The notes below the pieces were generated by a model that was given only the letters and a program-made list of their open reading frames with translations, searched no databases and was not told the origin of the DNA. This document shows, piece by piece, positions 1-64,000 of a DNA stretch of 64,000 nt; positions within the stretch are counted from its first letter, which is position 1, and each line of letters opens with the position of its first letter. A program made the translations under genes and the position numbers. Source of the DNA: a virus; the IMG/VR virus record IMGVR_UViG_3300030060_004277, positions 1-64,000 of that record; one strand, given 5' to 3'.

Positions 1-1452
1 GAGTTCGGGGAACAAGGAGAGAAGATGGATGCGGATGTTCGCACATGGTGGATTGAGAACTTCGACGAGTTCGTTGACTACTGTGTGCGTGACACCACTC
101 TCCTCAGAAGATGCACGGAGAAGGTGAGTGCAATACCCTTCTTCACTACCATGCAGAAGTTCTGTGGTGTGAGATTTCAATCCACACACAACGTATCCAA
201 TTACATTCGAGGGCTGATAGGCAGGAGGACTGACCTGAAAGGCCCATCACTATTCAACAGAAAGAGGGAGGAGATGACGGCAGCGTACGTGCCCTCACCG
301 AAGCCGGGTAGATGGCCGGGAGTCGCTTGTATTGACTTCGCTGCTATGTACCCTCAGATTATCGTAGATGCCAACCTCTGTATCACTACTAAGGAGAAAA
401 GAGCAGGAGAGGGCATCAGAACAATCGAGAACAACACCCATTGGAATCAGAACAAGGTAGGAGTTCTACCCTCCCTCATCAGCGAGATGATGGAACTCAG
501 GAAGAAGTACAAGCGCAAGATGAACGAGACCGAGGATGAGGATACGAAGTTCAAGTACAACATGCTTCAATTGGCTGTCAAGGTCAACAGCAACGCTTGC
601 TATGGATACGTTTCACAGAAGGCTGTCGGTGGCGGCTGGATAGACCCAGACATCGGTGCTACAATCACTCATTACGGTAGGAGATGCATCAATATGCTAC
701 TATCGGAGAGTGAGGTGCTTGGATACAAGGCTCTTGCCGGGCATACGGACTCTGGATATGTTCAGTGTCCTTTCAATGAAGTCGATGACCTCGTAGGCAA
801 ACTGAACGACAAGATACAGACGTCTCTTGACCTACCGGGTATGAACATAGAGTTCGAGGCTTACTTCGACTATTGGACCACAGCCAATGTCAAGAACAGG
901 AACTTTGGCATCATCACTTGGCCTGAGAACAAGAAGGGCACAATGAAGGTGACAGGTTTCGCATACAAGGCGTCTAGTGTATCTCCGCTAACTAAAGAAG
1001 TCTCAGAGGTTCTCTTCAGGAAAGTAGGCACGGGAGCGGAGGAAAGAGAAGTGACAGATGCAATCAGGGATTTCTCAGTATCAGTCTTGAGTGGAGATTG
1101 GGGCATGGACAGACTTGCTCCCTATGGTAGGATAGGCAAGGAGAACTACAAGAACACACCACCGCTCTCAGTCAGAGCAGCGAGGTATTACAACGCCCAC
1201 ATGGACCCCATAGACCCCGTAAGGGTCGGGGATAGCATCAGGTGGTTGTATGTATCTAAAGTACCAGAGGATATGCCATATACAGAGGTAGCAGCATTCA
1301 GGAACCCAGTTGAGTTAGAGGGCTTCTCAGTCGATTACGGATTGATTGTTGACAAGTTCATCAAGGCCAAGATAAAGAGGGTCTACGACACTCTGGGTTG
1401 GGAGTCTCTCGATGAGGCATGTGGGGCCAAGATGCCCAAGAGTCATTGGTGA
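1..1452 (+). CDS. polB: Family B DNA polymerase, 5' truncated by the window edge
   Basis: Frame is open from base 1. ExoIII YCVRD, motif A DFAAMYP, motif B KVNSNACYG, variant motif C GHTDS. Confidence 0.95.
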   Translation, partial: EFGEQGEKMDADVRTWWIENFDEFVDYCVRDTTLLRRCTEKVSAIPFFTTMQKFCGVRFQSTHNVSNYIRGLIGRRTDLKGPSLFNRKREEMTAAYVPSPKPGRWPGVACIDFAAMYPQIIVDANLCITTKEKRAGEGIRTIENNTHWNQNKVGVLPSLISEMMELRKKYKRKMNETEDEDTKFKYNMLQLAVKVNSNACYGYVSQKAVGGGWIDPDIGATITHYGRRCINMLLSESEVLGYKALAGHTDSGYVQCPFNEVDDLVGKLNDKIQTSLDLPGMNIEFEAYFDYWTTANVKNRNFGIITWPENKKGTMKVTGFAYKASSVSPLTKEVSEVLFRKVGTGAEEREVTDAIRDFSVSVLSGDWGMDRLAPYGRIGKENYKNTPPLSVRAARYYNAHMDPIDPVRVGDSIRWLYVSKVPEDMPYTEVAAFRNPVELEGFSVDYGLIVDKFIKAKIKRVYDTLGWESLDEACGAKMPKSHW

Positions 1453-1456
1453 TATT

Positions 1457-1708
1457 ATGAGTAGGATAGAGGATGAGGTATGCAAGAGAATACAGGAGAG
1501 AGCGGAAGTAGGCAAGAGCAAGTACGGCGTCACGATGGAGACCGCTCCTCTCTCACAACTAGAGTGGTTGATTCATGCACAAGAGGAGGCCATGGACCTA
1601 GCGGTATACTTACAGAAACTAATAGAGGCTGAGAAAGAGAGGCAGGAGATAAAGAACATTAGAGCGGATTATATCAGAGCGAAGTTGAGGGAGTTGGAGA
1701 GCGAATGA
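1457..1708 (+). CDS. Small all-alpha NTP pyrophosphohydrolase-like (MazG-like) protein
   Basis: GKSKYG...WLIHAQEEAMDLAVYL acidic EExxD pattern. Start moved to ATG 1457 because of GGTGAT SD at 1448-1453. Confidence 0.6.
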   Translation: MSRIEDEVCKRIQERAEVGKSKYGVTMETAPLSQLEWLIHAQEEAMDLAVYLQKLIEAEKERQEIKNIRADYIRAKLRELESE

Positions 1709-1830
1709 TATCTAAGTGCAACTGCGGATGGCAGGGTCTGACTGGCACGATGATAGTGAAAGGCACACCCATGTGTCCTAATTGTCGCAAGCCATTCTCA
1801 CAGTTCAGATGCGAGGGGTGTGGAGAATGA
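1705..1830 (+). CDS. 41-aa Cys-rich Zn-finger microprotein (not in ORF track)
   Basis: MISKCNCG...CPNC...CEGCGE. ATGA overlaps with both neighbours. Confidence 0.7.
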   Translation: MISKCNCGWQGLTGTMIVKGTPMCPNCRKPFSQFRCEGCGE

Positions 1831-2768
1831 AGTTCAACCCCAACAAAACTGCCTTCTTCGAGAACAAGGAGTATCACGATGATGAGTTGCTCAAGTCTTA
1901 CGAAAACAGCACGTACGCTTGGGACCCATCGATGAAGGACAAGATACTCAGGGTGAGCAAGTCCTCGATGGGCACTCACGGCTTCTGCCAATACCAATAC
2001 AAATTACAATACATACATCAAATGCCCGTAGATGAAAACTACACTATGATACGTGGTACTAACGTACACGCCATAGTCGAGTATTTCTGGGACCATGTGG
2101 ATGAGGTATTGCCACAGGTTCTGGAGCACATAAGTAAAGGCAACGAGTATGCAGCACAGGAAACACTGAGAAGCGTCATACCAAAGCCACCCGAACCCTA
2201 TGCATATGGAGAGGATGCAGTCATAGAGAAGTGGCTGGAGTGGCAGTTCAAGAGACTACTATTGCTAGATGATGGAAAGAATTGGAAGCCTGTGGGTAAT
2301 GAGGTATCTTTCCACGCAAAGAAGGATGTAGATATTGGTGGAACAGTCTATCCAATACACATGAGAGGTTTCATTGATACTATCTTCTCAGATGGTGAGG
2401 GTGGCTTTGTCTTAATGGAATTGAAGACAGGTAAATGGAACTTGAAGAAAGCCGGACAGATGAGACCGGAGATGCAATTCTACAGGCTGGCCCTAGAAAT
2501 GGGACAGTTCACTAAGTTCCTACCAGTGACGCACTGGGCTTGGGAGTTCCCGAATGGACATGAGAATGGCATCAAGGACGAATGGGAAATAGAGGAAATC
2601 GGTACTAGGAAGACGAGTTATGCACCGAGGACCGTAGAGAACAAACTGAAGAAACTCGTCAAATCACATGTTGAGAACTCATTCCCGCCTGAACCACATG
2701 CGCGTAAATGCGAGTGGTGTGACTACATGGAGATGTGTCCGGCATGGAATGATAATGTGGAGGAATAG
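1827..2768 (+). CDS. Cas4/RecB-like PD-(D/E)XK exonuclease with 4-Cys Fe-S cluster
   Basis: GFC...RGTNVH, RGFID, ELKTG, QFY, C-terminal CEWCDYMEMC. Start at coupled ATG 1827. Confidence 0.88.
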   Translation: MKFNPNKTAFFENKEYHDDELLKSYENSTYAWDPSMKDKILRVSKSSMGTHGFCQYQYKLQYIHQMPVDENYTMIRGTNVHAIVEYFWDHVDEVLPQVLEHISKGNEYAAQETLRSVIPKPPEPYAYGEDAVIEKWLEWQFKRLLLLDDGKNWKPVGNEVSFHAKKDVDIGGTVYPIHMRGFIDTIFSDGEGGFVLMELKTGKWNLKKAGQMRPEMQFYRLALEMGQFTKFLPVTHWAWEFPNGHENGIKDEWEIEEIGTRKTSYAPRTVENKLKKLVKSHVENSFPPEPHARKCEWCDYMEMCPAWNDNVEE

Positions 2769-2770
2769 AA

Positions 2771-3070
2771 ATGAACGAAAACTTAGAAGTAATGAAAATC
2801 CTACTAGAGGATTACATAGATAGCGCAACAGAAGAAATGATAGACGTAAGGGTGATACCCGGCAACTTAGGTGTGAGCAAAGCATTCAGAGCCACTCTAA
2901 GTAGACAGATGACCTTAGATGACTATATGGAGAAGAATGAGAAGAGCATTCCCTCTTTCCTAGTCTACGAGGTATTTGTCAATCCCCGCTTCTTTATGAA
3001 GTGGACACCCAGAAAGATGGCAATGGAAATTCGTCAGGACTTCATTAAGCAGATGCAACAAGAGGGATAG
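2771..3070 (+). CDS. Hypothetical protein
   Basis: Fills the operon gap exactly; GGAGG upstream. Confidence 0.7.
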   Translation: MNENLEVMKILLEDYIDSATEEMIDVRVIPGNLGVSKAFRATLSRQMTLDDYMEKNEKSIPSFLVYEVFVNPRFFMKWTPRKMAMEIRQDFIKQMQQEG

Positions 3071-3071
3071 G

Positions 3072-4184
3072 ATGCCCTTTATTGAACTGGACTTCCCTAG
3101 GGAGGTTCTTGAAATAGGCCACAATGGTAGGAATGGTGGAAGGTATCTGGTAAGGAACTGGGATGAACTAGAGAGATACTGGAAGGGGAAGAACGGCAGA
3201 GGTAATGCGTATTTCACCGCCTATGGATATAGAAGGACCAATCCACCAAAGCATCATAGGGTCGAATACAACAGTGCGATTGTCAGACACTTCGTTATGG
3301 ATTTCGATTGCAAGGATTTCAAGAATCGTGGGCAGAAGGTTGACTTTGGTTTCATGCAAGAGCAAGTGAGGAGACTCCACAAGCACTTTCTCGATAATGA
3401 CTTCAGGCACTTCGTCTGGTTCAGTGGTGGTGGCTACCATATCTACGTACCGATATCAGATACACTCACACCTACGGACGGACTAGAGGTCACTAGGATA
3501 AAGCAGGGTGGGAGAAACCTACTCAGGAAATGGCATAAGAAGTTGGACCTGTCCTGCAATGACCCTACAGTGGCTTTTGACCTAGCCGGTATGATACGCA
3601 TACCCAACTCATACAACATGAGAAGAGGGTGTTGGACCATTCCGCTCAATAGCCATGAGATACTAAACTTGTCTCATGAGGAGTTGATAGAACTAGCACA
3701 GGACCCTAGAGAGGGATACATAGGGATAGGAAGGAAGGATATTGATTTGATACTTCCTGAGAAGCGAGAGTCAAGGTTCAAATCAAGAAGAGGTGAAATG
3801 AAAGACCTTCCAAGTATATCACTTAATAACATCAAGGTTCTACCTTGTCTTGCGCAGGCTGCTCTAGGTGAGGGAAACCCGATACATCGAGCGAGGTTTC
3901 ATCTGGCATCCTATCTGGCTGACAGGCTGAGATGGTTCTTCCCACCAGAGAGCGTGCCTATCAAGAAGAAGGAAGAGCACGTCAAGCAGATAGTGGATAT
4001 ACTAAGCAAGCAGGGTTGGGTGGATTGGGATAGAGACATCACTACTACGCAGGTCTCTAGCATAGTGATGGGAAGCAACGGCCACAGTGGATATAAACAT
4101 GCTAATTGTCTGACGCTCATGCAGGAGGGACTTTGCGTGGGTAAGTGCGAGTTCTATGACGGAACCGCAGAGGTGGTCGCTTGA
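3072..4184 (+). CDS. Archaeo-eukaryotic primase, PriS-PriL(CTD) fusion
   Basis: AEP motifs DFD, SGGGYH, RIPNSYN. C-terminal PriL-like LPC...HRARFHLASYL...C-x8-C-x3-C. Confidence 0.88.
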   Translation: MPFIELDFPREVLEIGHNGRNGGRYLVRNWDELERYWKGKNGRGNAYFTAYGYRRTNPPKHHRVEYNSAIVRHFVMDFDCKDFKNRGQKVDFGFMQEQVRRLHKHFLDNDFRHFVWFSGGGYHIYVPISDTLTPTDGLEVTRIKQGGRNLLRKWHKKLDLSCNDPTVAFDLAGMIRIPNSYNMRRGCWTIPLNSHEILNLSHEELIELAQDPREGYIGIGRKDIDLILPEKRESRFKSRRGEMKDLPSISLNNIKVLPCLAQAALGEGNPIHRARFHLASYLADRLRWFFPPESVPIKKKEEHVKQIVDILSKQGWVDWDRDITTTQVSSIVMGSNGHSGYKHANCLTLMQEGLCVGKCEFYDGTAEVVA

Positions 4185-4483
4185 ACAGATGTGTCAAGTG
4201 CAACGCGAAACTAGGGTCTAGGAATGGAAATAAGAACAAAAGGAGTTTCACTAAACTATGTGTCAAATGTTACAAGAACCCAAGTCATCAGAATAGATGC
4301 ACGTATACCAAGAAAGACGGAAGCAGGTGCAAATTGAGAAAGAGTCACAAATCAGACAAGTACTGCGGCATACACATAAAGATGGATAGTAAAAGCAAGA
4401 GAATGCGTGAACTCCTCAACTCCCATAACAAGGTATACCACATAGGCGAAATTGTAAGACGGGAGCGTGAACGTAATGGCTGA
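4181..4483 (+). CDS. Basic Cys/His-rich Zn-finger protein
   Basis: CVKC...CVKC and CTYTKKDGSRC...YCGIH. TTG start overlaps the upstream stop, with GAGGTGG SD. Confidence 0.65.
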   Translation: MNRCVKCNAKLGSRNGNKNKRSFTKLCVKCYKNPSHQNRCTYTKKDGSRCKLRKSHKSDKYCGIHIKMDSKSKRMRELLNSHNKVYHIGEIVRRERERNG

Positions 4484-5177
4484 TTTAGTAATAGATAGCA
4501 ATGAGAGAGGGGCTCTACATGACTCTGTGATTAGGAAGGCAGAGAGACAGGGACTACGTGTGGAGAAGAAGGTCTTGGTCGTAGGTGACTACCTCTTGGG
4601 CAATGCATGTGTCGAGGCTAAGTCAATCAACGACTTGTTCCAATCAAGCCACAGCGGTCACCTCTGGAGACAACTCGATAACATGGATGCCAACTATGAG
4701 CGATTCTTCCTACTCATACATGGTGGTATTGACAAGTACATAGCCATGAGTAAGAAGAATGGGAAGGCACTCACATACACAAGGGTGCAGAACGAACTCA
4801 TAGGTACGATAGCGAGGATAATGTCTGACTTCGATTGTCAGGTCTTCTTCACACCCAATCTGAGCGAGGCAGCGTTGTTCATAGTCAAACTGCACAACAA
4901 ATTGCACAAACCAGCATCTGCACACGGAGCGAGAGCAATCAGGAGAGTGAGCACTAATGATGTTAGGAAGGACATGCTACTCACCATACCCGGTATCGGA
5001 GCACAGATGGCTGACAGATTACTCACAGAGTGCGGGTCAATAGAGGAGATGTGCTTTCCCGAGTCCCTCAAGACAGTGAAGGGTTTAGGTGCCAAGACAA
5101 GAGAGAAGGTAATCCAAGTCTTGACCAGCGAAGAGCAGGTTCATATCGAGGCAAACAGGCTAAAACGTATAGATTAA
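4476..5177 (+). CDS. ERCC4/XPF (Hef-like) structure-specific nuclease with C-terminal HhH motifs
   Basis: IDSNE, GDY, VEAKSINDL (ERK-like), IPGIG and VKGLG HhH motifs. Confidence 0.88.
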   Translation: MADLVIDSNERGALHDSVIRKAERQGLRVEKKVLVVGDYLLGNACVEAKSINDLFQSSHSGHLWRQLDNMDANYERFFLLIHGGIDKYIAMSKKNGKALTYTRVQNELIGTIARIMSDFDCQVFFTPNLSEAALFIVKLHNKLHKPASAHGARAIRRVSTNDVRKDMLLTIPGIGAQMADRLLTECGSIEEMCFPESLKTVKGLGAKTREKVIQVLTSEEQVHIEANRLKRID

Positions 5178-5195
5178 AGATTGGAATAATAGGAA

Positions 5196-5230
5196 TTATA
5201 ATATAGTGACCAGTAATCAGGTCACTATAT
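5196..5230 (+). promoter_or_regulatory. TATA-like box followed by an 11-bp perfect inverted repeat overlapping the helicase start codon
   Basis: TTATAATA at 5196-5203. ATATAGTGACC (5201-5211), 8-nt spacer, GGTCACTATAT (5220-5230). ATG at 5229. Confidence 0.6.
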
Positions 5231-6620
5231 GAAGAGAGTAGAGCAATACGCGATAGTGAAGAAGAACCAGATATTCAGGGGATACCTAGAGCACTTTGGT
5301 AATACATCGATAGACAATGACATACCCGGTATGTTGTCCTTTTTCTTTATTCAAGGGCAACTTGCGGTGCCTTACATCAGGATACCTTGGGGTGCCTCTC
5401 ACTTAGACCCGAGAGTACACGCCTTCTGGATTCAATCGAGCAGGACTGGTAAGTCAATCGCTTGGGAGTTCATCGGTGACATATTGAAGGATATCGACAT
5501 CCCGACTGACATCTACACAACAGGCACTGATGCAGGTCTGATAGGTGGGTTCGAGGAGTTCAAAGACGGTGATGGCAATATAGAGACCGTTGAGAAGGAA
5601 GGATTCCTCAACGGGCGTAAGGCACTGAACTTCGACGAAGGTTCAATCATCCTCAATCCGAACAAGCACAGTCAAGAGACTGTCCTGTATCTACAATCAG
5701 CCTGCAACCCCGTTGGTAGCAACAACAACATACTCGTCAAGCACACTAAGGCAGGTAGGATAGAGACCGAATCGCTGGTGTCACTGTGGATTACCACTTA
5801 CCCACCATCGGGTGTCAAGGAGTACGTTCTCACTAAGGGTATATTCCAGAGAGTACTGCTATACTGGTCTAACTGGAGTATGGATAGGAGAATGAACGTC
5901 AGCATGAGAAGGGCGGATTCAGCATTCAAAAAGATTCCAAAGACAAATATCAGTTATGAAGACATAACAACCTACTTCAGAGACCTTGAGAAGAGACTGA
6001 GGAACAAGGTCCTCGAAGTCACAGAGACGAAATTCGTCGAGTGGGACAACATGTCGAGGAAAGAGCAGGAAGAACTGCTTCAGGAGTCAATGACTGACGT
6101 CTTAAGCGCCGATGATTCATTCTACCCTGCTATGTACACAGCCATAGAGGACTACTACGCCTTGCTCACTGGTCTAGGACCGGGTATAGGTGACGTCGTT
6201 GCTTCATTCATACCAGCGATGGAGAACTACACAGTGATTCTCTCAACACACATAGCGTTGATGGAAGACACATGGGTTGTCAACGACGAACATGTGGACA
6301 TGGCCAAGGAGATTCTGTATGATTTGTTCAACAACCTCATAGAGTGGTTGGAGGGCGAAGTTGAGATAGGTGCTAAGATAGCGGAGAAGGCTAACCAGAA
6401 GGCTAGGTGGCTCGCTGCTCATGATGCCTCTAACCCATTTGACTTGGGTGGTAGAGGTGACAACTGGAGAAAGCGCTCAGATATCATGGCTGCATACATG
6501 AACCAGAATCAAGTCACAAGGGGCACAGCATACAATCACTTCAACAAGTGGGCTACAAAGATGTTTGACCAAGGAAAGGATGGCAAAATCGTATTCCTAA
6601 GATTAAGAGATGACGCATAA
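5229..6620 (+). CDS. MCM-like AAA+ replicative helicase lacking the N-terminal MCM domain
   Basis: RVH...SSRTGKS Walker A, TDAGLIG, LNFDEG Walker B, IFQR putative arginine finger. Confidence 0.75.
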   Translation: MKRVEQYAIVKKNQIFRGYLEHFGNTSIDNDIPGMLSFFFIQGQLAVPYIRIPWGASHLDPRVHAFWIQSSRTGKSIAWEFIGDILKDIDIPTDIYTTGTDAGLIGGFEEFKDGDGNIETVEKEGFLNGRKALNFDEGSIILNPNKHSQETVLYLQSACNPVGSNNNILVKHTKAGRIETESLVSLWITTYPPSGVKEYVLTKGIFQRVLLYWSNWSMDRRMNVSMRRADSAFKKIPKTNISYEDITTYFRDLEKRLRNKVLEVTETKFVEWDNMSRKEQEELLQESMTDVLSADDSFYPAMYTAIEDYYALLTGLGPGIGDVVASFIPAMENYTVILSTHIALMEDTWVVNDEHVDMAKEILYDLFNNLIEWLEGEVEIGAKIAEKANQKARWLAAHDASNPFDLGGRGDNWRKRSDIMAAYMNQNQVTRGTAYNHFNKWATKMFDQGKDGKIVFLRLRDDA

Positions 6621-6817
6621 TGAAATTCCCTGAAAGTGAAGAAGAAGAGGACAGTGATTTATTCAGCACTTGCTCCGTTTGCGGAACTGACACTGACTTT
6701 GAAGGAAGAGGCGGAATTGCTGGATATTGGGGTATCATGCCGGTGGCCTTTTGCGAGTGGTGCCTCTCGTCGATGATGGATATGGCGAGCCAGTTGCTGG
6801 GAGTTGACGAAGAATGA
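6620..6817 (+). CDS. Small Zn-binding protein
   Basis: CSVC...CEWC; TAATG coupling to the helicase. Confidence 0.7.
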   Translation: MKFPESEEEEDSDLFSTCSVCGTDTDFEGRGGIAGYWGIMPVAFCEWCLSSMMDMASQLLGVDEE

Positions 6818-6945
6818 CTGATGATGTGGACCCACGAATAGCACTCTTTTGGATACAAGGATGCCGAACAGGAAATTCATGTGAGTATCCCACACTCGAT
6901 GTGAAACAATGGCAGAAGCAAATGGGGATTGGTGAAGAGGAATGA
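6814..6945 (+). CDS. 43-aa microprotein (not in ORF track)
   Basis: MTDDVDPRIALFWIQGC...GEEE; ATGA overlaps at both ends. Confidence 0.6.
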   Translation: MTDDVDPRIALFWIQGCRTGNSCEYPTLDVKQWQKQMGIGEEE

Positions 6946-7550
6946 CTGATGTGATGGCATTGGATATAGAGACTAGCAACTACTCATGGGAGATTGGTGG
7001 ATGGGAGAACAAGGCTCTCTTCGACCCTACGGTGGTAGCGACATGGGACGGTGATAATGCGACTGTATTCTCCAAGCAGGAGATAGACATAGATGGAGTG
7101 GAGGTGCTGCCACTACATCCTAGAATACTGGGTGACCACATCACCGATTTCGTAGAGAAGGGAGGTAAGATACTTGGGCACAATATCCTAGGTTTTGACT
7201 TCCCTGTCCTAAGAGAGTCCCTCGATTGCTGGGCTGTGGGAGACGTCATGCAGAAAACTGAGACCGTCTTTGACACGAAGACCATGTTTCAGAAAGCCTC
7301 GCTACCATACGGTGTGTTAGAGATGTCATTGAACACTCTATCCAAACACAATCTCAATCAAAGCAAGTTGATGGAAAGCATAGAAGCACCAGAGGCTTGG
7401 GCACAAGGTAGGTTTGAAGACGTAATCAAATATTGCGTAAGCGATGCACAGTTGACCTACGACCTCTACGTACATGGTAGAGACAATGGCATCATCAAGT
7501 CACGCTCCTTGGAAACCGGGGAGATAGTAGAAGTAGAAGTAGAGTGGTAA
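6942..7550 (+). CDS. Stand-alone DEDDy 3'-5' exonuclease (RNase H-like fold)
   Basis: ExoI LDIET, ExoII GHNILGFD, ExoIII YCVSD. Confidence 0.88.
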   Translation: MTDVMALDIETSNYSWEIGGWENKALFDPTVVATWDGDNATVFSKQEIDIDGVEVLPLHPRILGDHITDFVEKGGKILGHNILGFDFPVLRESLDCWAVGDVMQKTETVFDTKTMFQKASLPYGVLEMSLNTLSKHNLNQSKLMESIEAPEAWAQGRFEDVIKYCVSDAQLTYDLYVHGRDNGIIKSRSLETGEIVEVEVEW

Positions 7551-7551
7551 T

Positions 7552-9045
7552 ATGACAGAGAACGAAAACGAAAACGCATTGAGAACGAACATAAACGCGG
7601 TGAAGACGATAGTCCACACTGTAAAGAGCACCCTTGGCCCTAACGGTAGAGACAAGATGATGGTAGACAGTGGTGGCAACGCCATAGTGACCAACGACGG
7701 TGCAACGATATTGAGGGAATTGGACGTAGCCCATCCGGGTGCTAAGATGATAATAGAGTGCGCTCACACACAGGAGAGTCTGTGTTACGATGGTACCACA
7801 TCCACAGTGGTGCTGGCAGGTCAGTTGTTGACCAATAGTGAGAACCTGATGAATCGCGGGCTTCACCCCAATCTAGTCTGCAAAGGATACAATGAGGCTG
7901 CGCATATGGCAACAGACTACCTCAGAGATTCACTATCCAAAGATGCCTCGGATGAAACCTTGACGTCTGTAGCAAAGACAGCGATTACGGGTAAGACATT
8001 AGACTCTGCAACTGAGACAGTGTCCCAACTTTGTGTGGAGGCAGTTAAGAAGGCAGGGGATGCAGAGAAAGTAAGAGTCCTCAGTCTACCGGGCGGCTCG
8101 CTCAGAGACTCTTATTTGTTCAACGGCGCCATAGTCAACAAGGACTATGTCATAGAACATGAGGTGGACATGGAGTGTGACATGTTGTTGGTCAACATGG
8201 GACTAGAGCCAGAGAAGACAGAGCAGAATGTGCAAGTTCAATTAGACATGAAGGGATACAACGCTTTCAAATCCTCTGATAGGGAGAACATGTTGGAGCA
8301 AGCAAAGAATCTCACTAAGCACTTACCCAAGGGTGGTGTGGTGTTTGTTAGAGATGGTGCTTCTGACCATGTCTGTGCTTATCTCAAGAAGCATAACATC
8401 GCAGTCGTAAGAAGACTGCCAGAAAGCACTATGAAGGCCCTATCATCCACATTAGGGCTACCCATAGCACAGATGCCCTCAGATGTAGAGTGTGCTGCAA
8501 AAGGTAAGATACACAAACAGAGACACTACGATGTGGACTACATATTCGTAGAGGGCATGGTCGACTCTGACCAATCTACACTCGTGCTACGTGGCGCGAC
8601 AACAACAACCTTGGATGAGATAGAGCGAGGCTTTGACGATGCCCTAGGGGTTGTCTCTCTTGTGATGAATGGTGACGGTGTCGTTGCTGGTGGTGGCAGC
8701 ACCTATGCTTCAATGGCCTCGTACCTACGCTCACAAGCAGCAACCGTAGAGGGAAGAGCACAAATGGCGATAGAAGCGTTTGCTGAGGCCTTGGAGATTA
8801 TTCCTGCTACCATAGCGGAGAACGGTGGCCAAGACCCATTGGATTGTATATTGAGCCTGAGACACGCAATTCAAGACGGTTCATTGGACATGGGTCCGGA
8901 TTTAGAAAACGAAGGCATAGTATCGATGAATAAATTAGGTGTCGTAGAGCCATGCTCGCTTGTCAGACAGGCAGTATTGAGCGCGACCGAGGTCACCACT
9001 GCTATTCTCAAGATTGATGATGTAATAGCAAAGAGAGGAGCATGA
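7552..9045 (+). CDS. Group II chaperonin (thermosome-like)
   Basis: STLGPNGRDKM, TNDGATIL, DGTTST, AGGG, ILKIDDVI. Confidence 0.95.
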   Translation: MTENENENALRTNINAVKTIVHTVKSTLGPNGRDKMMVDSGGNAIVTNDGATILRELDVAHPGAKMIIECAHTQESLCYDGTTSTVVLAGQLLTNSENLMNRGLHPNLVCKGYNEAAHMATDYLRDSLSKDASDETLTSVAKTAITGKTLDSATETVSQLCVEAVKKAGDAEKVRVLSLPGGSLRDSYLFNGAIVNKDYVIEHEVDMECDMLLVNMGLEPEKTEQNVQVQLDMKGYNAFKSSDRENMLEQAKNLTKHLPKGGVVFVRDGASDHVCAYLKKHNIAVVRRLPESTMKALSSTLGLPIAQMPSDVECAAKGKIHKQRHYDVDYIFVEGMVDSDQSTLVLRGATTTTLDEIERGFDDALGVVSLVMNGDGVVAGGGSTYASMASYLRSQAATVEGRAQMAIEAFAEALEIIPATIAENGGQDPLDCILSLRHAIQDGSLDMGPDLENEGIVSMNKLGVVEPCSLVRQAVLSATEVTTAILKIDDVIAKRGA

Positions 9046-9266
9046 TGGGGCGATTGATGAAACGGTTAGAAGTTAAGTGCAGAAAATGCGGTCACGAGCA
9101 TGTACCACATCGTCTGACAGCGAGATACCACAGCGGTGACGTTAGTAAAATAAAGAATAGAATACAATTGTGGCAGTGCAAGAAGTGCGGCCATTTCTGG
9201 CAGGATTCGGTCTTCAAGAAAAAGAGAAACTTGCTGCTTAGAATGGTCAGCAGAGAAGAAAGTTGA
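9042..9266 (+). CDS. Zn-ribbon protein, possibly TFS/Rpb9-like
   Basis: CRKCG-x28-CKKCGHFW. Confidence 0.7.
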   Translation: MMGRLMKRLEVKCRKCGHEHVPHRLTARYHSGDVSKIKNRIQLWQCKKCGHFWQDSVFKKKRNLLLRMVSREES

Positions 9267-9293
9267 ATAACCAACCGGTGTGCTTTCTACACC

Positions 9294-9587
9294 GTGGTGC
9301 TGTTCCGATGGCTTGCTCGCAAGTTGATGTCTATCATGGGTCACTTGTATGTGTGGTTAGATAGACGTGTTGAATACACAGATGAAGAGGTTTCAGAGGT
9401 TCTCGGATTAAAGATAGACTCTGATTTACAAACATCCTCTAGGTACGAATTGTGTCGTCTCATCGAAGCCGAGTTCAAAGTTCCAAAGGACTCTTTCTGG
9501 CGCTTACACAGCACACAGAAAATACGTTTTGCAGCACAACAGATGCGTGAGATGAAGAAGCCCAGCAAGTTCGAAATGGGGTATTGA
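9294..9587 (+). CDS. Hypothetical protein
   Basis: GTG-start ORF in operon orientation. Confidence 0.65.
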   Translation: MVLFRWLARKLMSIMGHLYVWLDRRVEYTDEEVSEVLGLKIDSDLQTSSRYELCRLIEAEFKVPKDSFWRLHSTQKIRFAAQQMREMKKPSKFEMGY

Positions 9588-9588
9588 T

Positions 9589-9657
9589 ATGGATAGAAAA
9601 TGTAGAATGTTTATGCGTTGCATGGATGATATATTTGCGGAGTGGTCAATCGAATGA
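9589..9657 (+). CDS. 22-aa micro-ORF
   Basis: MDRKCRMFMRCMDDIFAEWSIE; starts 1 nt after the previous stop and has an ATGA overlap with the next ORF. Confidence 0.4.
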   Translation: MDRKCRMFMRCMDDIFAEWSIE

Positions 9658-9788
9658 TTGGAGAATTAATTCTTGCTTCACTCATCATACCAATCTTTCT
9701 TTTCATAATGCAGTTGAGAAGAGAATATTACTGGCTGCAAAGCATTGGGGGAATTAATGGTATTTTTGAGGCCGATGACTATGAGTGA
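9654..9788 (+). CDS. 44-aa single-pass membrane microprotein
   Basis: MIGELILASLIIPIFLFIMQLRR: hydrophobic helix followed by basic residues; ATGA coupling. Confidence 0.55.
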   Translation: MIGELILASLIIPIFLFIMQLRREYYWLQSIGGINGIFEADDYE

Positions 9789-9864
9789 AGACGACAATAG
9801 CATAGGAACTGAGTTCGGTCCTATCACCAATTGGTTGATGAGAAAAATAGGAATACTGATATGA
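9781..9864 (+). CDS. 27-aa micro-ORF ending at the convergence point
   Basis: MSEDDNSIGTEFGPITNWLMRKIGILI; GAGG upstream; stop abuts the minus-strand stop at 9865. Confidence 0.4.
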   Translation: MSEDDNSIGTEFGPITNWLMRKIGILI

Positions 9865-10440
9865 TTACCATTCCCATCCACTAATCTCAGTAACCATGCT
9901 ACCGTATTTGTTCTCTATCATTGTCTTGTAGTCCTGATTGCTCACCACGTTGCCATCATCATCCATATCCACTGTGAGCCATGTGTCGAACCAACCCACA
10001 TCCCAACTGCTTCCTGTTGGTGGTACCCATGTGTGTATATCGGCGTGCACGATTGTGAACCTGTCGTCCTTGGCACAATCGTCCCAGACCAAGTCTATCA
10101 CATCCTGTTCCCTCTCGACAACCGTAACGCTGGTCACGTCGTCTGAACCGAGCAAGGGAATGTGAATCATACCGATACCGAGCCCTGCGATGAGTATGTC
10201 ACCGGACATACGGGTCATCAACCAGTCATGCTCACCGTACTCCTGCTCGGTGTCCTGCATTATGTTGAGCCAAGAGGCACCATACCTCCTGTATAGCACG
10301 GTGTAGTCTCCCTCTGCTATGTTGCGGTAGTTAACGTAGTTCAACCAAGACGGCTCCCCAGTGGTGGTAGTGCACTGCTCGACCTTGTAGTTCCCACTCT
10401 CACCATCGGGTATTCCCGTCACTTCCCATCTACTCATCAC
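9865..10440 (-). CDS. Class I SAM-dependent methyltransferase (spermidine-synthase-like fold)
   Basis: ILIAGLGIG motif I, VTVVE, HAD, WFDTW. Confidence 0.8.
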   Translation of the reverse strand: MMSRWEVTGIPDGESGNYKVEQCTTTTGEPSWLNYVNYRNIAEGDYTVLYRRYGASWLNIMQDTEQEYGEHDWLMTRMSGDILIAGLGIGMIHIPLLGSDDVTSVTVVEREQDVIDLVWDDCAKDDRFTIVHADIHTWVPPTGSSWDVGWFDTWLTVDMDDDGNVVSNQDYKTMIENKYGSMVTEISGWEW

Positions 10441-11000
10441 GTCACCTCTATATTTATGCTTAAACCGGATGCGTCAGTGCTTCCACCACTATTACTAGCA
10501 CTACAACCAACATTGAATAAAAAATCATCACCGGCAACCATGAGTTGGTATCCCCTACCACCTGAATTATGTTGGAAATGCGCCGCGTGACCCGCACTCC
10601 CACTTGTTTCGTCTTGGTCAGTAGAGGCTGTACCTACAATGTTCGAACTTGATATCGCACCGCCAGAATCGTTCACACTAGGAAGTGCTAGTCCCCATTG
10701 AAAATTCGTGGCACCAGTAGCGCGTATGAACCCCTGCACTCCGAATATAATGACTCCACTAAAGTTGGTTAGAGCATCCAAGTAAAGGGAATTGTAACCA
10801 AACGCTATGTTTACGCTGTTGGAACTGAAGGTGCTACCGTCATTGGAGGCAAGAGTGTTGGACAACTCATTGGCTTGAAAGACTATCACAGCGTTGTCGT
10901 AGTTGCCCGCTGATGAAGTGGCTATGCTGACTCCCGTCGGTGCGCTGCCACCTGCTTGTCCCTGTTGTGCGATTGTTCCTAATACGGCTGGCATTGGCAT
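10437..11000 (-). CDS. Tail-fibre-associated, putative receptor-binding protein
   Basis: S/G/A/N-rich beta-type composition; lies at the end of the fibre cluster. Confidence 0.55.
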   Translation of the reverse strand: MPMPAVLGTIAQQGQAGGSAPTGVSIATSSAGNYDNAVIVFQANELSNTLASNDGSTFSSNSVNIAFGYNSLYLDALTNFSGVIIFGVQGFIRATGATNFQWGLALPSVNDSGGAISSSNIVGTASTDQDETSGSAGHAAHFQHNSGGRGYQLMVAGDDFLFNVGCSASNSGGSTDASGLSINIEVT

Positions 11001-11004
11001 GGTA

Positions 11005-14000
11005 TCATCCTAGCATTATGTACGCTGAAGAGGAAGTCGCAATGAACGTCTTCGCCTCATAACGAGTGGTTATGGTGGCATTTGAGGATGCACCGTTGAT
11101 TGTGTTGCCGTTTCTTGCGATAGTCACAGTTCCTGTTGTGTCGCTGATGATTACATACTGCTCTCCTCTGTTGGGGTCGGCAGGTAATGTGAAGGTAAGT
11201 GCGCTAGTGGCTATCAGGTACAGACCAGCGTAGTCGTCGTAGTCCAGTGCTTGGTTACCGGAGAATGTACGTACTTGCCCTGCCTTTGCCGCGACACCCG
11301 CAGCGGGAGTGTCACCGTGAGCGAGATTGTTGGAGCCAACTGCTAGTAGCCTTCTCTGACTGTCCTTGACTAGGATGGAGAAGTACATCTCACCGTCAGC
11401 GTTTCCGCTGGTTTGGTCAGGCACTAGCACTCCTATCCTAGCGTAGTCCCTGAAATCGTGTATCGCTGTCTCGCTACCTACCTCTAGCATACTTGAGTCT
11501 GACCCCATGAACTTAATCAACCCAATATTGTCATCGTCAGCGACTGTGGCATCCGTAGTGTTCCTTAGCAGAGAGATGACTGGTGCAGCAGCATCAGTAG
11601 TGTCATCATTGGTGAATACGAAGTGTCCTAGTCCCTTCGCCTTGAATGACATCCCAACGTCTGTTTGGTCTCCTGTTGCCTCGAATCCGGGGCCAGTCAT
11701 GCGACCTGCTCCGGCGGTGTTGTATGAGTTGTGGACTACATCTGTACCGAATAGAGTGCCAGCAGTCGTATCTGAGATACCATTCCATATCTTGATGTAC
11801 GAGTTTGCACTTGTTGTCTTACCGAACAGGAGTTGTTCATTACTAGAATCGTCATAGATACCATGACCGTCATCAATCAAGATGTTCTGACTGTTAGTAT
11901 CCAAGTTGCCACCGAGTTGTGGAGATGTGTCATCCACCAAGTCAGACATACCGCTACTACCACCACTAGCAACAAGGTCAATTGTTCCATCACCATCCTC
12001 ATAGGTAACAGTAATGTTAGTCTCAGTGTTACTAGAGAACATAGCCCCAACTATATCCTGAATCGCTTCCGTTGTTGGAATATCACTTATGTATGCAACA
12101 GTAGAGGCAGTACCCCAATCTGTATCCGCTTGGTCTGCACGATAATGATAGATTCTTTGTGTGCTAGTCTTGGAGAAAGCCAATAGGTTAGCATCACCAC
12201 CTGAGCCACCGTTGTATGTTTCTAATACCAAAGCATCAACATAGTCAGAGCCAGCAGTTGACCCGTCTTCCAAACCTGTCTTTGATGAGAATAATCCGAA
12301 GACTTGTCTTTTGCTTGAATCTAAATCCTCAGGAGCAAAATCCCTGTCATCTTGACTGTATAGGTATGGAGCATGTGCTGTTCTGAAATCGACATCAAAT
12401 GGGTCTCCATCTGAACCACTATCTATATCAGTCCAATCAATAGTCATACTACCATCATGGCTTAGGAATTTAATCTCTTCAGCGTCTGATATGGATACCT
12501 CAGTCCCATCATCATCCTCTAGAATGAATGTCATTTGAGAAGTGATGTATCCGTATCCAAGAATCTTATCTTCGACAGCAGCAGAAGTCATAATATGTGC
12601 ATCATCATTAGTAAATTCCCCTGAATCATCAATACCTGTTATTGTGTTGCCGTCTAAGACCAATCCTGTTAGAGTTACACTACCAGTTACGTCTAATGCT
12701 GTAGAAGGACTCGTATTGCCTATTCCGACATTGCCCTCTGAGTCAATACGCATCCTCTCGTTGGATGCAGTGTCATCATCGTCGTTTATGGCGGAAGTGA
12801 AGAATATCAAGTCTCCACCCTTGTCTCCTGTGCTGTGGTCTTCAGCAGCATAGGCGGCAATACCAGCAGATGCTTCTGTTGCCTGTGAAGGAGAATTACC
12901 ATCCTTTGAATCAAAACCAATGGCACCGAGTAAATCGCCGTCAGAGATAGTGGTGTTTCTATTTATTATAGTCATTCCATCATTGAAATCTCCCGCCTGA
13001 TGATACACTGTGAAAGAGGTTGATGGGTGTGCGCCGTAGTTATTGACGGCTAACTTACCATCTATGAATGTCATACCAATGCTGCTTGTTGTATCATCAT
13101 CTTGGTTTGTTGGTGAAAACATGAATTCTAAGTATCCTCCTTTATCACCTGTGCCGTGGTCTTCCCTCGCTTTAGCAACAATAGCAGCAGACGCCTCAAG
13201 CACGCTGCTTGGTACATTGCCATCAGTCGAATCGAAACCGATGCCACCGAGAAGGTCATTGCTGGCCGTTGATGAGTCGGCTCTGACAACCATTATCCCG
13301 TCGTCACCATCAGCACCAGTGTGGTCAACCTGTAGTTTATTCAACGGACTCGTAGTGCCTATTCCGACATTGCCACCATCAGTCAATATTGACAAACGCG
13401 CTATTGAAGTGTCATCATAATTTTCAGAATCTCCATAACTTGAAATCTGATTGCTATTTCCTGCTGTTAGTTCTAATCTCCCTCTCCCGAAATTATCGGT
13501 AGCAACATATCTAAGACCTGCTCCTACCCTACTTCCATCACCACCTGTGCTATCTTCTGCGTTGAAGAATAACAGAGAGCCTATCTTATCATCAGCAGCA
13601 TGAGCCGCATCCGTATTGCGTATAAATATCGAAGGAGTGCTACTACTAGCGACATCTAGATTATGGGCAGGACTCGTAGTGCCTATTCCTACATCACCAT
13701 CAGAAGCAATTGTCATTCTTGCTGTTCCGGCGGTGGTGAATGTTTGAGTGTCTGTACCAAATGTAATCTTGTTGTTGGTATCTCCTGAGTGAATCAAATC
13801 ACTAGCGATTGTGACTGTTGAAAATGTCACATCGTCTGAAGTACCAACTGCTTGGCCAATTGATATTGTTGAAGAGTAATTTCCAGTTGTAGTGCCAGTC
13901 TCAGAGCCTATTGTTACCCCTGTCCCACCTGTTAGGTCCACACCGGTTATGTCTCCACCACCAGCAGCACCTACTTGAGAAGCGACGTATGCCTTGATTG

Positions 14001-14613
14001 ATTGTTGCGTAGCCAAGGCTGTGGCAGAGTCGGAGGCCATATTGTCCTCGTCCAGAATAGTGGTGACAGCCGCTCCACTGCCGATTTTGAGTCCACCGTT
14101 AGATACTACGACGTTACCATCTTCACCGTTGATGGTGAGCATCTCTGTCATGCTGTTATTACTTTGCACCTTGAAGAACATCTTCGAGTCTCTGCTGGTA
14201 TTGTCAGAGTCCTGTATGTTGACCCTTATCTGGCCGAAGTTAGCGTCAGTGGCGTTGTGAGTCTCAGCCCTGAACAGGATGTTACCTATGTTGGTGTCAT
14301 CCAACATGGACGAACCGCCACTACCTGAACCAGCGGTATTGGTGGAAAAAAGCGCTAAGACGGGTCCTTGGTTAGGGCTGTCCGCATCCCCCATCTGTCT
14401 TTCGATAATCATGTCGTAGGAGACAACACTGTCGCCATCGCTGTCATCGTTGTCCGTGATGAGGTGAATCAGCGCCTCGTCTCTGGTAGTCTCATCAATC
14501 CTACTTGTCAGGTCACTACCTATGGTGAGTTTACCTAGGTCAGCATCGAATAGCATCTGCTTCGTAGTGCCGACTGTCAAACCTTTTCTTACCCTGAAAT
14601 TCTTCTCTGCCAT
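11005..14613 (-). CDS. Long tail fibre protein (1202 aa)
   Basis: G(N/D)VGIG(T/N)TSP repeats, DEDNMASDSATALATQQSIKAYV, DTSPQLGGNLD, C-terminal TLPA...TIARNGNTING. These are marine phage fibre motifs. Confidence 0.85.
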   Translation of the reverse strand: MAEKNFRVRKGLTVGTTKQMLFDADLGKLTIGSDLTSRIDETTRDEALIHLITDNDDSDGDSVVSYDMIIERQMGDADSPNQGPVLALFSTNTAGSGSGGSSMLDDTNIGNILFRAETHNATDANFGQIRVNIQDSDNTSRDSKMFFKVQSNNSMTEMLTINGEDGNVVVSNGGLKIGSGAAVTTILDEDNMASDSATALATQQSIKAYVASQVGAAGGGDITGVDLTGGTGVTIGSETGTTTGNYSSTISIGQAVGTSDDVTFSTVTIASDLIHSGDTNNKITFGTDTQTFTTAGTARMTIASDGDVGIGTTSPAHNLDVASSSTPSIFIRNTDAAHAADDKIGSLLFFNAEDSTGGDGSRVGAGLRYVATDNFGRGRLELTAGNSNQISSYGDSENYDDTSIARLSILTDGGNVGIGTTSPLNKLQVDHTGADGDDGIMVVRADSSTASNDLLGGIGFDSTDGNVPSSVLEASAAIVAKAREDHGTGDKGGYLEFMFSPTNQDDDTTSSIGMTFIDGKLAVNNYGAHPSTSFTVYHQAGDFNDGMTIINRNTTISDGDLLGAIGFDSKDGNSPSQATEASAGIAAYAAEDHSTGDKGGDLIFFTSAINDDDDTASNERMRIDSEGNVGIGNTSPSTALDVTGSVTLTGLVLDGNTITGIDDSGEFTNDDAHIMTSAAVEDKILGYGYITSQMTFILEDDDGTEVSISDAEEIKFLSHDGSMTIDWTDIDSGSDGDPFDVDFRTAHAPYLYSQDDRDFAPEDLDSSKRQVFGLFSSKTGLEDGSTAGSDYVDALVLETYNGGSGGDANLLAFSKTSTQRIYHYRADQADTDWGTASTVAYISDIPTTEAIQDIVGAMFSSNTETNITVTYEDGDGTIDLVASGGSSGMSDLVDDTSPQLGGNLDTNSQNILIDDGHGIYDDSSNEQLLFGKTTSANSYIKIWNGISDTTAGTLFGTDVVHNSYNTAGAGRMTGPGFEATGDQTDVGMSFKAKGLGHFVFTNDDTTDAAAPVISLLRNTTDATVADDDNIGLIKFMGSDSSMLEVGSETAIHDFRDYARIGVLVPDQTSGNADGEMYFSILVKDSQRRLLAVGSNNLAHGDTPAAGVAAKAGQVRTFSGNQALDYDDYAGLYLIATSALTFTLPADPNRGEQYVIISDTTGTVTIARNGNTINGASSNATITTRYEAKTFIATSSSAYIMLG

Positions 14614-14638
14614 TTCCTCACCATGATTTCACTCTCCA

Positions 14639-16879
14639 TCATTGTTTGATTAATTGAGTTGCCGTCACCGAAAATGCTCCGGTGAAGTTACTTACAGTGT
14701 TCGTAAACTGAACTGCTATATTACTTCCACTCTTAACGGCCGCTAGAGTGCCCATTGGGGTATCGTTTGAACTGATGTAAGCGTAAGTCGTCATGTGCAC
14801 GTCAGTAGCGCCGCTACCAGTCGGCCCGGTGTCTCCATCGTATGTCACAAGAATCTCGAACGCATCGGTCTCATGAGTGCTGGTGTTATGGATGTGACCC
14901 ACCAACTTCGCAGTTCTGTACGTACCGTATGCGTAAGTGAACAAATCAATAGCCGAGCCAGCGAATGACTGACTGTTGGAACTGCTGGTATCTATCACTG
15001 CGACCGAATCGACGGATAATGACGGGGTGTTGATGGTGGTGTTCGCAGTGATGGTCGCGGCTGTCAGTGTGCCTAGTGTCCCTATGTCTTTGCTGCCATC
15101 CACCACAAGGGCCTTGCTTGCAGTCGCAGTGCCTGCTGTCACGCTATCCAAGACGCCAATCTCGGCAGTCGTTATCGTGGTGCTGTCGAGTGTCAGTGAT
15201 GTATCGCCCGTCAGTGTGCCTGTGACGTTCAGGTTACCAGTGATGTCCAGTGGTTTGTTTATGGTGAACTTGGTCCCAGTGTCAGAGTACAACATAGACG
15301 CACTAGCACCATCGATAGAGAACCCTGCACCATCAGCGCCAGCAGAGTCAGCAGCACCCTTGGCTAGTGTGATTGTCAGGTCATCAACATCCAAGTTAGT
15401 CACACTGACGCTGTTGACGTCACCTGTTATGTTCAAGTCTCCAGTGACTGCTAGGTCACCAGTGACTTTAGCACCATCAGACAGGACTTCCATCCTCTTG
15501 GTGAGTGTGCCGTTTAAGGAGGTGTAGAACTCTATGTTGGAATCCTGAGTGGTGCCAGTTGAAGTGAAAGCCTCGTTCTTCACCACCTTTATCTTCCCGG
15601 AATCCACCGTGTTGCCGCTAGTGTCCTCTAGGTTGAACAGCATCGAGACGCTGCCGTTGGTGTTGTTGGAGTCACTGCGATTGCTGAGTGCCATTGCGAT
15701 GAACTCGGCATCGGTGTCCTCTGCTACCGTCAAGGGGTGAGTTATGATGTTGCCACTCACGTCGCTTGCTACACCGCTGCCTATCCCTAGCCTTCCGTCC
15801 TTCATCACTATCGTGTTGCTCAACGAGAAGGCATCAGTAGAACCAGAGCCATCAGCGCTCTTGGTGAAGAAGTCTATCCTTGAAGAGGCAGTTCCAGTTC
15901 CCCCTCCAGATTTGAGTGTTAGAGTATTACCAGTGACGTTGGTTCCCGATTTGTTTACTGGTCTGATTATACTACCATCGGACGTAATCAGGTCGTCCCC
16001 TACCGTGATGTCATCAGTAGCAGTCAAATCAGCCGCTGTGACTGTTGCGGATGCTGTGAGTGATGCTACACCAGTGATGTTGTCGGAGTCATCAATGGTC
16101 ATACCCGTGTCTTGTATCGCTGCTGTTCCATCCATACGCACCATTCTGTGGTCATTACCGCTGACTGTCAGTAGACCGCTTGTCGTCATGTAGGTCTTCA
16201 GCCTAGACATGGTGGCTTTCCTGTTAGTACCACCATCACCGTCGTCGACTGGGAACGTATCCGCGTCTACTAGAGCAGCACCGATGTCTGACAAACCGTC
16301 TATATCGAGAGTGCTACCACCAGATGATGATATTGTGACTACACCGCCTGATTCTGATAGGGTTATATTAGTGCCTTTCTTGAGCATCAGGGTCTCAGTG
16401 CTTGCTAATGTCTCATTGGCACTACCGTCGCCATTGGTATCCACAGCAATAGTTCTTCGTACTGCATTAATCTCTAATATAGCGGCTCCAGAGTTGTTTA
16501 CAGCAGCAGAGGATACGGTTATGTCAGTGCCTGCCTTCAACTCGAATGCAGGTGGTCCTCCTGATGCACCAACACGGTCTGAGAGTATTGTTACTGTCTC
16601 ACCACTGTTGAGTGTACCAGCGAGCGGTTTGCTGAGATAGATAGTGCCGGTGCCTGTATCTATGTCTGTGACTTGAGTGCCCTTCGTTATTGCTGTGTGA
16701 TGGACGTGGTCACCGATTGTGAAGGAGCCATGAGTCGCTGTGGTGAAGAAATAAGTACCAGCCACTCTATTGGCAGTGTTAGTCGTCTCGGTGCCCTTCG
16801 CCACTTGAATGGTCTTGAATGGCATCCCCGGCGAGTTGACCGCGTTAGGGGTTGTAGTGAGTATGCTTGGTTCAGCCAT
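14639..16879 (-). CDS. Tail fibre protein
   Basis: T/G/S/D-rich, with VTGDLNITG...LDVDDLTITL repeat and C-terminal YRTAKL domain. Start set at ATG 16879 after AGGTGG SD. Confidence 0.8.
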   Translation of the reverse strand: MAEPSILTTTPNAVNSPGMPFKTIQVAKGTETTNTANRVAGTYFFTTATHGSFTIGDHVHHTAITKGTQVTDIDTGTGTIYLSKPLAGTLNSGETVTILSDRVGASGGPPAFELKAGTDITVSSAAVNNSGAAILEINAVRRTIAVDTNGDGSANETLASTETLMLKKGTNITLSESGGVVTISSSGGSTLDIDGLSDIGAALVDADTFPVDDGDGGTNRKATMSRLKTYMTTSGLLTVSGNDHRMVRMDGTAAIQDTGMTIDDSDNITGVASLTASATVTAADLTATDDITVGDDLITSDGSIIRPVNKSGTNVTGNTLTLKSGGGTGTASSRIDFFTKSADGSGSTDAFSLSNTIVMKDGRLGIGSGVASDVSGNIITHPLTVAEDTDAEFIAMALSNRSDSNNTNGSVSMLFNLEDTSGNTVDSGKIKVVKNEAFTSTGTTQDSNIEFYTSLNGTLTKRMEVLSDGAKVTGDLAVTGDLNITGDVNSVSVTNLDVDDLTITLAKGAADSAGADGAGFSIDGASASMLYSDTGTKFTINKPLDITGNLNVTGTLTGDTSLTLDSTTITTAEIGVLDSVTAGTATASKALVVDGSKDIGTLGTLTAATITANTTINTPSLSVDSVAVIDTSSSNSQSFAGSAIDLFTYAYGTYRTAKLVGHIHNTSTHETDAFEILVTYDGDTGPTGSGATDVHMTTYAYISSNDTPMGTLAAVKSGSNIAVQFTNTVSNFTGAFSVTATQLIKQ

Positions 16880-16880
16880 A

Positions 16881-18218
16881 TCAACCACCTGCTCCTGATA
16901 ACGACAGACCGTTGACGTTTACTGAGTACGTTGTGACATCAGCAGAGCCATTTGTATGGTTATGACGGGCTGTGTACTCGAATATGAGAGTCATGTGATT
17001 GGTTCCAGAACTGCCGCCAGCGTCTTCATGGAAGACCCACCTGAAGTTCCCCAGTGTAGTGTTACCGCTGTGGTGTGTGACAGTGGTCTCTATACCGCCA
17101 TCTGCATTCAAGTGGCCTATGACTTTGCTTATTACCCTCCTCGTAATTGTTCCTGCCGCAGTTTTTATGCTCATGGCACAGAACGCTTCTGCTGCTTGGA
17201 AGAGGTCAGTACTAGCGTTCTCAATGTTCAAGGCCAGAACTATCACTTTACCTATCCCATCAGCGTTAGTGCCGAAACCACCACCGGGAGTTTTGCTTCT
17301 GTTGGAGACTTCAGTGACTGATAGAGTTTCACTGGTGTAGAAGTTGGTGCCATCGACAGTCAGTATCTTGTGGTTGGCTCCGACGTTGTCCTGAAGTATG
17401 CCTGTTGTGGTTCTCAACTCACCGGTGTTACCAGTACCAGCCTGTATGTTACCAGTGGCAACGAGAGTGGTCACAGTCGCCGCTGCTTGCGCTGCTCCTC
17501 CTATTGTCACACCGTCGAGAGTACCACCGTCGATGTCAGCAGTGGTAACTGTACCCAAGTCAGCGATAGTGGTACTGGCGAACGTGCTGTTCTTCCCGAA
17601 GGTGATTGTCTCTGCGGACGTATTGAAGACCATGAAATCAGCAGACCCATCAGTGATGCTCAACGCATCGGCAGAAGCGTCTTTTAGCGTAATCTTAGCA
17701 GTACCAGTATCAGCACCACTCATATCTATGTTGAGACCAGTTCCTGCTGCATCGACGCTTATGCTGTCTGCGTTTATGTCACCGACGTTGGTGATGCTGT
17801 TTTCACCGAGGCTCAAGTCGCCAGCGAGTGCTGTGATGGTGGTTGTGTCGATTGTACCGCCTGAAACCGCATCACCGCTAATTTGGTCATTGGCGAGAGT
17901 CAGTGTGCCACCTGACACGTCCAAGGTCTTACCAGTGCCTACGGTAATGTTTGATGTGGCGATGGTAGCCCCGTCTATCGTACCTCCGTCTATGTCGACC
18001 TTGGAGATGTCTACTTCACCAGTGCCCTTGGGAGTAATTGCGATGTTGATGTTGGTGTCAGTACCGTCAGCGGCTAACGTAGTGCCTGTGAGCGTAACGC
18101 CAGCGGCAGCCACGTTTGTGTCAAACGTACCAGCGAAAATACTGTGGTCAGATGGGACAGTAACATCACCATCGGCGACTATCAGTCCCTTCTGTACACG
18201 GAAGTCCTTCTCTGCCAC
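16881..18218 (-). CDS. Tail fibre protein
   Basis: N-terminal MAEKDFRVQKGL; IDGGTIDG and ITPKGTG fibre repeats. Confidence 0.8.
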   Translation of the reverse strand: MAEKDFRVQKGLIVADGDVTVPSDHSIFAGTFDTNVAAAGVTLTGTTLAADGTDTNINIAITPKGTGEVDISKVDIDGGTIDGATIATSNITVGTGKTLDVSGGTLTLANDQISGDAVSGGTIDTTTITALAGDLSLGENSITNVGDINADSISVDAAGTGLNIDMSGADTGTAKITLKDASADALSITDGSADFMVFNTSAETITFGKNSTFASTTIADLGTVTTADIDGGTLDGVTIGGAAQAAATVTTLVATGNIQAGTGNTGELRTTTGILQDNVGANHKILTVDGTNFYTSETLSVTEVSNRSKTPGGGFGTNADGIGKVIVLALNIENASTDLFQAAEAFCAMSIKTAAGTITRRVISKVIGHLNADGGIETTVTHHSGNTTLGNFRWVFHEDAGGSSGTNHMTLIFEYTARHNHTNGSADVTTYSVNVNGLSLSGAGG

Positions 18219-18232
18219 TCAACTCACCTCCA

Positions 18233-20851
18233 TCATACTGCTATGCCCTTCCATGCCACTTTAAACGTATACGCCTTACTACCGACACCGGGAGTGATTA
18301 GGAGTTGTATGTTCCCACTCGCCTCCTGTGCTGCGAAGGTGGAAAATGCCGCACCGCTATCGGTCCTTACCTGTCCGTACACGGTGATTGCAGCAGCGCT
18401 GCCACCAGACCCACCGGTGTGGCTAATCACGGCCTCATGGGTCTCGTAATCGCTATCCGTGGTATTCTCTATGGAGATGAGCAACTTGGCTCCTCTGAAG
18501 GCAGTCTTAGCGAAGAGGGTTAGTGCCTCTGCTGAATCTGAGTCGCTTGCGCTGGACCCAGTGACATACCCGTGACCAACGCTCTCGTACTGGAAGGAGG
18601 ACACAGGCGTTGCTTGGTTGACACCCACTTTGCCCGAACTGTCGACCTTAAACACACTACTGGCTATTGTGACGTCTCCGCTCCCTGTAATCGTGCCTGT
18701 ATTGACAGCATCGGAGAAACTGGTCGCCCATCTGATGCTGCTGCTACCGAGGTTCTTACTGCTGTCAGCGCTTGGGAAGAGATGCTGGTTGAACGTCCAA
18801 GAGTCAGTGGAGTCGGTGAATAGGATGGTCTTGTCGCCATCGCTGCTGTCTAGCGTGATGCCCCCACCATCGACTGCTGCGTCATTACCGACGCCGTTGC
18901 CTAGGACCATATTGATGTCCTCGACGTTCACAGTCGCGGTGTTCAGTGTCGTGCTAGTGCCACTGATAATCAGATTACCCGTAACCGTGAGGTCCTGATT
19001 AACCGTCAAGGTTCCAGCAGGGCCTATGGCTGTGACGGTATTGAGATTGGAAGGGAGGTCACCGCTTGCGATTGTATCGAAGATTATCGCATCTGGTGTG
19101 CTATTGACTTGCAGGAACTTATTGGCAGCGCCTGAGAAGTTGGCCGGTGTGTCGGTCAGTCCGACTATCGTGGTAGCACCGACGCTGTCCCCATCGAGCA
19201 GTATCTTGGTGGGGCCTGAGTAGAGCCTGTTGCTGTCTGCGCTGTTCCTCCAGAGCGAGTTCGCTGCTGTGGTCTTGTATGGGTTCTTGCCCACTGGCGT
19301 AAACTCTATGCCGGTCGGACCGAAGATTGGCTTGCTGATGTTAGCCACACCATCGATTGTTATCTTCCCCTCTCTGTAGATGGGGTCATCGTTGTTCACG
19401 GTGACGAGAGTCCCGGCACCGATGGTGATGCTCGTGGATGTGACTGCTGTCACAGTGCCTATCACATCACCTGCATTGTTCGTCCTTCTCAGGACGTCAC
19501 CGACGGATATCTTCGTGGTTGCATCCACACTATCTACCGTCATGGCAGAAGTAGTAGCAGCACTGTATCCGCCACCGTTGTTGATGAGGACGCCTGTGAT
19601 TTCCCCCTTGAGGAAGATAAGGTCCGCATCGGAGGTGTGATTACCAGCGCCGTCTGATATCTGCACGCTACTGACAACACCACTCGCTGCACCTGATACG
19701 TTACCAGAGACGAATGCCTGCCTCCAAGTGTCGTCACCGTCATACGCGAAGATAGCGCTCTTGTTGGTGGCTAGTGTGAACTTGGCAGTTCCGGAATTAC
19801 CATCTGGAGACTCATTGAATAGAACTGTGTTAGAGCCACTTAGGTTCAGCACGGTGATTACATGACTTTTGGGAAATTCTCCTACGGGGTTGAGTTCGAC
19901 ACCAGAACCACCCGGTGTCATAATGAAGTAATTGCCAGTATCGACTTTGAATGTCTGCGTGGTGGTCGCCGTCACTAGGTTATCAGGGCCCAGCCTCCAA
20001 GTGTTACGACTGGACGACTGCACGCCACTGAAGTATAGCACGGATTCGCTGTTCTCATTGCTACTCATCCAGAGAGCACCTAGGGGATTGTCCGAGTTAG
20101 TGAGAGCCCCAGTCTCATTACCTGCACCGTGCATACCATCAAGCCCTGAGGCGGATGTGATTCTGTTCGTGAATGTACCCACGGTGTCCTTGGTCATGGG
20201 TGTCATGTATATCGGTGATTGGCGAATGAAGGTCCTCATGTCGTATATCGTATCGACCTCCAAATCCAAGTCCCCACCGCTGTCGTTGTAGATGCACTTG
20301 ACGACAGCGAGAACAGTGCTCTGCTTGGAGTTTAGATTCAACGTACCATGAGTGTCGTGTGTGGCTACAGCGAGCCCGCTAGTGTCCGTTAGGAAGGACT
20401 CAGGCGTCACGGGGAACCCACTGGAGACCGGAGTGCCCATCTCCACCATGATGTGTTTGTAATTGGTCTCACCGTATGTTGACACGTACACAACGAGAAG
20501 AACAGACTGTCCACTGGTCAGGGCTGAGTTGTTTCCCTCAATCGTACTTTGTTGCAGGGTAAGTGAGTACGTGTTGGCATTGACACCAACGGTGTAGTCG
20601 CCAAAGTCAACAACCATCCCGTCTATCACAGCATACCCAGCCTTGATGTTGAGCCCGTTGGTCCCGTTCTTCGCTATCGCACCTGATAGGGATGCGGGTG
20701 TGTTGCGATTGCCGCTGGTGCTAGTCGCGCCGTCCTCAAGCAGAAGTATCCCGTTACCGTGTGTCGCTTCCAAGAGATTGGTGAAAGAGGGGGACATAAC
20801 GAAGTCCCCGTCAGTCAATCTCCCTGTGTGCCCGCTTATCCCACTCGCCAT
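18233..20851 (-). CDS. Tail fibre / baseplate-anchored fibre protein
   Basis: LTVTGNLIISGTSTTLNT, NLGSSSIRW, C-terminal FRGAKL domain. Confidence 0.8.
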   Translation of the reverse strand: MASGISGHTGRLTDGDFVMSPSFTNLLEATHGNGILLLEDGATSTSGNRNTPASLSGAIAKNGTNGLNIKAGYAVIDGMVVDFGDYTVGVNANTYSLTLQQSTIEGNNSALTSGQSVLLVVYVSTYGETNYKHIMVEMGTPVSSGFPVTPESFLTDTSGLAVATHDTHGTLNLNSKQSTVLAVVKCIYNDSGGDLDLEVDTIYDMRTFIRQSPIYMTPMTKDTVGTFTNRITSASGLDGMHGAGNETGALTNSDNPLGALWMSSNENSESVLYFSGVQSSSRNTWRLGPDNLVTATTTQTFKVDTGNYFIMTPGGSGVELNPVGEFPKSHVITVLNLSGSNTVLFNESPDGNSGTAKFTLATNKSAIFAYDGDDTWRQAFVSGNVSGAASGVVSSVQISDGAGNHTSDADLIFLKGEITGVLINNGGGYSAATTSAMTVDSVDATTKISVGDVLRRTNNAGDVIGTVTAVTSTSITIGAGTLVTVNNDDPIYREGKITIDGVANISKPIFGPTGIEFTPVGKNPYKTTAANSLWRNSADSNRLYSGPTKILLDGDSVGATTIVGLTDTPANFSGAANKFLQVNSTPDAIIFDTIASGDLPSNLNTVTAIGPAGTLTVNQDLTVTGNLIISGTSTTLNTATVNVEDINMVLGNGVGNDAAVDGGGITLDSSDGDKTILFTDSTDSWTFNQHLFPSADSSKNLGSSSIRWATSFSDAVNTGTITGSGDVTIASSVFKVDSSGKVGVNQATPVSSFQYESVGHGYVTGSSASDSDSAEALTLFAKTAFRGAKLLISIENTTDSDYETHEAVISHTGGSGGSAAAITVYGQVRTDSGAAFSTFAAQEASGNIQLLITPGVGSKAYTFKVAWKGIAV

Positions 20852-20852
20852 T

Positions 20853-21200
20853 TCACTTCACCTCTATTATGAATTGCAGATTGACTTCGTTGCTATTGGT
20901 CTTCTTGATTGGTCTGAATACGTGTCTTGTGATAGGTGTAAAGTCATTAGTGCCTCTGAGTTGGATGAACACCTCTTTGAGAGTGTCATCGAATGATTCG
21001 CTACTAGGTATGTTGCCCTCGACCAAGAGAGTTGAGTTATCGAGTATCCTGATGGTTGGTGTGACGGTGATAGCAGGTCTCCCAGCGGCTCCGTCAGTCG
21101 ACGTGGCAGGCGTTCCATCAAACCCGATGACCATCTCATTGATGTTATTTGCTATGGTTTCTATCATGAGTCGCTTCAAATGGTCATTCGCAGGCATCAC
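20853..21200 (-). CDS. Small baseplate / fibre-anchor protein
   Basis: Lies between hub and fibres; LKEV...ITRHVFRPIKK resembles fibre-collar domains. Confidence 0.5.
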   Translation of the reverse strand: MMPANDHLKRLMIETIANNINEMVIGFDGTPATSTDGAAGRPAITVTPTIRILDNSTLLVEGNIPSSESFDDTLKEVFIQLRGTNDFTPITRHVFRPIKKTNSNEVNLQFIIEVK

Positions 21201-22639
21201 ATCTCACCTCTCGTCTGAATCGGAGTTGACTTGTTCAATCCAATGCTGTTTATGTCACCCGTCACACCTGTCACTGTTTGTGCCCCACCCAACTTACCCC
21301 TATTGGTGTTTCCTCCGATGAGGAATCCACTACCGGAAACAGGGGTGACTGTTATTATGGGTAATATGTTTATCTCAAAGCCCTCGAAGAATGAGAAGTT
21401 CTCACTCTTCACTTGATTGACTTTCTCGTTGTTAGTGGTCTCAGAGGACGCTATGCTACCCTCGATGATGCCTTGGAACACACCCTCTATTCCTATGTCT
21501 GCGTTGAGGAACACGAAGTCGCTCATTCTATCTGCCATTCTGTGAATGACTTCCAAGATTGTCAATCTGCTACCGTCGTAGAACACCACGTCACCGGGCC
21601 TCAGGTCCCACAACTCGGGATGGCCATTAGATGAGATGCTGCCAGTTAGCAGGGAGTTGGTCTTGAGTATCTGCCTTGCTACCCTTCTTGCTTGTTGCCT
21701 GTTCGTGATGGATGCGTCGAAGATTGGCGATGTGCTTTCGATGATGTCGTTGTCGAATCTACCTTGTTGTCGTCCTCTGTCATCCATGGTGAGAACGAGG
21801 TTCTCGTTGAGCGCAATCGACATGCCTTGAACTGTGATTCTGTTCTCCGAATGCTCTATGGGGTTTTTGTCCTTCTCACCTACTCTGACATTAGCAGCGA
21901 TAGCGCGAACCGTGGAGGACGAATTGTATGGTGTGTATTGCAATACGCCGTACCTATCATACATGGGTATCCTGTTATCGTGTCTGGAGATGAATCTCAG
22001 AGCGCTGATGAGGTTTATGTTCTTGAAATCAGCAGACAGGAATACATTGCTCACCGTTCTTCTCTGTGAGCCTGTGTTAGTACTACGCAGCGAATTGCCT
22101 ATTGAGAATGCCGTGACTGTGCCGGTTATCGAGCGGGCCAGTTCATTTGCTAGGTCAGTGGTTCTGAGACCTACGTCTACTTTTTGACCCATTCTGACTG
22201 ACTCATCATCGAACCCTATGTCCTTCAGTTTCTTCCCTTTCATGTTGCGTAAGTCGAGCCTGAGACCATTGCTTGTCATGGTGGACGTCCTTCCAATCAA
22301 CCTCATGCTTGGGTCGCTCCTCGCATATAGGAGGGGTGTGGTGATATTCTTTCCTCTGGTTGAGAAGAGGCTGCTCTTGATAGTATGACCATCGGTCTCC
22401 TTGTGAGCGAGTATTATCGCAGACTCAGACTCGACTATGGAGTATGATTTCTCCGTTGCGACGTGATAGGTCTCTGCGTTCCTCTGCTCTATGGTGACTC
22501 TGCTCTTGCCGCTGCTCCTCGGCTCTACCTTGGCAAAGTGAACTGCGTTGTCAACGAACACAGGCCTCCTGCTTTTCGTGGCTATTGTGGTCATCGACGT
22601 GTTGAACGCCCCATTGGAGTTCTGCATCCTAGCCATCAA
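21197..22639 (-). CDS. Putative baseplate hub (Tal/gp27-like)
   Basis: Position; ALRFISR...YDRYG and ARQIL...LRPGDVV hub-like patterns. Confidence 0.5.
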   Translation of the reverse strand: MMARMQNSNGAFNTSMTTIATKSRRPVFVDNAVHFAKVEPRSSGKSRVTIEQRNAETYHVATEKSYSIVESESAIILAHKETDGHTIKSSLFSTRGKNITTPLLYARSDPSMRLIGRTSTMTSNGLRLDLRNMKGKKLKDIGFDDESVRMGQKVDVGLRTTDLANELARSITGTVTAFSIGNSLRSTNTGSQRRTVSNVFLSADFKNINLISALRFISRHDNRIPMYDRYGVLQYTPYNSSSTVRAIAANVRVGEKDKNPIEHSENRITVQGMSIALNENLVLTMDDRGRQQGRFDNDIIESTSPIFDASITNRQQARRVARQILKTNSLLTGSISSNGHPELWDLRPGDVVFYDGSRLTILEVIHRMADRMSDFVFLNADIGIEGVFQGIIEGSIASSETTNNEKVNQVKSENFSFFEGFEINILPIITVTPVSGSGFLIGGNTNRGKLGGAQTVTGVTGDINSIGLNKSTPIQTRGEM

Positions 22640-25600
22640 CTACCATCTCCGCTGTGTTCAGTGACGTTGTAACTCACGTCACCATCGTGTCCCTTGTTAT
22701 GAAGAGCCTGACTGAATCTCGGTCTGATAGTGTAGTCAATTCTCCTCAACTTGTCGTCGCTCTGCTCTTCCTGTCTTCTCCTAGGTGCGTCTGAGCGATG
22801 GTGTTGAAGTGTGTTCTCGCTGATTACCAATCTGGATACGGGTGTCTCTAGGCTTGTAACATCATATCCAGTCACACCCGCACCGGGTATCTTAGGTCCT
22901 TGACTATTGGGTGTGGTTGTGCTGTTATCTGGCACTATGACGTATACTGGTATATACGGCCCATTGCCATCCGGAAGGCTTCTTGACGTTGGTATGTTGT
23001 TAGTCCCCGTTCTGCCGTTCTCGACTTTGTAGGTAAAGAGCCCGTACCTTCCGCCCGACGTGCAGTAGTAGTAATTCGCATCGTATTGCGGCGAGGTGCC
23101 ATCCACTAGGAAGTTGTGGAACCTGAACACCTCTATGTGATTCTTGTCCAAGACTCTGATTGGTCGTAGCATGAACTCCACGACACTATCGCTCTCGTTG
23201 TTCCTCACAGAGTCAGAGGAGTAACTAGTCGTGTCTTGATAGGGGTTCGAGGTGGAGGTGGCTCCGGTGAGACTACCGACTCCCCAACCGGTATCATCGA
23301 AGAGACCAGCGTATGACCTAGTCTCCATTATGTAACTACCACCGTACGGTCTGAAAGCACCGGTATGGGAGAACTTGTAGGCACTGCTCAGTGTTGAGTG
23401 TGAGGATGATTGCCTAGCGAATGATAGCGCATCGTACTCTACATCAGTCAATGTGGATACCGCACTAGTCTTGACTTGGCTCCCGCCCTCCAATATCACT
23501 CTCTGACCGACGCCCCTGTCAGTGTGGAGGCTGTGAGCCTCCGTGTTTATTGCGATATGATGCTGCTCCACTCCCTCGACCGTATCTGCATCGACCCCTA
23601 TCCTCGGGCTCGTCCTTGATATCGGGTCTTTGTGAACGGAGGTACCGACGATGTCCTCTATTCTGTCACTCACCACCGCCTCCGGTTTCAGAAGCCCGTT
23701 CTCGGCTATGCCAAGCCTAGCGCTGATTCCCCTTGGCACCTCATCGGCTCCTAGGACATCGTCCCTCGGTCTCACTAGGCCATTCCCGAAGAGGGGCTCT
23801 GCTGTGTTGTGACTCAGCACCAGTCCTGTTGTGTGCACAGGTGACGAGAGTTCTGTGAGTTTGTCTTCGTTGAACATCGTGGGGTATCTAACGCCGCGCC
23901 CATTGCCCATATCACCGACTCGCAGGGAGTGGGTTGGTGCGAACACATCGACTAGGTTGTTTGCGTCGTTGTTGTTCGCGTTGTTCAGAACACCGCCGAA
24001 CCTAGGCACCGTGTTGCCTGAGGTGACGCTGACGTTGCCGTTCGAGAAGTTCACTATGCCTTTGAGATTGTAGATTGGTTTGCCGTTGTTCCAGATTCTT
24101 CTGTAAGGGGTTCTTGAGTTGGTTCTGTCCTCCTCGTACGCATTGCCACAGTCCCATGATGGCCTGATACCGAATCCACGCACTGGAGCACGTCTTACAG
24201 CCTCTCCACGTTCGTTGCCCCACCAATCTACCAGATAGTACTGCGCGGCCACAGAGAGGCTTGTAAGACCCTTTCCTTCCAAGTCCCCCCACCAGTCCCT
24301 CTCAACACCGCTCGGGTTCCTGAGAGTGCGTACTGGCGTACCGAAGGGCCTTGTCATTCTGCGACCGTCGCTGTATCTGACTTGCAGGTTGGCTTGGTCG
24401 TGTCCTAGCATGCCGGTGAAGTTGGTCAGTCTCTCCATCACACCGACGTATGTCGTTGGGAAGGTGCTGTCATTGGTGCTGTTGCCCGACCATCCCCACG
24501 CGCTGGACTCAATCTGCACGAGTGGCCCTGCTTCGTAGTCAGTGGTGTTGTTACCCTCCACGTTGGCTGTGTTCTCGTGTTGGAACCTGACTGGATTGAC
24601 ACCGTAACGAGGCTTGTTATTGGCTTGCCGTACAGCGTTACGGTACCCGTACGGCCTTCTTCTGGTGCCACCCATGCTACCGACTGCGAGGCCGCTGCTA
24701 AGTGAGTACGAACCATCATCGTCGGCATCCGTCCACTCATTGTTGGATGCTGAGGAGAAGTTGCAGTTGTCAGTAGTGGCATGGAGGTTCCATGATGAGG
24801 ATGCGTAGGAGTAGACGTCTAACCTGCTGGCATGGGCGCCTCCACGGCTACCACAGGGCCAGAAACCACTCAGCATCACGTTCGTCCCACCAACATCGTG
24901 GTCAGAATCACCCGAAGTCACCTCACCGGTCCTAGTGTTCTTGGGTGTCTTGATTAGGAAATCAAAGGGACCGGTGCTTATCACATGTGAGAAGTCGTGA
25001 TAATGTATGGTTTCGAAGTGCTCGGGTATGGAATTGTATGGGGACTTATCGATTGAATTACCAGATAGTGTTGTTCTACTATCTGAGAAGTATGTGTTGG
25101 GCCTACCTAGATTAGGATGCCACATGCAGATAAACGCATCTGGTAGGAATCCGTTGTTGGTATCTTGATTGCCGTCTATAATATCAGGCAGTATGTGTGC
25201 AAATACGCTCTTCTGCCTGTTGGTGAATATCTCTCCTGCGGGTAGAGTGTCGTATTTGTATGATAAACGAACGATTGCGCCATCGTATATGTTGTTCCAA
25301 AAGGCATCTGAGCCTGCTTGCAATTGCAGATAATCGCCCTGATTCACATCATTTACCGCACCACTACGAGAAACTAACTCCTTTGTGTATCTCACTCCGT
25401 TCTTTCCGATGTATTCTACTACTTGTGAGTAGTATGGAGATATAGGGAATGTGTTTGAGTTGCTAATTTGCACTTTACCTGAGGCATTGCTGAATGATAC
25501 GACTGTACTTTTTGGATTTATAGATATATTATTACGTATATTCGAATATATGTCAATATATGTAGAAGTATATCCATTAATTGTCAATTGATTACCTATG

Positions 25601-28600
25601 CTTCCAAAGGTACTTCTGGAGAATAGGTAGTAATCATCAGGTGCATATTGCGTTAATCCCCTGTAGTTTTGCGCCTCTGAGCCTTGTGGTCCGTTCTTAT
25701 GCAGTATTGACCACCATGGTATGTTCAAGGTATACCCCGGAGTGGCGTCTGAGAACATGCTCGCATATGGAAAACCCCTTCTGGTGAATGATGGGGTCTC
25801 AGTTAATTGCACACCGAGTGGGTTGTATGACATCAGTGGTGGTACGTTAGTAAACTGACTACCGTGGTCGGGGCTGATATCGAGCATCACCTCGTTGACG
25901 AACACCTCGCATCCCCTGACGTCTGCTTGTACCTCCTTGGCTAGAACAAGCGCTAAACCACCTATTTTCGTACTTCTGCTTGAATCTCGCTTGATTCCAA
26001 CCACTGTGTTGACTTGTTGACTTGTCAGGCTCACGGTGCTGTCATAGTTGTGATAGCCCACTAATTGATTGGAGAAGACGTTGGGTTGTATGACAATTTG
26101 ATATGCGCCGACCTCAGCAGGGTCAGGGAAGTGCCTTTCCAACGTGTAATTGGCACTTGCCTCGAGAACTACTGTGTGCCCACCTAGTGAATTCATCGTC
26201 CCAGCGGTGCCTGAGGATGCTAGAACACCATAACCATCATATTTCACACCAGTCTCGAACATCAACGTGAACGCCCCTCCATGTATATCGCTGGGCGGCG
26301 ATGGAGCGGCGTTCACACCACTGAAATTTACCTCTGCTTCCAGCGGGTTGATGTTGTCCACCAACGAGGTGCCGAGTGATGTTTCCACCTCTGAGAGCAC
26401 GTTAGTTGAAGTTGTATGCTTGTTGAAAAGACCTGCGTCAAGGAAAGAGGTTGTCGAATTAAAATCAGCCAAATGACGCTCATACAGCGATTGATAGGCA
26501 GGATGAGCCCAGTGTCCGGGTAGCATCGGCATCGTCGGTGTGACGAAATGATGCCCCATTCTAGGGTAGGGCATTGGTGTCATCTGAGGTTCGCTGTATG
26601 CGTTGTGTGCAATCGTGTCACCAGCGAAGTAGAGGGTATGTGCCATATCAGGTGAGTTGCCGCTAACCTCTGCATGGTCCCTCATTCTTCTAGCGGCGAA
26701 GAATCTGGTTGAGCAGGCTGGCACGTAGTAGGATGGCACTACCTTCAGATTGGTGACCGTCTGCCCCGCCATGAAGTCAGCGAAGTCAACATCGCCCACA
26801 ACGGTCAGAGTCGCACTACCAGCACTGGTGTAAGAGCAAACTGCGCCCTCATCGGTCGTGGGGTTGTAGACTCTCAGGAACTTCCTGCTGTCAGCGACCT
26901 CCTTGGTGCCGAACCCAGCGTCTATGACTTTAGCGTCAGGCGTGTCGCTGACCACCAACTGACTGCTGCTCGGTGTCCAACTCACAACAGACAAGTCTTG
27001 ATTTTGCAGGCTACACGCACCGGAGGAGCCAAACGAGTGTGTGTATGTAGTAGGATACCGATGAGTGTGGGAGTGACCCATCTTAGTGACATGGAACAAC
27101 AGGGTCCTGTCATGTAGTTCGTACGAGGACTTGAGTGGGTTGTTGTTGTTCCAAGCGCCGACCTCGGAGTCGAAGGTCACTGGGTTGATTCTCTCCCAAT
27201 TGTGGTCCTCGTACGTAGGTGAGTTTCTGGGACCTGCTACTGAGTTGTCGAACAGGTGACCTATGTGAGTATCGCCGAGGTCTGGGTGTATCATACCACC
27301 AGAGCCCATCGTCTCATTCTGATAAGCCTGCAATGGGTCGAAGCCAGAGCGTACGACGATATTACCGGGTATCGAGTCTGGATTGGGTAGCATCACCTTT
27401 AGGTTGGGTGTGTTACCGCTGTTAGCCAGTGCTGGTGCCTTCCCGTTGGTGCCTCTGTCCGGTGGTGTCCTAAAGCCCCTGATGATTGTCCCCAGTGGGC
27501 TACCGCCCTCTATGACGTGCTCCTGCCCAGCGTCGTCTATGACTGTGATAGACTGGAACTGTATCTCCTCATTGGGGATGTTTAGCACGCTACCCACTGA
27601 GTAGGGGTTCTTCCTCATGAACTCAGGGTGGGATAGTTCCTGCGCTTGGAGCACTGGCATCATCGCGCTGTTGGTCGTCTCGAATGAGAACCTGACATTG
27701 CCGTACAACTTCTCGCCCGTCAGGAAGGCTGTGTCCGATGAGCCTGTCGTATCTACCCTAGTGACCCAAGGAACGGCACCGAGACCACGAGCGTTGATTG
27801 CTGGTAGTGACAGGTTGCCACCATCCATCCTCTTCCACACCACGTTCTCCACCGAGAAGTTCTTCGCAGGTGAGTTTTCGTACATCTGGAATGCGTTGAC
27901 GTCACCCATCCAATACTCAGTCGGATAGGCAACGCTGTTACCAGTGCTGGCTGTGTACGCTGTGCCTGTGTACTTATCAGCAGACACGTTCCTCTGAGCG
28001 TCACCACTCTCAAGCAAGGCAGAGCCCACGCTTCTATCTAGGTCGAAGAGTAGGTCACCGGTCTTGTTTAGACCCGGTGTAGCATTCTTCAGAAGCAGGT
28101 CATTGCTGGCTGATGTCGTATCGACGAAGGTCAGCGTACCGTTTGTGACAGACCCTCCCGTTGTTGAGGCGGATAGTTCGAACTCGGTGGTGCTGGTGAT
28201 GCTCGCTATGGTGGCACCTTCCGGTATGCCAGTCCCAATCACTCTCAGACCAACGATGATTTTGTCATCAGCATCATGCGTGATGGTGGGGTCGTCGTTG
28301 TAGTCACAGGTAGCGTTGGTGAATGAGAAGTTGGTGAAGAAGTCGGACGTGAGGGTATCGGTCCAATTCGCTCCTACCGTGCCTGTTGGCACTGCTGTGC
28401 CATCCACTATCAGAGCCTCGACGTTAGGACCGGCGTTTGCTGGTGCGATGTACCTGTCTTGGTCATGGAATCTGGGGTCGAATTGCGTAGTGCCAGCAGC
28501 GCGTATCTTGTTGCTGCTGGTGGTCTTGAGATGGAGCCAATCACCGTTGCACTGTATCAGGTCACGGTCGTACTTGTTCTTGAGTGCCGTCTCGCATTCG

Positions 28601-31600
28601 TAACTGACCACTAGGAAGGCGCTGGTGTACAGACCCTGTGGGTGTGTGAGTTCCTTCGGTAGGGTCGTCCTGTAGTTCGTGGGCGATGACCAGTGTGTGA
28701 CGCTGTTGGTGGTCGTATCACTGTCTTGGAAATAGGGACTCGATGTGCCTGTCGACCAACCGTCACCACTTGAGTCTGGGAAGTTGGTATAGAATCTGGT
28801 TTTGGTTAGAGCATCTGCTACGTTAGTGCCCAGACCATCCACGGGCGCTATGCTCTCCGGACTGTGCTTCATCGGTGCGACCACTGGCACTGAGCCATGC
28901 GTTGACATCACCGTGCCAGCGGTACCGTATGGCGAGAATGCCAGATTGGGATGATAGGCACCTAGACCAGCAGCGTAACCAGTGGTAGTGGTAGTGCTTG
29001 CGTTCTTGGTGGTGGAGACGGATATCTTGAGGCTGTTGAGCAAGGAGTACCTCTCGCCATGCCACCCCACTGCTCCGATTGGCCTCGTCCTGTCAATGGC
29101 ATCCGCGATGCCTGAGAAGTGAGCCTGTGTCATGTGGTCACGGGTGCTGTCGTTCTCGTTGTTGAAGCGTATCGTACCGGCCTTGGACCACACGAAGATA
29201 GTGGCATTGCTTGCTACTGTCGCGAAATCATCAGCGCTACCCCCTACATGGTCTTCCCAAGTCGCTATATCCTCGAACTCGTTCTTGCCCTCTATTCTGT
29301 TGGGTGCTAGGAAGAACTTGATGTCACCACTTGCGTTTATCTCCCTCGAGTGGTAACAGGCCCAACTCACGGTATTGCTGACATGGGCTCTCAGCCAGCC
29401 AGACGCTGGTATCTGCTCTGCTGTGACCTGATTGGGATTGCTGGTGTCGACTGTGATGAAATTGGTGGGTGCGCTTGATTGTTGCACCCCGCTCGATGAG
29501 GTTCCGACTGACACCCAGCCGTACCTGTCCTGTCTGAGGGAGTTGCCCATTGATGGCATGTGTGTGCCACCGAGCGCCTTCAGTGCCCCAGCACCGGGGA
29601 AGGTGTTGATGGCCGCACCCAGAATGGTGGCGAACTCCTCGCCGTTCTGACAGCGCGTCGCATCTACCACTATGTACTCCATTTGGGCGTGGGCAGTAGT
29701 CACTGAATCAGATGAGCCTGTGTAGTTCAGTGTCTTGTTCAACATGGTCCCCGATACCCTGAATGCCGCTGGGTGTATCTGGTCTCCCCTAGGCCACGAC
29801 GTGCCGTTTATTCTGTTATTACTACTAGCAGAGGGATGTGGTGGGTTGAATGTGATTTGATTGTCCATCCAGTGACCGCCGGGATGGAAGCCACCATCCA
29901 TGTGCCACACCGTATCAGCGGCCATCGCTATGCCGTATGCTATGACAGGGGTGTGCATCTTCGGATGTATGGGCAATAGGTCGGTAGCGTGATGCGGTGT
30001 AGCGTCACTGAACTGCTGACCGTAGTGCCTACCGTGAGCGGGTCTCTGTAGGAACTTCCCTTTCATGCAGTACCCGGCTGGCGTCTCCCAGTTGACCATC
30101 GTTCTCCAGTGGAATCCAGCAGTGTCGTTGTAACGGGTCTTGCTCATGGGGCCGAACGTGTACTTGTCGTTGTCGATGGAGTTCGGGAACAGTAGATTGG
30201 ATTGCGTGTCACTGTCAGGCACGGAGGCCCAAGTCGAATTGTTGGTCGCCGTGACTATCAGGCCGGGATTGGGCTCGAACTTGTTACCAGCGTCTACGCT
30301 GGAGTGTGCTAGACCATTGCTGTCGTTGACCTCCCTAGTGAAGGGGAACGCCTGACCCGGCCCGAATATGACATACGTGGTCTTGTTCTCAGTGCCATCG
30401 ATGTGGTCCTCGTACCTCGCCGTGGGGTGTGGGAACCTGAGGACTAGGGGAGTGGGCTTGGCAGTGATTATGTCATTCGACAGCACTGAGGTCTTGTTCA
30501 AATCAGGAGCAAGCACGTTGTCCTTGTTGAATGCTGGTGGTGTGATGCTACCACGGTGTTGGTTGCAAAGCGCTGCACCGGGGAAGAATGCGAACATTGC
30601 ATTGGTATCGAGCATTGCGAAACTGGTGGATATCTCGCTTGCGTTCTGTATGCCTGAGACTCCCGTAGGCCCATTGGCATAAGGGTGGGTGTAGAACGAG
30701 GAGTAATCGTTCTGAGTGCCGTCATTGACGTCAAGCGTAACACCACTGAAGCCACCGCCGAAGTACAATGGCACGCTGTGGTCACGACTTCTCTTACCGC
30801 CCTTGAACATGACAACAGGTTCTGAGAATACGCTACCGACGGAGCGCAGTCCATCGAACTTCCGGGTGTGTTCCCTATCCCCCCACTTGGACCATAGGTA
30901 GTCAACGCTTGCTGATGGGCTACCACCACCGCCGGTGTGATGGGTGTCGAAGTCATCGGAACCCGTGTCTGCTACCCACTCCAAATCATACGCATCGGCA
31001 GTGGATGCTGTGGCGCTGGTCGTGTTGTAACGTAGTTCTGCTGTTGTGTTTATGTCTGGGGAGAGATACACCCTCGCTCTCTCGTTTGCGGGTTTCAGTA
31101 CCACATGTGACTGGTAGTATGGAATCAGGAAGTCCGTGACGTCCTGTGCGGTGTTGTTCACATTGGCTCTGAGTCCACCCGCTTCGTCAGTAAGGAGTTG
31201 CGGGTTGTCTATCTTGGGCAGTATGTGGTCTCCCGATGAGCGTGTGAATGATATGCCCTTCAGTCCCTCCCTCCACTTCTTGATGCTCACTGGAATGTTG
31301 CTGGAGTCTACAAGAACCGGTGTGGCTGTGTTGCTGTTGGGTCCTCTCGCAGCAGTGCGTATCTGTAGTAGAGTGTAAGGTATGTAACCGCAGTCTATGT
31401 TACGGCTCTTGTCTATGTCAGCATCCGACACTGCTCTTGAGGTGCCGAAAGCATAGCCAACTGAGCCTGTTGGTCTCAATGTCTTCTCCAACTCACCGAA
31501 CTCCAGATGCGCGGCTTTGATTCCTTGGTCGGGATGGAGAGTGGCTGAGAATGATGTGTTGAGTGGCCGTAGCGTCTTGTTTGGGTTGTAGGCCCTGATG

Positions 31601-34600
31601 GTGATTGCGGTTGGGCTGACGCCCCACTCACCAAAGGTCCTACCATCTGCTGCATACATGTCAGTGCAATCGAACTTGAGTCCCTCTGCTGAGTTTATGA
31701 TGTTGCCAGCATTGACAGCAGCAGCGGTCACAGCAGCCATGAGTTCGTCAGTGACTAGACAAGTCCAGTTAGGCCCAGCGGATATGAACTCGCCACCATT
31801 GCCACTGATTGTCGCAAGTTCTGTGGATGTGAATCCCTCGACGTCGTAGAATTTGTCTCCCTCCCTTCTGCTGTAGGACGCCACATATCCTAGGTGGACG
31901 TCATCGGCGGGTGCCACGGTGAGTTTCCTGCCATGAATGTGTATGACGCCGTTCTCCTTGGGGAAGCCGTAGTACCCGAGTATGTCTATGTCACTGGACA
32001 TATGGGAATAGGGTCTTGCATGTGTGATAGTCAGTGTCGTGCCTGAGAGACTGAGCCCACCACCATCCAATCCAACCGATGAGCCTACCGCTATGGTAGC
32101 CTCCGGTGATGGTACGCCTCTCCACCTACCGCCCTTCCAAGCGTGCTCTGTGACTGTAGGCACTGCTCTTGCCGTGCCAGTTCCAGAACCAGCCCCAGTT
32201 GCTACGAAGAACGTGCCCACGTTGCTATCAGCAGCACCCACGGTGGTGAAATCGGTGCTGCCTGTGCTTACTATTCTATAGCGGTGACCTGTGACGAAAC
32301 CACCAGCAGTGTCTACGTTGGTAAGACTGCTATCGCCGTAATCCACCGCCATTCTGCCTGTGGAGTCTCCTGAGCCGAACATGTGCTTGCCTATCGTGAA
32401 GCCACCTTGTGAGGTATCACGGTCATCGAAGAATACGCAGACTTCATCGTCTATCGTGTTCGGTAGGATTGTGTTTTCATTCGAGAAGGACTCGCTCACT
32501 TGCTTGTAGACGTATCTTACTCCGAACTCGTCTCCGGTGTTGTCCTTGAATCTGAATCCGAAGACCTGTCCGCTGCCTATGTTGTCAGATAGTTTGTCAG
32601 CACTAGGCACGTATGAGCCATAGGAGCCTGTTGACTTTCCATACCTGTTGTTGAACCCCCTCTCGTTCACCTTGCCGAAACCCCATGTACCAGCATTGGG
32701 CGCCCATCCCGGCACACCTGTCGCTACTAATCCGCCGAAGTTGACTCTACCAGTGGCTCTCGACCCTACTCTGAGTCCCTTGGTCAGTGTTGAAGATGAA
32801 CCCTTGACGTCAAGAGATTCTACGTTGATTGTGTTATGGCTTTTACCGCTGATGGAATCGGACACCGCTCTGAGCACAGTGTCATCCTCGAAATCAGAGA
32901 CGCTATGCACGTCCTCACCGCTTTCCTCTGCTGTGATGTACTGACGTAGAGTGGTGATTGGTGCGAATGGTCGACCATGCTTGTTCAGTGGCATTGGTGC
33001 TGGATGCATGTTCTCACCCTCGTTCTCTTCCGGTAACGCCCAGAAGTTCCTCCACCTCCCACCATGTCCTATTAGGAACTCAGGCTCGTACGTGTCTTGA
33101 CCAGTGCTGTTGTCCAACCATACGCAGAAGTTACGGCCCGTTGCCCCCGGAACCGTGCTGTGTACGACTATCGATACACCGGTGTCTCCTTTCAGGTCCT
33201 GAACTTCCCTGCCTATGTGTGCTCTGACGTATCCCATGTGGGTGCCCTTGTTCTTGTCATCCACATGCCAGAAGGGAGAGGGGTCATGTGCTGAGCCGTT
33301 GTTGGTTCTAGCAGTTAGGGCACCGTGTTGATTGATGAGCCTGACTACTTCCTCAGCGGCTTGTCTGATATTGACAACACCTTCCCTGTTCTTGACCTCA
33401 CCCATATCGATGGTGAGTCTTCTGACGAAGTCCATGTCCTTCCACTCAGGGAGGTGCTGCAACCTGCTCTCCTCATGCGAGGTTAGGTCCAATGACTCTG
33501 CTCTGATTCCCCTGAGGCACAGGAAGGCGGGTATCACCCTCGTGCCATCTGGTGTGTCGAAGAAGGTGGATGGGTCCCTGAGGTTGTATCCGGATGATGA
33601 TGTGGATTTCCTGTGTGTGACGAGCGCTGATGTGAAGACATCAGACGAATCCAATGGGATTCTTGTCAAGAAATGAAGCGTGTCCGCCACTTCACTCAAA
33701 GACGCACTGTCATTGGTTCTGGGCACTGTGCTGTAACCGTGTCTCAGTCCATCGACAGTGCCACCGAGTGAGTATTCCGTATGCACATGATGACCGTGGG
33801 CCTTGCCGTAAATCCTGACGCTGGTGTTATCCCTGCCATCGGTCGGTAGTTTGTAGGTCCCAGTTGGAACTGTGCTTTCCAACAGGTCGCTTGTCTGTCT
33901 GTTGGCTAAGTCATGTGCGTATGCGCTCTCTATGAACTTTGATTGCTGTGTACTCCTGATGTATGGGTTCTGTGAGAGGTATCCGTTTGTCACGTCTATC
34001 TGAGTGGTCCATGGGCTAGGAGCGGAGCCAGCGTATTGCGCATTTAATTTGTAGAGGGATGTCCTGCTTGTACCACCTGTGTCAACGACTTCCTTTCTCC
34101 ACCCCAACTGCGTGGCCTCGGGACTCGTCTGCACTTGCATGAAGATGTCTTGGAATGCGATGAACTCCCTGTCATGTGCCACGTCGTATAGCAGGACCCG
34201 AGCATGGTCCGCAGTGAAAAGATAGGGGTCTGTGTAAGCGATAGTGGGCGCTTGTGAGGCAGTGAGGCCCAGTGCTAGGTAGTTCTCCTCTATCGTCCTG
34301 TTGACGTGTTGCACGTAGTTTCTAGCAGTCTCTAGGCAGTCATTACCAATCAGGAAGTTCTCTATCGGGGTGCTGTCTCTCGGTGAGTCGCTCAATGAGC
34401 CCGAGCCTCCAGTGAACTCGGACCACACTTGTGACTCGTCATACACGCCTCTGCTCTTAGCGAATAGTCCCTCAACGGCATGTGGATTGTTGTAGGACAT
34501 ATTAGCCCATATCGTATCGCCGTTACGGAGTCCACCGGGTGCGTATGGGTTCAACCACTTGGCATTGAGTATCGCATCTCTGTCCTCATAATCACCCATT

Positions 34601-37600
34601 GCCACTGCTAGTTTCGCGTTGGATGGTATGTCTGGCGCATTGCCCGAAAGATGTATTGTGCTACCATCGACTCTAGTGACAGTCCCTATCTTCTTGATTT
34701 CATCAGTCGTGGTATCAACATAGTAGTATACCTCGTCATCCTTCTTGATGTTCATACCATGTAGGTTGTGTAATGTCTTCTTTCCTAAATCACTGCTGTC
34801 TATTTCTACGTAGGCTCTCGCGGTAGAACTGTAGGCAGTAATACCGAGAGAGGTATCTATGTGCATGTTGTTGAAGAGTTCCCTGTATACCACACCACCG
34901 TCGTAGAACGTCTGACCGGTGCCGAAGGCAGAGGTCTCCCTTATCACTCTCGCAGCCTTTCTGCTCAATGTGATTTTCTTTCCGACCAAGGAGGTGGGGT
35001 TTGTTCCTACTGCTGTGGTGTACGCTAGTGTTATGCTGTTATCAGGCGTGGTGACAGAGCCAATGGTCTTGAGATTGCCATGGTAGTGGTATCTGTGTAT
35101 GGTGCTACCATCATTGTACTGAACCTCGTAGATGAGTTCTCCCTGCTCCTTTGGCGCGTTGGCGATGTCGTCATAGCCTAGATTGGGGAACCTAGCGAAG
35201 TCCTCTGGACTGAGAGTGAGGGTGAGAGCGAACTCGCTGTTGCCTAGTGATGTCTTGAGTTCGCTCAGTGGTTTCCCAGTTGCTCTCTTTACCTCTACCT
35301 TGGGTGCGTGTGGATTGCTCTCGGGACCAGCCTTGAACTCCACGGCGGTGACATATTGCCTGAGGCCGTAATCGACGTTTCCTCCCTGTGTCTTTACACT
35401 AGCAGCGTCATAGTGGTACTCGCTCCTACCTTCGAAATCCGATGACGGTGTGAACTCGTCAGATGAGATGACGTCTATATCACTGTCAAGAAGGGGGCCA
35501 CCCAAGAACACAGAAGCACCGGTTTGAAGCGAATCGAGGAAGCCATCGGTAATGGCATAGAGCCCGCTGATGACCCCCGGCTCTCCGATTCTTATCGAGC
35601 CGTTGGTGTAGTCGATGGATGAGTACCAAGCCCATTCTCCAGTCGCTGTGAAAATCTTCCTGTATCTTCTGTGTGAGGTACCATGGTACTTCGCGTTTGT
35701 CTTAGTGGGAGCAGGGAAGACATCGATGTCATTTAGATACAAATCCAGACCATTCGTCACATCTCCCTCTATCTTGGTGATGTAAGTGGACTTGACGAAC
35801 TCCCTCTTCTCTATCGCGAAGGAGTACGCGGAACTCGCCTCCCTGTCAGTCGGTGGCCTGCTCTTGAATCTCCTACCGACTGGTGAGGGGTTGTACGTGT
35901 GTGCGGTATGCGTGGCATCGACATGAATCTTGAATCCGTTGTCAGGACCCACTGTGCTCTTGAAGAACTGGTTAGTGAAGAGCGGTATCTCGGCAATCGC
36001 TCTGGTGCTGGCGTATTGAGTGCCGAGTTGGTAGTCGTGTGACACGTCATTCAGAGCCTGATGCATCCTGTCATTCACAGTGCTACCATTCTCTATATTG
36101 GACTCATCACCGAAGTCAGGTTCGCTGAAGACAGTGAAGTTGCCGTAAATCTCAACAGCACCACTCGTATCACCCACCATCAACCCGGTGGCGTTCAGTA
36201 TCTCACCTATCGAAGTGTACTCACTCCCTGATGCGCTTATGAAATCACCAGAGCCCAGTGTGGACAATGTGAAGGTGAAAGTGGTTCCAGACTTGCTGGA
36301 GTACTTGGCACTGCTACCGTCTGGTAGGTATATCCTGCCGTATCTGGGAAAGCCATAGGTGCCCCAACTCGCTAGGTCTTCCGAGTTGTTGTTGAGTGGT
36401 TCGACGAGAAGCGTGCCCGTGCCTGTGCTGAAATCCATATCCAGTTTGACTGCTTCAACAGCATATGCCCTACGAGTGGAGTAGGACTCGTGTGCCAGCA
36501 TGCTCTTCTGATACACCGGTTTGGTGTCCATGGCCCCTTGACCGGGTCCACCTAGGGTAACCGTAACCACTGGTGCGTTGGGCTCTATCTCCTTGACTAT
36601 GTGGGAGTCAGGGCTTCCAGTGCCTACTAGGTCCACATTCCTAGATGCAGCAGACTCAGAGAGACCAACACAATTAATCACGGTGTAGTTGCCCCTATCA
36701 GCGGCATCATTCTCCCTTACGCTTCTGACTCTGGCCCTGCTCAGCAGACACATTATCCTGAACAAGGAAGGATTGTTGGTTGAGGCGCTTCTGTCAATGT
36801 AATTGCTGAGTTGGTTTGTCCTTCTTCGGTCACTAGGTTGCACCACCAGCATCATGTTGGATACGCTACCATCGGGTATGGCCACGTTGTCTATGATATC
36901 GAATACCTCGTGTGTGTTTGAGTATGACGGGGTTATGGCAGTGTCAAACTGACCGGCTGATGGAGAGCCCACCACAGTGTCCGGCTCGACCCTGCTGAAG
37001 TCACCCTTGTCAGTCAGGCTTACTCCCGCTGAGATTTTAGGGAAGGAGACCATGTTGAACACTGATTCATGCGAGCCATCCACACTAGTGGAATCCAATA
37101 TGACAGATGGTGTGATGTTCTGTGAGGCGTCATCTGCCCTAGGTGTGTAGTTTGCTGGTGATAGCGTCTCATCTATGTCAGTGTCCGCTGAGTAACCCTC
37201 GCTGTTGTCACCAATCAGACCATGAGGTTGCAACATGTTGCTGGCGCTCTGTAAATCACCAGCGTTGAACTCTAGTATGCCACCAGCAGCGTAGAGCGTC
37301 TTACCTGATGATAGCGAGTCGACTATGGCATCGTAGATGAAGGACCCTGCTCCAGTGGACACATCGGATGCAGGCACTGTCTTTTCAACCATCAGCATGG
37401 GGTAGTATGGTCTCGCAGTGCCAGTACCAGAGCCAGTCCCCGTTGCATTGAATATGGTTCCAACATTGCTGTCACTAGCACCTATAGATGTGAAATCGGT
37501 ATTGCCTGCACTGACTATGATGTATGTCGTGCCTGAGACGAATGACCCCCCAGTGACTGTTTTGTGCATGCTTGCGCCAGTTAGGTCTACGGCGTTGTAG

Positions 37601-39537
37601 TGTATCTCTACGTAAGGAGCGAACTTGACATTGGTTGACGTCAGTTGGGGAACGTGAAGCAGTGCGACTCTGCTCTTCTTGGAGGGTCTCAGATAGTGCT
37701 TTCTGATGTCGCTCTCATACTTATCACCTAACCTAGGCACTGGGCCCTTTAACGCAAATGGCCTGAAGTCGAAACTGGGACCGCCGATTGCTATCAGTTT
37801 CCTCTTGCCAGTAGGAGGACTGTTCGTATCCTGATAGGAGTTGACGGCATGTGTCACAGTTGCTGTGTTGGTAACTCTGTTCGCTGCTATGGGATTCAGG
37901 TCCCTATACACGTCCACCCTGCTGTTGATTGGTACCTGATGCTCTACGCCTTTCTGCATCTGGTCATAGACTATGTCTATCAAATCCGCTTGACCATCGC
38001 CCTTGAGATTCACTATCTCATCATTGGCATCAGGTAGCATTCTCAAATAGGAATGACCATCGACGTGGTTCTTCACATGCCTTCCGCTGTGACCTATCTG
38101 GAACTCCGTAGGCACATCAGCATACCAAGAGACCGCGAATGGATTGTCAGTGTCGGTGTCAGTGATTGACATCCTCGATGAGTAGACCAGCCCATGCACA
38201 GCATAATCGCTCTCATCTATGACCATCTGCCCTGTTCTGTCTACCATCTGCGTAGAGAAGTGAGGTGGTTGAAATGGCTTGCCGGTCCCTGAGTCTACTA
38301 GTAGGTCTGCGCCGATTACAACAAAGTAGTCATCAGAGTCAGTGGTTCTGTTTTTGTTCAGGACGCCAATCAGCCCATCATTAGCCACACCCCTGTTATG
38401 GTCCAAGTGAATGCTGGAGACGGTGAGAGTCGCTGTCCCGAACATCGTGTTTATCGAATGTAATCTCACTCTCTCTGGTGGTGAGCCATTGGGCTTCTTC
38501 GTCTTTCGGTCTATCGAATTGGGGTTGATGAGGAGGTTGTATGGTACGTGAGGAATGTACTTGTTGCCATCGCTATGATGCACTATGGTGTATTTTCCGG
38601 AACTGTACGGGGATGCTGTGAAGTCCACGTTGCCACCTGTGAAATTGCTGGTGGTCGCTGCTTTGCCAGTAAGAGCCGTCGCTAGGGCTTGAGCGTCACT
38701 GGCGCTTATGCTCATGGTGCTTAGACCACTGCTGGTGTAGTCGTTGGTGATTGATGTGAATGATATCTCATTCTCTATTGGTGATATGGGTTCCTCGAAC
38801 CTATAGAGGAGCATTGTGGTATCGTCTTTCAAAGGGGATTTGCCATCTATCATCCCCTCTTTGAAAGCGGCTTTGATATGCACTGCCTCCATTACACCCC
38901 TGAACTGACCTCCCTTGCCTCCGATGTAGATGTTGGAATTGGATTGAGACATTCTCTTCGGTCTGTCCTTGAGGCTCTTCTCCGCCATGAGTTCTCCATT
39001 GACATAGAGTTGTATCCCCTTCTGTCTCACTGCTGCTACTACGTGTAGAAGTTGCCTGTGGTTCTTGTTCAAATCAGTCGCATTGCCATACGTGCTCGTA
39101 TCGAATCTGTTGTAAGAGTCATGGATGCCCCCGAAGTTGGAGGCTGGGTATACTGTACCCTCAAATCTGTTGGAGGTTTTACTACCTGTGGTTATCTCAT
39201 GGTACTCGTCTTTGCTACCATTATTGAGGTAGATACCGAAGGTCGCCGGTCCGGGCGTGTCTATGTTTCCCACCGTGAGTTTGAACTGACCCTCCTTCTC
39301 TACGACAGTGCCACCACAGTCAGGCATCAACCAAGTCTCGATTACTATCTCGTTGGTGTACCTGCCTGAGGTGATTGACAAATCCGGATTTGGATTGCTG
39401 TCATCCAGTATCTCCCTCATGCTGGTATTGCCCTGAGCATCCCTGAAGCCAATGATGGGAGAGCCGTCGGGAACCAGTATGCTATCGCTCACACCATCGA
39501 AGAAGAATGCATGATTGGTGCGACTGATAACTGACAT
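22636..39537 (-). CDS. Giant (5633 aa) virion tail protein with N-terminal LamG/concanavalin A-like domain
   Basis: Uninterrupted 16.9 kb ORF. FFDGVSD...ETW...HVVA...LYVNG...IYIGG...FRG LamG pattern. Lies in the tail module. Confidence 0.8.
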   Translation of the reverse strand: MSVISRTNHAFFFDGVSDSILVPDGSPIIGFRDAQGNTSMREILDDSNPNPDLSITSGRYTNEIVIETWLMPDCGGTVVEKEGQFKLTVGNIDTPGPATFGIYLNNGSKDEYHEITTGSKTSNRFEGTVYPASNFGGIHDSYNRFDTSTYGNATDLNKNHRQLLHVVAAVRQKGIQLYVNGELMAEKSLKDRPKRMSQSNSNIYIGGKGGQFRGVMEAVHIKAAFKEGMIDGKSPLKDDTTMLLYRFEEPISPIENEISFTSITNDYTSSGLSTMSISASDAQALATALTGKAATTSNFTGGNVDFTASPYSSGKYTIVHHSDGNKYIPHVPYNLLINPNSIDRKTKKPNGSPPERVRLHSINTMFGTATLTVSSIHLDHNRGVANDGLIGVLNKNRTTDSDDYFVVIGADLLVDSGTGKPFQPPHFSTQMVDRTGQMVIDESDYAVHGLVYSSRMSITDTDTDNPFAVSWYADVPTEFQIGHSGRHVKNHVDGHSYLRMLPDANDEIVNLKGDGQADLIDIVYDQMQKGVEHQVPINSRVDVYRDLNPIAANRVTNTATVTHAVNSYQDTNSPPTGKRKLIAIGGPSFDFRPFALKGPVPRLGDKYESDIRKHYLRPSKKSRVALLHVPQLTSTNVKFAPYVEIHYNAVDLTGASMHKTVTGGSFVSGTTYIIVSAGNTDFTSIGASDSNVGTIFNATGTGSGTGTARPYYPMLMVEKTVPASDVSTGAGSFIYDAIVDSLSSGKTLYAAGGILEFNAGDLQSASNMLQPHGLIGDNSEGYSADTDIDETLSPANYTPRADDASQNITPSVILDSTSVDGSHESVFNMVSFPKISAGVSLTDKGDFSRVEPDTVVGSPSAGQFDTAITPSYSNTHEVFDIIDNVAIPDGSVSNMMLVVQPSDRRRTNQLSNYIDRSASTNNPSLFRIMCLLSRARVRSVRENDAADRGNYTVINCVGLSESAASRNVDLVGTGSPDSHIVKEIEPNAPVVTVTLGGPGQGAMDTKPVYQKSMLAHESYSTRRAYAVEAVKLDMDFSTGTGTLLVEPLNNNSEDLASWGTYGFPRYGRIYLPDGSSAKYSSKSGTTFTFTLSTLGSGDFISASGSEYTSIGEILNATGLMVGDTSGAVEIYGNFTVFSEPDFGDESNIENGSTVNDRMHQALNDVSHDYQLGTQYASTRAIAEIPLFTNQFFKSTVGPDNGFKIHVDATHTAHTYNPSPVGRRFKSRPPTDREASSAYSFAIEKREFVKSTYITKIEGDVTNGLDLYLNDIDVFPAPTKTNAKYHGTSHRRYRKIFTATGEWAWYSSIDYTNGSIRIGEPGVISGLYAITDGFLDSLQTGASVFLGGPLLDSDIDVISSDEFTPSSDFEGRSEYHYDAASVKTQGGNVDYGLRQYVTAVEFKAGPESNPHAPKVEVKRATGKPLSELKTSLGNSEFALTLTLSPEDFARFPNLGYDDIANAPKEQGELIYEVQYNDGSTIHRYHYHGNLKTIGSVTTPDNSITLAYTTAVGTNPTSLVGKKITLSRKAARVIRETSAFGTGQTFYDGGVVYRELFNNMHIDTSLGITAYSSTARAYVEIDSSDLGKKTLHNLHGMNIKKDDEVYYYVDTTTDEIKKIGTVTRVDGSTIHLSGNAPDIPSNAKLAVAMGDYEDRDAILNAKWLNPYAPGGLRNGDTIWANMSYNNPHAVEGLFAKSRGVYDESQVWSEFTGGSGSLSDSPRDSTPIENFLIGNDCLETARNYVQHVNRTIEENYLALGLTASQAPTIAYTDPYLFTADHARVLLYDVAHDREFIAFQDIFMQVQTSPEATQLGWRKEVVDTGGTSRTSLYKLNAQYAGSAPSPWTTQIDVTNGYLSQNPYIRSTQQSKFIESAYAHDLANRQTSDLLESTVPTGTYKLPTDGRDNTSVRIYGKAHGHHVHTEYSLGGTVDGLRHGYSTVPRTNDSASLSEVADTLHFLTRIPLDSSDVFTSALVTHRKSTSSSGYNLRDPSTFFDTPDGTRVIPAFLCLRGIRAESLDLTSHEESRLQHLPEWKDMDFVRRLTIDMGEVKNREGVVNIRQAAEEVVRLINQHGALTARTNNGSAHDPSPFWHVDDKNKGTHMGYVRAHIGREVQDLKGDTGVSIVVHSTVPGATGRNFCVWLDNSTGQDTYEPEFLIGHGGRWRNFWALPEENEGENMHPAPMPLNKHGRPFAPITTLRQYITAEESGEDVHSVSDFEDDTVLRAVSDSISGKSHNTINVESLDVKGSSSTLTKGLRVGSRATGRVNFGGLVATGVPGWAPNAGTWGFGKVNERGFNNRYGKSTGSYGSYVPSADKLSDNIGSGQVFGFRFKDNTGDEFGVRYVYKQVSESFSNENTILPNTIDDEVCVFFDDRDTSQGGFTIGKHMFGSGDSTGRMAVDYGDSSLTNVDTAGGFVTGHRYRIVSTGSTDFTTVGAADSNVGTFFVATGAGSGTGTARAVPTVTEHAWKGGRWRGVPSPEATIAVGSSVGLDGGGLSLSGTTLTITHARPYSHMSSDIDILGYYGFPKENGVIHIHGRKLTVAPADDVHLGYVASYSRREGDKFYDVEGFTSTELATISGNGGEFISAGPNWTCLVTDELMAAVTAAAVNAGNIINSAEGLKFDCTDMYAADGRTFGEWGVSPTAITIRAYNPNKTLRPLNTSFSATLHPDQGIKAAHLEFGELEKTLRPTGSVGYAFGTSRAVSDADIDKSRNIDCGYIPYTLLQIRTAARGPNSNTATPVLVDSSNIPVSIKKWREGLKGISFTRSSGDHILPKIDNPQLLTDEAGGLRANVNNTAQDVTDFLIPYYQSHVVLKPANERARVYLSPDINTTAELRYNTTSATASTADAYDLEWVADTGSDDFDTHHTGGGGSPSASVDYLWSKWGDREHTRKFDGLRSVGSVFSEPVVMFKGGKRSRDHSVPLYFGGGFSGVTLDVNDGTQNDYSSFYTHPYANGPTGVSGIQNASEISTSFAMLDTNAMFAFFPGAALCNQHRGSITPPAFNKDNVLAPDLNKTSVLSNDIITAKPTPLVLRFPHPTARYEDHIDGTENKTTYVIFGPGQAFPFTREVNDSNGLAHSSVDAGNKFEPNPGLIVTATNNSTWASVPDSDTQSNLLFPNSIDNDKYTFGPMSKTRYNDTAGFHWRTMVNWETPAGYCMKGKFLQRPAHGRHYGQQFSDATPHHATDLLPIHPKMHTPVIAYGIAMAADTVWHMDGGFHPGGHWMDNQITFNPPHPSASSNNRINGTSWPRGDQIHPAAFRVSGTMLNKTLNYTGSSDSVTTAHAQMEYIVVDATRCQNGEEFATILGAAINTFPGAGALKALGGTHMPSMGNSLRQDRYGWVSVGTSSSGVQQSSAPTNFITVDTSNPNQVTAEQIPASGWLRAHVSNTVSWACYHSREINASGDIKFFLAPNRIEGKNEFEDIATWEDHVGGSADDFATVASNATIFVWSKAGTIRFNNENDSTRDHMTQAHFSGIADAIDRTRPIGAVGWHGERYSLLNSLKISVSTTKNASTTTTTGYAAGLGAYHPNLAFSPYGTAGTVMSTHGSVPVVAPMKHSPESIAPVDGLGTNVADALTKTRFYTNFPDSSGDGWSTGTSSPYFQDSDTTTNSVTHWSSPTNYRTTLPKELTHPQGLYTSAFLVVSYECETALKNKYDRDLIQCNGDWLHLKTTSSNKIRAAGTTQFDPRFHDQDRYIAPANAGPNVEALIVDGTAVPTGTVGANWTDTLTSDFFTNFSFTNATCDYNDDPTITHDADDKIIVGLRVIGTGIPEGATIASITSTTEFELSASTTGGSVTNGTLTFVDTTSASNDLLLKNATPGLNKTGDLLFDLDRSVGSALLESGDAQRNVSADKYTGTAYTASTGNSVAYPTEYWMGDVNAFQMYENSPAKNFSVENVVWKRMDGGNLSLPAINARGLGAVPWVTRVDTTGSSDTAFLTGEKLYGNVRFSFETTNSAMMPVLQAQELSHPEFMRKNPYSVGSVLNIPNEEIQFQSITVIDDAGQEHVIEGGSPLGTIIRGFRTPPDRGTNGKAPALANSGNTPNLKVMLPNPDSIPGNIVVRSGFDPLQAYQNETMGSGGMIHPDLGDTHIGHLFDNSVAGPRNSPTYEDHNWERINPVTFDSEVGAWNNNNPLKSSYELHDRTLLFHVTKMGHSHTHRYPTTYTHSFGSSGACSLQNQDLSVVSWTPSSSQLVVSDTPDAKVIDAGFGTKEVADSRKFLRVYNPTTDEGAVCSYTSAGSATLTVVGDVDFADFMAGQTVTNLKVVPSYYVPACSTRFFAARRMRDHAEVSGNSPDMAHTLYFAGDTIAHNAYSEPQMTPMPYPRMGHHFVTPTMPMLPGHWAHPAYQSLYERHLADFNSTTSFLDAGLFNKHTTSTNVLSEVETSLGTSLVDNINPLEAEVNFSGVNAAPSPPSDIHGGAFTLMFETGVKYDGYGVLASSGTAGTMNSLGGHTVVLEASANYTLERHFPDPAEVGAYQIVIQPNVFSNQLVGYHNYDSTVSLTSQQVNTVVGIKRDSSRSTKIGGLALVLAKEVQADVRGCEVFVNEVMLDISPDHGSQFTNVPPLMSYNPLGVQLTETPSFTRRGFPYASMFSDATPGYTLNIPWWSILHKNGPQGSEAQNYRGLTQYAPDDYYLFSRSTFGSIGNQLTINGYTSTYIDIYSNIRNNISINPKSTVVSFSNASGKVQISNSNTFPISPYYSQVVEYIGKNGVRYTKELVSRSGAVNDVNQGDYLQLQAGSDAFWNNIYDGAIVRLSYKYDTLPAGEIFTNRQKSVFAHILPDIIDGNQDTNNGFLPDAFICMWHPNLGRPNTYFSDSRTTLSGNSIDKSPYNSIPEHFETIHYHDFSHVISTGPFDFLIKTPKNTRTGEVTSGDSDHDVGGTNVMLSGFWPCGSRGGAHASRLDVYSYASSSWNLHATTDNCNFSSASNNEWTDADDDGSYSLSSGLAVGSMGGTRRRPYGYRNAVRQANNKPRYGVNPVRFQHENTANVEGNNTTDYEAGPLVQIESSAWGWSGNSTNDSTFPTTYVGVMERLTNFTGMLGHDQANLQVRYSDGRRMTRPFGTPVRTLRNPSGVERDWWGDLEGKGLTSLSVAAQYYLVDWWGNERGEAVRRAPVRGFGIRPSWDCGNAYEEDRTNSRTPYRRIWNNGKPIYNLKGIVNFSNGNVSVTSGNTVPRFGGVLNNANNNDANNLVDVFAPTHSLRVGDMGNGRGVRYPTMFNEDKLTELSSPVHTTGLVLSHNTAEPLFGNGLVRPRDDVLGADEVPRGISARLGIAENGLLKPEAVVSDRIEDIVGTSVHKDPISRTSPRIGVDADTVEGVEQHHIAINTEAHSLHTDRGVGQRVILEGGSQVKTSAVSTLTDVEYDALSFARQSSSHSTLSSAYKFSHTGAFRPYGGSYIMETRSYAGLFDDTGWGVGSLTGATSTSNPYQDTTSYSSDSVRNNESDSVVEFMLRPIRVLDKNHIEVFRFHNFLVDGTSPQYDANYYYCTSGGRYGLFTYKVENGRTGTNNIPTSRSLPDGNGPYIPVYVIVPDNSTTTPNSQGPKIPGAGVTGYDVTSLETPVSRLVISENTLQHHRSDAPRRRQEEQSDDKLRRIDYTIRPRFSQALHNKGHDGDVSYNVTEHSGDGS

Positions 39538-39554
39538 CCCATTTCTTCCTCACA

Positions 39555-40862
39555 TCATATCAGCATGTCTATCGGTGCGAATAGCATGTTGAAGTTGTAC
39601 ACGGTCTCACCCGCATCGTATGCGATGTCCATCTTCTGGACAGCGCCCTGTATGCCAGTGAAGGCATTATGAGGGTCGAAGTCAACACTGGCTGGTAGAG
39701 TGTTGTTGACGGATGTCTTTTCAAGGCCGTGTTTGCCAAAACCAGTTGGCATGAAGAAGTTCCTCGCTGTGTACAACTCACCATCTGATGAAGTTATAGT
39801 GGAGTTGTAGGGTATCTGTATACCTATGATGTAGTCCTTCTTCTCTTCATCGAATGAGCCAACGAAACTGCTTAGACCAGCGCCCGCGAGACTAGCAGAA
39901 GCGGTGAATCCACCCACAGCAGCAGGAGCGCCTAGACCAGCAGTGGCGGCTGTACCACCTAATGATGCCACCATGCCCCCTATGCCACCAATGACAGCAC
40001 CGAACCCTGCTAGTTTCCTACCTGTGTCAGTGACGCTGTTGTTGAGTATGCCATACAGGTCCATGGCTTTGTCACCTGCTGATTTCTTGCCACCGGTCGT
40101 ACCACCAGTGAAGGTACTGAACTCAGGTGCATTGAATGTAGCGGTGTTGTACACATTGGTCCCGCCTGTCACATTGAAGACCGGGGTCTGTGTGTTACCA
40201 TCGGAGCCAAATGAGACTTGTGTCACTCTGACCCCATAGGAGTCCCTGTTGTTCTCCTGATTTGACACGGTCTCGACCGCTGCCGTAAGTGTGGACGAGT
40301 GTTGTGCGTTGATGTAGGCAGCCACTGCTGTTGCTATCGTCTTGGCAAGTAGATTCTGAGCCGTGTCTACAGTGCTGTCAGAGGCGCTCTGCAAGTCCGA
40401 GGAGAGAAACACAAGCACGGTGGGTGTGCTACCAGCACCACCAGTCGCACTGTACGCAGCGACCTCACCACTGATGAGCGAACCGCTGGAGGTAAAACCG
40501 ACTGTCTTGTCGTCACCTGCTGTATTGGTGAAGGTTATTGTCCTAGTGCTTGCAGACAGTAATGCATTCACATTGCTGTAACTAGCCCAAGGCACACCGA
40601 CGCTCGACCCTCCCTTTCTACCGAAGTTGATTAGGCAACTGGCCTTGTTGCTTGAAGAGCCCTCCCTGTCGTCAGTAATGACTCCTTGAATGTTGATGAG
40701 TGCTGTGTTCACGTTGAAATCAGCACCAACCCTGAAACTGCCTGTGAACGGCATGGGTGCGCCGCCTACCTTCCTCTCTGTCGTGAGGGTCATGTTGGTG
40801 GCGTCTAACTCAATGAGTTTGCCGTTCTCCTGCACTAGTCTAATTGGAACTCCTGCTGGCAT
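39555..40862 (-). CDS. Putative distal tail (Dit-like) protein with insertions
   Basis: Immediately after the tape measure gene; GGTGA SD. Confidence 0.45.
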   Translation of the reverse strand: MPAGVPIRLVQENGKLIELDATNMTLTTERKVGGAPMPFTGSFRVGADFNVNTALINIQGVITDDREGSSSNKASCLINFGRKGGSSVGVPWASYSNVNALLSASTRTITFTNTAGDDKTVGFTSSGSLISGEVAAYSATGGAGSTPTVLVFLSSDLQSASDSTVDTAQNLLAKTIATAVAAYINAQHSSTLTAAVETVSNQENNRDSYGVRVTQVSFGSDGNTQTPVFNVTGGTNVYNTATFNAPEFSTFTGGTTGGKKSAGDKAMDLYGILNNSVTDTGRKLAGFGAVIGGIGGMVASLGGTAATAGLGAPAAVGGFTASASLAGAGLSSFVGSFDEEKKDYIIGIQIPYNSTITSSDGELYTARNFFMPTGFGKHGLEKTSVNNTLPASVDFDPHNAFTGIQGAVQKMDIAYDAGETVYNFNMLFAPIDMLI

Positions 40863-40866
40863 CTAT

Positions 40867-41865
40867 TCACCTCGGTGCGTATCTCGCTCCCCCAACTGCA
40901 CGGGCAGTCTCCTCCTGAATCATTCTCCCTATCTCCGTTGCGAGGGCCCTCTTGTCCGACCTGTCCGTGATGCCACCTGCATTCACTGTGATGTTGAATG
41001 TCTGCGATACTCCACCTGAGACCGTAGTCCCACCACCACCGCCTCCGCCCCCAGTGACTAAGTCACCGACTGCTCCGGCTGCCGAACCAACAGCGCTTCC
41101 TGCTGCTTTGAAACCAGCCTTGACGCCTCCGAATATCTTTCCACCGACCTTGGCAGATAAATCGACTACTTTCTTGAGACCATCTATGATACCATCTAGG
41201 ACGTTACCGAGGAAGTCTATCACAGGACCGAGTGTTGCATCATAGATATTGGACATGCCTTTCATGACCGAGTCCCATGCACCTAGTAGACCATCTAACG
41301 CTACTGAGCCTATATTGACAAAACCGTCCCATAACGGTGATACCACTCTGTCCCATGCTCCTTGAAGCAAGTTGACGAATCCACCCCATGCCTTTCCAAG
41401 AAGGGCCATTGCACTTGAGCCAAGACCCTCAATCTTATCCCAGAGCGGTAAGACGTAATCCTCCCATAATCCCTGCATCTTGATTACCATGCCACTCCAG
41501 TCTCCGGTCAGGAAACTGTAGACCATTGAGGCATAATCCTTGAGAAACGAGAATATCGGGATAATCACTCCGTTGAAGATGTCTGCCATTGTGTTGACAA
41601 CCGCCATGAAACCGCTTTTTATGAACTCGAACACAGGTAGAGCAATCTCCAATAGTTTCTCAAACAGAGGCTTGACATGCTCGTCGAAGACTTCCTTCAT
41701 CTTCATGAAGGCCTTCTGCGCGGCTGTTGCTGCCAATGAGAATGCGCCAGAAAGAAGCGAGCCTATGCCGGATGCTATACCACCAAGGCTGCTCATGCTC
41801 CCACCGATGGATTTGAGCAATCCCTGTACCATGCCCAGTGATGTACTCAGTGCTCCCAGTGCCAT
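40867..41865 (-). CDS. Short tape-measure-like protein
   Basis: Amphipathic helices with periodic W/F residues; follows the frameshifted chaperone pair. Confidence 0.65.
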   Translation of the reverse strand: MALGALSTSLGMVQGLLKSIGGSMSSLGGIASGIGSLLSGAFSLAATAAQKAFMKMKEVFDEHVKPLFEKLLEIALPVFEFIKSGFMAVVNTMADIFNGVIIPIFSFLKDYASMVYSFLTGDWSGMVIKMQGLWEDYVLPLWDKIEGLGSSAMALLGKAWGGFVNLLQGAWDRVVSPLWDGFVNIGSVALDGLLGAWDSVMKGMSNIYDATLGPVIDFLGNVLDGIIDGLKKVVDLSAKVGGKIFGGVKAGFKAAGSAVGSAAGAVGDLVTGGGGGGGGTTVSGGVSQTFNITVNAGGITDRSDKRALATEIGRMIQEETARAVGGARYAPR

Positions 41866-42158
41866 CAGAAGTCCTCCTGATGTAGGAAGTCGTAGTCGAA
41901 GGTGACAGTCTCATTGCTGGTGCTGTTTTCCATCTCTTGTCTCTTCTGCGCTTTCCTTTCCTCGTCCTCGATGGCGAGGGCCCAGATGAGTGATTGTTTG
42001 AATACGTCCTCCCCCATACTGTACACCTCGTTCAATGATACCCCGTAATGTTTTGCCACGATGTAGGCGAACAACTGATTCTGCAAGTCTATGTCTTCAG
42101 TGGATTTTATTGTCTTCCTCTGTAAGAATTGCTGAACCTTCAGTTGTTCGCCTTCGTA
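41865..42158 (-). CDS. Tail assembly chaperone T-like frame, expressed as a G-T fusion by -1 frameshift
   Basis: Open -1 frame from the slippery site: YEGEQLKVQQFLQRKTIKSTEDIDLQNQLFAY... Confidence 0.75.
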   Translation of the reverse strand, partial: YEGEQLKVQQFLQRKTIKSTEDIDLQNQLFAYIVAKHYGVSLNEVYSMGEDVFKQSLIWALAIEDEERKAQKRQEMENSTSNETVTFDYDFLHQEDF

Positions 42159-42164
42159 AAACCC
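42065..42164 (-). other. Programmed -1 ribosomal frameshift signal: G GGT TTT plus 14-bp stem
   Basis: Heptamer at 42164-42158. Stem arms 42153-42140 and 42078-42065 are perfect reverse complements. Confidence 0.8.
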
Positions 42165-42502
42165 CCTTGCATTGCCTCCGCCAGTTCATCTGGCTTAGGT
42201 AGCAACGCTGCTATCTGTTGGCCTGCAAAGGCGTTGATTTGCATTAGTTCGTTCGTGCTTAGTTCTGGATTAGTCTTTACGACCCATTCCGAGAAAGCGT
42301 GATTCCAATATCCTTCCAAATCCAATGAGACGTCATTTCCGTCCATTAGAAACATATTCTGTGCTGCTTTCTGTACGTCAAAGAACGTGATGTCTCGAAT
42401 CCAGATTTCCATGATTTGCTCAGGGTCATCCGGGTCGACCTTAATCTCGTGCTTCTGTTCATTCTTCTTCTTCAGTATTGCTTGTTTCTCCACTATCGGC
42501 AT
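42140..42502 (-). CDS. Tail assembly chaperone G-like
   Basis: Between tail tube and tape measure genes; ends GGF-TKANN at the slippery site. Confidence 0.75.
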   Translation of the reverse strand: MPIVEKQAILKKKNEQKHEIKVDPDDPEQIMEIWIRDITFFDVQKAAQNMFLMDGNDVSLDLEGYWNHAFSEWVVKTNPELSTNELMQINAFAGQQIAALLPKPDELAEAMQGGFTKANN

Positions 42503-43061
42503 TTTGTGTCACTTCCTCGGTTGCAGCCTCTTCTTCAGAGGGGGCATCCGACGAGTCATCAGCAGCCACTTCTTCAGCGGGGGCTTCAGCCTCGTCTTCG
42601 TCTGGTTCGACTGGGTCTTGTGTTAGGCCTTCGTCATCTCTCCTGAGACGCAGAACGACCTCTGCTTTGGTGCCTCGAACAGTTATTCCCCTGCTCTTGC
42701 ACTCTTCTCTTAGTTCTGCTACTGTCATTGAGTCATAGTCAGTGTCAGCGAATGGATTGTCTTGTGGTGCTATGGTCTCTGTGACTTCCTCAGTCTCTTC
42801 GACCTCCTCGACCTCTTCGACCTCTTCGACCTCTTCGACTGCCTCTAAGGTCTCTTGTGCAGCCTCTACCCAAGGGGGCGTCTCCACTTTTGGGTGGACT
42901 TCTATCGCTGATAGGACAGCCATGTCAATATCCTCCCTCGTTCTCAAAGTAACGTACGAGGGTCTCATCGGCATGTCGACTTTACTGAGAAGCCAAGAGA
43001 CGTAATCCACATGAGAAACTCGATTGTAGTGCTGCACTCTCTCTAAATCTTCTGGCCACAT
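42459..43061 (-). CDS. Acidic SAP-domain protein
   Basis: YDSMTVAELREECKSRGITVRGTKAEVVLRL SAP motif flanked by Glu-rich tracts. Confidence 0.8.
   Translation of the reverse strand: MWPEDLERVQHYNRVSHVDYVSWLLSKVDMPMRPSYVTLRTREDIDMAVLSAIEVHPKVETPPWVEAAQETLEAVEEVEEVEEVEEVEETEEVTETIAPQDNPFADTDYDSMTVAELREECKSRGITVRGTKAEVVLRLRRDDEGLTQDPVEPDEDEAEAPAEEVAADDSSDAPSEEEAATEEVTQNADSGETSNTEEEE
42795..42839. repeat. 9-bp tandem repeat x5 (CTCTTCGAC) encoding (VEE)n
   Basis: Read directly; one unit has one mismatch. Confidence 0.9.
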
Positions 43062-43070
43062 CTAATTCAC

Positions 43071-45125
43071 CTACGGACTCAGGATTGTATCCCTGCCAAT
43101 CACCTTGATTGACTTCGGTAGAATCTTGAGTTTGCTTCGTATGGGTCCTTTGTCCTCCGGTATGGGTAGTGGTGCTTCGGTAATGAAGTAGTCATCGATG
43201 AGTATCTCCAGATTCTCTCTTGTGGCACCGGAACCTGACTTGTTGAATGTGAGGCGTATCATGTCATCATCCGTTTGACCAGACTCGTCTGTGTCATCGA
43301 AGTTTGCCACTGCCCTTCTCATGTTGTGATAGAAGGCCGGGTCATCGACTACGATTTCCATCTCTAGGTCATACTCGGTTTTGCCTTCTACGGCTAAGGT
43401 TGGGTTTCTAGTGCCAGCGAATGGGACTTGGTCTGTGGCTGAGTCAGCGACATTAGCACCGCTTATGGTGTAGAACTGCTCTACCCCAGTGCTGCCATTC
43501 AGAGTGAAGGAGACTACTTGACCTAGGTTCTGCCCGAGCACTCTCATAGTCCCATTGTAGAACATGAATGGTTTTTGGGTGCCTTTCTCGATACCTGAGA
43601 CCTTTCTACTGAGTTCGGTGTTACCTGTGTCCTCAAAGAGCCTGTGTGTGTCATATCTGTCTCCTTTGTTGGAACTCTCCAACCTGCCGGTGTCAGTGTA
43701 GCAGAGCGCTGAATCGAAGTTGACTGTCATCCTAAGAGCAGCGTCCGTATCTGCTGTCATACTGAAGTCCTTGACCTTGCATCCACGGAAGACACGGGTG
43801 AGTTGCTTAGAATCACCAGTTCCTCCGTCAGTGGTACCGGCGTTGCTGTCCAAGTCTCTTCTTCTGACGCTGACCTCCATGGCGAAGGACGGTACCGTGG
43901 TTCTGGAGAAGTAGAGATGCTCGATGCCGTTGGTGAGTCCACCATCAGTGCCTCTGTCTGGGCTACCGTTGCTTGAGTCAGTAGCGTATCTTGCGAAGGT
44001 GACAACTGTCCCACTAACCGGATGACCGTAGTCAAGGGGCTGGTCAAGCCATATCTTGCAGTCACCGCTGCTTGCGGAGAATGAGACTATCCTCCTTATC
44101 TGCTGCTTGATTGCCTTGTCGAATATCTGCGTGGCGTTGACTGCTGGCCATGCATCAGCGACAAGACCACCACCCACCGCTGTTTCCCTGTACGTCTGAA
44201 CGTCTACCATCTCCGCTGCTGTATCTAATATGACATAGTCACCCACACCGACATTCACACTACCAAAGTTAGGATTATCCGTGCCACCGTCATCGGTGAT
44301 TTCTATATACGAGTCACCGGGACTGGCTGGTTTGCCACTGGCGAGTATGTATGTGCCTGTAGCAGCGTTCTCAGTTGCTGAGTTCAATGGCTTGGATACG
44401 TGTTGTCCGAGACAATACTTGAACCAGCGACTGTTGTGTATGTTGCACTCGAAGGAGCCACCTTGGTTGGTGAACCTGCCCGGTACTTGCACTGCTACAT
44501 CACGACCGAGACCCACAACGTGATACCTCTTGAGGTCGACCTTGGTCTCTGGTAGAGCGACAGTGCTGACGAGACCGACGAATTGGTCTGTGAGAACACG
44601 CTCTGCTGATGCATTTGCAGCGTCATTGTGAGTCATGCCGACATCGATGGTAGGAGTGGCGAATGGTAGGATTGTGATTGCATCACCGGATGCGGATGTC
44701 ACATCAGCAGCGATGTTGCCTGATTTGAGAGCAGGTGTGACCGTAATCTCAGTCTTGCCATCGTTGTCGTTGTCGGTATCGTTCGCTACCTCCTGCTTCA
44801 CTATGGTGTAGATACGACCTGTCGAGTTGTAGTCATCAGCAGAGAAGTTCCCAGATGCGTTGAATACCAGTCTGCTACCAACGAGCATGCCGTTCGGGTA
44901 TCGTAGAATGCCCGCATTGACAGGAGTGTTCGAAGCCCCACCGGTGAATGTGATGACGCTCGTATCCTTGACCAAGTCATGGTGCGGCGCATTGGCTGCG
45001 TTGCCACCAGTATCGAAACTGCAAATGATTCTGAATGTCCCTGCATAGTCATGCTCTAGGAACAGACTAGTCTCATGGCCGAATGTAATCTCGCTTAGGT
45101 CACCCTTGTATACTGTCGACGGCAT
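43071..45125 (-). CDS. Major tail (tube) protein with inserted domains
   Basis: Position; C-terminal PFMFYNG...VVSFTL...EGKTEY tube-like pattern. Start at ATG after GAGGTGA SD. Confidence 0.65.
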   Translation of the reverse strand: MPSTVYKGDLSEITFGHETSLFLEHDYAGTFRIICSFDTGGNAANAPHHDLVKDTSVITFTGGASNTPVNAGILRYPNGMLVGSRLVFNASGNFSADDYNSTGRIYTIVKQEVANDTDNDNDGKTEITVTPALKSGNIAADVTSASGDAITILPFATPTIDVGMTHNDAANASAERVLTDQFVGLVSTVALPETKVDLKRYHVVGLGRDVAVQVPGRFTNQGGSFECNIHNSRWFKYCLGQHVSKPLNSATENAATGTYILASGKPASPGDSYIEITDDGGTDNPNFGSVNVGVGDYVILDTAAEMVDVQTYRETAVGGGLVADAWPAVNATQIFDKAIKQQIRRIVSFSASSGDCKIWLDQPLDYGHPVSGTVVTFARYATDSSNGSPDRGTDGGLTNGIEHLYFSRTTVPSFAMEVSVRRRDLDSNAGTTDGGTGDSKQLTRVFRGCKVKDFSMTADTDAALRMTVNFDSALCYTDTGRLESSNKGDRYDTHRLFEDTGNTELSRKVSGIEKGTQKPFMFYNGTMRVLGQNLGQVVSFTLNGSTGVEQFYTISGANVADSATDQVPFAGTRNPTLAVEGKTEYDLEMEIVVDDPAFYHNMRRAVANFDDTDESGQTDDDMIRLTFNKSGSGATRENLEILIDDYFITEAPLPIPEDKGPIRSKLKILPKSIKVIGRDTILSP

Positions 45126-45135
45126 CTTCTTCACC

Positions 45136-45585
45136 TCATGGGATTAACTCTGCGAAGATAACAACTTCTATCTGATAGGTCATTCTGAACAGTTTTTTGC
45201 TCCTATCTGACAAATCCGTCCTCGTCTTGTAGACCAATCTGTCCATGTTCGTGCCATCTCCTTTTCTGAATAAGTGAATGAGTCTTCGCACCTCGTTCTC
45301 CATGAGTTTGAAGTGGCCCCTGCTCCTCATGGTACGCATGTCGACCGTGATGTTGATTCTGGTTGTGACGAAGTCGTAGAGCAATTCTGGTGTCTCCTCA
45401 TTGTGTGCCGTCTCGAAAACTAGGACGTAGTCGGTCCTGTCTAGGTCAAGCCTCTTGCCTCTCTCAGGACCAGTCTCAGCGATATCGATTATGACAGGCT
45501 TGAAGTTGGCAGTGTTGCCCCTGTTCCAGTTGTCACTGAGGGTATCGACCACTAAGTCGATGCCTTCTTTGAATGTGGCTACCAT
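45136..45585 (-). CDS. Putative tail terminator / neck protein
   Basis: Size, position before the tube gene and alternating beta pattern. Confidence 0.5.
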   Translation of the reverse strand: MVATFKEGIDLVVDTLSDNWNRGNTANFKPVIIDIAETGPERGKRLDLDRTDYVLVFETAHNEETPELLYDFVTTRINITVDMRTMRSRGHFKLMENEVRRLIHLFRKGDGTNMDRLVYKTRTDLSDRSKKLFRMTYQIEVVIFAELIP

Positions 45586-45953
45586 TCCTTGACCTCCATT
45601 TCTCTCTCATATAGCGCAAAGTCGGGTGCTAGTTTTCCTCCCCTCTGCACCACCTTGTGCTCTCGGAGGGCAGGAGACTCATTTAACATACGGGTATTCA
45701 CGTTGTTGTTTAACGACAAGACTTCATCCATGGATGCGGGTGTGCCGTTCAATCTCTCATAACCATCAGGAGTCTTCCTGAGACCCGCTACACCTGCTTC
45801 CTGCCTCTCTATAATCTCCCTGAACTCAGAGGGAGTCTGGGTTATGACCATCTTGAGTTGTTCCTGCACTTCACCCTTTTCGAACTCCTTGCTGATGGCT
45901 TCCATGTAATCAACATAAGTCGGGTCATTGCGGTCATACGCCTTATTACTCAA
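45579..45953 (-). CDS. Hypothetical neck-region protein
   Basis: Overlapping, coupled ORF. Confidence 0.6.
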   Translation of the reverse strand: MSNKAYDRNDPTYVDYMEAISKEFEKGEVQEQLKMVITQTPSEFREIIERQEAGVAGLRKTPDGYERLNGTPASMDEVLSLNNNVNTRMLNESPALREHKVVQRGGKLAPDFALYEREMEVKEW

Positions 45954-47628
45954 AGGTAATCACCTCTATGTACCGAGGAAGGGTCCTGTCGATGTCTTGT
46001 CTGTATAGTTGAATCTTAGACGCTAGGTCCACGTTCTGTGTTCCCTCTGGTATGAGGACACTCCTGTCGTCACTCATGAGCAACTCGATGGCAACCATCT
46101 TGGTACATACGTCCTCGATGGCCTGCTCGACGTATCTCTCGCCGTAGATGTACGCGACCTTGATTGCGTTCCACTCGAAGAACGGGTATGAGTTGTTGAA
46201 GTAGACTATTCCCATCTCAGCGTCGAGCCAGAAGTCCCTGAGCCTTCCCTTGTCGCCGCTGGCGCTGCCCCCTTGCAGGTCTATGGCGAATCTATGCTGA
46301 GTGACTGTGGCACTCGCGCTGCTCATTGTAGTAGCGTTGCCACCGTTATAACTCCCAACTTGCTTACAACTGATGAATACAGTATCAGTCCTGCTCTCGT
46401 AGAAAACTACGTCTGCGGCATCAGAGCCGACGAGAAGACCGGATGGCGCGAAGCCCTCTGTGGAATCGACCACTATATCCATCGTACCAGCGGTTATATC
46501 ACCAGTAGACGAGGCTGTGGTCGCTGTGCTGGTGTGAGTTTGGGAGATTTCTATGTTAGTGCTCGGGCTGCCAATCACAGCGATTGAAGAGTCCTCACCG
46601 CCGACGGAGTCCCTCATGCTGGATATCTTCACTATCCCCGAGCCGTAGTCGGCATTGGCACTTGCGAGGAACTCGTTGTGGACCGCCACGTTCGACGTCG
46701 AACCCGGCATGGTGAGTGCTGTTCCACCTAAATCTGCGAACTCGATTGCAGTTGCTGATACCCTGTCCTCCTTGTTGATGAGGTCAGCGAGGCTCTGTGC
46801 ATTGCTCATGTTGTCCAAGTCTATTCTGAACTTGGCATTGTCATGAGCAACTGCTCCTCCATCGGGTATTTGCACTGCTTCCAGTGTAGCAAAAACCCCT
46901 GAGCCGTTGGCTAGGAATACCTTATTGGTATTCTGCATGAAACTCCCAACAACGGATGAGTCAACTGAGGTTTTCTTAGCGAATCTGAGGCGAGCCTCAG
47001 CAGCGCCTATCTCCCTGTAGTCGTCGCCCTGCCACAGTTCGACCCTCAGCAGTTGCTGCACGTTGCGGAATAGGAGTGGGGCTGTGCCTACGTAATCCGT
47101 GTAATATCGTCGCCTGTATGGTTTGTAGGTATCGAAGTTGATGTACTCGGCAGAGACCAGATTGGGTCTCCATGAGTTGTGAGTGATGTTGTCTATCTTG
47201 TCCTGCATCCTAGTGATGATTGTATTGACCTTGTCTTTGGTAAGCCCTCGTGACCTACCATTGGTGAACGATGCCTTGTTCTGAACGTATCCATTGTCCG
47301 TGGTCTCGTATAGACCGGGGTTGATAGCGGATGAGAATGCGAGTTTGACACCGTCTGCACTTGTGGTGATTGCAGTGATATCACGGTCAACACCCAAGGG
47401 GTCTGCGTCTGAGTACAGTAGTAGAGTGTCTCCTACTGAGAATCCGATGTTCCTGTAGTCCGCTCCTGTCACGAATACGGCGTTAGCCTCTGCGTTAGCG
47501 GACATCAAGACTGCTTCTTGTGGTCCTAAGTCCAATAGGTCTGCAACTTTCTGCGCTGTGGTATACACTATAGCAGTGGGGTCTAAGGGTCTCGTCTCAG
47601 GTTCACCCGGACTGAATACTTGTGGCAT
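45946..47628 (-). CDS. Putative head-tail adaptor with inserted domains
   Basis: YTTAQKVADLL N-terminus, KIDNIT, IKVAYIYG...AIEDVCTKMVA adaptor-like segments. Confidence 0.6.
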   Translation of the reverse strand: MPQVFSPGEPETRPLDPTAIVYTTAQKVADLLDLGPQEAVLMSANAEANAVFVTGADYRNIGFSVGDTLLLYSDADPLGVDRDITAITTSADGVKLAFSSAINPGLYETTDNGYVQNKASFTNGRSRGLTKDKVNTIITRMQDKIDNITHNSWRPNLVSAEYINFDTYKPYRRRYYTDYVGTAPLLFRNVQQLLRVELWQGDDYREIGAAEARLRFAKKTSVDSSVVGSFMQNTNKVFLANGSGVFATLEAVQIPDGGAVAHDNAKFRIDLDNMSNAQSLADLINKEDRVSATAIEFADLGGTALTMPGSTSNVAVHNEFLASANADYGSGIVKISSMRDSVGGEDSSIAVIGSPSTNIEISQTHTSTATTASSTGDITAGTMDIVVDSTEGFAPSGLLVGSDAADVVFYESRTDTVFISCKQVGSYNGGNATTMSSASATVTQHRFAIDLQGGSASGDKGRLRDFWLDAEMGIVYFNNSYPFFEWNAIKVAYIYGERYVEQAIEDVCTKMVAIELLMSDDRSVLIPEGTQNVDLASKIQLYRQDIDRTLPRYIEVITFE

Positions 47629-47927
47629 TAGAGCCTTGCCTCCTCATTCCTGTTTCCTAGATTGTACTCCATAGGTCTATCACAAGAACCACATGTCTCT
47701 CTCCACATGAAATGAAGAAAGCCGCAGTGCTTGCATCTGGTGCCAGAGCCTATGTTCAATATGTCTGCGACGTCCTTGACTCTCTTGTGCTGCTTGCGCA
47801 CAGTGCCTTTCAATGGATTGGGGTTGTCCCCAACCACACCGTCGTCGTATTTTATGTCTGAACGTACGTTTTTCTTCTGTGCTCGGGAGATGTCTTCGAT
47901 ATCAAGTTCTCTCAATTCGAAACCCAT
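47628..47927 (-). CDS. Zn-finger protein
   Basis: CKHC...CGSC; GGTGAGG SD. Confidence 0.7.
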   Translation of the reverse strand: MGFELRELDIEDISRAQKKNVRSDIKYDDGVVGDNPNPLKGTVRKQHKRVKDVADILNIGSGTRCKHCGFLHFMWRETCGSCDRPMEYNLGNRNEEARL

Positions 47928-47942
47928 TCATACCCCTCACCA

Positions 47943-48137
47943 TCAAACGTATGTCACCAATATGTAGATGTTGCCTAAGACCGTAAAAGGGTCCGATGCT
48001 ATCAGGCTGGTGGTGCTTGACGCATCACCCAACGTGCCCACAGCAGTCGCTATGGTTGTTGACAGCGTGGACGTGTCAGTGAACTCCTTCGGTGAGAAGG
48101 GTCCAACGACTTTGTACTTCGGTGTTAGGTCAGCCAT
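47943..48137 (-). CDS. Small virion protein
   Basis: GGTGA SD; head module. Confidence 0.6.
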   Translation of the reverse strand: MADLTPKYKVVGPFSPKEFTDTSTLSTTIATAVGTLGDASSTTSLIASDPFTVLGNIYILVTYV

Positions 48138-48150
48138 CTAGGTCACCGCC

Positions 48151-48432
48151 TTAACTGCGGTGTCCCATAGCGAACCATGTGCCGTCTTGCCCGTTTACGT
48201 TCTGGATGACTAGGGAGGTGCCGTTGATGAGTGCGAACACTCCATCGACTCCTGCTCCAGTTCCAGCGGTACCGCTTCCTGCAACCGCGTTGCATGCAAC
48301 TATGTCGGCTAGTAGACCAGATAGGTCAATGCTGCCTCCTGCATCGCTTCCGCCATTGGTAAAGGTTCCAGTAACCATTAGTAGGTTACCGACTGTGTGT
48401 GGTCGTGTGTCTATTGTACTTGCAAATGCCAT
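48151..48432 (-). CDS. Putative head decoration / fibre protein
   Basis: G/A/T-rich beta-type protein downstream of the capsid gene. Confidence 0.5.
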   Translation of the reverse strand: MAFASTIDTRPHTVGNLLMVTGTFTNGGSDAGGSIDLSGLLADIVACNAVAGSGTAGTGAGVDGVFALINGTSLVIQNVNGQDGTWFAMGHRS

Positions 48433-48437
48433 TTATC

Positions 48438-48851
48438 TCATTCCTCCTGTATTGTCTCCTCGACTGGTTCTTCGACTGCTTCCTCGACCACTGGTTCTTC
48501 AACCACTGGCTCTGCTACGGGTTCAGGAGCAGGCGGGTTAAGGACATTGTCCACGAGACCGAGTAGTCTGGTCTTCGTCTTGTATCCTCCACCCACGCTG
48601 CTTCCACTGTCCTCTAGCCACTTGATGATGTTGGCTCTAGTCCAACCCTCATCAGGGATTCCGTCTTCACCTTTGTCGTGGTGAACACCTTCGTCGCCTT
48701 CAACCAGAAAATGCTGGTCACTAATCTTCCTACGGTTAGAGTCGAGCCAATCTTGACTGACTTCCCTTACCTGCCCACGGATGAAGGCCGGGACTTTGGG
48801 GTCCGGGCTCTTCCTCTCGTAGAAAGGACCTTTGTAGGTTATAGTAGGCAC
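48438..48851 (-). CDS. Protein with HeH (SAP/LEM-like) motif and acidic tail
   Basis: WTRANIIKWLED...TKTRLLGLV followed by a PVVEE tract. Confidence 0.55.
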   Translation of the reverse strand: MPTITYKGPFYERKSPDPKVPAFIRGQVREVSQDWLDSNRRKISDQHFLVEGDEGVHHDKGEDGIPDEGWTRANIIKWLEDSGSSVGGGYKTKTRLLGLVDNVLNPPAPEPVAEPVVEEPVVEEAVEEPVEETIQEE

Positions 48852-48862
48852 GAAGAGTCACC

Positions 48863-49291
48863 TCAGACTACCACTAGCAGTAGTTCTGCTCCAGTCGTGT
48901 CGTTAGTGGTACCATCAGTCGTCGCTTCTATGTCGAAGGTTAGCACGAGGTCGCTGGTTTTTGCCACTGCAAAGTTAGCAGTTGCGTCTGCGTGCTGTCC
49001 TACTACTGTTAGGATTTTGCTGCACTCGCCGCTTAGGGTTAGTGTCTCACCCTCGGCTAGAGCGCTGTTCATCGTAACAGCGAGAAGTCTTGGACTCCTT
49101 CTGTTCACTACCTGTGTGTTTGATGCTGCGAATCCACCAAGGTTACCGGGGTAACCGTCGGTTGATTGTCCGTCGAGCCATAGTGTCTCGCTTTCATCGC
49201 TACCAGCCCATAGACCAAGGTCTAGGTTGACCGTGGTGGTTGCGCTGCCGCTTGTCGTGTATGTTATTCCTCTGTGTGTTGTTGCTGCCAT
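48863..49291 (-). CDS. Putative capsid decoration protein
   Basis: Directly after the capsid gene; strong AGGTGA SD. Confidence 0.55.
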   Translation of the reverse strand: MAATTHRGITYTTSGSATTTVNLDLGLWAGSDESETLWLDGQSTDGYPGNLGGFAASNTQVVNRRSPRLLAVTMNSALAEGETLTLSGECSKILTVVGQHADATANFAVAKTSDLVLTFDIEATTDGTTNDTTGAELLLVVV

Positions 49292-49328
49292 ATCTTTTTC
49301 ACCTTACCTTTTTATCTCCTCTGCAACC

Positions 49329-50465
49329 TCACTTTAGGTCACGAATACTCCCTTGTGCTCCGAAGAAGGTGGTCCATATTTCTCCCATCGTTCTGTAGAG
49401 TCCTTCCTGACCTAGCCTGTTGATGGCGAACGGGTCGCCAGTCTCGATTCCCGACTCGAAATACTGGGTCGGTATCGCAGTGCTGAAGTAGAGGTAGTCT
49501 GTGTCTAGGTAGTAAATCTTGGATAGGTTTCCATCGTCATCCATGTCCTTGGTTGGGATGATTGGCACACCGTTGTAGGTCGCTACGATGAATCCGGCTT
49601 CCATACCGGGTACACCCTTCACGCCGTTGTAGGTTGGTGTGACTCTCTTCTCTTCCATGAACCTCTGCTGGGACTGTAGCAGTTGCTGTAGTCTCATCAG
49701 AGTGTCGTATCCAGTTAGCATGACCTTGGGGTTTCCACCGCGCTCCCAGATTTGCTGGAACAAAGTGTCCAGTTGGTCTAGGGACAGTGTCCTGTCGTTT
49801 CCGCTTGAGTCACAGTTGACTTCTGCATCAGACCAAGTGTTAGCGCTTCTGTCGATGCTGTATATGTCCAAGTCTGCTGCTGTGTTCACGTGGACTGATG
49901 TGTTCATTGCTGCATCGCTTGCAGTAACTCGGTCCAATGACTCGAAGTTGTTTCCTGCTACTGTGTCAGCGTCAGTCAAGAGCATCTTGTTGACCATCTC
50001 TGCGTGGTGCTTACCCATCTCTTCCTTTAGGACTGCTCGGATGTCTCCCAATCCGTCGTCCCTGTCTGCTAGGAAGATAGCCGTCTCAGACATATCGAAC
50101 GTGTGTGCGATTGTCTTTGGCTTTGCAGCGATGTGCTGGAAGGTAGGCTTCACAGTGTCTGGTAGGATTGCATTCTCTGCAACACCACCGTGGACAACCC
50201 CTGCATTTGGCTTGTCAGTGATAACTCTCCAACCGCTCCTGTCCCAAGGTCTCTTGGGTAGGATGCTGAATGCGTTGAACTCTTGGTTCAATTGTGACCA
50301 GACCTTTCGTCCGTAGATTGCTTGGTAGGTACCAGCAGTCGTGGACAGCATAGGACTGTCAGCCTTCAATAGTTCGCTACCAGTGTATGAGTAGCCCATT
50401 GCGTTCCCGGCGCCATAGTAATAGCGCTCCATGTCAGTTATTGTGCGTACGTAATCTCTTGCCAT
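49329..50465 (-). CDS. Major capsid protein (HK97 fold)
   Basis: Size and position after the protease; GVAEN..P, YNGVPII motifs; GAGGTGA SD. Confidence 0.88.
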   Translation of the reverse strand: MARDYVRTITDMERYYYGAGNAMGYSYTGSELLKADSPMLSTTAGTYQAIYGRKVWSQLNQEFNAFSILPKRPWDRSGWRVITDKPNAGVVHGGVAENAILPDTVKPTFQHIAAKPKTIAHTFDMSETAIFLADRDDGLGDIRAVLKEEMGKHHAEMVNKMLLTDADTVAGNNFESLDRVTASDAAMNTSVHVNTAADLDIYSIDRSANTWSDAEVNCDSSGNDRTLSLDQLDTLFQQIWERGGNPKVMLTGYDTLMRLQQLLQSQQRFMEEKRVTPTYNGVKGVPGMEAGFIVATYNGVPIIPTKDMDDDGNLSKIYYLDTDYLYFSTAIPTQYFESGIETGDPFAINRLGQEGLYRTMGEIWTTFFGAQGSIRDLK

Positions 50466-50476
50466 ATTTTTTCACC

Positions 50477-51379
50477 TCACTCTGGATTGAAGGCCCTCGT
50501 TGCCAAGTTGTGCACCTCGCTCCAAGACATTGATGCAAGGTCCTCAGTGGAGGGCACGGTTACTGATGGTGCCTCAGCCGACTTCTGGATGGCCTCGCCA
50601 ATCTCTGGGGATGAAGTGACGCTCTCGATTCTCTCGGATAGCGCTTCAATCGATTTTTGTATGTCTGCTAGAGGCCCGCGAGCATCGTATGCTGCTGCCT
50701 CGGCCTTTGCAATCTCCTCTTCTCTCTCGCTTGCGTAGCGGGAAGCAAATTGCTTCTCAAGGGTAAGCCTGTAGTCCTGCTCTAGTGCAGCAGCCTTGTA
50801 GACCTCATATGCGGCCTCTACATCTGCATCGCTAACTACTGCTGGGTCTAGGTAGTCGGATTTCTTGACTTCCTTCTCGCCACCACCAGTGCCTAGTTTT
50901 CCTACAGCGCCGGTTGAGGGAGAGCCACTCTCCTGTGCTCGACCTTTCACCTGACCACCGAAGTAGTCAGCACCGTCTCCAATGGACTCTGGGGTAGAAC
51001 CCAAGTTTGCTTTCTCGAGGTCATCGAAGTGCGCTCTTGCACCATCGATGTCAACTCCGCCGCTCTTCAGGGTGTCTTCCATCCAGTTCAGGTACTCGGA
51101 GGAGATAACGTCAGAGAATTCCTCTGATTTCTTGGCATCGTCACCGTGGACTGCCTTGCCGTACATCCCTTTCTCTTTGTCGTCATCTTTCTTATCCTTG
51201 TCCATCATGGCCTTCTCCTTGTCGTCCTTGCTTTCTTTCTTATCAGCCATGTGCTCTTTCAGACCTGCTGGCATTTCGCCCTTGTCCACGGAGTCACCCT
51301 CCAAGGACTCGAGCCTGCCCTCAAGACGAGAAAGCACATCGCTCATCTGTTTCATCATGTCATCGTTTTCGTCTGTCAT
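50477..51379 (-). CDS. Nested in-frame scaffold protein (about 300 aa)
   Basis: Internal AGGTGAAAAAATG at Met178, matching the SD context of the capsid gene. Confidence 0.6.
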   Translation of the reverse strand: MTDENDDMMKQMSDVLSRLEGRLESLEGDSVDKGEMPAGLKEHMADKKESKDDKEKAMMDKDKKDDDKEKGMYGKAVHGDDAKKSEEFSDVISSEYLNWMEDTLKSGGVDIDGARAHFDDLEKANLGSTPESIGDGADYFGGQVKGRAQESGSPSTGAVGKLGTGGGEKEVKKSDYLDPAVVSDADVEAAYEVYKAAALEQDYRLTLEKQFASRYASEREEEIAKAEAAAYDARGPLADIQKSIEALSERIESVTSSPEIGEAIQKSAEAPSVTVPSTEDLASMSWSEVHNLATRAFNPE

Positions 51380-51910
51380 TTTTTCACCTGTGTCTTCCTT
51401 CAAAATACTAAATGTCGCTTCTGGGTTAATTCCTTTTTCGCAAATTGTTATCTCATGCAGTTCAAGTTTACTGATTTCTTGGTAGTCGCCCCTCTTTGGG
51501 TCCGATTTCCTCATTCTCTTGAACGCCTGACCGCCGATACTGAAACCCCTTAGTCCGCCTTTGCGTATTTCCGCTGAGACTTCCTTGGCCTTCTCGATGT
51601 CGTTACGTAATTGTACTACTACAAACATTCCGACATCATCGACTTCGCTCTTCCACAACCTCCCTTCTGCATCTGTATAATTTGGAATTACTTCTCCTAC
51701 CTGTATATTTGAGTGCGCTAGTTGGACGTTTCTGTATTTCGGGTCCTCCATGAACTTCCGAAATGCGTCCTTCAATGCCCCCCTTGTGATTATATCGCCC
51801 TGCTTGTCAACCAACTCGACACTGGCATAACCAGCGACGATGAGGTCGTTTCCACCCTTGAGGAGTGAAATAGACTCGTCTGCTCTGTAGAGTTGCTCAC
51901 TTAGGACCAC
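50477..51910 (-). CDS. Prohead protease (HK97-type) fused to a scaffold domain
   Basis: AGYASVELVDKQGD, catalytic-like H (LAH), GFSIGG, LHEITIC...NP; charged coiled-coil C-terminal half. Confidence 0.88.
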   Translation of the reverse strand: MVLSEQLYRADESISLLKGGNDLIVAGYASVELVDKQGDIITRGALKDAFRKFMEDPKYRNVQLAHSNIQVGEVIPNYTDAEGRLWKSEVDDVGMFVVVQLRNDIEKAKEVSAEIRKGGLRGFSIGGQAFKRMRKSDPKRGDYQEISKLELHEITICEKGINPEATFSILKEDTGEKMTDENDDMMKQMSDVLSRLEGRLESLEGDSVDKGEMPAGLKEHMADKKESKDDKEKAMMDKDKKDDDKEKGMYGKAVHGDDAKKSEEFSDVISSEYLNWMEDTLKSGGVDIDGARAHFDDLEKANLGSTPESIGDGADYFGGQVKGRAQESGSPSTGAVGKLGTGGGEKEVKKSDYLDPAVVSDADVEAAYEVYKAAALEQDYRLTLEKQFASRYASEREEEIAKAEAAAYDARGPLADIQKSIEALSERIESVTSSPEIGEAIQKSAEAPSVTVPSTEDLASMSWSEVHNLATRAFNPE

Positions 51911-51934
51911 TGGCCCCGTGTTGGTTTGTCATAC

Positions 51935-51942
51935 TACTTATA
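51935..51942 (-). promoter_or_regulatory. Putative archaeal TATA box for the protease-capsid operon
   Basis: TATAAGTA about 25 nt upstream of GTG 51910; no SD seen, so the transcript may be leaderless. Confidence 0.5.
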
Positions 51943-51968
51943 CCGCTCGCAGAACTAACTGCAAGGTT

Positions 51969-54900
51969 TCATACCTCTAAATCGTCGTACTGCTCTTCCT
52001 TCTTCTTCTTTTCTTTAGGTTTCTTGGGGTAGTCTGAAGGTTTCTCTGGGTCTTGCTCAGGCCTCTCTTTCATGTCCCAGTCTGGGACTGCGTGCTCCGA
52101 AGTTAGTGAAGTTGGCCCTCGGGGACTGGCTATATCTGAGCCGACATCAATACCAAGAGCCCTACCACCGCTCATAGGGTAGTGACCGCTACCTGTCATT
52201 TTCTCGAGTTTCTCTAATGCCTTCTCTATGAGAAGAAGGGCCTTCAGCGTGTCCTTCGGTTTGAGAAGCACATTCTTGTCCTTCTTGGGTTTGAGAAGCC
52301 CACCGCTCTGATGCTCTATTCTCCTAGCACGCTCATCAGTCATGCCCTCGTTTGATTCGTCCTCATCCCAATCAGCCCTATCCAACTCCTCTTTCAGGAG
52401 TTCTTTGAAACCTTGACGCCAATAGGGTTCTAGGCTGTTAGCGAGTCTCAATGAGTAATCTGACTTGGTTATGCTGCCTATCGCTGCGATTGGGTTGACG
52501 GGTTCCTCATCTACTATCTCGTACTTCACCAAGTCCTCCGGTAGATGGAGAATGAAATGCCCCCTGTCCATCTCCATTGCGAAAGGTATGTGGATTTGCT
52601 CCTGTGCTTTTGCAAGCAGAACCCACTTCGGGTGTCTCTCCTCGCCTTTCATGTAAGTAGACTTGGCATCTCTCAAGAGTAGTTTCTGCCCACCACCACC
52701 GAGGTCCTTGACTGCTTCCTCGAATCCCACATCGTCCGTGACACGTATGGATTCAGGGCTTGGGACATGCACAGGCTCATGACTGTCGAACTGTCCCCTG
52801 ATTAGTTTGACCCTCTCTCTGGTAGTGAGGTCTGTGACGTCCGTGTCATCGTATAGCAGGATGTCATTGATGTGAATATCATCATCCACTATGGTGCAGT
52901 CGATTACGTAATCCCTCTGGCATACCTTCCTGAGCGCTGCTCTCATGTCATCGTCCACTCCGATTTTTTCGCCATCCTCATCGGTGATTTCTATCCTACT
53001 GCCCTTCTTCTTGACCTTGACCCTCTGACCCTCGTGATACTTCGATACGACCCACTCGCCAGTGAATCCGCGTAGTTCCTCCATGTCATCGATTTCGAAT
53101 ATCCTGTGAAGCGGGTCTATCAGTGGCATCTCCTTGGGCAACTCCGCCTTGAGCATCTTACCAATCGCATTGAAGTCGTCTATTGGTGCCATTCCGGTGT
53201 TCGGGTCCACAGCCATCTGGTTGTTTTGCAGACCTGATATCTGGGATAGTCCCGGTTGTGAGTAGAGGTCTTGCGTCCACTCGTCTCCGAATACGTAGTT
53301 CATCCAAGGCATGGAGACCGAGTTCAACAGAGTGTCACTGGGCATGTTGGTGCCAACCATGGGACTTCCCCTCGAATTGTACTCGACACCTATGCTAGGT
53401 GACATCGAGAATCCGAAGTCCATCCTGCCTGAGTTGTATATTGGTGAGATTACATTGCCCTCCATCTCAGGAACTGGTCTTATCGGCACAGACATTCTAC
53501 CGTGGACTGGTTTTGTCACACTACCAGCGCTGGCCTCCTCAAGGGGACCCGATTGCCCCTCATCAAATGTGAAGATGTGACTGGAGAGTGCCTTGTGCCT
53601 CTCCCTCTCCTTGGTCGTCGAGTCGATGTCCTTGTTAGGCGTCGGATGCTCCTGATGGCCGAGACCGTATGCGGTCATGTCACCCATCCTAGCCAATTGA
53701 CGAAGGAAGCCAAGAGAGCGATATGCCGTGTTGCCTGTGTTGAAGGCCTTAGCCTCCCTTAGGTTTCTAACAGGCACATTCTCAAAGCCATCGATGTGCT
53801 CTCTGAGGTTGTCTATGTCCTTGAACTCCGAGAACATGTTGTCCATCCTCGGATGAAGTTCCTCACCCATCGTGGTGACTTGTCCGAAGGTAGCAGCCTT
53901 CGTAGGACCGACTAACGTGGCTAGAGTGTCTTCGACTTGTTTGTTGTGGAACTCGTCATCAGGTAGACCTAGAGCCTGTCTTGCCTCCTCCACTTCCATA
54001 TCAGGAGTCAGTTCCGTGCCTTTGTCCCTCAAGGCCATAGCGAGTTTCTTGTGAGGGGATGACTGTCCTCTGGATTCCAGTCTCTGTTCTAGGCTTTCCC
54101 TAGTCTCTTCCTTCTCGTGATACCCGTGGGTGCTGAGGTCATGGTCACCATCCACCATCAATCCTCGACTAGCGTCATGAGCGAGCCTCATCGCATTCGC
54201 CATGGCTGTGACCGGGTCACCTGTGTTGAACGCATCAGGGTTCTCCTTGAGCAACATGGGCAGTAGTTTTGTCTTGGCATACTCAGCAACTGCTCTCTTG
54301 TCAGCATCCAACTTCTCGGAGAACTCTCTGCTTAGTCTCTTACCGGATACTGTTGAGTCTGGTTCCAACTGTCCCATTCTGTATTGCTCATCCTGTGCTG
54401 TTAGTTTGTCTAGGTCGCCTCTCAGGATTTGCAGTTCCGCATCCCTTCTACTACTAGGGACTTTTCCGGACTCGATGTCCTCTATCCTCTCCATGATGTC
54501 ATTCATCTCTGACAGCATGCCTCTACGATTATCGGTATCTGAGATTACCTTTCTCGCGTCTCCCAGATGCTGTAGGAACTCGGAGTGAAGAGTAGGTCTC
54601 GGTCCCAATTGAGGGTCGTTATAGAGGTCTCCGTAAGTGTGAACGAACTTACTCGATGGATTGAGTGGGTCATTGTACCTACCAAGGGCGAAGGCTAGTC
54701 TATGTGCGGAACCGGACCTATTCATGAGGGAGGCATCGCCCCTAGTCTCCGAGCCTATACCCGCATAGGGATGGAACTGCTGGAAGTCAGCGGCAGTCTC
54801 CCTGTCGAACTTCATGTCTTGGAAGTGAGTGTCAGATGTCGGTAGTTGGTTGTGTACGCTCCCCATCACCGAGGGGAAGAGCGTAGTGAGGTCATCGGTG

Positions 54901-57161
54901 TAGTTGTTGTGACTGCTTCTCGCCTTGTCGCTACCCTCGATGTCCCTCCTAGATACACCATATCTGCTGAGTATCTGCAAAGGGCTCATCGGTGACCTCT
55001 GTCCGGGCAGGATGGGAGATATGTGCAATCCACCGTACAGCCCCACTGTATCCGTTCTTGGCTCCAGAATACTCGTCTTCACACCTCCAAGGAGCGACTG
55101 CTCCCCTTCCGGGGTACCGAACTCCGGTCCACCTACTTCTGCTGGTCTTGGTTTTGGTGTGACTGACTGTTCCCCTTCTTTCTTGGTCATGAATGAGGAT
55201 TCTTCACCCTCACCGTATCTGTGATGATTGTGGATGAACTCACCATAGGTCGCTGGGTCTCTACCTAGGCCACCCCTGTCACCATAGTACTTGGTAGCCA
55301 GATGGCTGAGTCCCCTCATCTTGCCATCCATCGTGATGTAGTGGTCCTTGTGTCCATCCGGTAGGTCTGCTGCTCTGGGCGCGTTGAATCCTGACCTTAT
55401 GAAACCGTATCCGTTCTTGATGTCCTTGGATTGCATGCCCAGTGATACGTTTTGGTCATATTTGGATAGGACCTGCTCGACCACATCCTTACCCAGAAGT
55501 GGCCCATCATAGACCTCATCAGGTAGTGTGGAGTGCTTATCAAGGGGATTCAACTGATTGTCATATCCGGCAAGACTGAGGAATCCTTCCCTACTGAGTG
55601 CTGCTTCATTGGAACTATTCGCATGGTCCCTGAATGCCTTTGCTGGTGACTCGTTGGTCTCCAAGAATGACTTCAATCTATTTCGACCGAAGTCATCATG
55701 AGTGAAGAGATTGGGTATCTCATGAATGTCATCCATGTCAGAGCCTTGATTCAAGAGTGAGGTCAGTCCGTTGAGCAGGTTGTCATAGGCATTGGTCTTG
55801 TCATCTACGCTGACATTCCTGAGAGCAGATGCTATGCCACCTTCCGAGCCTTTGAACTTGGAGTCTGACTCGGACTCGATGGTCTTCGGCACATTAGGCG
55901 CTGAAGCCCCATGACCCCTGCTGAACCAATGCTTCTCAGGTCCAGCGTTCATCTCTAGGTTCTTCTTGAGTCTGGTCATGGGGAACTCCTTGCCATCAGA
56001 TAGGGTGACCAACTGATGCTCGGGGTCATCACTCCCATTGTCATCAAGATGCTGGAGTATCTTGGTTCGGTCCTCTGGCTTCAGGAAGTACATGCCTTTC
56101 TTCAGAGTGTCCCAACCCATGGAATGACTGTGCTTCATTGGATAGGATTCCGCTGCCTCTGGACCGAACTCAGTGACGAAGTCTGCTCTCTCTTGGTCGG
56201 TCATGCCCTCAGTCGGGTCGACAGTCGTAGTGGTAGTACCACCCAATGACATCTTGTCCATCCTGTCTTTGAAGTGCTGCATCTGCATGGCTCTCTCCTT
56301 GCTCTCCTCTGACAATCCAGAGAATTTTTCCTCGAGAGCAGCCATATCAGTGGCCTCCTCTTCCTTCCATCTCTCATAGTCGTTCATGCGTGTCGTTTCC
56401 ATGTGGTCATAGGGGCTGTCGACGTTGTTCGACTTGGGACCACCGAGGAAGGAGTATGCGATATCACCACCACCCCTGTCTACACCTTCGTATATCGGGG
56501 AGCCTAGTTTTCTGTGGTGCTTCTCATGAGCATCCTCGACTCTCATGGCTTGCTTGGCGAAGGACTCCTCTTCAGGAGCCTCTGCCATCTTCTCATGGAA
56601 GTCATCCTCCCACCATGGTGTGTCATCGTGGCCGAAGTACTTCTCGAAGAGCATAGACTCGTACTTGGGTCTACCAGTCACTGTGTTCTGCATCCTCATA
56701 GGATGGATATCCTCATGGAAGGGATGGTGAATTGGATAGTGGCCATCTTCGTCAGGTTTCGCTCCGGGCCATTTCCCGTGGGCCATACCTGTATCATGAC
56801 CACCTGTCATTCTCCCTTGGTAATGATGGTCAGTCATGTACTGGGGTAGGAGTCTGGAGATGTTTCTTGTGAAGGAAGAGGGTTTGCCTCTCGGTTTTAT
56901 GGTCCTCTCGACATCAGGCTCGGTGCGCTCTAGGTAATCTACCAGTTCCTGTCCCGAGAGAGTCTGCTTCAGGATGTCTGTAGCGGCTTTGAGACAAACT
57001 AGGTCATCATTGGTGGCTTCGTAGTCCATGCCTGAGCGAATTATGTTCTCGACCGAGACTAGGTAATGACCAGCCTCTTGCTCGTAATCATAGCCCTGTG
57101 TGATTGATTTGAGTAAATCGGCTCTGTTCCTCGCAAGAACCTCTAGCCCATCCTCTCGCAC
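51969..57161 (-). CDS. 1730-aa head-module protein with a C-terminal degenerate ATP-dependent DNA ligase-like domain
   Basis: WVVSKYHEGQR, VIDC, NDILLYD...RERVKLI, LLRDAKSTYMKGEERHPKWVLL. Confidence 0.7.
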   Translation of the reverse strand: MREDGLEVLARNRADLLKSITQGYDYEQEAGHYLVSVENIIRSGMDYEATNDDLVCLKAATDILKQTLSGQELVDYLERTEPDVERTIKPRGKPSSFTRNISRLLPQYMTDHHYQGRMTGGHDTGMAHGKWPGAKPDEDGHYPIHHPFHEDIHPMRMQNTVTGRPKYESMLFEKYFGHDDTPWWEDDFHEKMAEAPEEESFAKQAMRVEDAHEKHHRKLGSPIYEGVDRGGGDIAYSFLGGPKSNNVDSPYDHMETTRMNDYERWKEEEATDMAALEEKFSGLSEESKERAMQMQHFKDRMDKMSLGGTTTTTVDPTEGMTDQERADFVTEFGPEAAESYPMKHSHSMGWDTLKKGMYFLKPEDRTKILQHLDDNGSDDPEHQLVTLSDGKEFPMTRLKKNLEMNAGPEKHWFSRGHGASAPNVPKTIESESDSKFKGSEGGIASALRNVSVDDKTNAYDNLLNGLTSLLNQGSDMDDIHEIPNLFTHDDFGRNRLKSFLETNESPAKAFRDHANSSNEAALSREGFLSLAGYDNQLNPLDKHSTLPDEVYDGPLLGKDVVEQVLSKYDQNVSLGMQSKDIKNGYGFIRSGFNAPRAADLPDGHKDHYITMDGKMRGLSHLATKYYGDRGGLGRDPATYGEFIHNHHRYGEGEESSFMTKKEGEQSVTPKPRPAEVGGPEFGTPEGEQSLLGGVKTSILEPRTDTVGLYGGLHISPILPGQRSPMSPLQILSRYGVSRRDIEGSDKARSSHNNYTDDLTTLFPSVMGSVHNQLPTSDTHFQDMKFDRETAADFQQFHPYAGIGSETRGDASLMNRSGSAHRLAFALGRYNDPLNPSSKFVHTYGDLYNDPQLGPRPTLHSEFLQHLGDARKVISDTDNRRGMLSEMNDIMERIEDIESGKVPSSRRDAELQILRGDLDKLTAQDEQYRMGQLEPDSTVSGKRLSREFSEKLDADKRAVAEYAKTKLLPMLLKENPDAFNTGDPVTAMANAMRLAHDASRGLMVDGDHDLSTHGYHEKEETRESLEQRLESRGQSSPHKKLAMALRDKGTELTPDMEVEEARQALGLPDDEFHNKQVEDTLATLVGPTKAATFGQVTTMGEELHPRMDNMFSEFKDIDNLREHIDGFENVPVRNLREAKAFNTGNTAYRSLGFLRQLARMGDMTAYGLGHQEHPTPNKDIDSTTKERERHKALSSHIFTFDEGQSGPLEEASAGSVTKPVHGRMSVPIRPVPEMEGNVISPIYNSGRMDFGFSMSPSIGVEYNSRGSPMVGTNMPSDTLLNSVSMPWMNYVFGDEWTQDLYSQPGLSQISGLQNNQMAVDPNTGMAPIDDFNAIGKMLKAELPKEMPLIDPLHRIFEIDDMEELRGFTGEWVVSKYHEGQRVKVKKKGSRIEITDEDGEKIGVDDDMRAALRKVCQRDYVIDCTIVDDDIHINDILLYDDTDVTDLTTRERVKLIRGQFDSHEPVHVPSPESIRVTDDVGFEEAVKDLGGGGQKLLLRDAKSTYMKGEERHPKWVLLAKAQEQIHIPFAMEMDRGHFILHLPEDLVKYEIVDEEPVNPIAAIGSITKSDYSLRLANSLEPYWRQGFKELLKEELDRADWDEDESNEGMTDERARRIEHQSGGLLKPKKDKNVLLKPKDTLKALLLIEKALEKLEKMTGSGHYPMSGGRALGIDVGSDIASPRGPTSLTSEHAVPDWDMKERPEQDPEKPSDYPKKPKEKKKKEEQYDDLEV

Positions 57162-57173
57162 TTGACCACCTTC

Positions 57174-57326
57174 TCACCCCATCGCTGGTGCGTACTGTGC
57201 ACATTCACTCAGACTCTGTCCTTCATGACCGGGTACTTTGCAACCCTCGTACGCATTAGCACCACACCTAGCGCAGGGGCCCATTACGGCTGGTGCCTTT
57301 CTTACTGCCACATAACCCACGTTCAT
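57174..57326 (-). CDS. 50-aa Zn-binding microprotein (not in ORF track)
   Basis: MNVGYVAVRKAP...CARC...C...H...C; ATGA overlap with the upstream gene. Confidence 0.6.
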   Translation of the reverse strand: MNVGYVAVRKAPAVMGPCARCGANAYEGCKVPGHEGQSLSECAQYAPAMG

Positions 57327-57943
57327 CCCTCTGTCTGGTGACCGGGGGCAGGATTATCGTGTGGATTCTGGTTCCTGTTCAAAGACTCGAGATTTACAGT
57401 GGAGGACGATGCGCCTTTGTTGGCGACGTCCTCTGAATCCAGTAGGCTGTTGTTAGTGCTGTACTGTTGATGGTAGGTATTACCACCGGTCTCAATCATG
57501 AACTGTGTGGACTCAGGATTCGTGTTGAAAGTCTGTATCTTGTGCTGTGAGCCTTTCTTCATATCAACCGATGCCTTGCCCATGCAACCCATCTTCATGC
57601 ACATGCCCTTCTCCATGTCCATCTTCTTCTCACCACAGGTTGGGCACATTCCCATGCCCTTTCCCTTCTCGACTTTGTCGACGCTCTTATCACATTGCGC
57701 TTTTTCCTTTGCCGTGCACTCAGAGTATTTCTTACCGAAGTTCTTCTGACAGTATTTGTCTTTCTCACTCATGTCGGCTTTCTTCTTCTCGTCTTTAGCA
57801 CCCTTGCCATCTGCCGCGAATGCAGGAACCTTCTTGCCCTCATGTTCGACCATATCCAATTTTTCAGCCTTCTCAAGTAGGCTCTTGGCTCTCTTTAGCA
57901 GTTCAAATGCCTCGCCTGAGGCCGGGCTTGGTATGGGTCTCAT
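57323..57943 (-). CDS. Lys/Met/Cys-rich head-module protein
   Basis: Coupled ORF; repeated xxK-[AGS] motifs. Confidence 0.65.
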   Translation of the reverse strand: MRPIPSPASGEAFELLKRAKSLLEKAEKLDMVEHEGKKVPAFAADGKGAKDEKKKADMSEKDKYCQKNFGKKYSECTAKEKAQCDKSVDKVEKGKGMGMCPTCGEKKMDMEKGMCMKMGCMGKASVDMKKGSQHKIQTFNTNPESTQFMIETGGNTYHQQYSTNNSLLDSEDVANKGASSSTVNLESLNRNQNPHDNPAPGHQTEG

Positions 57944-57944
57944 T

Positions 57945-58295
57945 TCAATACAACTCCTTTACTTCTCTGGTCTGCTCGGCCATCTCGTGGATTTCCGACC
58001 AACTTAGATTGTGTATCTCCTCATTGCTGTACTCGTTGTTATCAGACTTGGTAACAGCACTGGCATCATCGACTGGTAGGTCACCGCGTAGTGGGTCATA
58101 ACCGACATCGACACTGAGAGGAGTTCTTGCGGTGACGTATCCCGCCTTCTTCAGCAGAGCGGCGGGTGAATCTACCATTCTCTTTAGTGCGGCGTTCTCT
58201 GCCTTTAGAATTTGAACCTCGTTGTCGATGCTCTCCATCTTGGTGATGAGAGTATTCATCAGTTTCTCTGCGCCGCCCTCTTCCATCAGTTTCAC
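57945..58295 (-). CDS. Small coiled-coil protein with scaffold-like C-terminal motif
   Basis: Coiled coil; LSWSEIHEMA resembles the scaffold's MSWSEVHNLA. Confidence 0.7.
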   Translation of the reverse strand: MKLMEEGGAEKLMNTLITKMESIDNEVQILKAENAALKRMVDSPAALLKKAGYVTARTPLSVDVGYDPLRGDLPVDDASAVTKSDNNEYSNEEIHNLSWSEIHEMAEQTREVKELY

Positions 58296-58657
58296 TCACC
58301 GGGTCCGACGTATCTACCGAATGTGCTTCTTGCTTTCTGCATTCGTGAGTTTGTTCTCGCTGACATTATTGTTCCGGGTAGTTGAATATCCCTGTTCGCT
58401 GGGTCGAATGACGAGCCAGATTCGTTGAAGGATGCTGTTGGGACACCGTTTGCGAATACAGTCAGAGGGTCAGATGCGGCCTCCTCTGCTTTCTTGATTG
58501 CGTAGACAAGGTCCTCCTCTAGGTAAGAACTGAGTTTCTTTATCTCAGAAAGGTGCATTCTTGCTGCCTCTGGTTCTCCCGCTTCTATGGCCTTGGCAAA
58601 GGCCTCATTGTGTACGTTCATTTTTCTTGCCATAGGGTGCATCTTGACTAAGTCCAT
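58292..58657 (-). CDS. Hypothetical head-module protein
   Basis: Overlaps the next gene; AT-rich TAATTAAAAG about 33 nt upstream. Confidence 0.65.
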   Translation of the reverse strand: MDLVKMHPMARKMNVHNEAFAKAIEAGEPEAARMHLSEIKKLSSYLEEDLVYAIKKAEEAASDPLTVFANGVPTASFNESGSSFDPANRDIQLPGTIMSARTNSRMQKARSTFGRYVGPGE

Positions 58658-58695
58658 GGTAATCTCGCCCTGCTCGTAAACGTCACGACTTTTAA

Positions 58696-60471
58696 TTATG
58701 CACCCCGAAACCGTCTCGCATTCATTAAAGCACGACTATTTTGCTCCTGCTGTGAGGGTTGCGCACCTCGTTGTTGAACTGAAGATATTGGAGAGCCAGA
58801 GCCAGCCACTGTTCGACGTTGAGGAGCGGCTGGTCCTCTGGGTGTTCTGATACCAACACCCTCTCCTCCGGGTTGTGAGGGTGGCATCATTTGCCTCATC
58901 ATATTCGGTGGTAGTTGTTGGTTAAGGCCAGTTGCGCCGACAGGACCACCCGGTATCGGTGGTGCCTGACCGGGTGGCATACCCATCGCACCCATGGGTG
59001 GCATACCCGGTGGCATACCCGGTGGCATACCCTGTTGCATTCCATCCTCAGGCTGTATTTTTCTGTAGGAGAACCTGATGTCCCTGTCTCCTTCCTCTAG
59101 TAATTCAGGCTTGTATCCGAGCATCTGCATCCTCTGAGCGAGGTTGACTTCCATCTCGTCTCTCCTGAGTCTGGTAATCTCGTCCTCTTCCTCATTCGGA
59201 TAGAGGGTAATCTTCCAATCCGTTATGCCCATCTCTCTTAGCATTCTTGGGAATAGTATGTCCGTGTATACCTTCTGACCGAACTCCACTGCTCTGTTCG
59301 TGACTAGAATCTGCATGCCTTCGTTGCCGAGCCCACCGCTCTTCCCGCTATCGACCATGAAGATGCTGCTAACACCATAGTAGGCTGCTATCCTGTTTCT
59401 AATCTCATCCCTGACAGCGGTGTACTGCATCTCCTCTAGGGTGTCCATGAACTTGACCCAATTCACTCCACCTCTGCCGGTCTGACTCTCAATACCGACT
59501 TTAGGGATGTAATGAGGGTCTCTTTCCATCTTCTCATCGACCGATTTCCAGAACGACTTCATTGACTCTAGGTTGTCAGTTGTGACCGATATGATACCCT
59601 TTGGCGTCCTTCTCTTCTGGTATGCTGTGTACATGTAGTTATCCATGGCGGTCAAGGTCATCGCTTGACGCCACATAGTATTGACTGGGCTCCTGCCATA
59701 CAGTTTGCTTGGTGAGTACTTGCTGATGTGAATGACCTCACCTTCTAGGTAATACTGGGTCTTGCCACTACCAGCCATGTTAGCATAGTGCGCATCCTGC
59801 ATGTGGTTACCACACACAGTGCACTTCTCCTCCTGTCCGGGGTAGGCGATTTGGTCTCTGTGAATCGGGCAGACCTTGTACCTACCACCTCTGACTCCCC
59901 TCTTGTCTGATATGATTCTCATGAAGATGGGGTCACCGCGAATGACCTCTCTTATTCTATAGTGTTGTATCTCGCCGGTATCAGGGTCGATGTAATAATC
60001 CTTGACGAGTATGAGGAAGGCATCATCCACGACGTTCAGGTCCTTCTCCAATTCGAACATGACTTGCATGAAACCCTGCTCCATCGAGTTCTCGCCCCTC
60101 AACAGCCATTTCGCGTATGTGGTCTGATGAGGGTCGGGTCCTCTTACCTCACCACCGCAGATATCACAGACATCCAAGTCGAATTGATACTCCTCATCAC
60201 ATTCGACGCATTTCTTCTGGAACTTCTTCTCCCAGTAGTATCCTCTTCTGAAAATCTCCTGTTGAAGTTTTGAGATGACTGTCCTAAGAATCAGATTCTC
60301 GTGTGACACTGCATATAGCGCAGGTATGGTAATGCCCTGAGCCAGAACAGGCTCTTGTATGCCTGTGGTGTATAACGGCATCTGAGGCTCAGGGGTCGAA
60401 CGAATCCTGAAAGGACCCCTTATTGCGTCTATAAATCGGCCTATTGGGCCCCTCTCTGTTTCATCAGCCAT
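58696..60471 (-). CDS. Portal protein
   Basis: EVIHISKYSP...YGRSP, IAAYYGVS portal patterns; position after terminase. Start set at the TAATG-coupled ATG. Confidence 0.85.
   Translation of the reverse strand: MADETERGPIGRFIDAIRGPFRIRSTPEPQMPLYTTGIQEPVLAQGITIPALYAVSHENLILRTVISKLQQEIFRRGYYWEKKFQKKCVECDEEYQFDLDVCDICGGEVRGPDPHQTTYAKWLLRGENSMEQGFMQVMFELEKDLNVVDDAFLILVKDYYIDPDTGEIQHYRIREVIRGDPIFMRIISDKRGVRGGRYKVCPIHRDQIAYPGQEEKCTVCGNHMQDAHYANMAGSGKTQYYLEGEVIHISKYSPSKLYGRSPVNTMWRQAMTLTAMDNYMYTAYQKRRTPKGIISVTTDNLESMKSFWKSVDEKMERDPHYIPKVGIESQTGRGGVNWVKFMDTLEEMQYTAVRDEIRNRIAAYYGVSSIFMVDSGKSGGLGNEGMQILVTNRAVEFGQKVYTDILFPRMLREMGITDWKITLYPNEEEDEITRLRRDEMEVNLAQRMQMLGYKPELLEEGDRDIRFSYRKIQPEDGMQQGMPPGMPPGMPPMGAMGMPPGQAPPIPGGPVGATGLNQQLPPNMMRQMMPPSQPGGEGVGIRTPRGPAAPQRRTVAGSGSPISSVQQRGAQPSQQEQNSRALMNARRFRGA
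58997..59032. repeat. 12-bp tandem repeat x3 (GGTGGCATACCC) encoding (GMPP)n in the portal tail
   Basis: Read directly; a fourth copy lies near 58973. Confidence 0.9.
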
Positions 60472-61613
60472 TACAATCTCTCCTGCCACTTAGCAACGTC
60501 GTCGGCACTTACGCCCCACTCTGCGAGTAGGGTCTCGCTCTTTGCCTTGTCGTCGCTCCAGTTCGAGTACCTTACTACCCTTTTGAGTTCCTCTTTTCTC
60601 ATGGAGTCATCCTCCTCAAGGAAGGCAAGCACTGCTTTTGCCTGTGTTTTCTTCATCTGTAGATGAGGCATAATCTTGTCGAGTAGTTTCCTGATATCAC
60701 CTTTGGAGTAGAACTGCAATCTGTGTTGACTCCTCTGGCTGTCCTTATACACCTTCTGGTCCAACTGAAGAACACCGCAATCAAGGACTTTTCTGAGTTC
60801 TTCGCAATGCAGCCTGCCCCTCGTACCGGTGGCAATAAACCCTGCTCGGGGCTCACCCCTCTTGGTTATGGTGATATATCCGTCAGCATCGAGGAATCCG
60901 GCAGCGTATGCATACGGGTCTTTGAGCACAAGACCGTTCTTGTCCATCTTTACGAAAGTGCCTCTCTGTGCACCGTTGACTATGTCCACCTCCTCACCAT
61001 ACAATGAGAGCAGTTTGGATAGTTTGTTTGCAGTGAGACCGGGCATCTTCTCGATGTTGTCGGATTCGAAGAGTGCTCTGGCACTCATCGGCCCGTTCAT
61101 CTTCAGGAGACTAGAACACTTGGCTATCGTCTCCTGTTCCTTTTCCGTGAGTCTCGTCATCTGGGACAACGTGGACTTCCACATCTTCCTAGCATCCTTC
61201 CTCATGTTCATAGAGTCTACCCAAGCGACTCTTTCCTCATCACCCCAGACATCCTCGTGGTCTGCGAGCATCTTGAGAGTCTCCTCTCCCTTTCTCCAAA
61301 GCCTGCATGCTTTGATTAGACTGACTTTCCTAGAGTCGGAGAACTTTCTCAGAGACTTCAGACTCCTGTCGGACAAGTCAAAGTTCCTTATCTCCTTGAT
61401 GTAGTCGTTAGCCCAGTCTATCTCATTGAGAGTCATCTGCACTTCCATTGACTTGAGTGTTCGGACATCCTCAATCAGAGCGTCTATGTCCTGCTTCTCA
61501 TCCTTGTTATGCCTTCTCGCTTTCCGCAGTCTGTGCACTACGTCAGTGGCAGAGATGCCGAGGTTGTCCTCGAACCACCCTTCGCCACTCTTGGAGAAGT
61601 TGCTCATCTCCAT
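60471..61613 (-). CDS. Protein with C-terminal single LAGLIDADG endonuclease-like domain
   Basis: YAAGFLDADGYI...LLDKIMPHLQMKKTQA; about 230-aa helical/wHTH-like N-terminus. Confidence 0.8.
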   Translation of the reverse strand: MEMSNFSKSGEGWFEDNLGISATDVVHRLRKARRHNKDEKQDIDALIEDVRTLKSMEVQMTLNEIDWANDYIKEIRNFDLSDRSLKSLRKFSDSRKVSLIKACRLWRKGEETLKMLADHEDVWGDEERVAWVDSMNMRKDARKMWKSTLSQMTRLTEKEQETIAKCSSLLKMNGPMSARALFESDNIEKMPGLTANKLSKLLSLYGEEVDIVNGAQRGTFVKMDKNGLVLKDPYAYAAGFLDADGYITITKRGEPRAGFIATGTRGRLHCEELRKVLDCGVLQLDQKVYKDSQRSQHRLQFYSKGDIRKLLDKIMPHLQMKKTQAKAVLAFLEEDDSMRKEELKRVVRYSNWSDDKAKSETLLAEWGVSADDVAKWQERL

Positions 61614-61669
61614 ACCGTCCTGTTCTCATTGTCATCCTTTACGTGAGTTGTATTGTTGTTCATCTTCAT

Positions 61670-63130
61670 CTATGGCACCATCCATGATGGGACTTTGCGG
61701 TCCCCTCTGAACCAGTTGTCGAAACCCGGCATATAATCATCGAGGAGCATTACTGAGCCTTTGAACTCCTTCGACGCCCAATTCGCCAGTGCTATGCTGA
61801 CAGCCAAGTCGTCATGAGTACCCACACTCTCCAACTTGCCGTTCTTATGCATACCGAACCTGTTGAGTTCCTGCATGAGTTGGTCGGTGTACTTCCTGCT
61901 CCTCTCATCTCCGTATGGTAGTTTGACTTGTCCTTGTTCAAACGCAAGGAGAAGCGACATGAACAGTGACTCTTTCTTTGTGCGTGTGGTCATGAAGACC
62001 CTGATTGGCATGTCAGAGGCTAGTTCCCTCATCTCCTGCTCCAGCATCCTCTGGAAGTTGTTGCCCTCGAGTTCTATCAGGTCAGGCTTGAATCTGTTGT
62101 TGAGCATTACCATCATTCGTTTTTGCGCCATCGAGGACATGCCCCTCTCGTGAACGACGTGGACTATCTCCTTGATATCGCTGTCAGGCTTTATCCTCAT
62201 GACGGTCATGGCTGTGAAGTCAGCGTTCTTGTCGGATGAGATAGCAGGGTCGTGTCCGATGAAATGCTGTCCGAAGACACCATCCGCTTCCCCTTCCTCG
62301 TTATAGAAGGTCTCGGCTCTGTCGAGCAAGACGAGGTTAGTGTCCTTGGCCTTCTCTAAGATGTCCATCGGGAACATACTCGCAACATCGTGAATCGGCT
62401 CGCATAGATACTCACGGCTGAATTGTATGGCAGGCATGGAGAGTCTCCTCTGATTCAGTGATTCTAAGTCCCATCTGCCGGGCCAGAGAGCCTCGCCCTT
62501 CTCATTGATAGCAGGGTAGGTCTCGACTCTGAAGGTCTCCTTCTGCTCCAGTTCCGCGTACAAGTCGTTGTAAGAGAACGGTGTGCCAACCATCATCAGT
62601 TTGCTGCTGTGGTGGAGAACCGGAAGTAAGACACCGTAGAACCAGTCCGCAGTCTTGGCCAACTCGGTGGATGTGGTTCCCCACAGTATATCGTCACACA
62701 CGACGATGTCGGGGTGGAAACCACGGGTAGCACCGCCGACCGACTTGGCCATCAGACGAGAGCCGTTTGTGAAGTTGAAGTATGACTTGGCCCATCTGTC
62801 ACCATCATCCTTGAGATGCCTCAGTATGGGTGTGCCCTCTATGAGGTTCCTGATGAATCGCATGTGCTCTAGCGTCTGCTCTAGGGAGTGTGAGAATATC
62901 ATGATGTGGGTGTTGGGCTTGAAAGCCGCAATCCAGAGGGCGTAGGACATGAAGAAGACGGACTTGCCGTGGTCACGAGACGCCTTGACGCAGTAGTACT
63001 GGTGATTCGCAAGACCATCGTGCCATGATTTGTGATGGTCGTTGTACATGAACTCGAGCAACTCAGTGAAGAAGTACTCAAACGATTTTTTCGCCATCTC
63101 CCTGTCCATGTTGAGGATGAACTCTTCCAT
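61670..63130 (-). CDS. terL: Terminase large subunit
   Basis: Walker A SRDHGKS, Walker B VVCDD, VGTP, nuclease GHDPA and HDDL. Probable start 63130 after GGAG SD. Confidence 0.93.
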   Translation of the reverse strand: MEEFILNMDREMAKKSFEYFFTELLEFMYNDHHKSWHDGLANHQYYCVKASRDHGKSVFFMSYALWIAAFKPNTHIMIFSHSLEQTLEHMRFIRNLIEGTPILRHLKDDGDRWAKSYFNFTNGSRLMAKSVGGATRGFHPDIVVCDDILWGTTSTELAKTADWFYGVLLPVLHHSSKLMMVGTPFSYNDLYAELEQKETFRVETYPAINEKGEALWPGRWDLESLNQRRLSMPAIQFSREYLCEPIHDVASMFPMDILEKAKDTNLVLLDRAETFYNEEGEADGVFGQHFIGHDPAISSDKNADFTAMTVMRIKPDSDIKEIVHVVHERGMSSMAQKRMMVMLNNRFKPDLIELEGNNFQRMLEQEMRELASDMPIRVFMTTRTKKESLFMSLLLAFEQGQVKLPYGDERSRKYTDQLMQELNRFGMHKNGKLESVGTHDDLAVSIALANWASKEFKGSVMLLDDYMPGFDNWFRGDRKVPSWMVP

Positions 63131-63152
63131 GTTCTCCTTATCGGAAATGATA

Positions 63153-63914
63153 TCACGCTCCTGTGGACTGGTCATTCATCTTGTCCCTTAGTTCCTCATT
63201 GAGTTTTCTCTGCTCTTCCTCTTTCATCTCTTTCTGTTTCTCTCGCTGTTCTTCCTGCTTCTCCTCTAGTTCCTTTGCTTGTTTTGCAGGGTCGGGAAGG
63301 ACATTCTGCAAAGCACCCGCCATATCCTCACTGGCCTTGGGTTGAGGGGTGAACTCACCAAGGCTGCTTTGTCTGGTGTTGTCCGCAGTCATGGGAGGCG
63401 CTGGAGTAGGCGATGCTATGGTCTGTCCTCCCTCCACTCGGGCTGGGAAGAATTCATCCATTGTCGCCTGCCTAGTGCCTTGTGGCGAGCCGAGGTCTCT
63501 GAATGCTCTTTGAGCACCATACTGCGCACCGAATCTGGTTGCCAATGGCCTCAGGAATTGCTGCGCACCATATGCGCTAGATGCCATACCAGCGAGACTG
63601 GGTGCTTGCCCTTGCAAGGAGGCATCGTAGATTGTTTTACCAGCAGAGCCTAGTATTGAGGCGATGAGAGCAGCCCGATTGGCTCTTGATGCCGCTGTTG
63701 TTGCACCTTGTTGGACTGCTTGTTGTGTCTGTTGTGGTAACTGTCTGTCGCCAAGCACACCCATGGCTGCCTGCATACCAGCCTCCTGTGGTGCTATCGG
63801 CTTTTCAGGGGATATGAGTAGACCACCCTGCGGTCCGCCAACAACCGCTTGGGTCTGTAAGGTGTTAGGGATGAAACTTTCATCTTGCTTTCTAAGAACG
63901 TATACTCTACTCAC
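63153..63914 (-). CDS. Hypothetical Q/A-rich protein
   Basis: ORF in operon; N-terminal VYVLRK. Confidence 0.7.
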   Translation of the reverse strand: MSRVYVLRKQDESFIPNTLQTQAVVGGPQGGLLISPEKPIAPQEAGMQAAMGVLGDRQLPQQTQQAVQQGATTAASRANRAALIASILGSAGKTIYDASLQGQAPSLAGMASSAYGAQQFLRPLATRFGAQYGAQRAFRDLGSPQGTRQATMDEFFPARVEGGQTIASPTPAPPMTADNTRQSSLGEFTPQPKASEDMAGALQNVLPDPAKQAKELEEKQEEQREKQKEMKEEEQRKLNEELRDKMNDQSTGA

Positions 63915-64000
63915 TTACTCGCCTCCAAATGCTGTCTTGACGACCTTGACGACCTTGTCGCTGTATCCGTACTTCTTGCTGATTCTGGTCCAGTCCCCCT
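63915..64000 (-). CDS. 3' end of a gene truncated by the window edge
   Basis: ...GDWTRISKKYGYSDKVVKVVKTAFGGE*, with the stop abutting the next GTG. Confidence 0.6.
   Translation of the reverse strand, partial: GDWTRISKKYGYSDKVVKVVKTAFGGE

Follow-up and report, generated by a model that had tools for sequence, protein, structure and literature searches.

Organization of the tail cassette

The window analyzed here, the whole stretch of 64 kb of viral DNA, carries on its minus strand a G-like tail assembly chaperone ORF, an overlapping T region in the -1 frame and a tape measure protein gene, together with a slippery heptamer, an upstream GGAGG and the two arms of a long-range RNA stem (Table 1). 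The IMG/VR record from which the window was taken is a 91.6-kb virus genome. Reading of the minus strand followed by translation revealed that the G ORF ends in CAA GGG GGT TTT ACG AAG GCG AAC AAC TGA, with the 0-frame stop UGA (42142-42140) inside stem arm 1, and that no stop interrupts the -1 frame between the TGA at 42188-42186 and that at 41867-41865, the open stretch starting at 42185. A shift at the heptamer would join residues 1-115 of G to 97 more residues in a predicted GT fusion of 212 aa, with the predicted junction sequence ...AMQGGFYEGEQLK and the predicted junction peptide ...AEAMQGGFYEGEQLK, the corresponding 0-frame end being ...AEAMQGGFTK. An earlier reading of this DNA by sequence alone (hereafter, the sequence-only reading) had described the 120-aa ORF with the same 3' end, the heptamer and a fusion of about 212 aa, all of which are confirmed. 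Downstream, the T stop overlaps the tape measure start in a TGATG, and an AGGAGG lies 7 nt ahead of the tape measure ATG. The tape measure gene matched 12 PHROG families of tail-length tape measure proteins (best E = 2e-12), whereas the ORFs upstream of G (200 aa with a SAP domain, and 687 aa) had no informative family match in Pfam or PHROG.

Table 1. Features of the G/T/tape measure locus (positions in the window).
Feature	Position	Strand	Remarks
G-like tail assembly chaperone ORF (P0001)	42140..42502	-	0 frame, 120 aa
T region (P0002)	41865..42164	-	-1 frame; joined to G residues 1-115
Tape measure protein gene	40867..41865	-	332 aa; PHROG matches
Slippery heptamer G_GGT_TTT	42158..42164	-	P-site GGT, A-site TTT in 0 frame
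GGAGG, SD-like, candidate upstream stimulator	42175..42179	-	10 nt 5' of heptamer
Stem arm 1, 14 nt	42140..42153	-	conserved core 42151-42142
Loop, 61 nt	42079..42139	-	between stem arms
Stem arm 2, 14 nt	42065..42078	-	conserved core 42076-42067; encodes Q-L-F-A of T domain

Relatives and predicted fold of G

Homologues of G (n = 78) are nearly all 117-123 aa long. Neither G nor T gave any match at E <= 0.01 in profile searches of Pfam and PHROG, only 2 of 32 T homologues touching phrog_9001 (E = 0.011), and no relative of G was found in the INPHARED phage collection; P0067-P0074 were the most divergent protein matches. The AF2 model of G (pLDDT 83.6) found its best named match among the predicted structures of BFVD in the tail assembly chaperone of Haloarcula hispanica tailed virus 2 (HHTV-2; E = 1.4e-5, TM 0.64), and it also matches Bacillus, Salmonella and Mu phage tail assembly chaperones in the same database (E = 1e-3 to 1e-1). 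A Foldseek search of the PDB with G gave nothing significant, the HK97 chaperone 2ob9 appearing at E = 6.3 only. The structural match of G to the HHTV-2 chaperone and the PHROG matches of the adjoining gene support the assignment of the region to a tail assembly chaperone cassette of the G/GT type, directly upstream of the tape measure gene; the tailed virus is of the magrovirus type. Both the chaperone pair just before a tape measure gene and the magrovirus type of the genome had been proposed in the sequence-only reading, and both are borne out.

The slip run and its conservation

The slip run of the G ORF, GGGGGTTTT, contains G_GGT_TTT in phase as X_XXY_YYZ, the overlap having no other canonical heptamer in phase; PMC5009743 lists G_GGU_UUU among the sequences highly prone to shifting on mammalian ribosomes. 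The codons of the run are rare in this genome, GGG making up 11% of the Gly codons and TTT 13% of the Phe codons. Among the DNA of relatives gathered with a profile scan of IMG/VR, none of the 82 distinct loci lacks GGG or TTT, and 80 have the run GGG-GG[G/T]-TTT, the remaining 2 having GGG GAT TTT. The conservation expected for the heptamer thus holds for the run as a whole but not for the heptamer itself, which was found as G_GGT_TTT in only 29 of 74 distinct loci (in-phase canonical form overall, 29 + 7 of 74). GGG GGG TTT is commoner than G_GGT_TTT across the family, and since the non-canonical A_GGG_GGG_UUU occurs in 37 of the 74 loci, tandem slippage cannot be the universal mechanism. 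Judging from the aligned loci, the canonical heptamer is clade-limited, and the clade bearing the RNA stem described below is also mostly the canonical-heptamer clade.

A run of this kind might also act on the RNA polymerase rather than on the ribosome, transcriptional slippage on G5T4 making a minority of the transcripts one base longer or shorter. A G/T run of 9-10 nt is conserved, and if the nascent RNA realigned by one base, a mismatch would be expected at the G/U boundary only. The runs known to cause transcriptional slippage are, however, longer homopolymers, and the RNA-Seq contigs X15 (151 nt, identical over 42036-42179) and X17 span the run without an indel, although these are Logan contigs and not raw reads, hence blind to rare indels, from libraries that may contain DNA; stretches without RNA contig cover carry no meaning. 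The conserved GGAGG and stem flanking the run furthermore suit a ribosomal mechanism, and slippage of the polymerase is regarded as highly improbable.

A conserved, folded domain in the -1 frame

The G/T overlap is kept in 118 of 118 related IMG/VR loci, the -1 ORF reaching 221-281 nt beyond the 0-frame stop, and the -1-frame codons beyond this stop display the pattern of coding sequence, position 3 varying freely while positions 1 and 2 are conserved. The T protein is conserved from the junction on, its alignment starting at residue 1, and AF2 models it as a bundle of helices (pLDDT 85.6), the first of which begins at residue 2; at its C terminus, the peptide [LF]DYxFLxxE[DE]F is conserved. 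In public data, a homologue of the T region is entered as a small ORF by itself. A conserved start and SD of its own for T would have spoken against frameshifting; no conserved start codon precedes codon 47 of T in the 82 distinct loci, and an SD at a suitable distance is absent.

Free T could be produced in another way, namely by termination-reinitiation, in which ribosomes restart after the G stop at the overlapping NUGA codon of the -1 frame. This stop-overlapping codon is GTG, TTG or ATG in 52 of the 82 distinct loci, and stop/start overlaps are used elsewhere in the genome, as in the TGATG between T and the tape measure gene. CTG takes its place, however, in the window and 16 other loci, and CTA in a few, T being conserved regardless, and both the conserved T sequence and its first helix start upstream of the NTGA codon. 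Reinitiation also lacks the SD and leaves the invariant rare GGG and TTT codons of the slip run unexplained. In the lambda system, moreover, T is known to work only when tethered to G. We therefore consider reinitiation improbable, and expression of the -1-frame domain is accounted for far better by a predicted -1 frameshift in the G-run/T-run than in any other way.

A long-range stem downstream of the slip run

Beyond the heptamer, AGGCGAACAACTGA (42153-42140) and TCAGTTGTTCGCCT (42078-42065) are reverse complements without a mismatch, which verifies the perfect 14-bp stem with a 61-nt loop, a 4-nt spacer from the heptamer and the 0-frame stop inside that had been noticed in the sequence-only reading. 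It is the sole separated-arm inverted repeat of at least 13 nt, with arms within 150 nt, across the 64-kb window, and by our own arithmetic about 0.04 such 14-mers per window are expected by chance. The fold of the 121-nt RNA has an energy of -37.6 kcal/mol as compared with -21.3 +/- 2.9 for shuffled sequences (z = -5.6; 0 of 200 shuffles as good), and Rfam contains no match at the frameshift site. The loop length is constant in relatives because the loop is coding; helices are predicted within it, but their register is not conserved. A 6-bp outer helix (UUACGA with UCGUGG) appearing in the single-sequence fold was rejected as a part of the signal, being lost in ACC-carrying relatives and located where it would sit inside the ribosome.

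Within the window's clade only, a 10-bp core of the stem is conserved, starting 6 nt past the heptamer, and the same core was recovered independently by RNAalifold. Stem cells of the alignment are paired in 88%, as against 26-37% with the partner slid by 1-3 columns, and in the stem clade nt +6 to +15 pair with a probability of 0.9-1.0, as against 0.5 at control positions of the same genes. Two pairs covary: 59-129 (AU17, GC8, GU4) and 60-128 (CG14, UA11, UG3). On a clade tree calculated with the stem columns left out, the fully compensated forms, AACT/AGTT and AGTT/AACT, occupy several separate clades, those of L004/L100/L005/L006, the L020 group and L080/81 being opposed to the clades of the window, L008, L088, L007 and L101, with G-U intermediates of the covarying pairs in L033/34, L037, L009/19 and L032. 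An independent-pairs sign test (treekit) reached no significance, being underpowered with 3-6 independent contrasts; because these contrasts were too few, a phylogeny-aware simulation of branch placement was used instead, giving P = 0.025 and P = 0.003 for the two pairs. The covariation is confined to two pairs that adjoin each other and to a small number of independent events. The third positions of the Leu and Phe codons in arm 2 changed only once each on the tree, whereas 5-11 changes are typical. Covariation with G-U intermediates and suppressed synonymous change thus show that the stem is an RNA structure under selection.

The conservation and covariation looked for in the stem were accordingly met with in the 10-bp core and two pairs within the clade, but not in the outer pairs, nor in relatives at 45-55% identity, in which the overlap is kept, the stem is absent and no consistent substitute structure was found. 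A family-wide downstream structure was rejected: L040 has a local hairpin and the L068 group a long-range stem of 6 bp, yet pairing probabilities in the distant clades do not rise above those of control positions. L046 is an example of a relative that has GGG GGG TTT and lacks the stem. Since distant relatives have the frameshift architecture without the stem, the stem appears to be a lineage-specific modulator that is dispensable for the family; the comparison indicates that one lineage has added a putative stimulator to an older slip site.

It is conceivable that the frameshift is real and occurs on the G-run/T-run alone, the stem serving instead for mRNA stability, for control of termination at the enclosed UGA, or for pacing of translation into T and the tape measure gene. 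The slippage of lambda G-T is not known to depend on more than its slip run, and distant members of the present family likewise have the G/T overlap without a stem. In addition, the stem takes in the NTGA overlap codon as well as the 0-frame stop, and the 4-nt spacer of the full 14-bp stem is shorter than the 5-9 nt usual between a heptamer and its structure. The core, however, begins 6 nt past the heptamer, the classical position of a stimulator, no similar structure occurs elsewhere in the 64-kb window, and stem and canonical heptamer mostly share one clade. A role of the stem other than stimulation is therefore held to be rather unlikely.

An SD-like element upstream of the slip run

The sequence-only reading had overlooked the GGAGG upstream of the heptamer. 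This motif is found at a fixed offset in 63 of 82 distinct loci (GAGG in 73 of 82) and is more widely conserved than the stem. On the clade tree, the third position of its Glu codon GAG has 0 changes, where other Glu codons have 4-10, and the Ala codon preceding the GAG is GCG in 61 of the 71 Ala codons there (82 loci), against 18% in general use. Part of this conservation is at the protein level, since the peptide in which the motif lies, A-E-A, is itself conserved and 71% of the Glu codons are GAG in any case. GAGGTGA-like motifs stand ahead of 28 of 38 ORF starts (background, 20%). The conserved location of GGAGG 10 nt upstream of the heptamer suggests a dnaX-like three-part signal, in which this motif may add to the slip as an upstream stimulator, the known range for SD-like stimulators of -1 shifts being 9-14 nt upstream (PMC5009743).

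Predicted mechanism of GT synthesis

Taking these lines of evidence together, we propose, with a probability of roughly 0.75, that a -1 slip on G_GGU_UUU makes the GT fusion, the stem probably enhancing the slip in this clade and GGAGG perhaps adding to it. In the predicted mechanism, most ribosomes would produce the 120-aa G protein, ending at the UGA, and a minority (an inferred rate) would move one base back on the heptamer (42164-42158); with the Gly tRNA re-paired on GGG and the Phe tRNA on UUU, these would continue in the -1 frame to give the 212-aa GT. In analogy to the lambda pair gpG/gpGT, this fusion would use its helical T domain to join the tape measure protein to the tail tube subunit. 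In this clade, the RNA stem, with its core 6 nt and its full 14 bp 4 nt past the heptamer, would stand at the mRNA entrance of a ribosome positioned on the slip site and would probably boost the slip. GGAGG may contribute as its counterpart in E. coli dnaX does, through base pairing with the tail of the 16S rRNA while the ribosome is elongating; no effect of SD pairing on elongating archaeal ribosomes is known to us. The ribosomes are presumably archaeal, as we infer the host to be an uncultured member of marine group II, archaea that are abundant in the ocean.

A more far-reaching interpretation, which we offer tentatively and hold to be rather doubtful as a whole, is that of a three-part recoding signal on archaeal ribosomes, in which GGAGG would pair with the anti-SD and the stem closing the coding loop would block the mRNA entrance, this lineage having tuned its G:GT ratio by adding a canonical heptamer and a stem to an older, weaker G-run site. 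If true, it would provide the first indication that archaeal elongating ribosomes scan the mRNA with the anti-SD as bacterial ones do, and the stepwise evolution of a frameshift stimulator would become readable from living relatives.

Comparison with known frameshifting systems

Magroviruses are among the most abundant archaeal viruses of the surface ocean (PMC5434244), and neither a tail chaperone nor a frameshift is mentioned in the magrovirus papers PMC5434244 and PMC11706807; the annotation of this virus group can now be corrected by naming its G/GT pair and its tape measure gene. Nothing here alters what is known of tail assembly, frameshifting at this place being a familiar trick in phages, of which the present locus would be a clean archaeal example. 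More than 100 natural variants, with canonical and non-canonical slip runs, with and without the stem, and with compensated stems, define a compact cassette of 170 nt for testing the stimulators to which archaeal ribosomes respond.

As in lambda gpG/gpGT (G_GGA_AAG) and its counterparts in long-tailed phages, the tape measure gene is directly preceded by two overlapping ORFs, the second of which lies in the -1 frame and has no start of its own, the slip site starts with G_GG, and a short G and a longer GT are predicted. The present G and T differ in having no detectable sequence-family membership, in the heptamer G_GGU_UUU and in the presumed archaeal host; furthermore, a covarying downstream stem and an upstream GGAGG accompany the slip run here, whereas the lambda frameshift is not known to need either.

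In archaeal viruses, -1 frameshifting has been predicted only in a few haloviruses. G-T frameshifts have been predicted for the haloarchaeal viruses HVTV-1, HCTV-1, -2 and -5 (PMC5009743, PMC8211752), no stimulatory structure being cited for them in these two reviews. Among predicted structures, the HHTV-2 chaperone is the best named match to G, but the slip site is another one and the probable host lineage is marine group II and not haloarchaea. The novelty claimed in the sequence-only reading is therefore smaller than stated: few archaeal -1 shifts are indeed characterized, one of them experimentally (PMC8211752), but G/GT frameshifts had already been predicted in haloarchaeal viruses.

E. 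coli dnaX and IS elements share with the present locus the combination of an SD-like element, a heptamer and a 3' stem, GGAGG lying here 10 nt 5' and the stem a few nt 3' of the heptamer. In contrast to their compact hairpins, the stem here closes a 61-nt coding loop, and the candidate heptamer is not A_AAA_AAG. On archaeal ribosomes, a -1 shift at a heptamer with a putative downstream stem-loop was found in fucA1 of Saccharolobus solfataricus (PMC1616953), the only archaeal -1 frameshift reported experimentally (PMC8211752). fucA1 is, however, a cellular gene with a different kind of heptamer, in which the shift restores a single enzyme, whereas the G/GT frameshift is predicted to set the ratio of two products.

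The G/T overlap

Reading the minus strand confirmed what had been proposed from the sequence for the end of the 120-aa ORF (P0001, here G, a putative tail assembly chaperone), for the position and phase of the heptamer, and for a fusion of about 212 aa. Because the -1 frame of the region T (P0002) is shut by an upstream TGA, the frame change must fall within 43 nt, and G_GGT_TTT is the sole in-phase canonical slip site in this interval. Slippage there is predicted to join residues 1-115 of G to 97 further residues (212 aa in all; junction ...AMQGGFYEGEQLK), the stop of T overlapping the ATG of the downstream gene as TGATG. The perfect 14-bp stem, its 61-nt loop, its 4-nt distance from the heptamer and the 0-frame stop inside arm 1 likewise agreed letter for letter.

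Features of the chaperone locus and other genes of the window
Feature	Position	Strand	Remarks
G ORF (P0001)	ATG at 42502, stop at 42142-42140	minus	120 aa; ends CAA GGG GGT TTT ACG AAG GCG AAC AAC TGA
GGAGG	42179-42175	minus	10 nt 5' of heptamer
Heptamer G_GGT_TTT	42164-42158	minus	X_XXY_YYZ phase
T open frame (-1)	between TGA 42188-42186 and TGA 41867-41865	minus	strand read and translated
Stem arm 1	42153-42140	minus	14 nt; holds 0-frame stop
Stem arm 2	42078-42065	minus	14 nt; exact reverse complement of arm 1
C-terminal motif of T	41868-41910	minus	[LF]DYxFLxxE[DE]F; last ~15 residues (alignment A4)
Tape measure gene	40867-41865	minus	332 aa, directly downstream of T; hits to 12 PHROG tape measure families (lowest E = 2e-12)
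SAP-domain ORF	42459-43061	minus	200 aa, just upstream of G; SAP domain at residues 108-143, Pfam E = 3.4e-12
Long single ORF	22636-39537	minus	5633 aa
Thermosome-type (group II) chaperonin	7552-9045	plus	Cpn60_TCP1, E = 7e-123

Conservation of the -1 frame and of the slip site

In the family set (118 loci from two IMG/VR scans, with 44-94% amino acid identity to each scan's own query), the -1 ORF continues 221-281 nt past the 0-frame stop in every scorable locus. The slip run is encoded as GGG-GG[G/T]-TTT in 80 of 82 distinct loci and as GGG GAT TTT in the remaining two (L080 and L081). As GGG and TTT make up just 11% of Gly and 13% of Phe codons in this genome, a choice that conservation of the Gly-Gly-Phe peptide does not explain, selection for a slippery run is indicated. 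In the stretch past the 0-frame stop, the clade tree has its changes at third positions of -1-frame codons, and translated T can be aligned family-wide from its first residue; in the AlphaFold model it forms a confident helical bundle (pLDDT 85.6), the first helix beginning at residue 2. The -1 frame codes for protein from the junction on. The C-terminal tail of T is predicted to be disordered and bears a motif, kept across the family, that could serve as a peptide for docking to the tube protein.

A conserved start of its own for T would have spoken against recoding; among the 82 distinct loci the first conserved codon able to act as a start is codon 47, an invariant ATG that lies in the middle of the T fold. 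Termination-reinitiation at NTGA, where a -1 codon overlaps the 0-frame stop, is a conceivable second route to T in the 52 of 82 loci with GTG, TTG or ATG there, but is rated low here, since T is conserved in the window and 16 other loci despite CTG at this place. Transcriptional slippage might also change the frame; two RNA-Seq library contigs span the slip run with no indel, which is weak evidence against it, because contigs hide rare variants and the libraries may contain DNA. We consider it very likely (roughly 85%) that the GT fusion is made by the predicted -1 frameshift.

Conservation of the heptamer in relatives, a check suggested in the sequence-only reading, holds for the slip run and not for its exact form: among 74 distinct sequences, GGG GGT TTT occurs in 29, GGG GGG TTT in 44 (7 with a preceding G, giving canonical G_GGG_GGG, and 37 with a preceding A) and GGG GAT TTT in one (L080). 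The common denominator is a tetramer slippable by one P-site tRNA, either G_GGG or U_UUU. In the window's clade the two stand in tandem as a classical two-tRNA heptamer, and a review lists G_GGU_UUU as one of the heptamers most prone to shifting on mammalian ribosomes (PMC5009743). L080 and L081 have the run broken (CAG GGG GAT TTT, Gly-Asp-Phe), leaving U_UUU alone, and retain the stem as 10 bp + 3 bp with a G-C covariant. The L039-L118 relatives at 45-55% identity (e.g., L046, L048 and L077) have GGG GGG TTT after A, a non-canonical heptamer, with no consistent downstream structure, and many have GTGA at the stop (-1-frame GTG over 0-frame TGA).

A stem confined to one clade

Apart from this stem, the whole 64-kb window has no inverted repeat with separated arms of at least 13 nt within 150 nt. 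Folding of the mRNA, suggested as a check on the stem, gave -37.6 kcal/mol for 121 nt against -21.3 ± 2.9 in shuffles (z = -5.6). In alignment A1 of closer relatives (30 distinct sequences, 170 gap-free columns), RNAalifold unaided finds a 10-bp long-range helix (columns 52-61/127-136, window 42151-42142/42076-42067). The 14 proposed pairs are paired in 88% of cells, against 26-37% with the 3' partner shifted by 1-3 columns, and the shuffle control is beaten in 500 of 500 cases for both paired cells and covariation score.

Covariation is seen in just two adjacent pairs (AU17/GC8/GU4 and CG14/UA11/UG3), the changes being synonymous Gln/Leu swaps in the -1 frame (one arm goes from CAA CTG to CAG TTG and the other the opposite way). 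With the stem columns masked, a tree of 44 distinct units places both fully compensated forms in several separate clades, the swapped form in L004/L100/L005/L006, L020/L022/L027/L031 and L080/81, interspersed with window-form clades, and G-U intermediates in L033/34, L037, L009/19 and L032. An independent-contrast sign test on the pairs stayed below significance, the contrasts being too few, and when as many arm-2 changes as observed were put on branches at random, with matched state frequencies, the pairing seen was reached with P = 0.025 (43/44 paired) and P = 0.003 (40/44 paired). The Leu and Phe third positions of arm 2 changed once each on the tree, compared with 5-11 times in neighbouring codons. 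Pairing, the covariation tests and slowed third-position change together show that the stem is a selected structure.

The stem is also limited to the window's clade. Members with arm 1 GCGA[AG]CA, down to ~55% identity (L088, L080, L101 and L110), show pairing probabilities of 0.9-1.0 at nt +6 to +15 after the slip run, where control positions in the same genes have 0.5; clades at 45-55% identity do not differ from the controls, scattered local hairpins aside. The full 14 bp belongs to the window and its closest relatives; with the conserved core, the spacer is 6 nt. The stem probably acts as a frameshift stimulator.

An upstream GGAGG

A GGAGG that the sequence-only reading had not included is present at the same offset in 63 of 82 distinct loci (GAGG in 73), stem-less clades included. 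At its Glu codon 81 of 82 loci have GAG, and the clade tree shows no change there compared with 4-10 at other Glu codons; of the 71 Ala codons found just before it, 61 are GCG, against 18% in general use. This conservation is confounded by that of the A-E-A peptide and by GAG being already the commoner Glu codon (71%). GAGGTGA-like motifs, the dominant ribosome-binding motif, lie 5-10 nt before the starts of 28 of 38 ORFs (20% background), and AGGAGG lies 7 nt ahead of the tape measure ATG, pointing clearly to SD-led initiation in this virus. GGAGG occurs 88 times on the coding (minus) strand of the window and 41 times on the other, a twofold difference. A stimulatory role for GGAGG is attractive but unproven, and we hold it only tentatively.

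Chaperone identity and genomic context

Pfam and PHROG searches found no family for G or T. The AlphaFold model of G (32 homologues as input, pLDDT 83.6) resembles predicted viral structures that are annotated as tail assembly or tape measure chaperones. Among named entries, that of Haloarcula hispanica tailed virus 2 scores best (E = 1.4e-5, TM 0.64); those of Bacillus, Salmonella, Proteus and Vibrio phages and Mu FS-gp41 come next. Against solved structures nothing was significant (HK97 chaperone 2ob9 at E = 6.3 only). The tape measure matches of the next ORF bear out the proposed placing of the pair just before that gene. The SAP-domain ORF, with a very acidic C-terminus and a 44-nt overlap with the start of G, occupies the place where one would expect a tail tube gene, which makes it an odd neighbour. 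The 5633-aa ORF lies two genes downstream of the tape measure protein, which has only 332 aa.

The window derives from a 91.6-kb IMG/VR virus record (85% complete by CheckV). Besides the chaperonin, its genes include those for large terminase, portal, S78 prohead protease and HK97-type capsid protein, which make up a head module, along with a family B DNA polymerase and a PD-(D/E)XK nuclease. Such a gene set has been described for magroviruses (Philosof et al., PMC5434244), which are assigned to marine group II archaea and of which groups A and D carry thermosome genes; by this match the host is presumably archaeal.

Proposed mechanism and comparison with known systems

By analogy to lambda (PMC5009743), the tape measure protein would be covered by G and by the G part of GT, with T bringing in the tube subunit. 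Most ribosomes would produce G; a minority, with GGU in the P site and UUU in the A site, would pause at the stem at the mRNA entrance, possibly also under tension from anti-SD pairing 10 nt behind, slip by -1 and produce GT. An older weak G-run slip site with GGAGG may have come first, the window's lineage later acquiring the tandem heptamer through GGG to GGT, and the stem.

G/GT frameshifting is conserved in long-tailed phages and has been predicted for the haloarchaeal tailed viruses HVTV-1 and HCTV-1, -2 and -5 (PMC5009743, PMC8211752). For archaea, a -1 shift in a capsid gene has been described for methanogen viruses (PMC11375127), and the sole experimentally reported -1 case is fucA1 of Saccharolobus (PMC8211752). 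The magrovirus papers PMC5434244 and PMC11706807 make no mention of a tail chaperone or frameshift, and a 92-aa T homologue with 63% identity (BFVD entry A0A1B1IU58) is deposited as a stand-alone ORF, so the frameshift is overlooked in the public annotation of these viruses. Modestly new here is a covariation-supported stem, a putative stimulator, in a tail chaperone frameshift and, possibly, an SD-like stimulator in an archaeal setting. Elements of the SD-like kind promote -1 shifts from a distance of 9-14 nt, as in E. coli dnaX and many IS elements (PMC5009743), and the GGAGG of the window, at 10 nt, falls inside this range.
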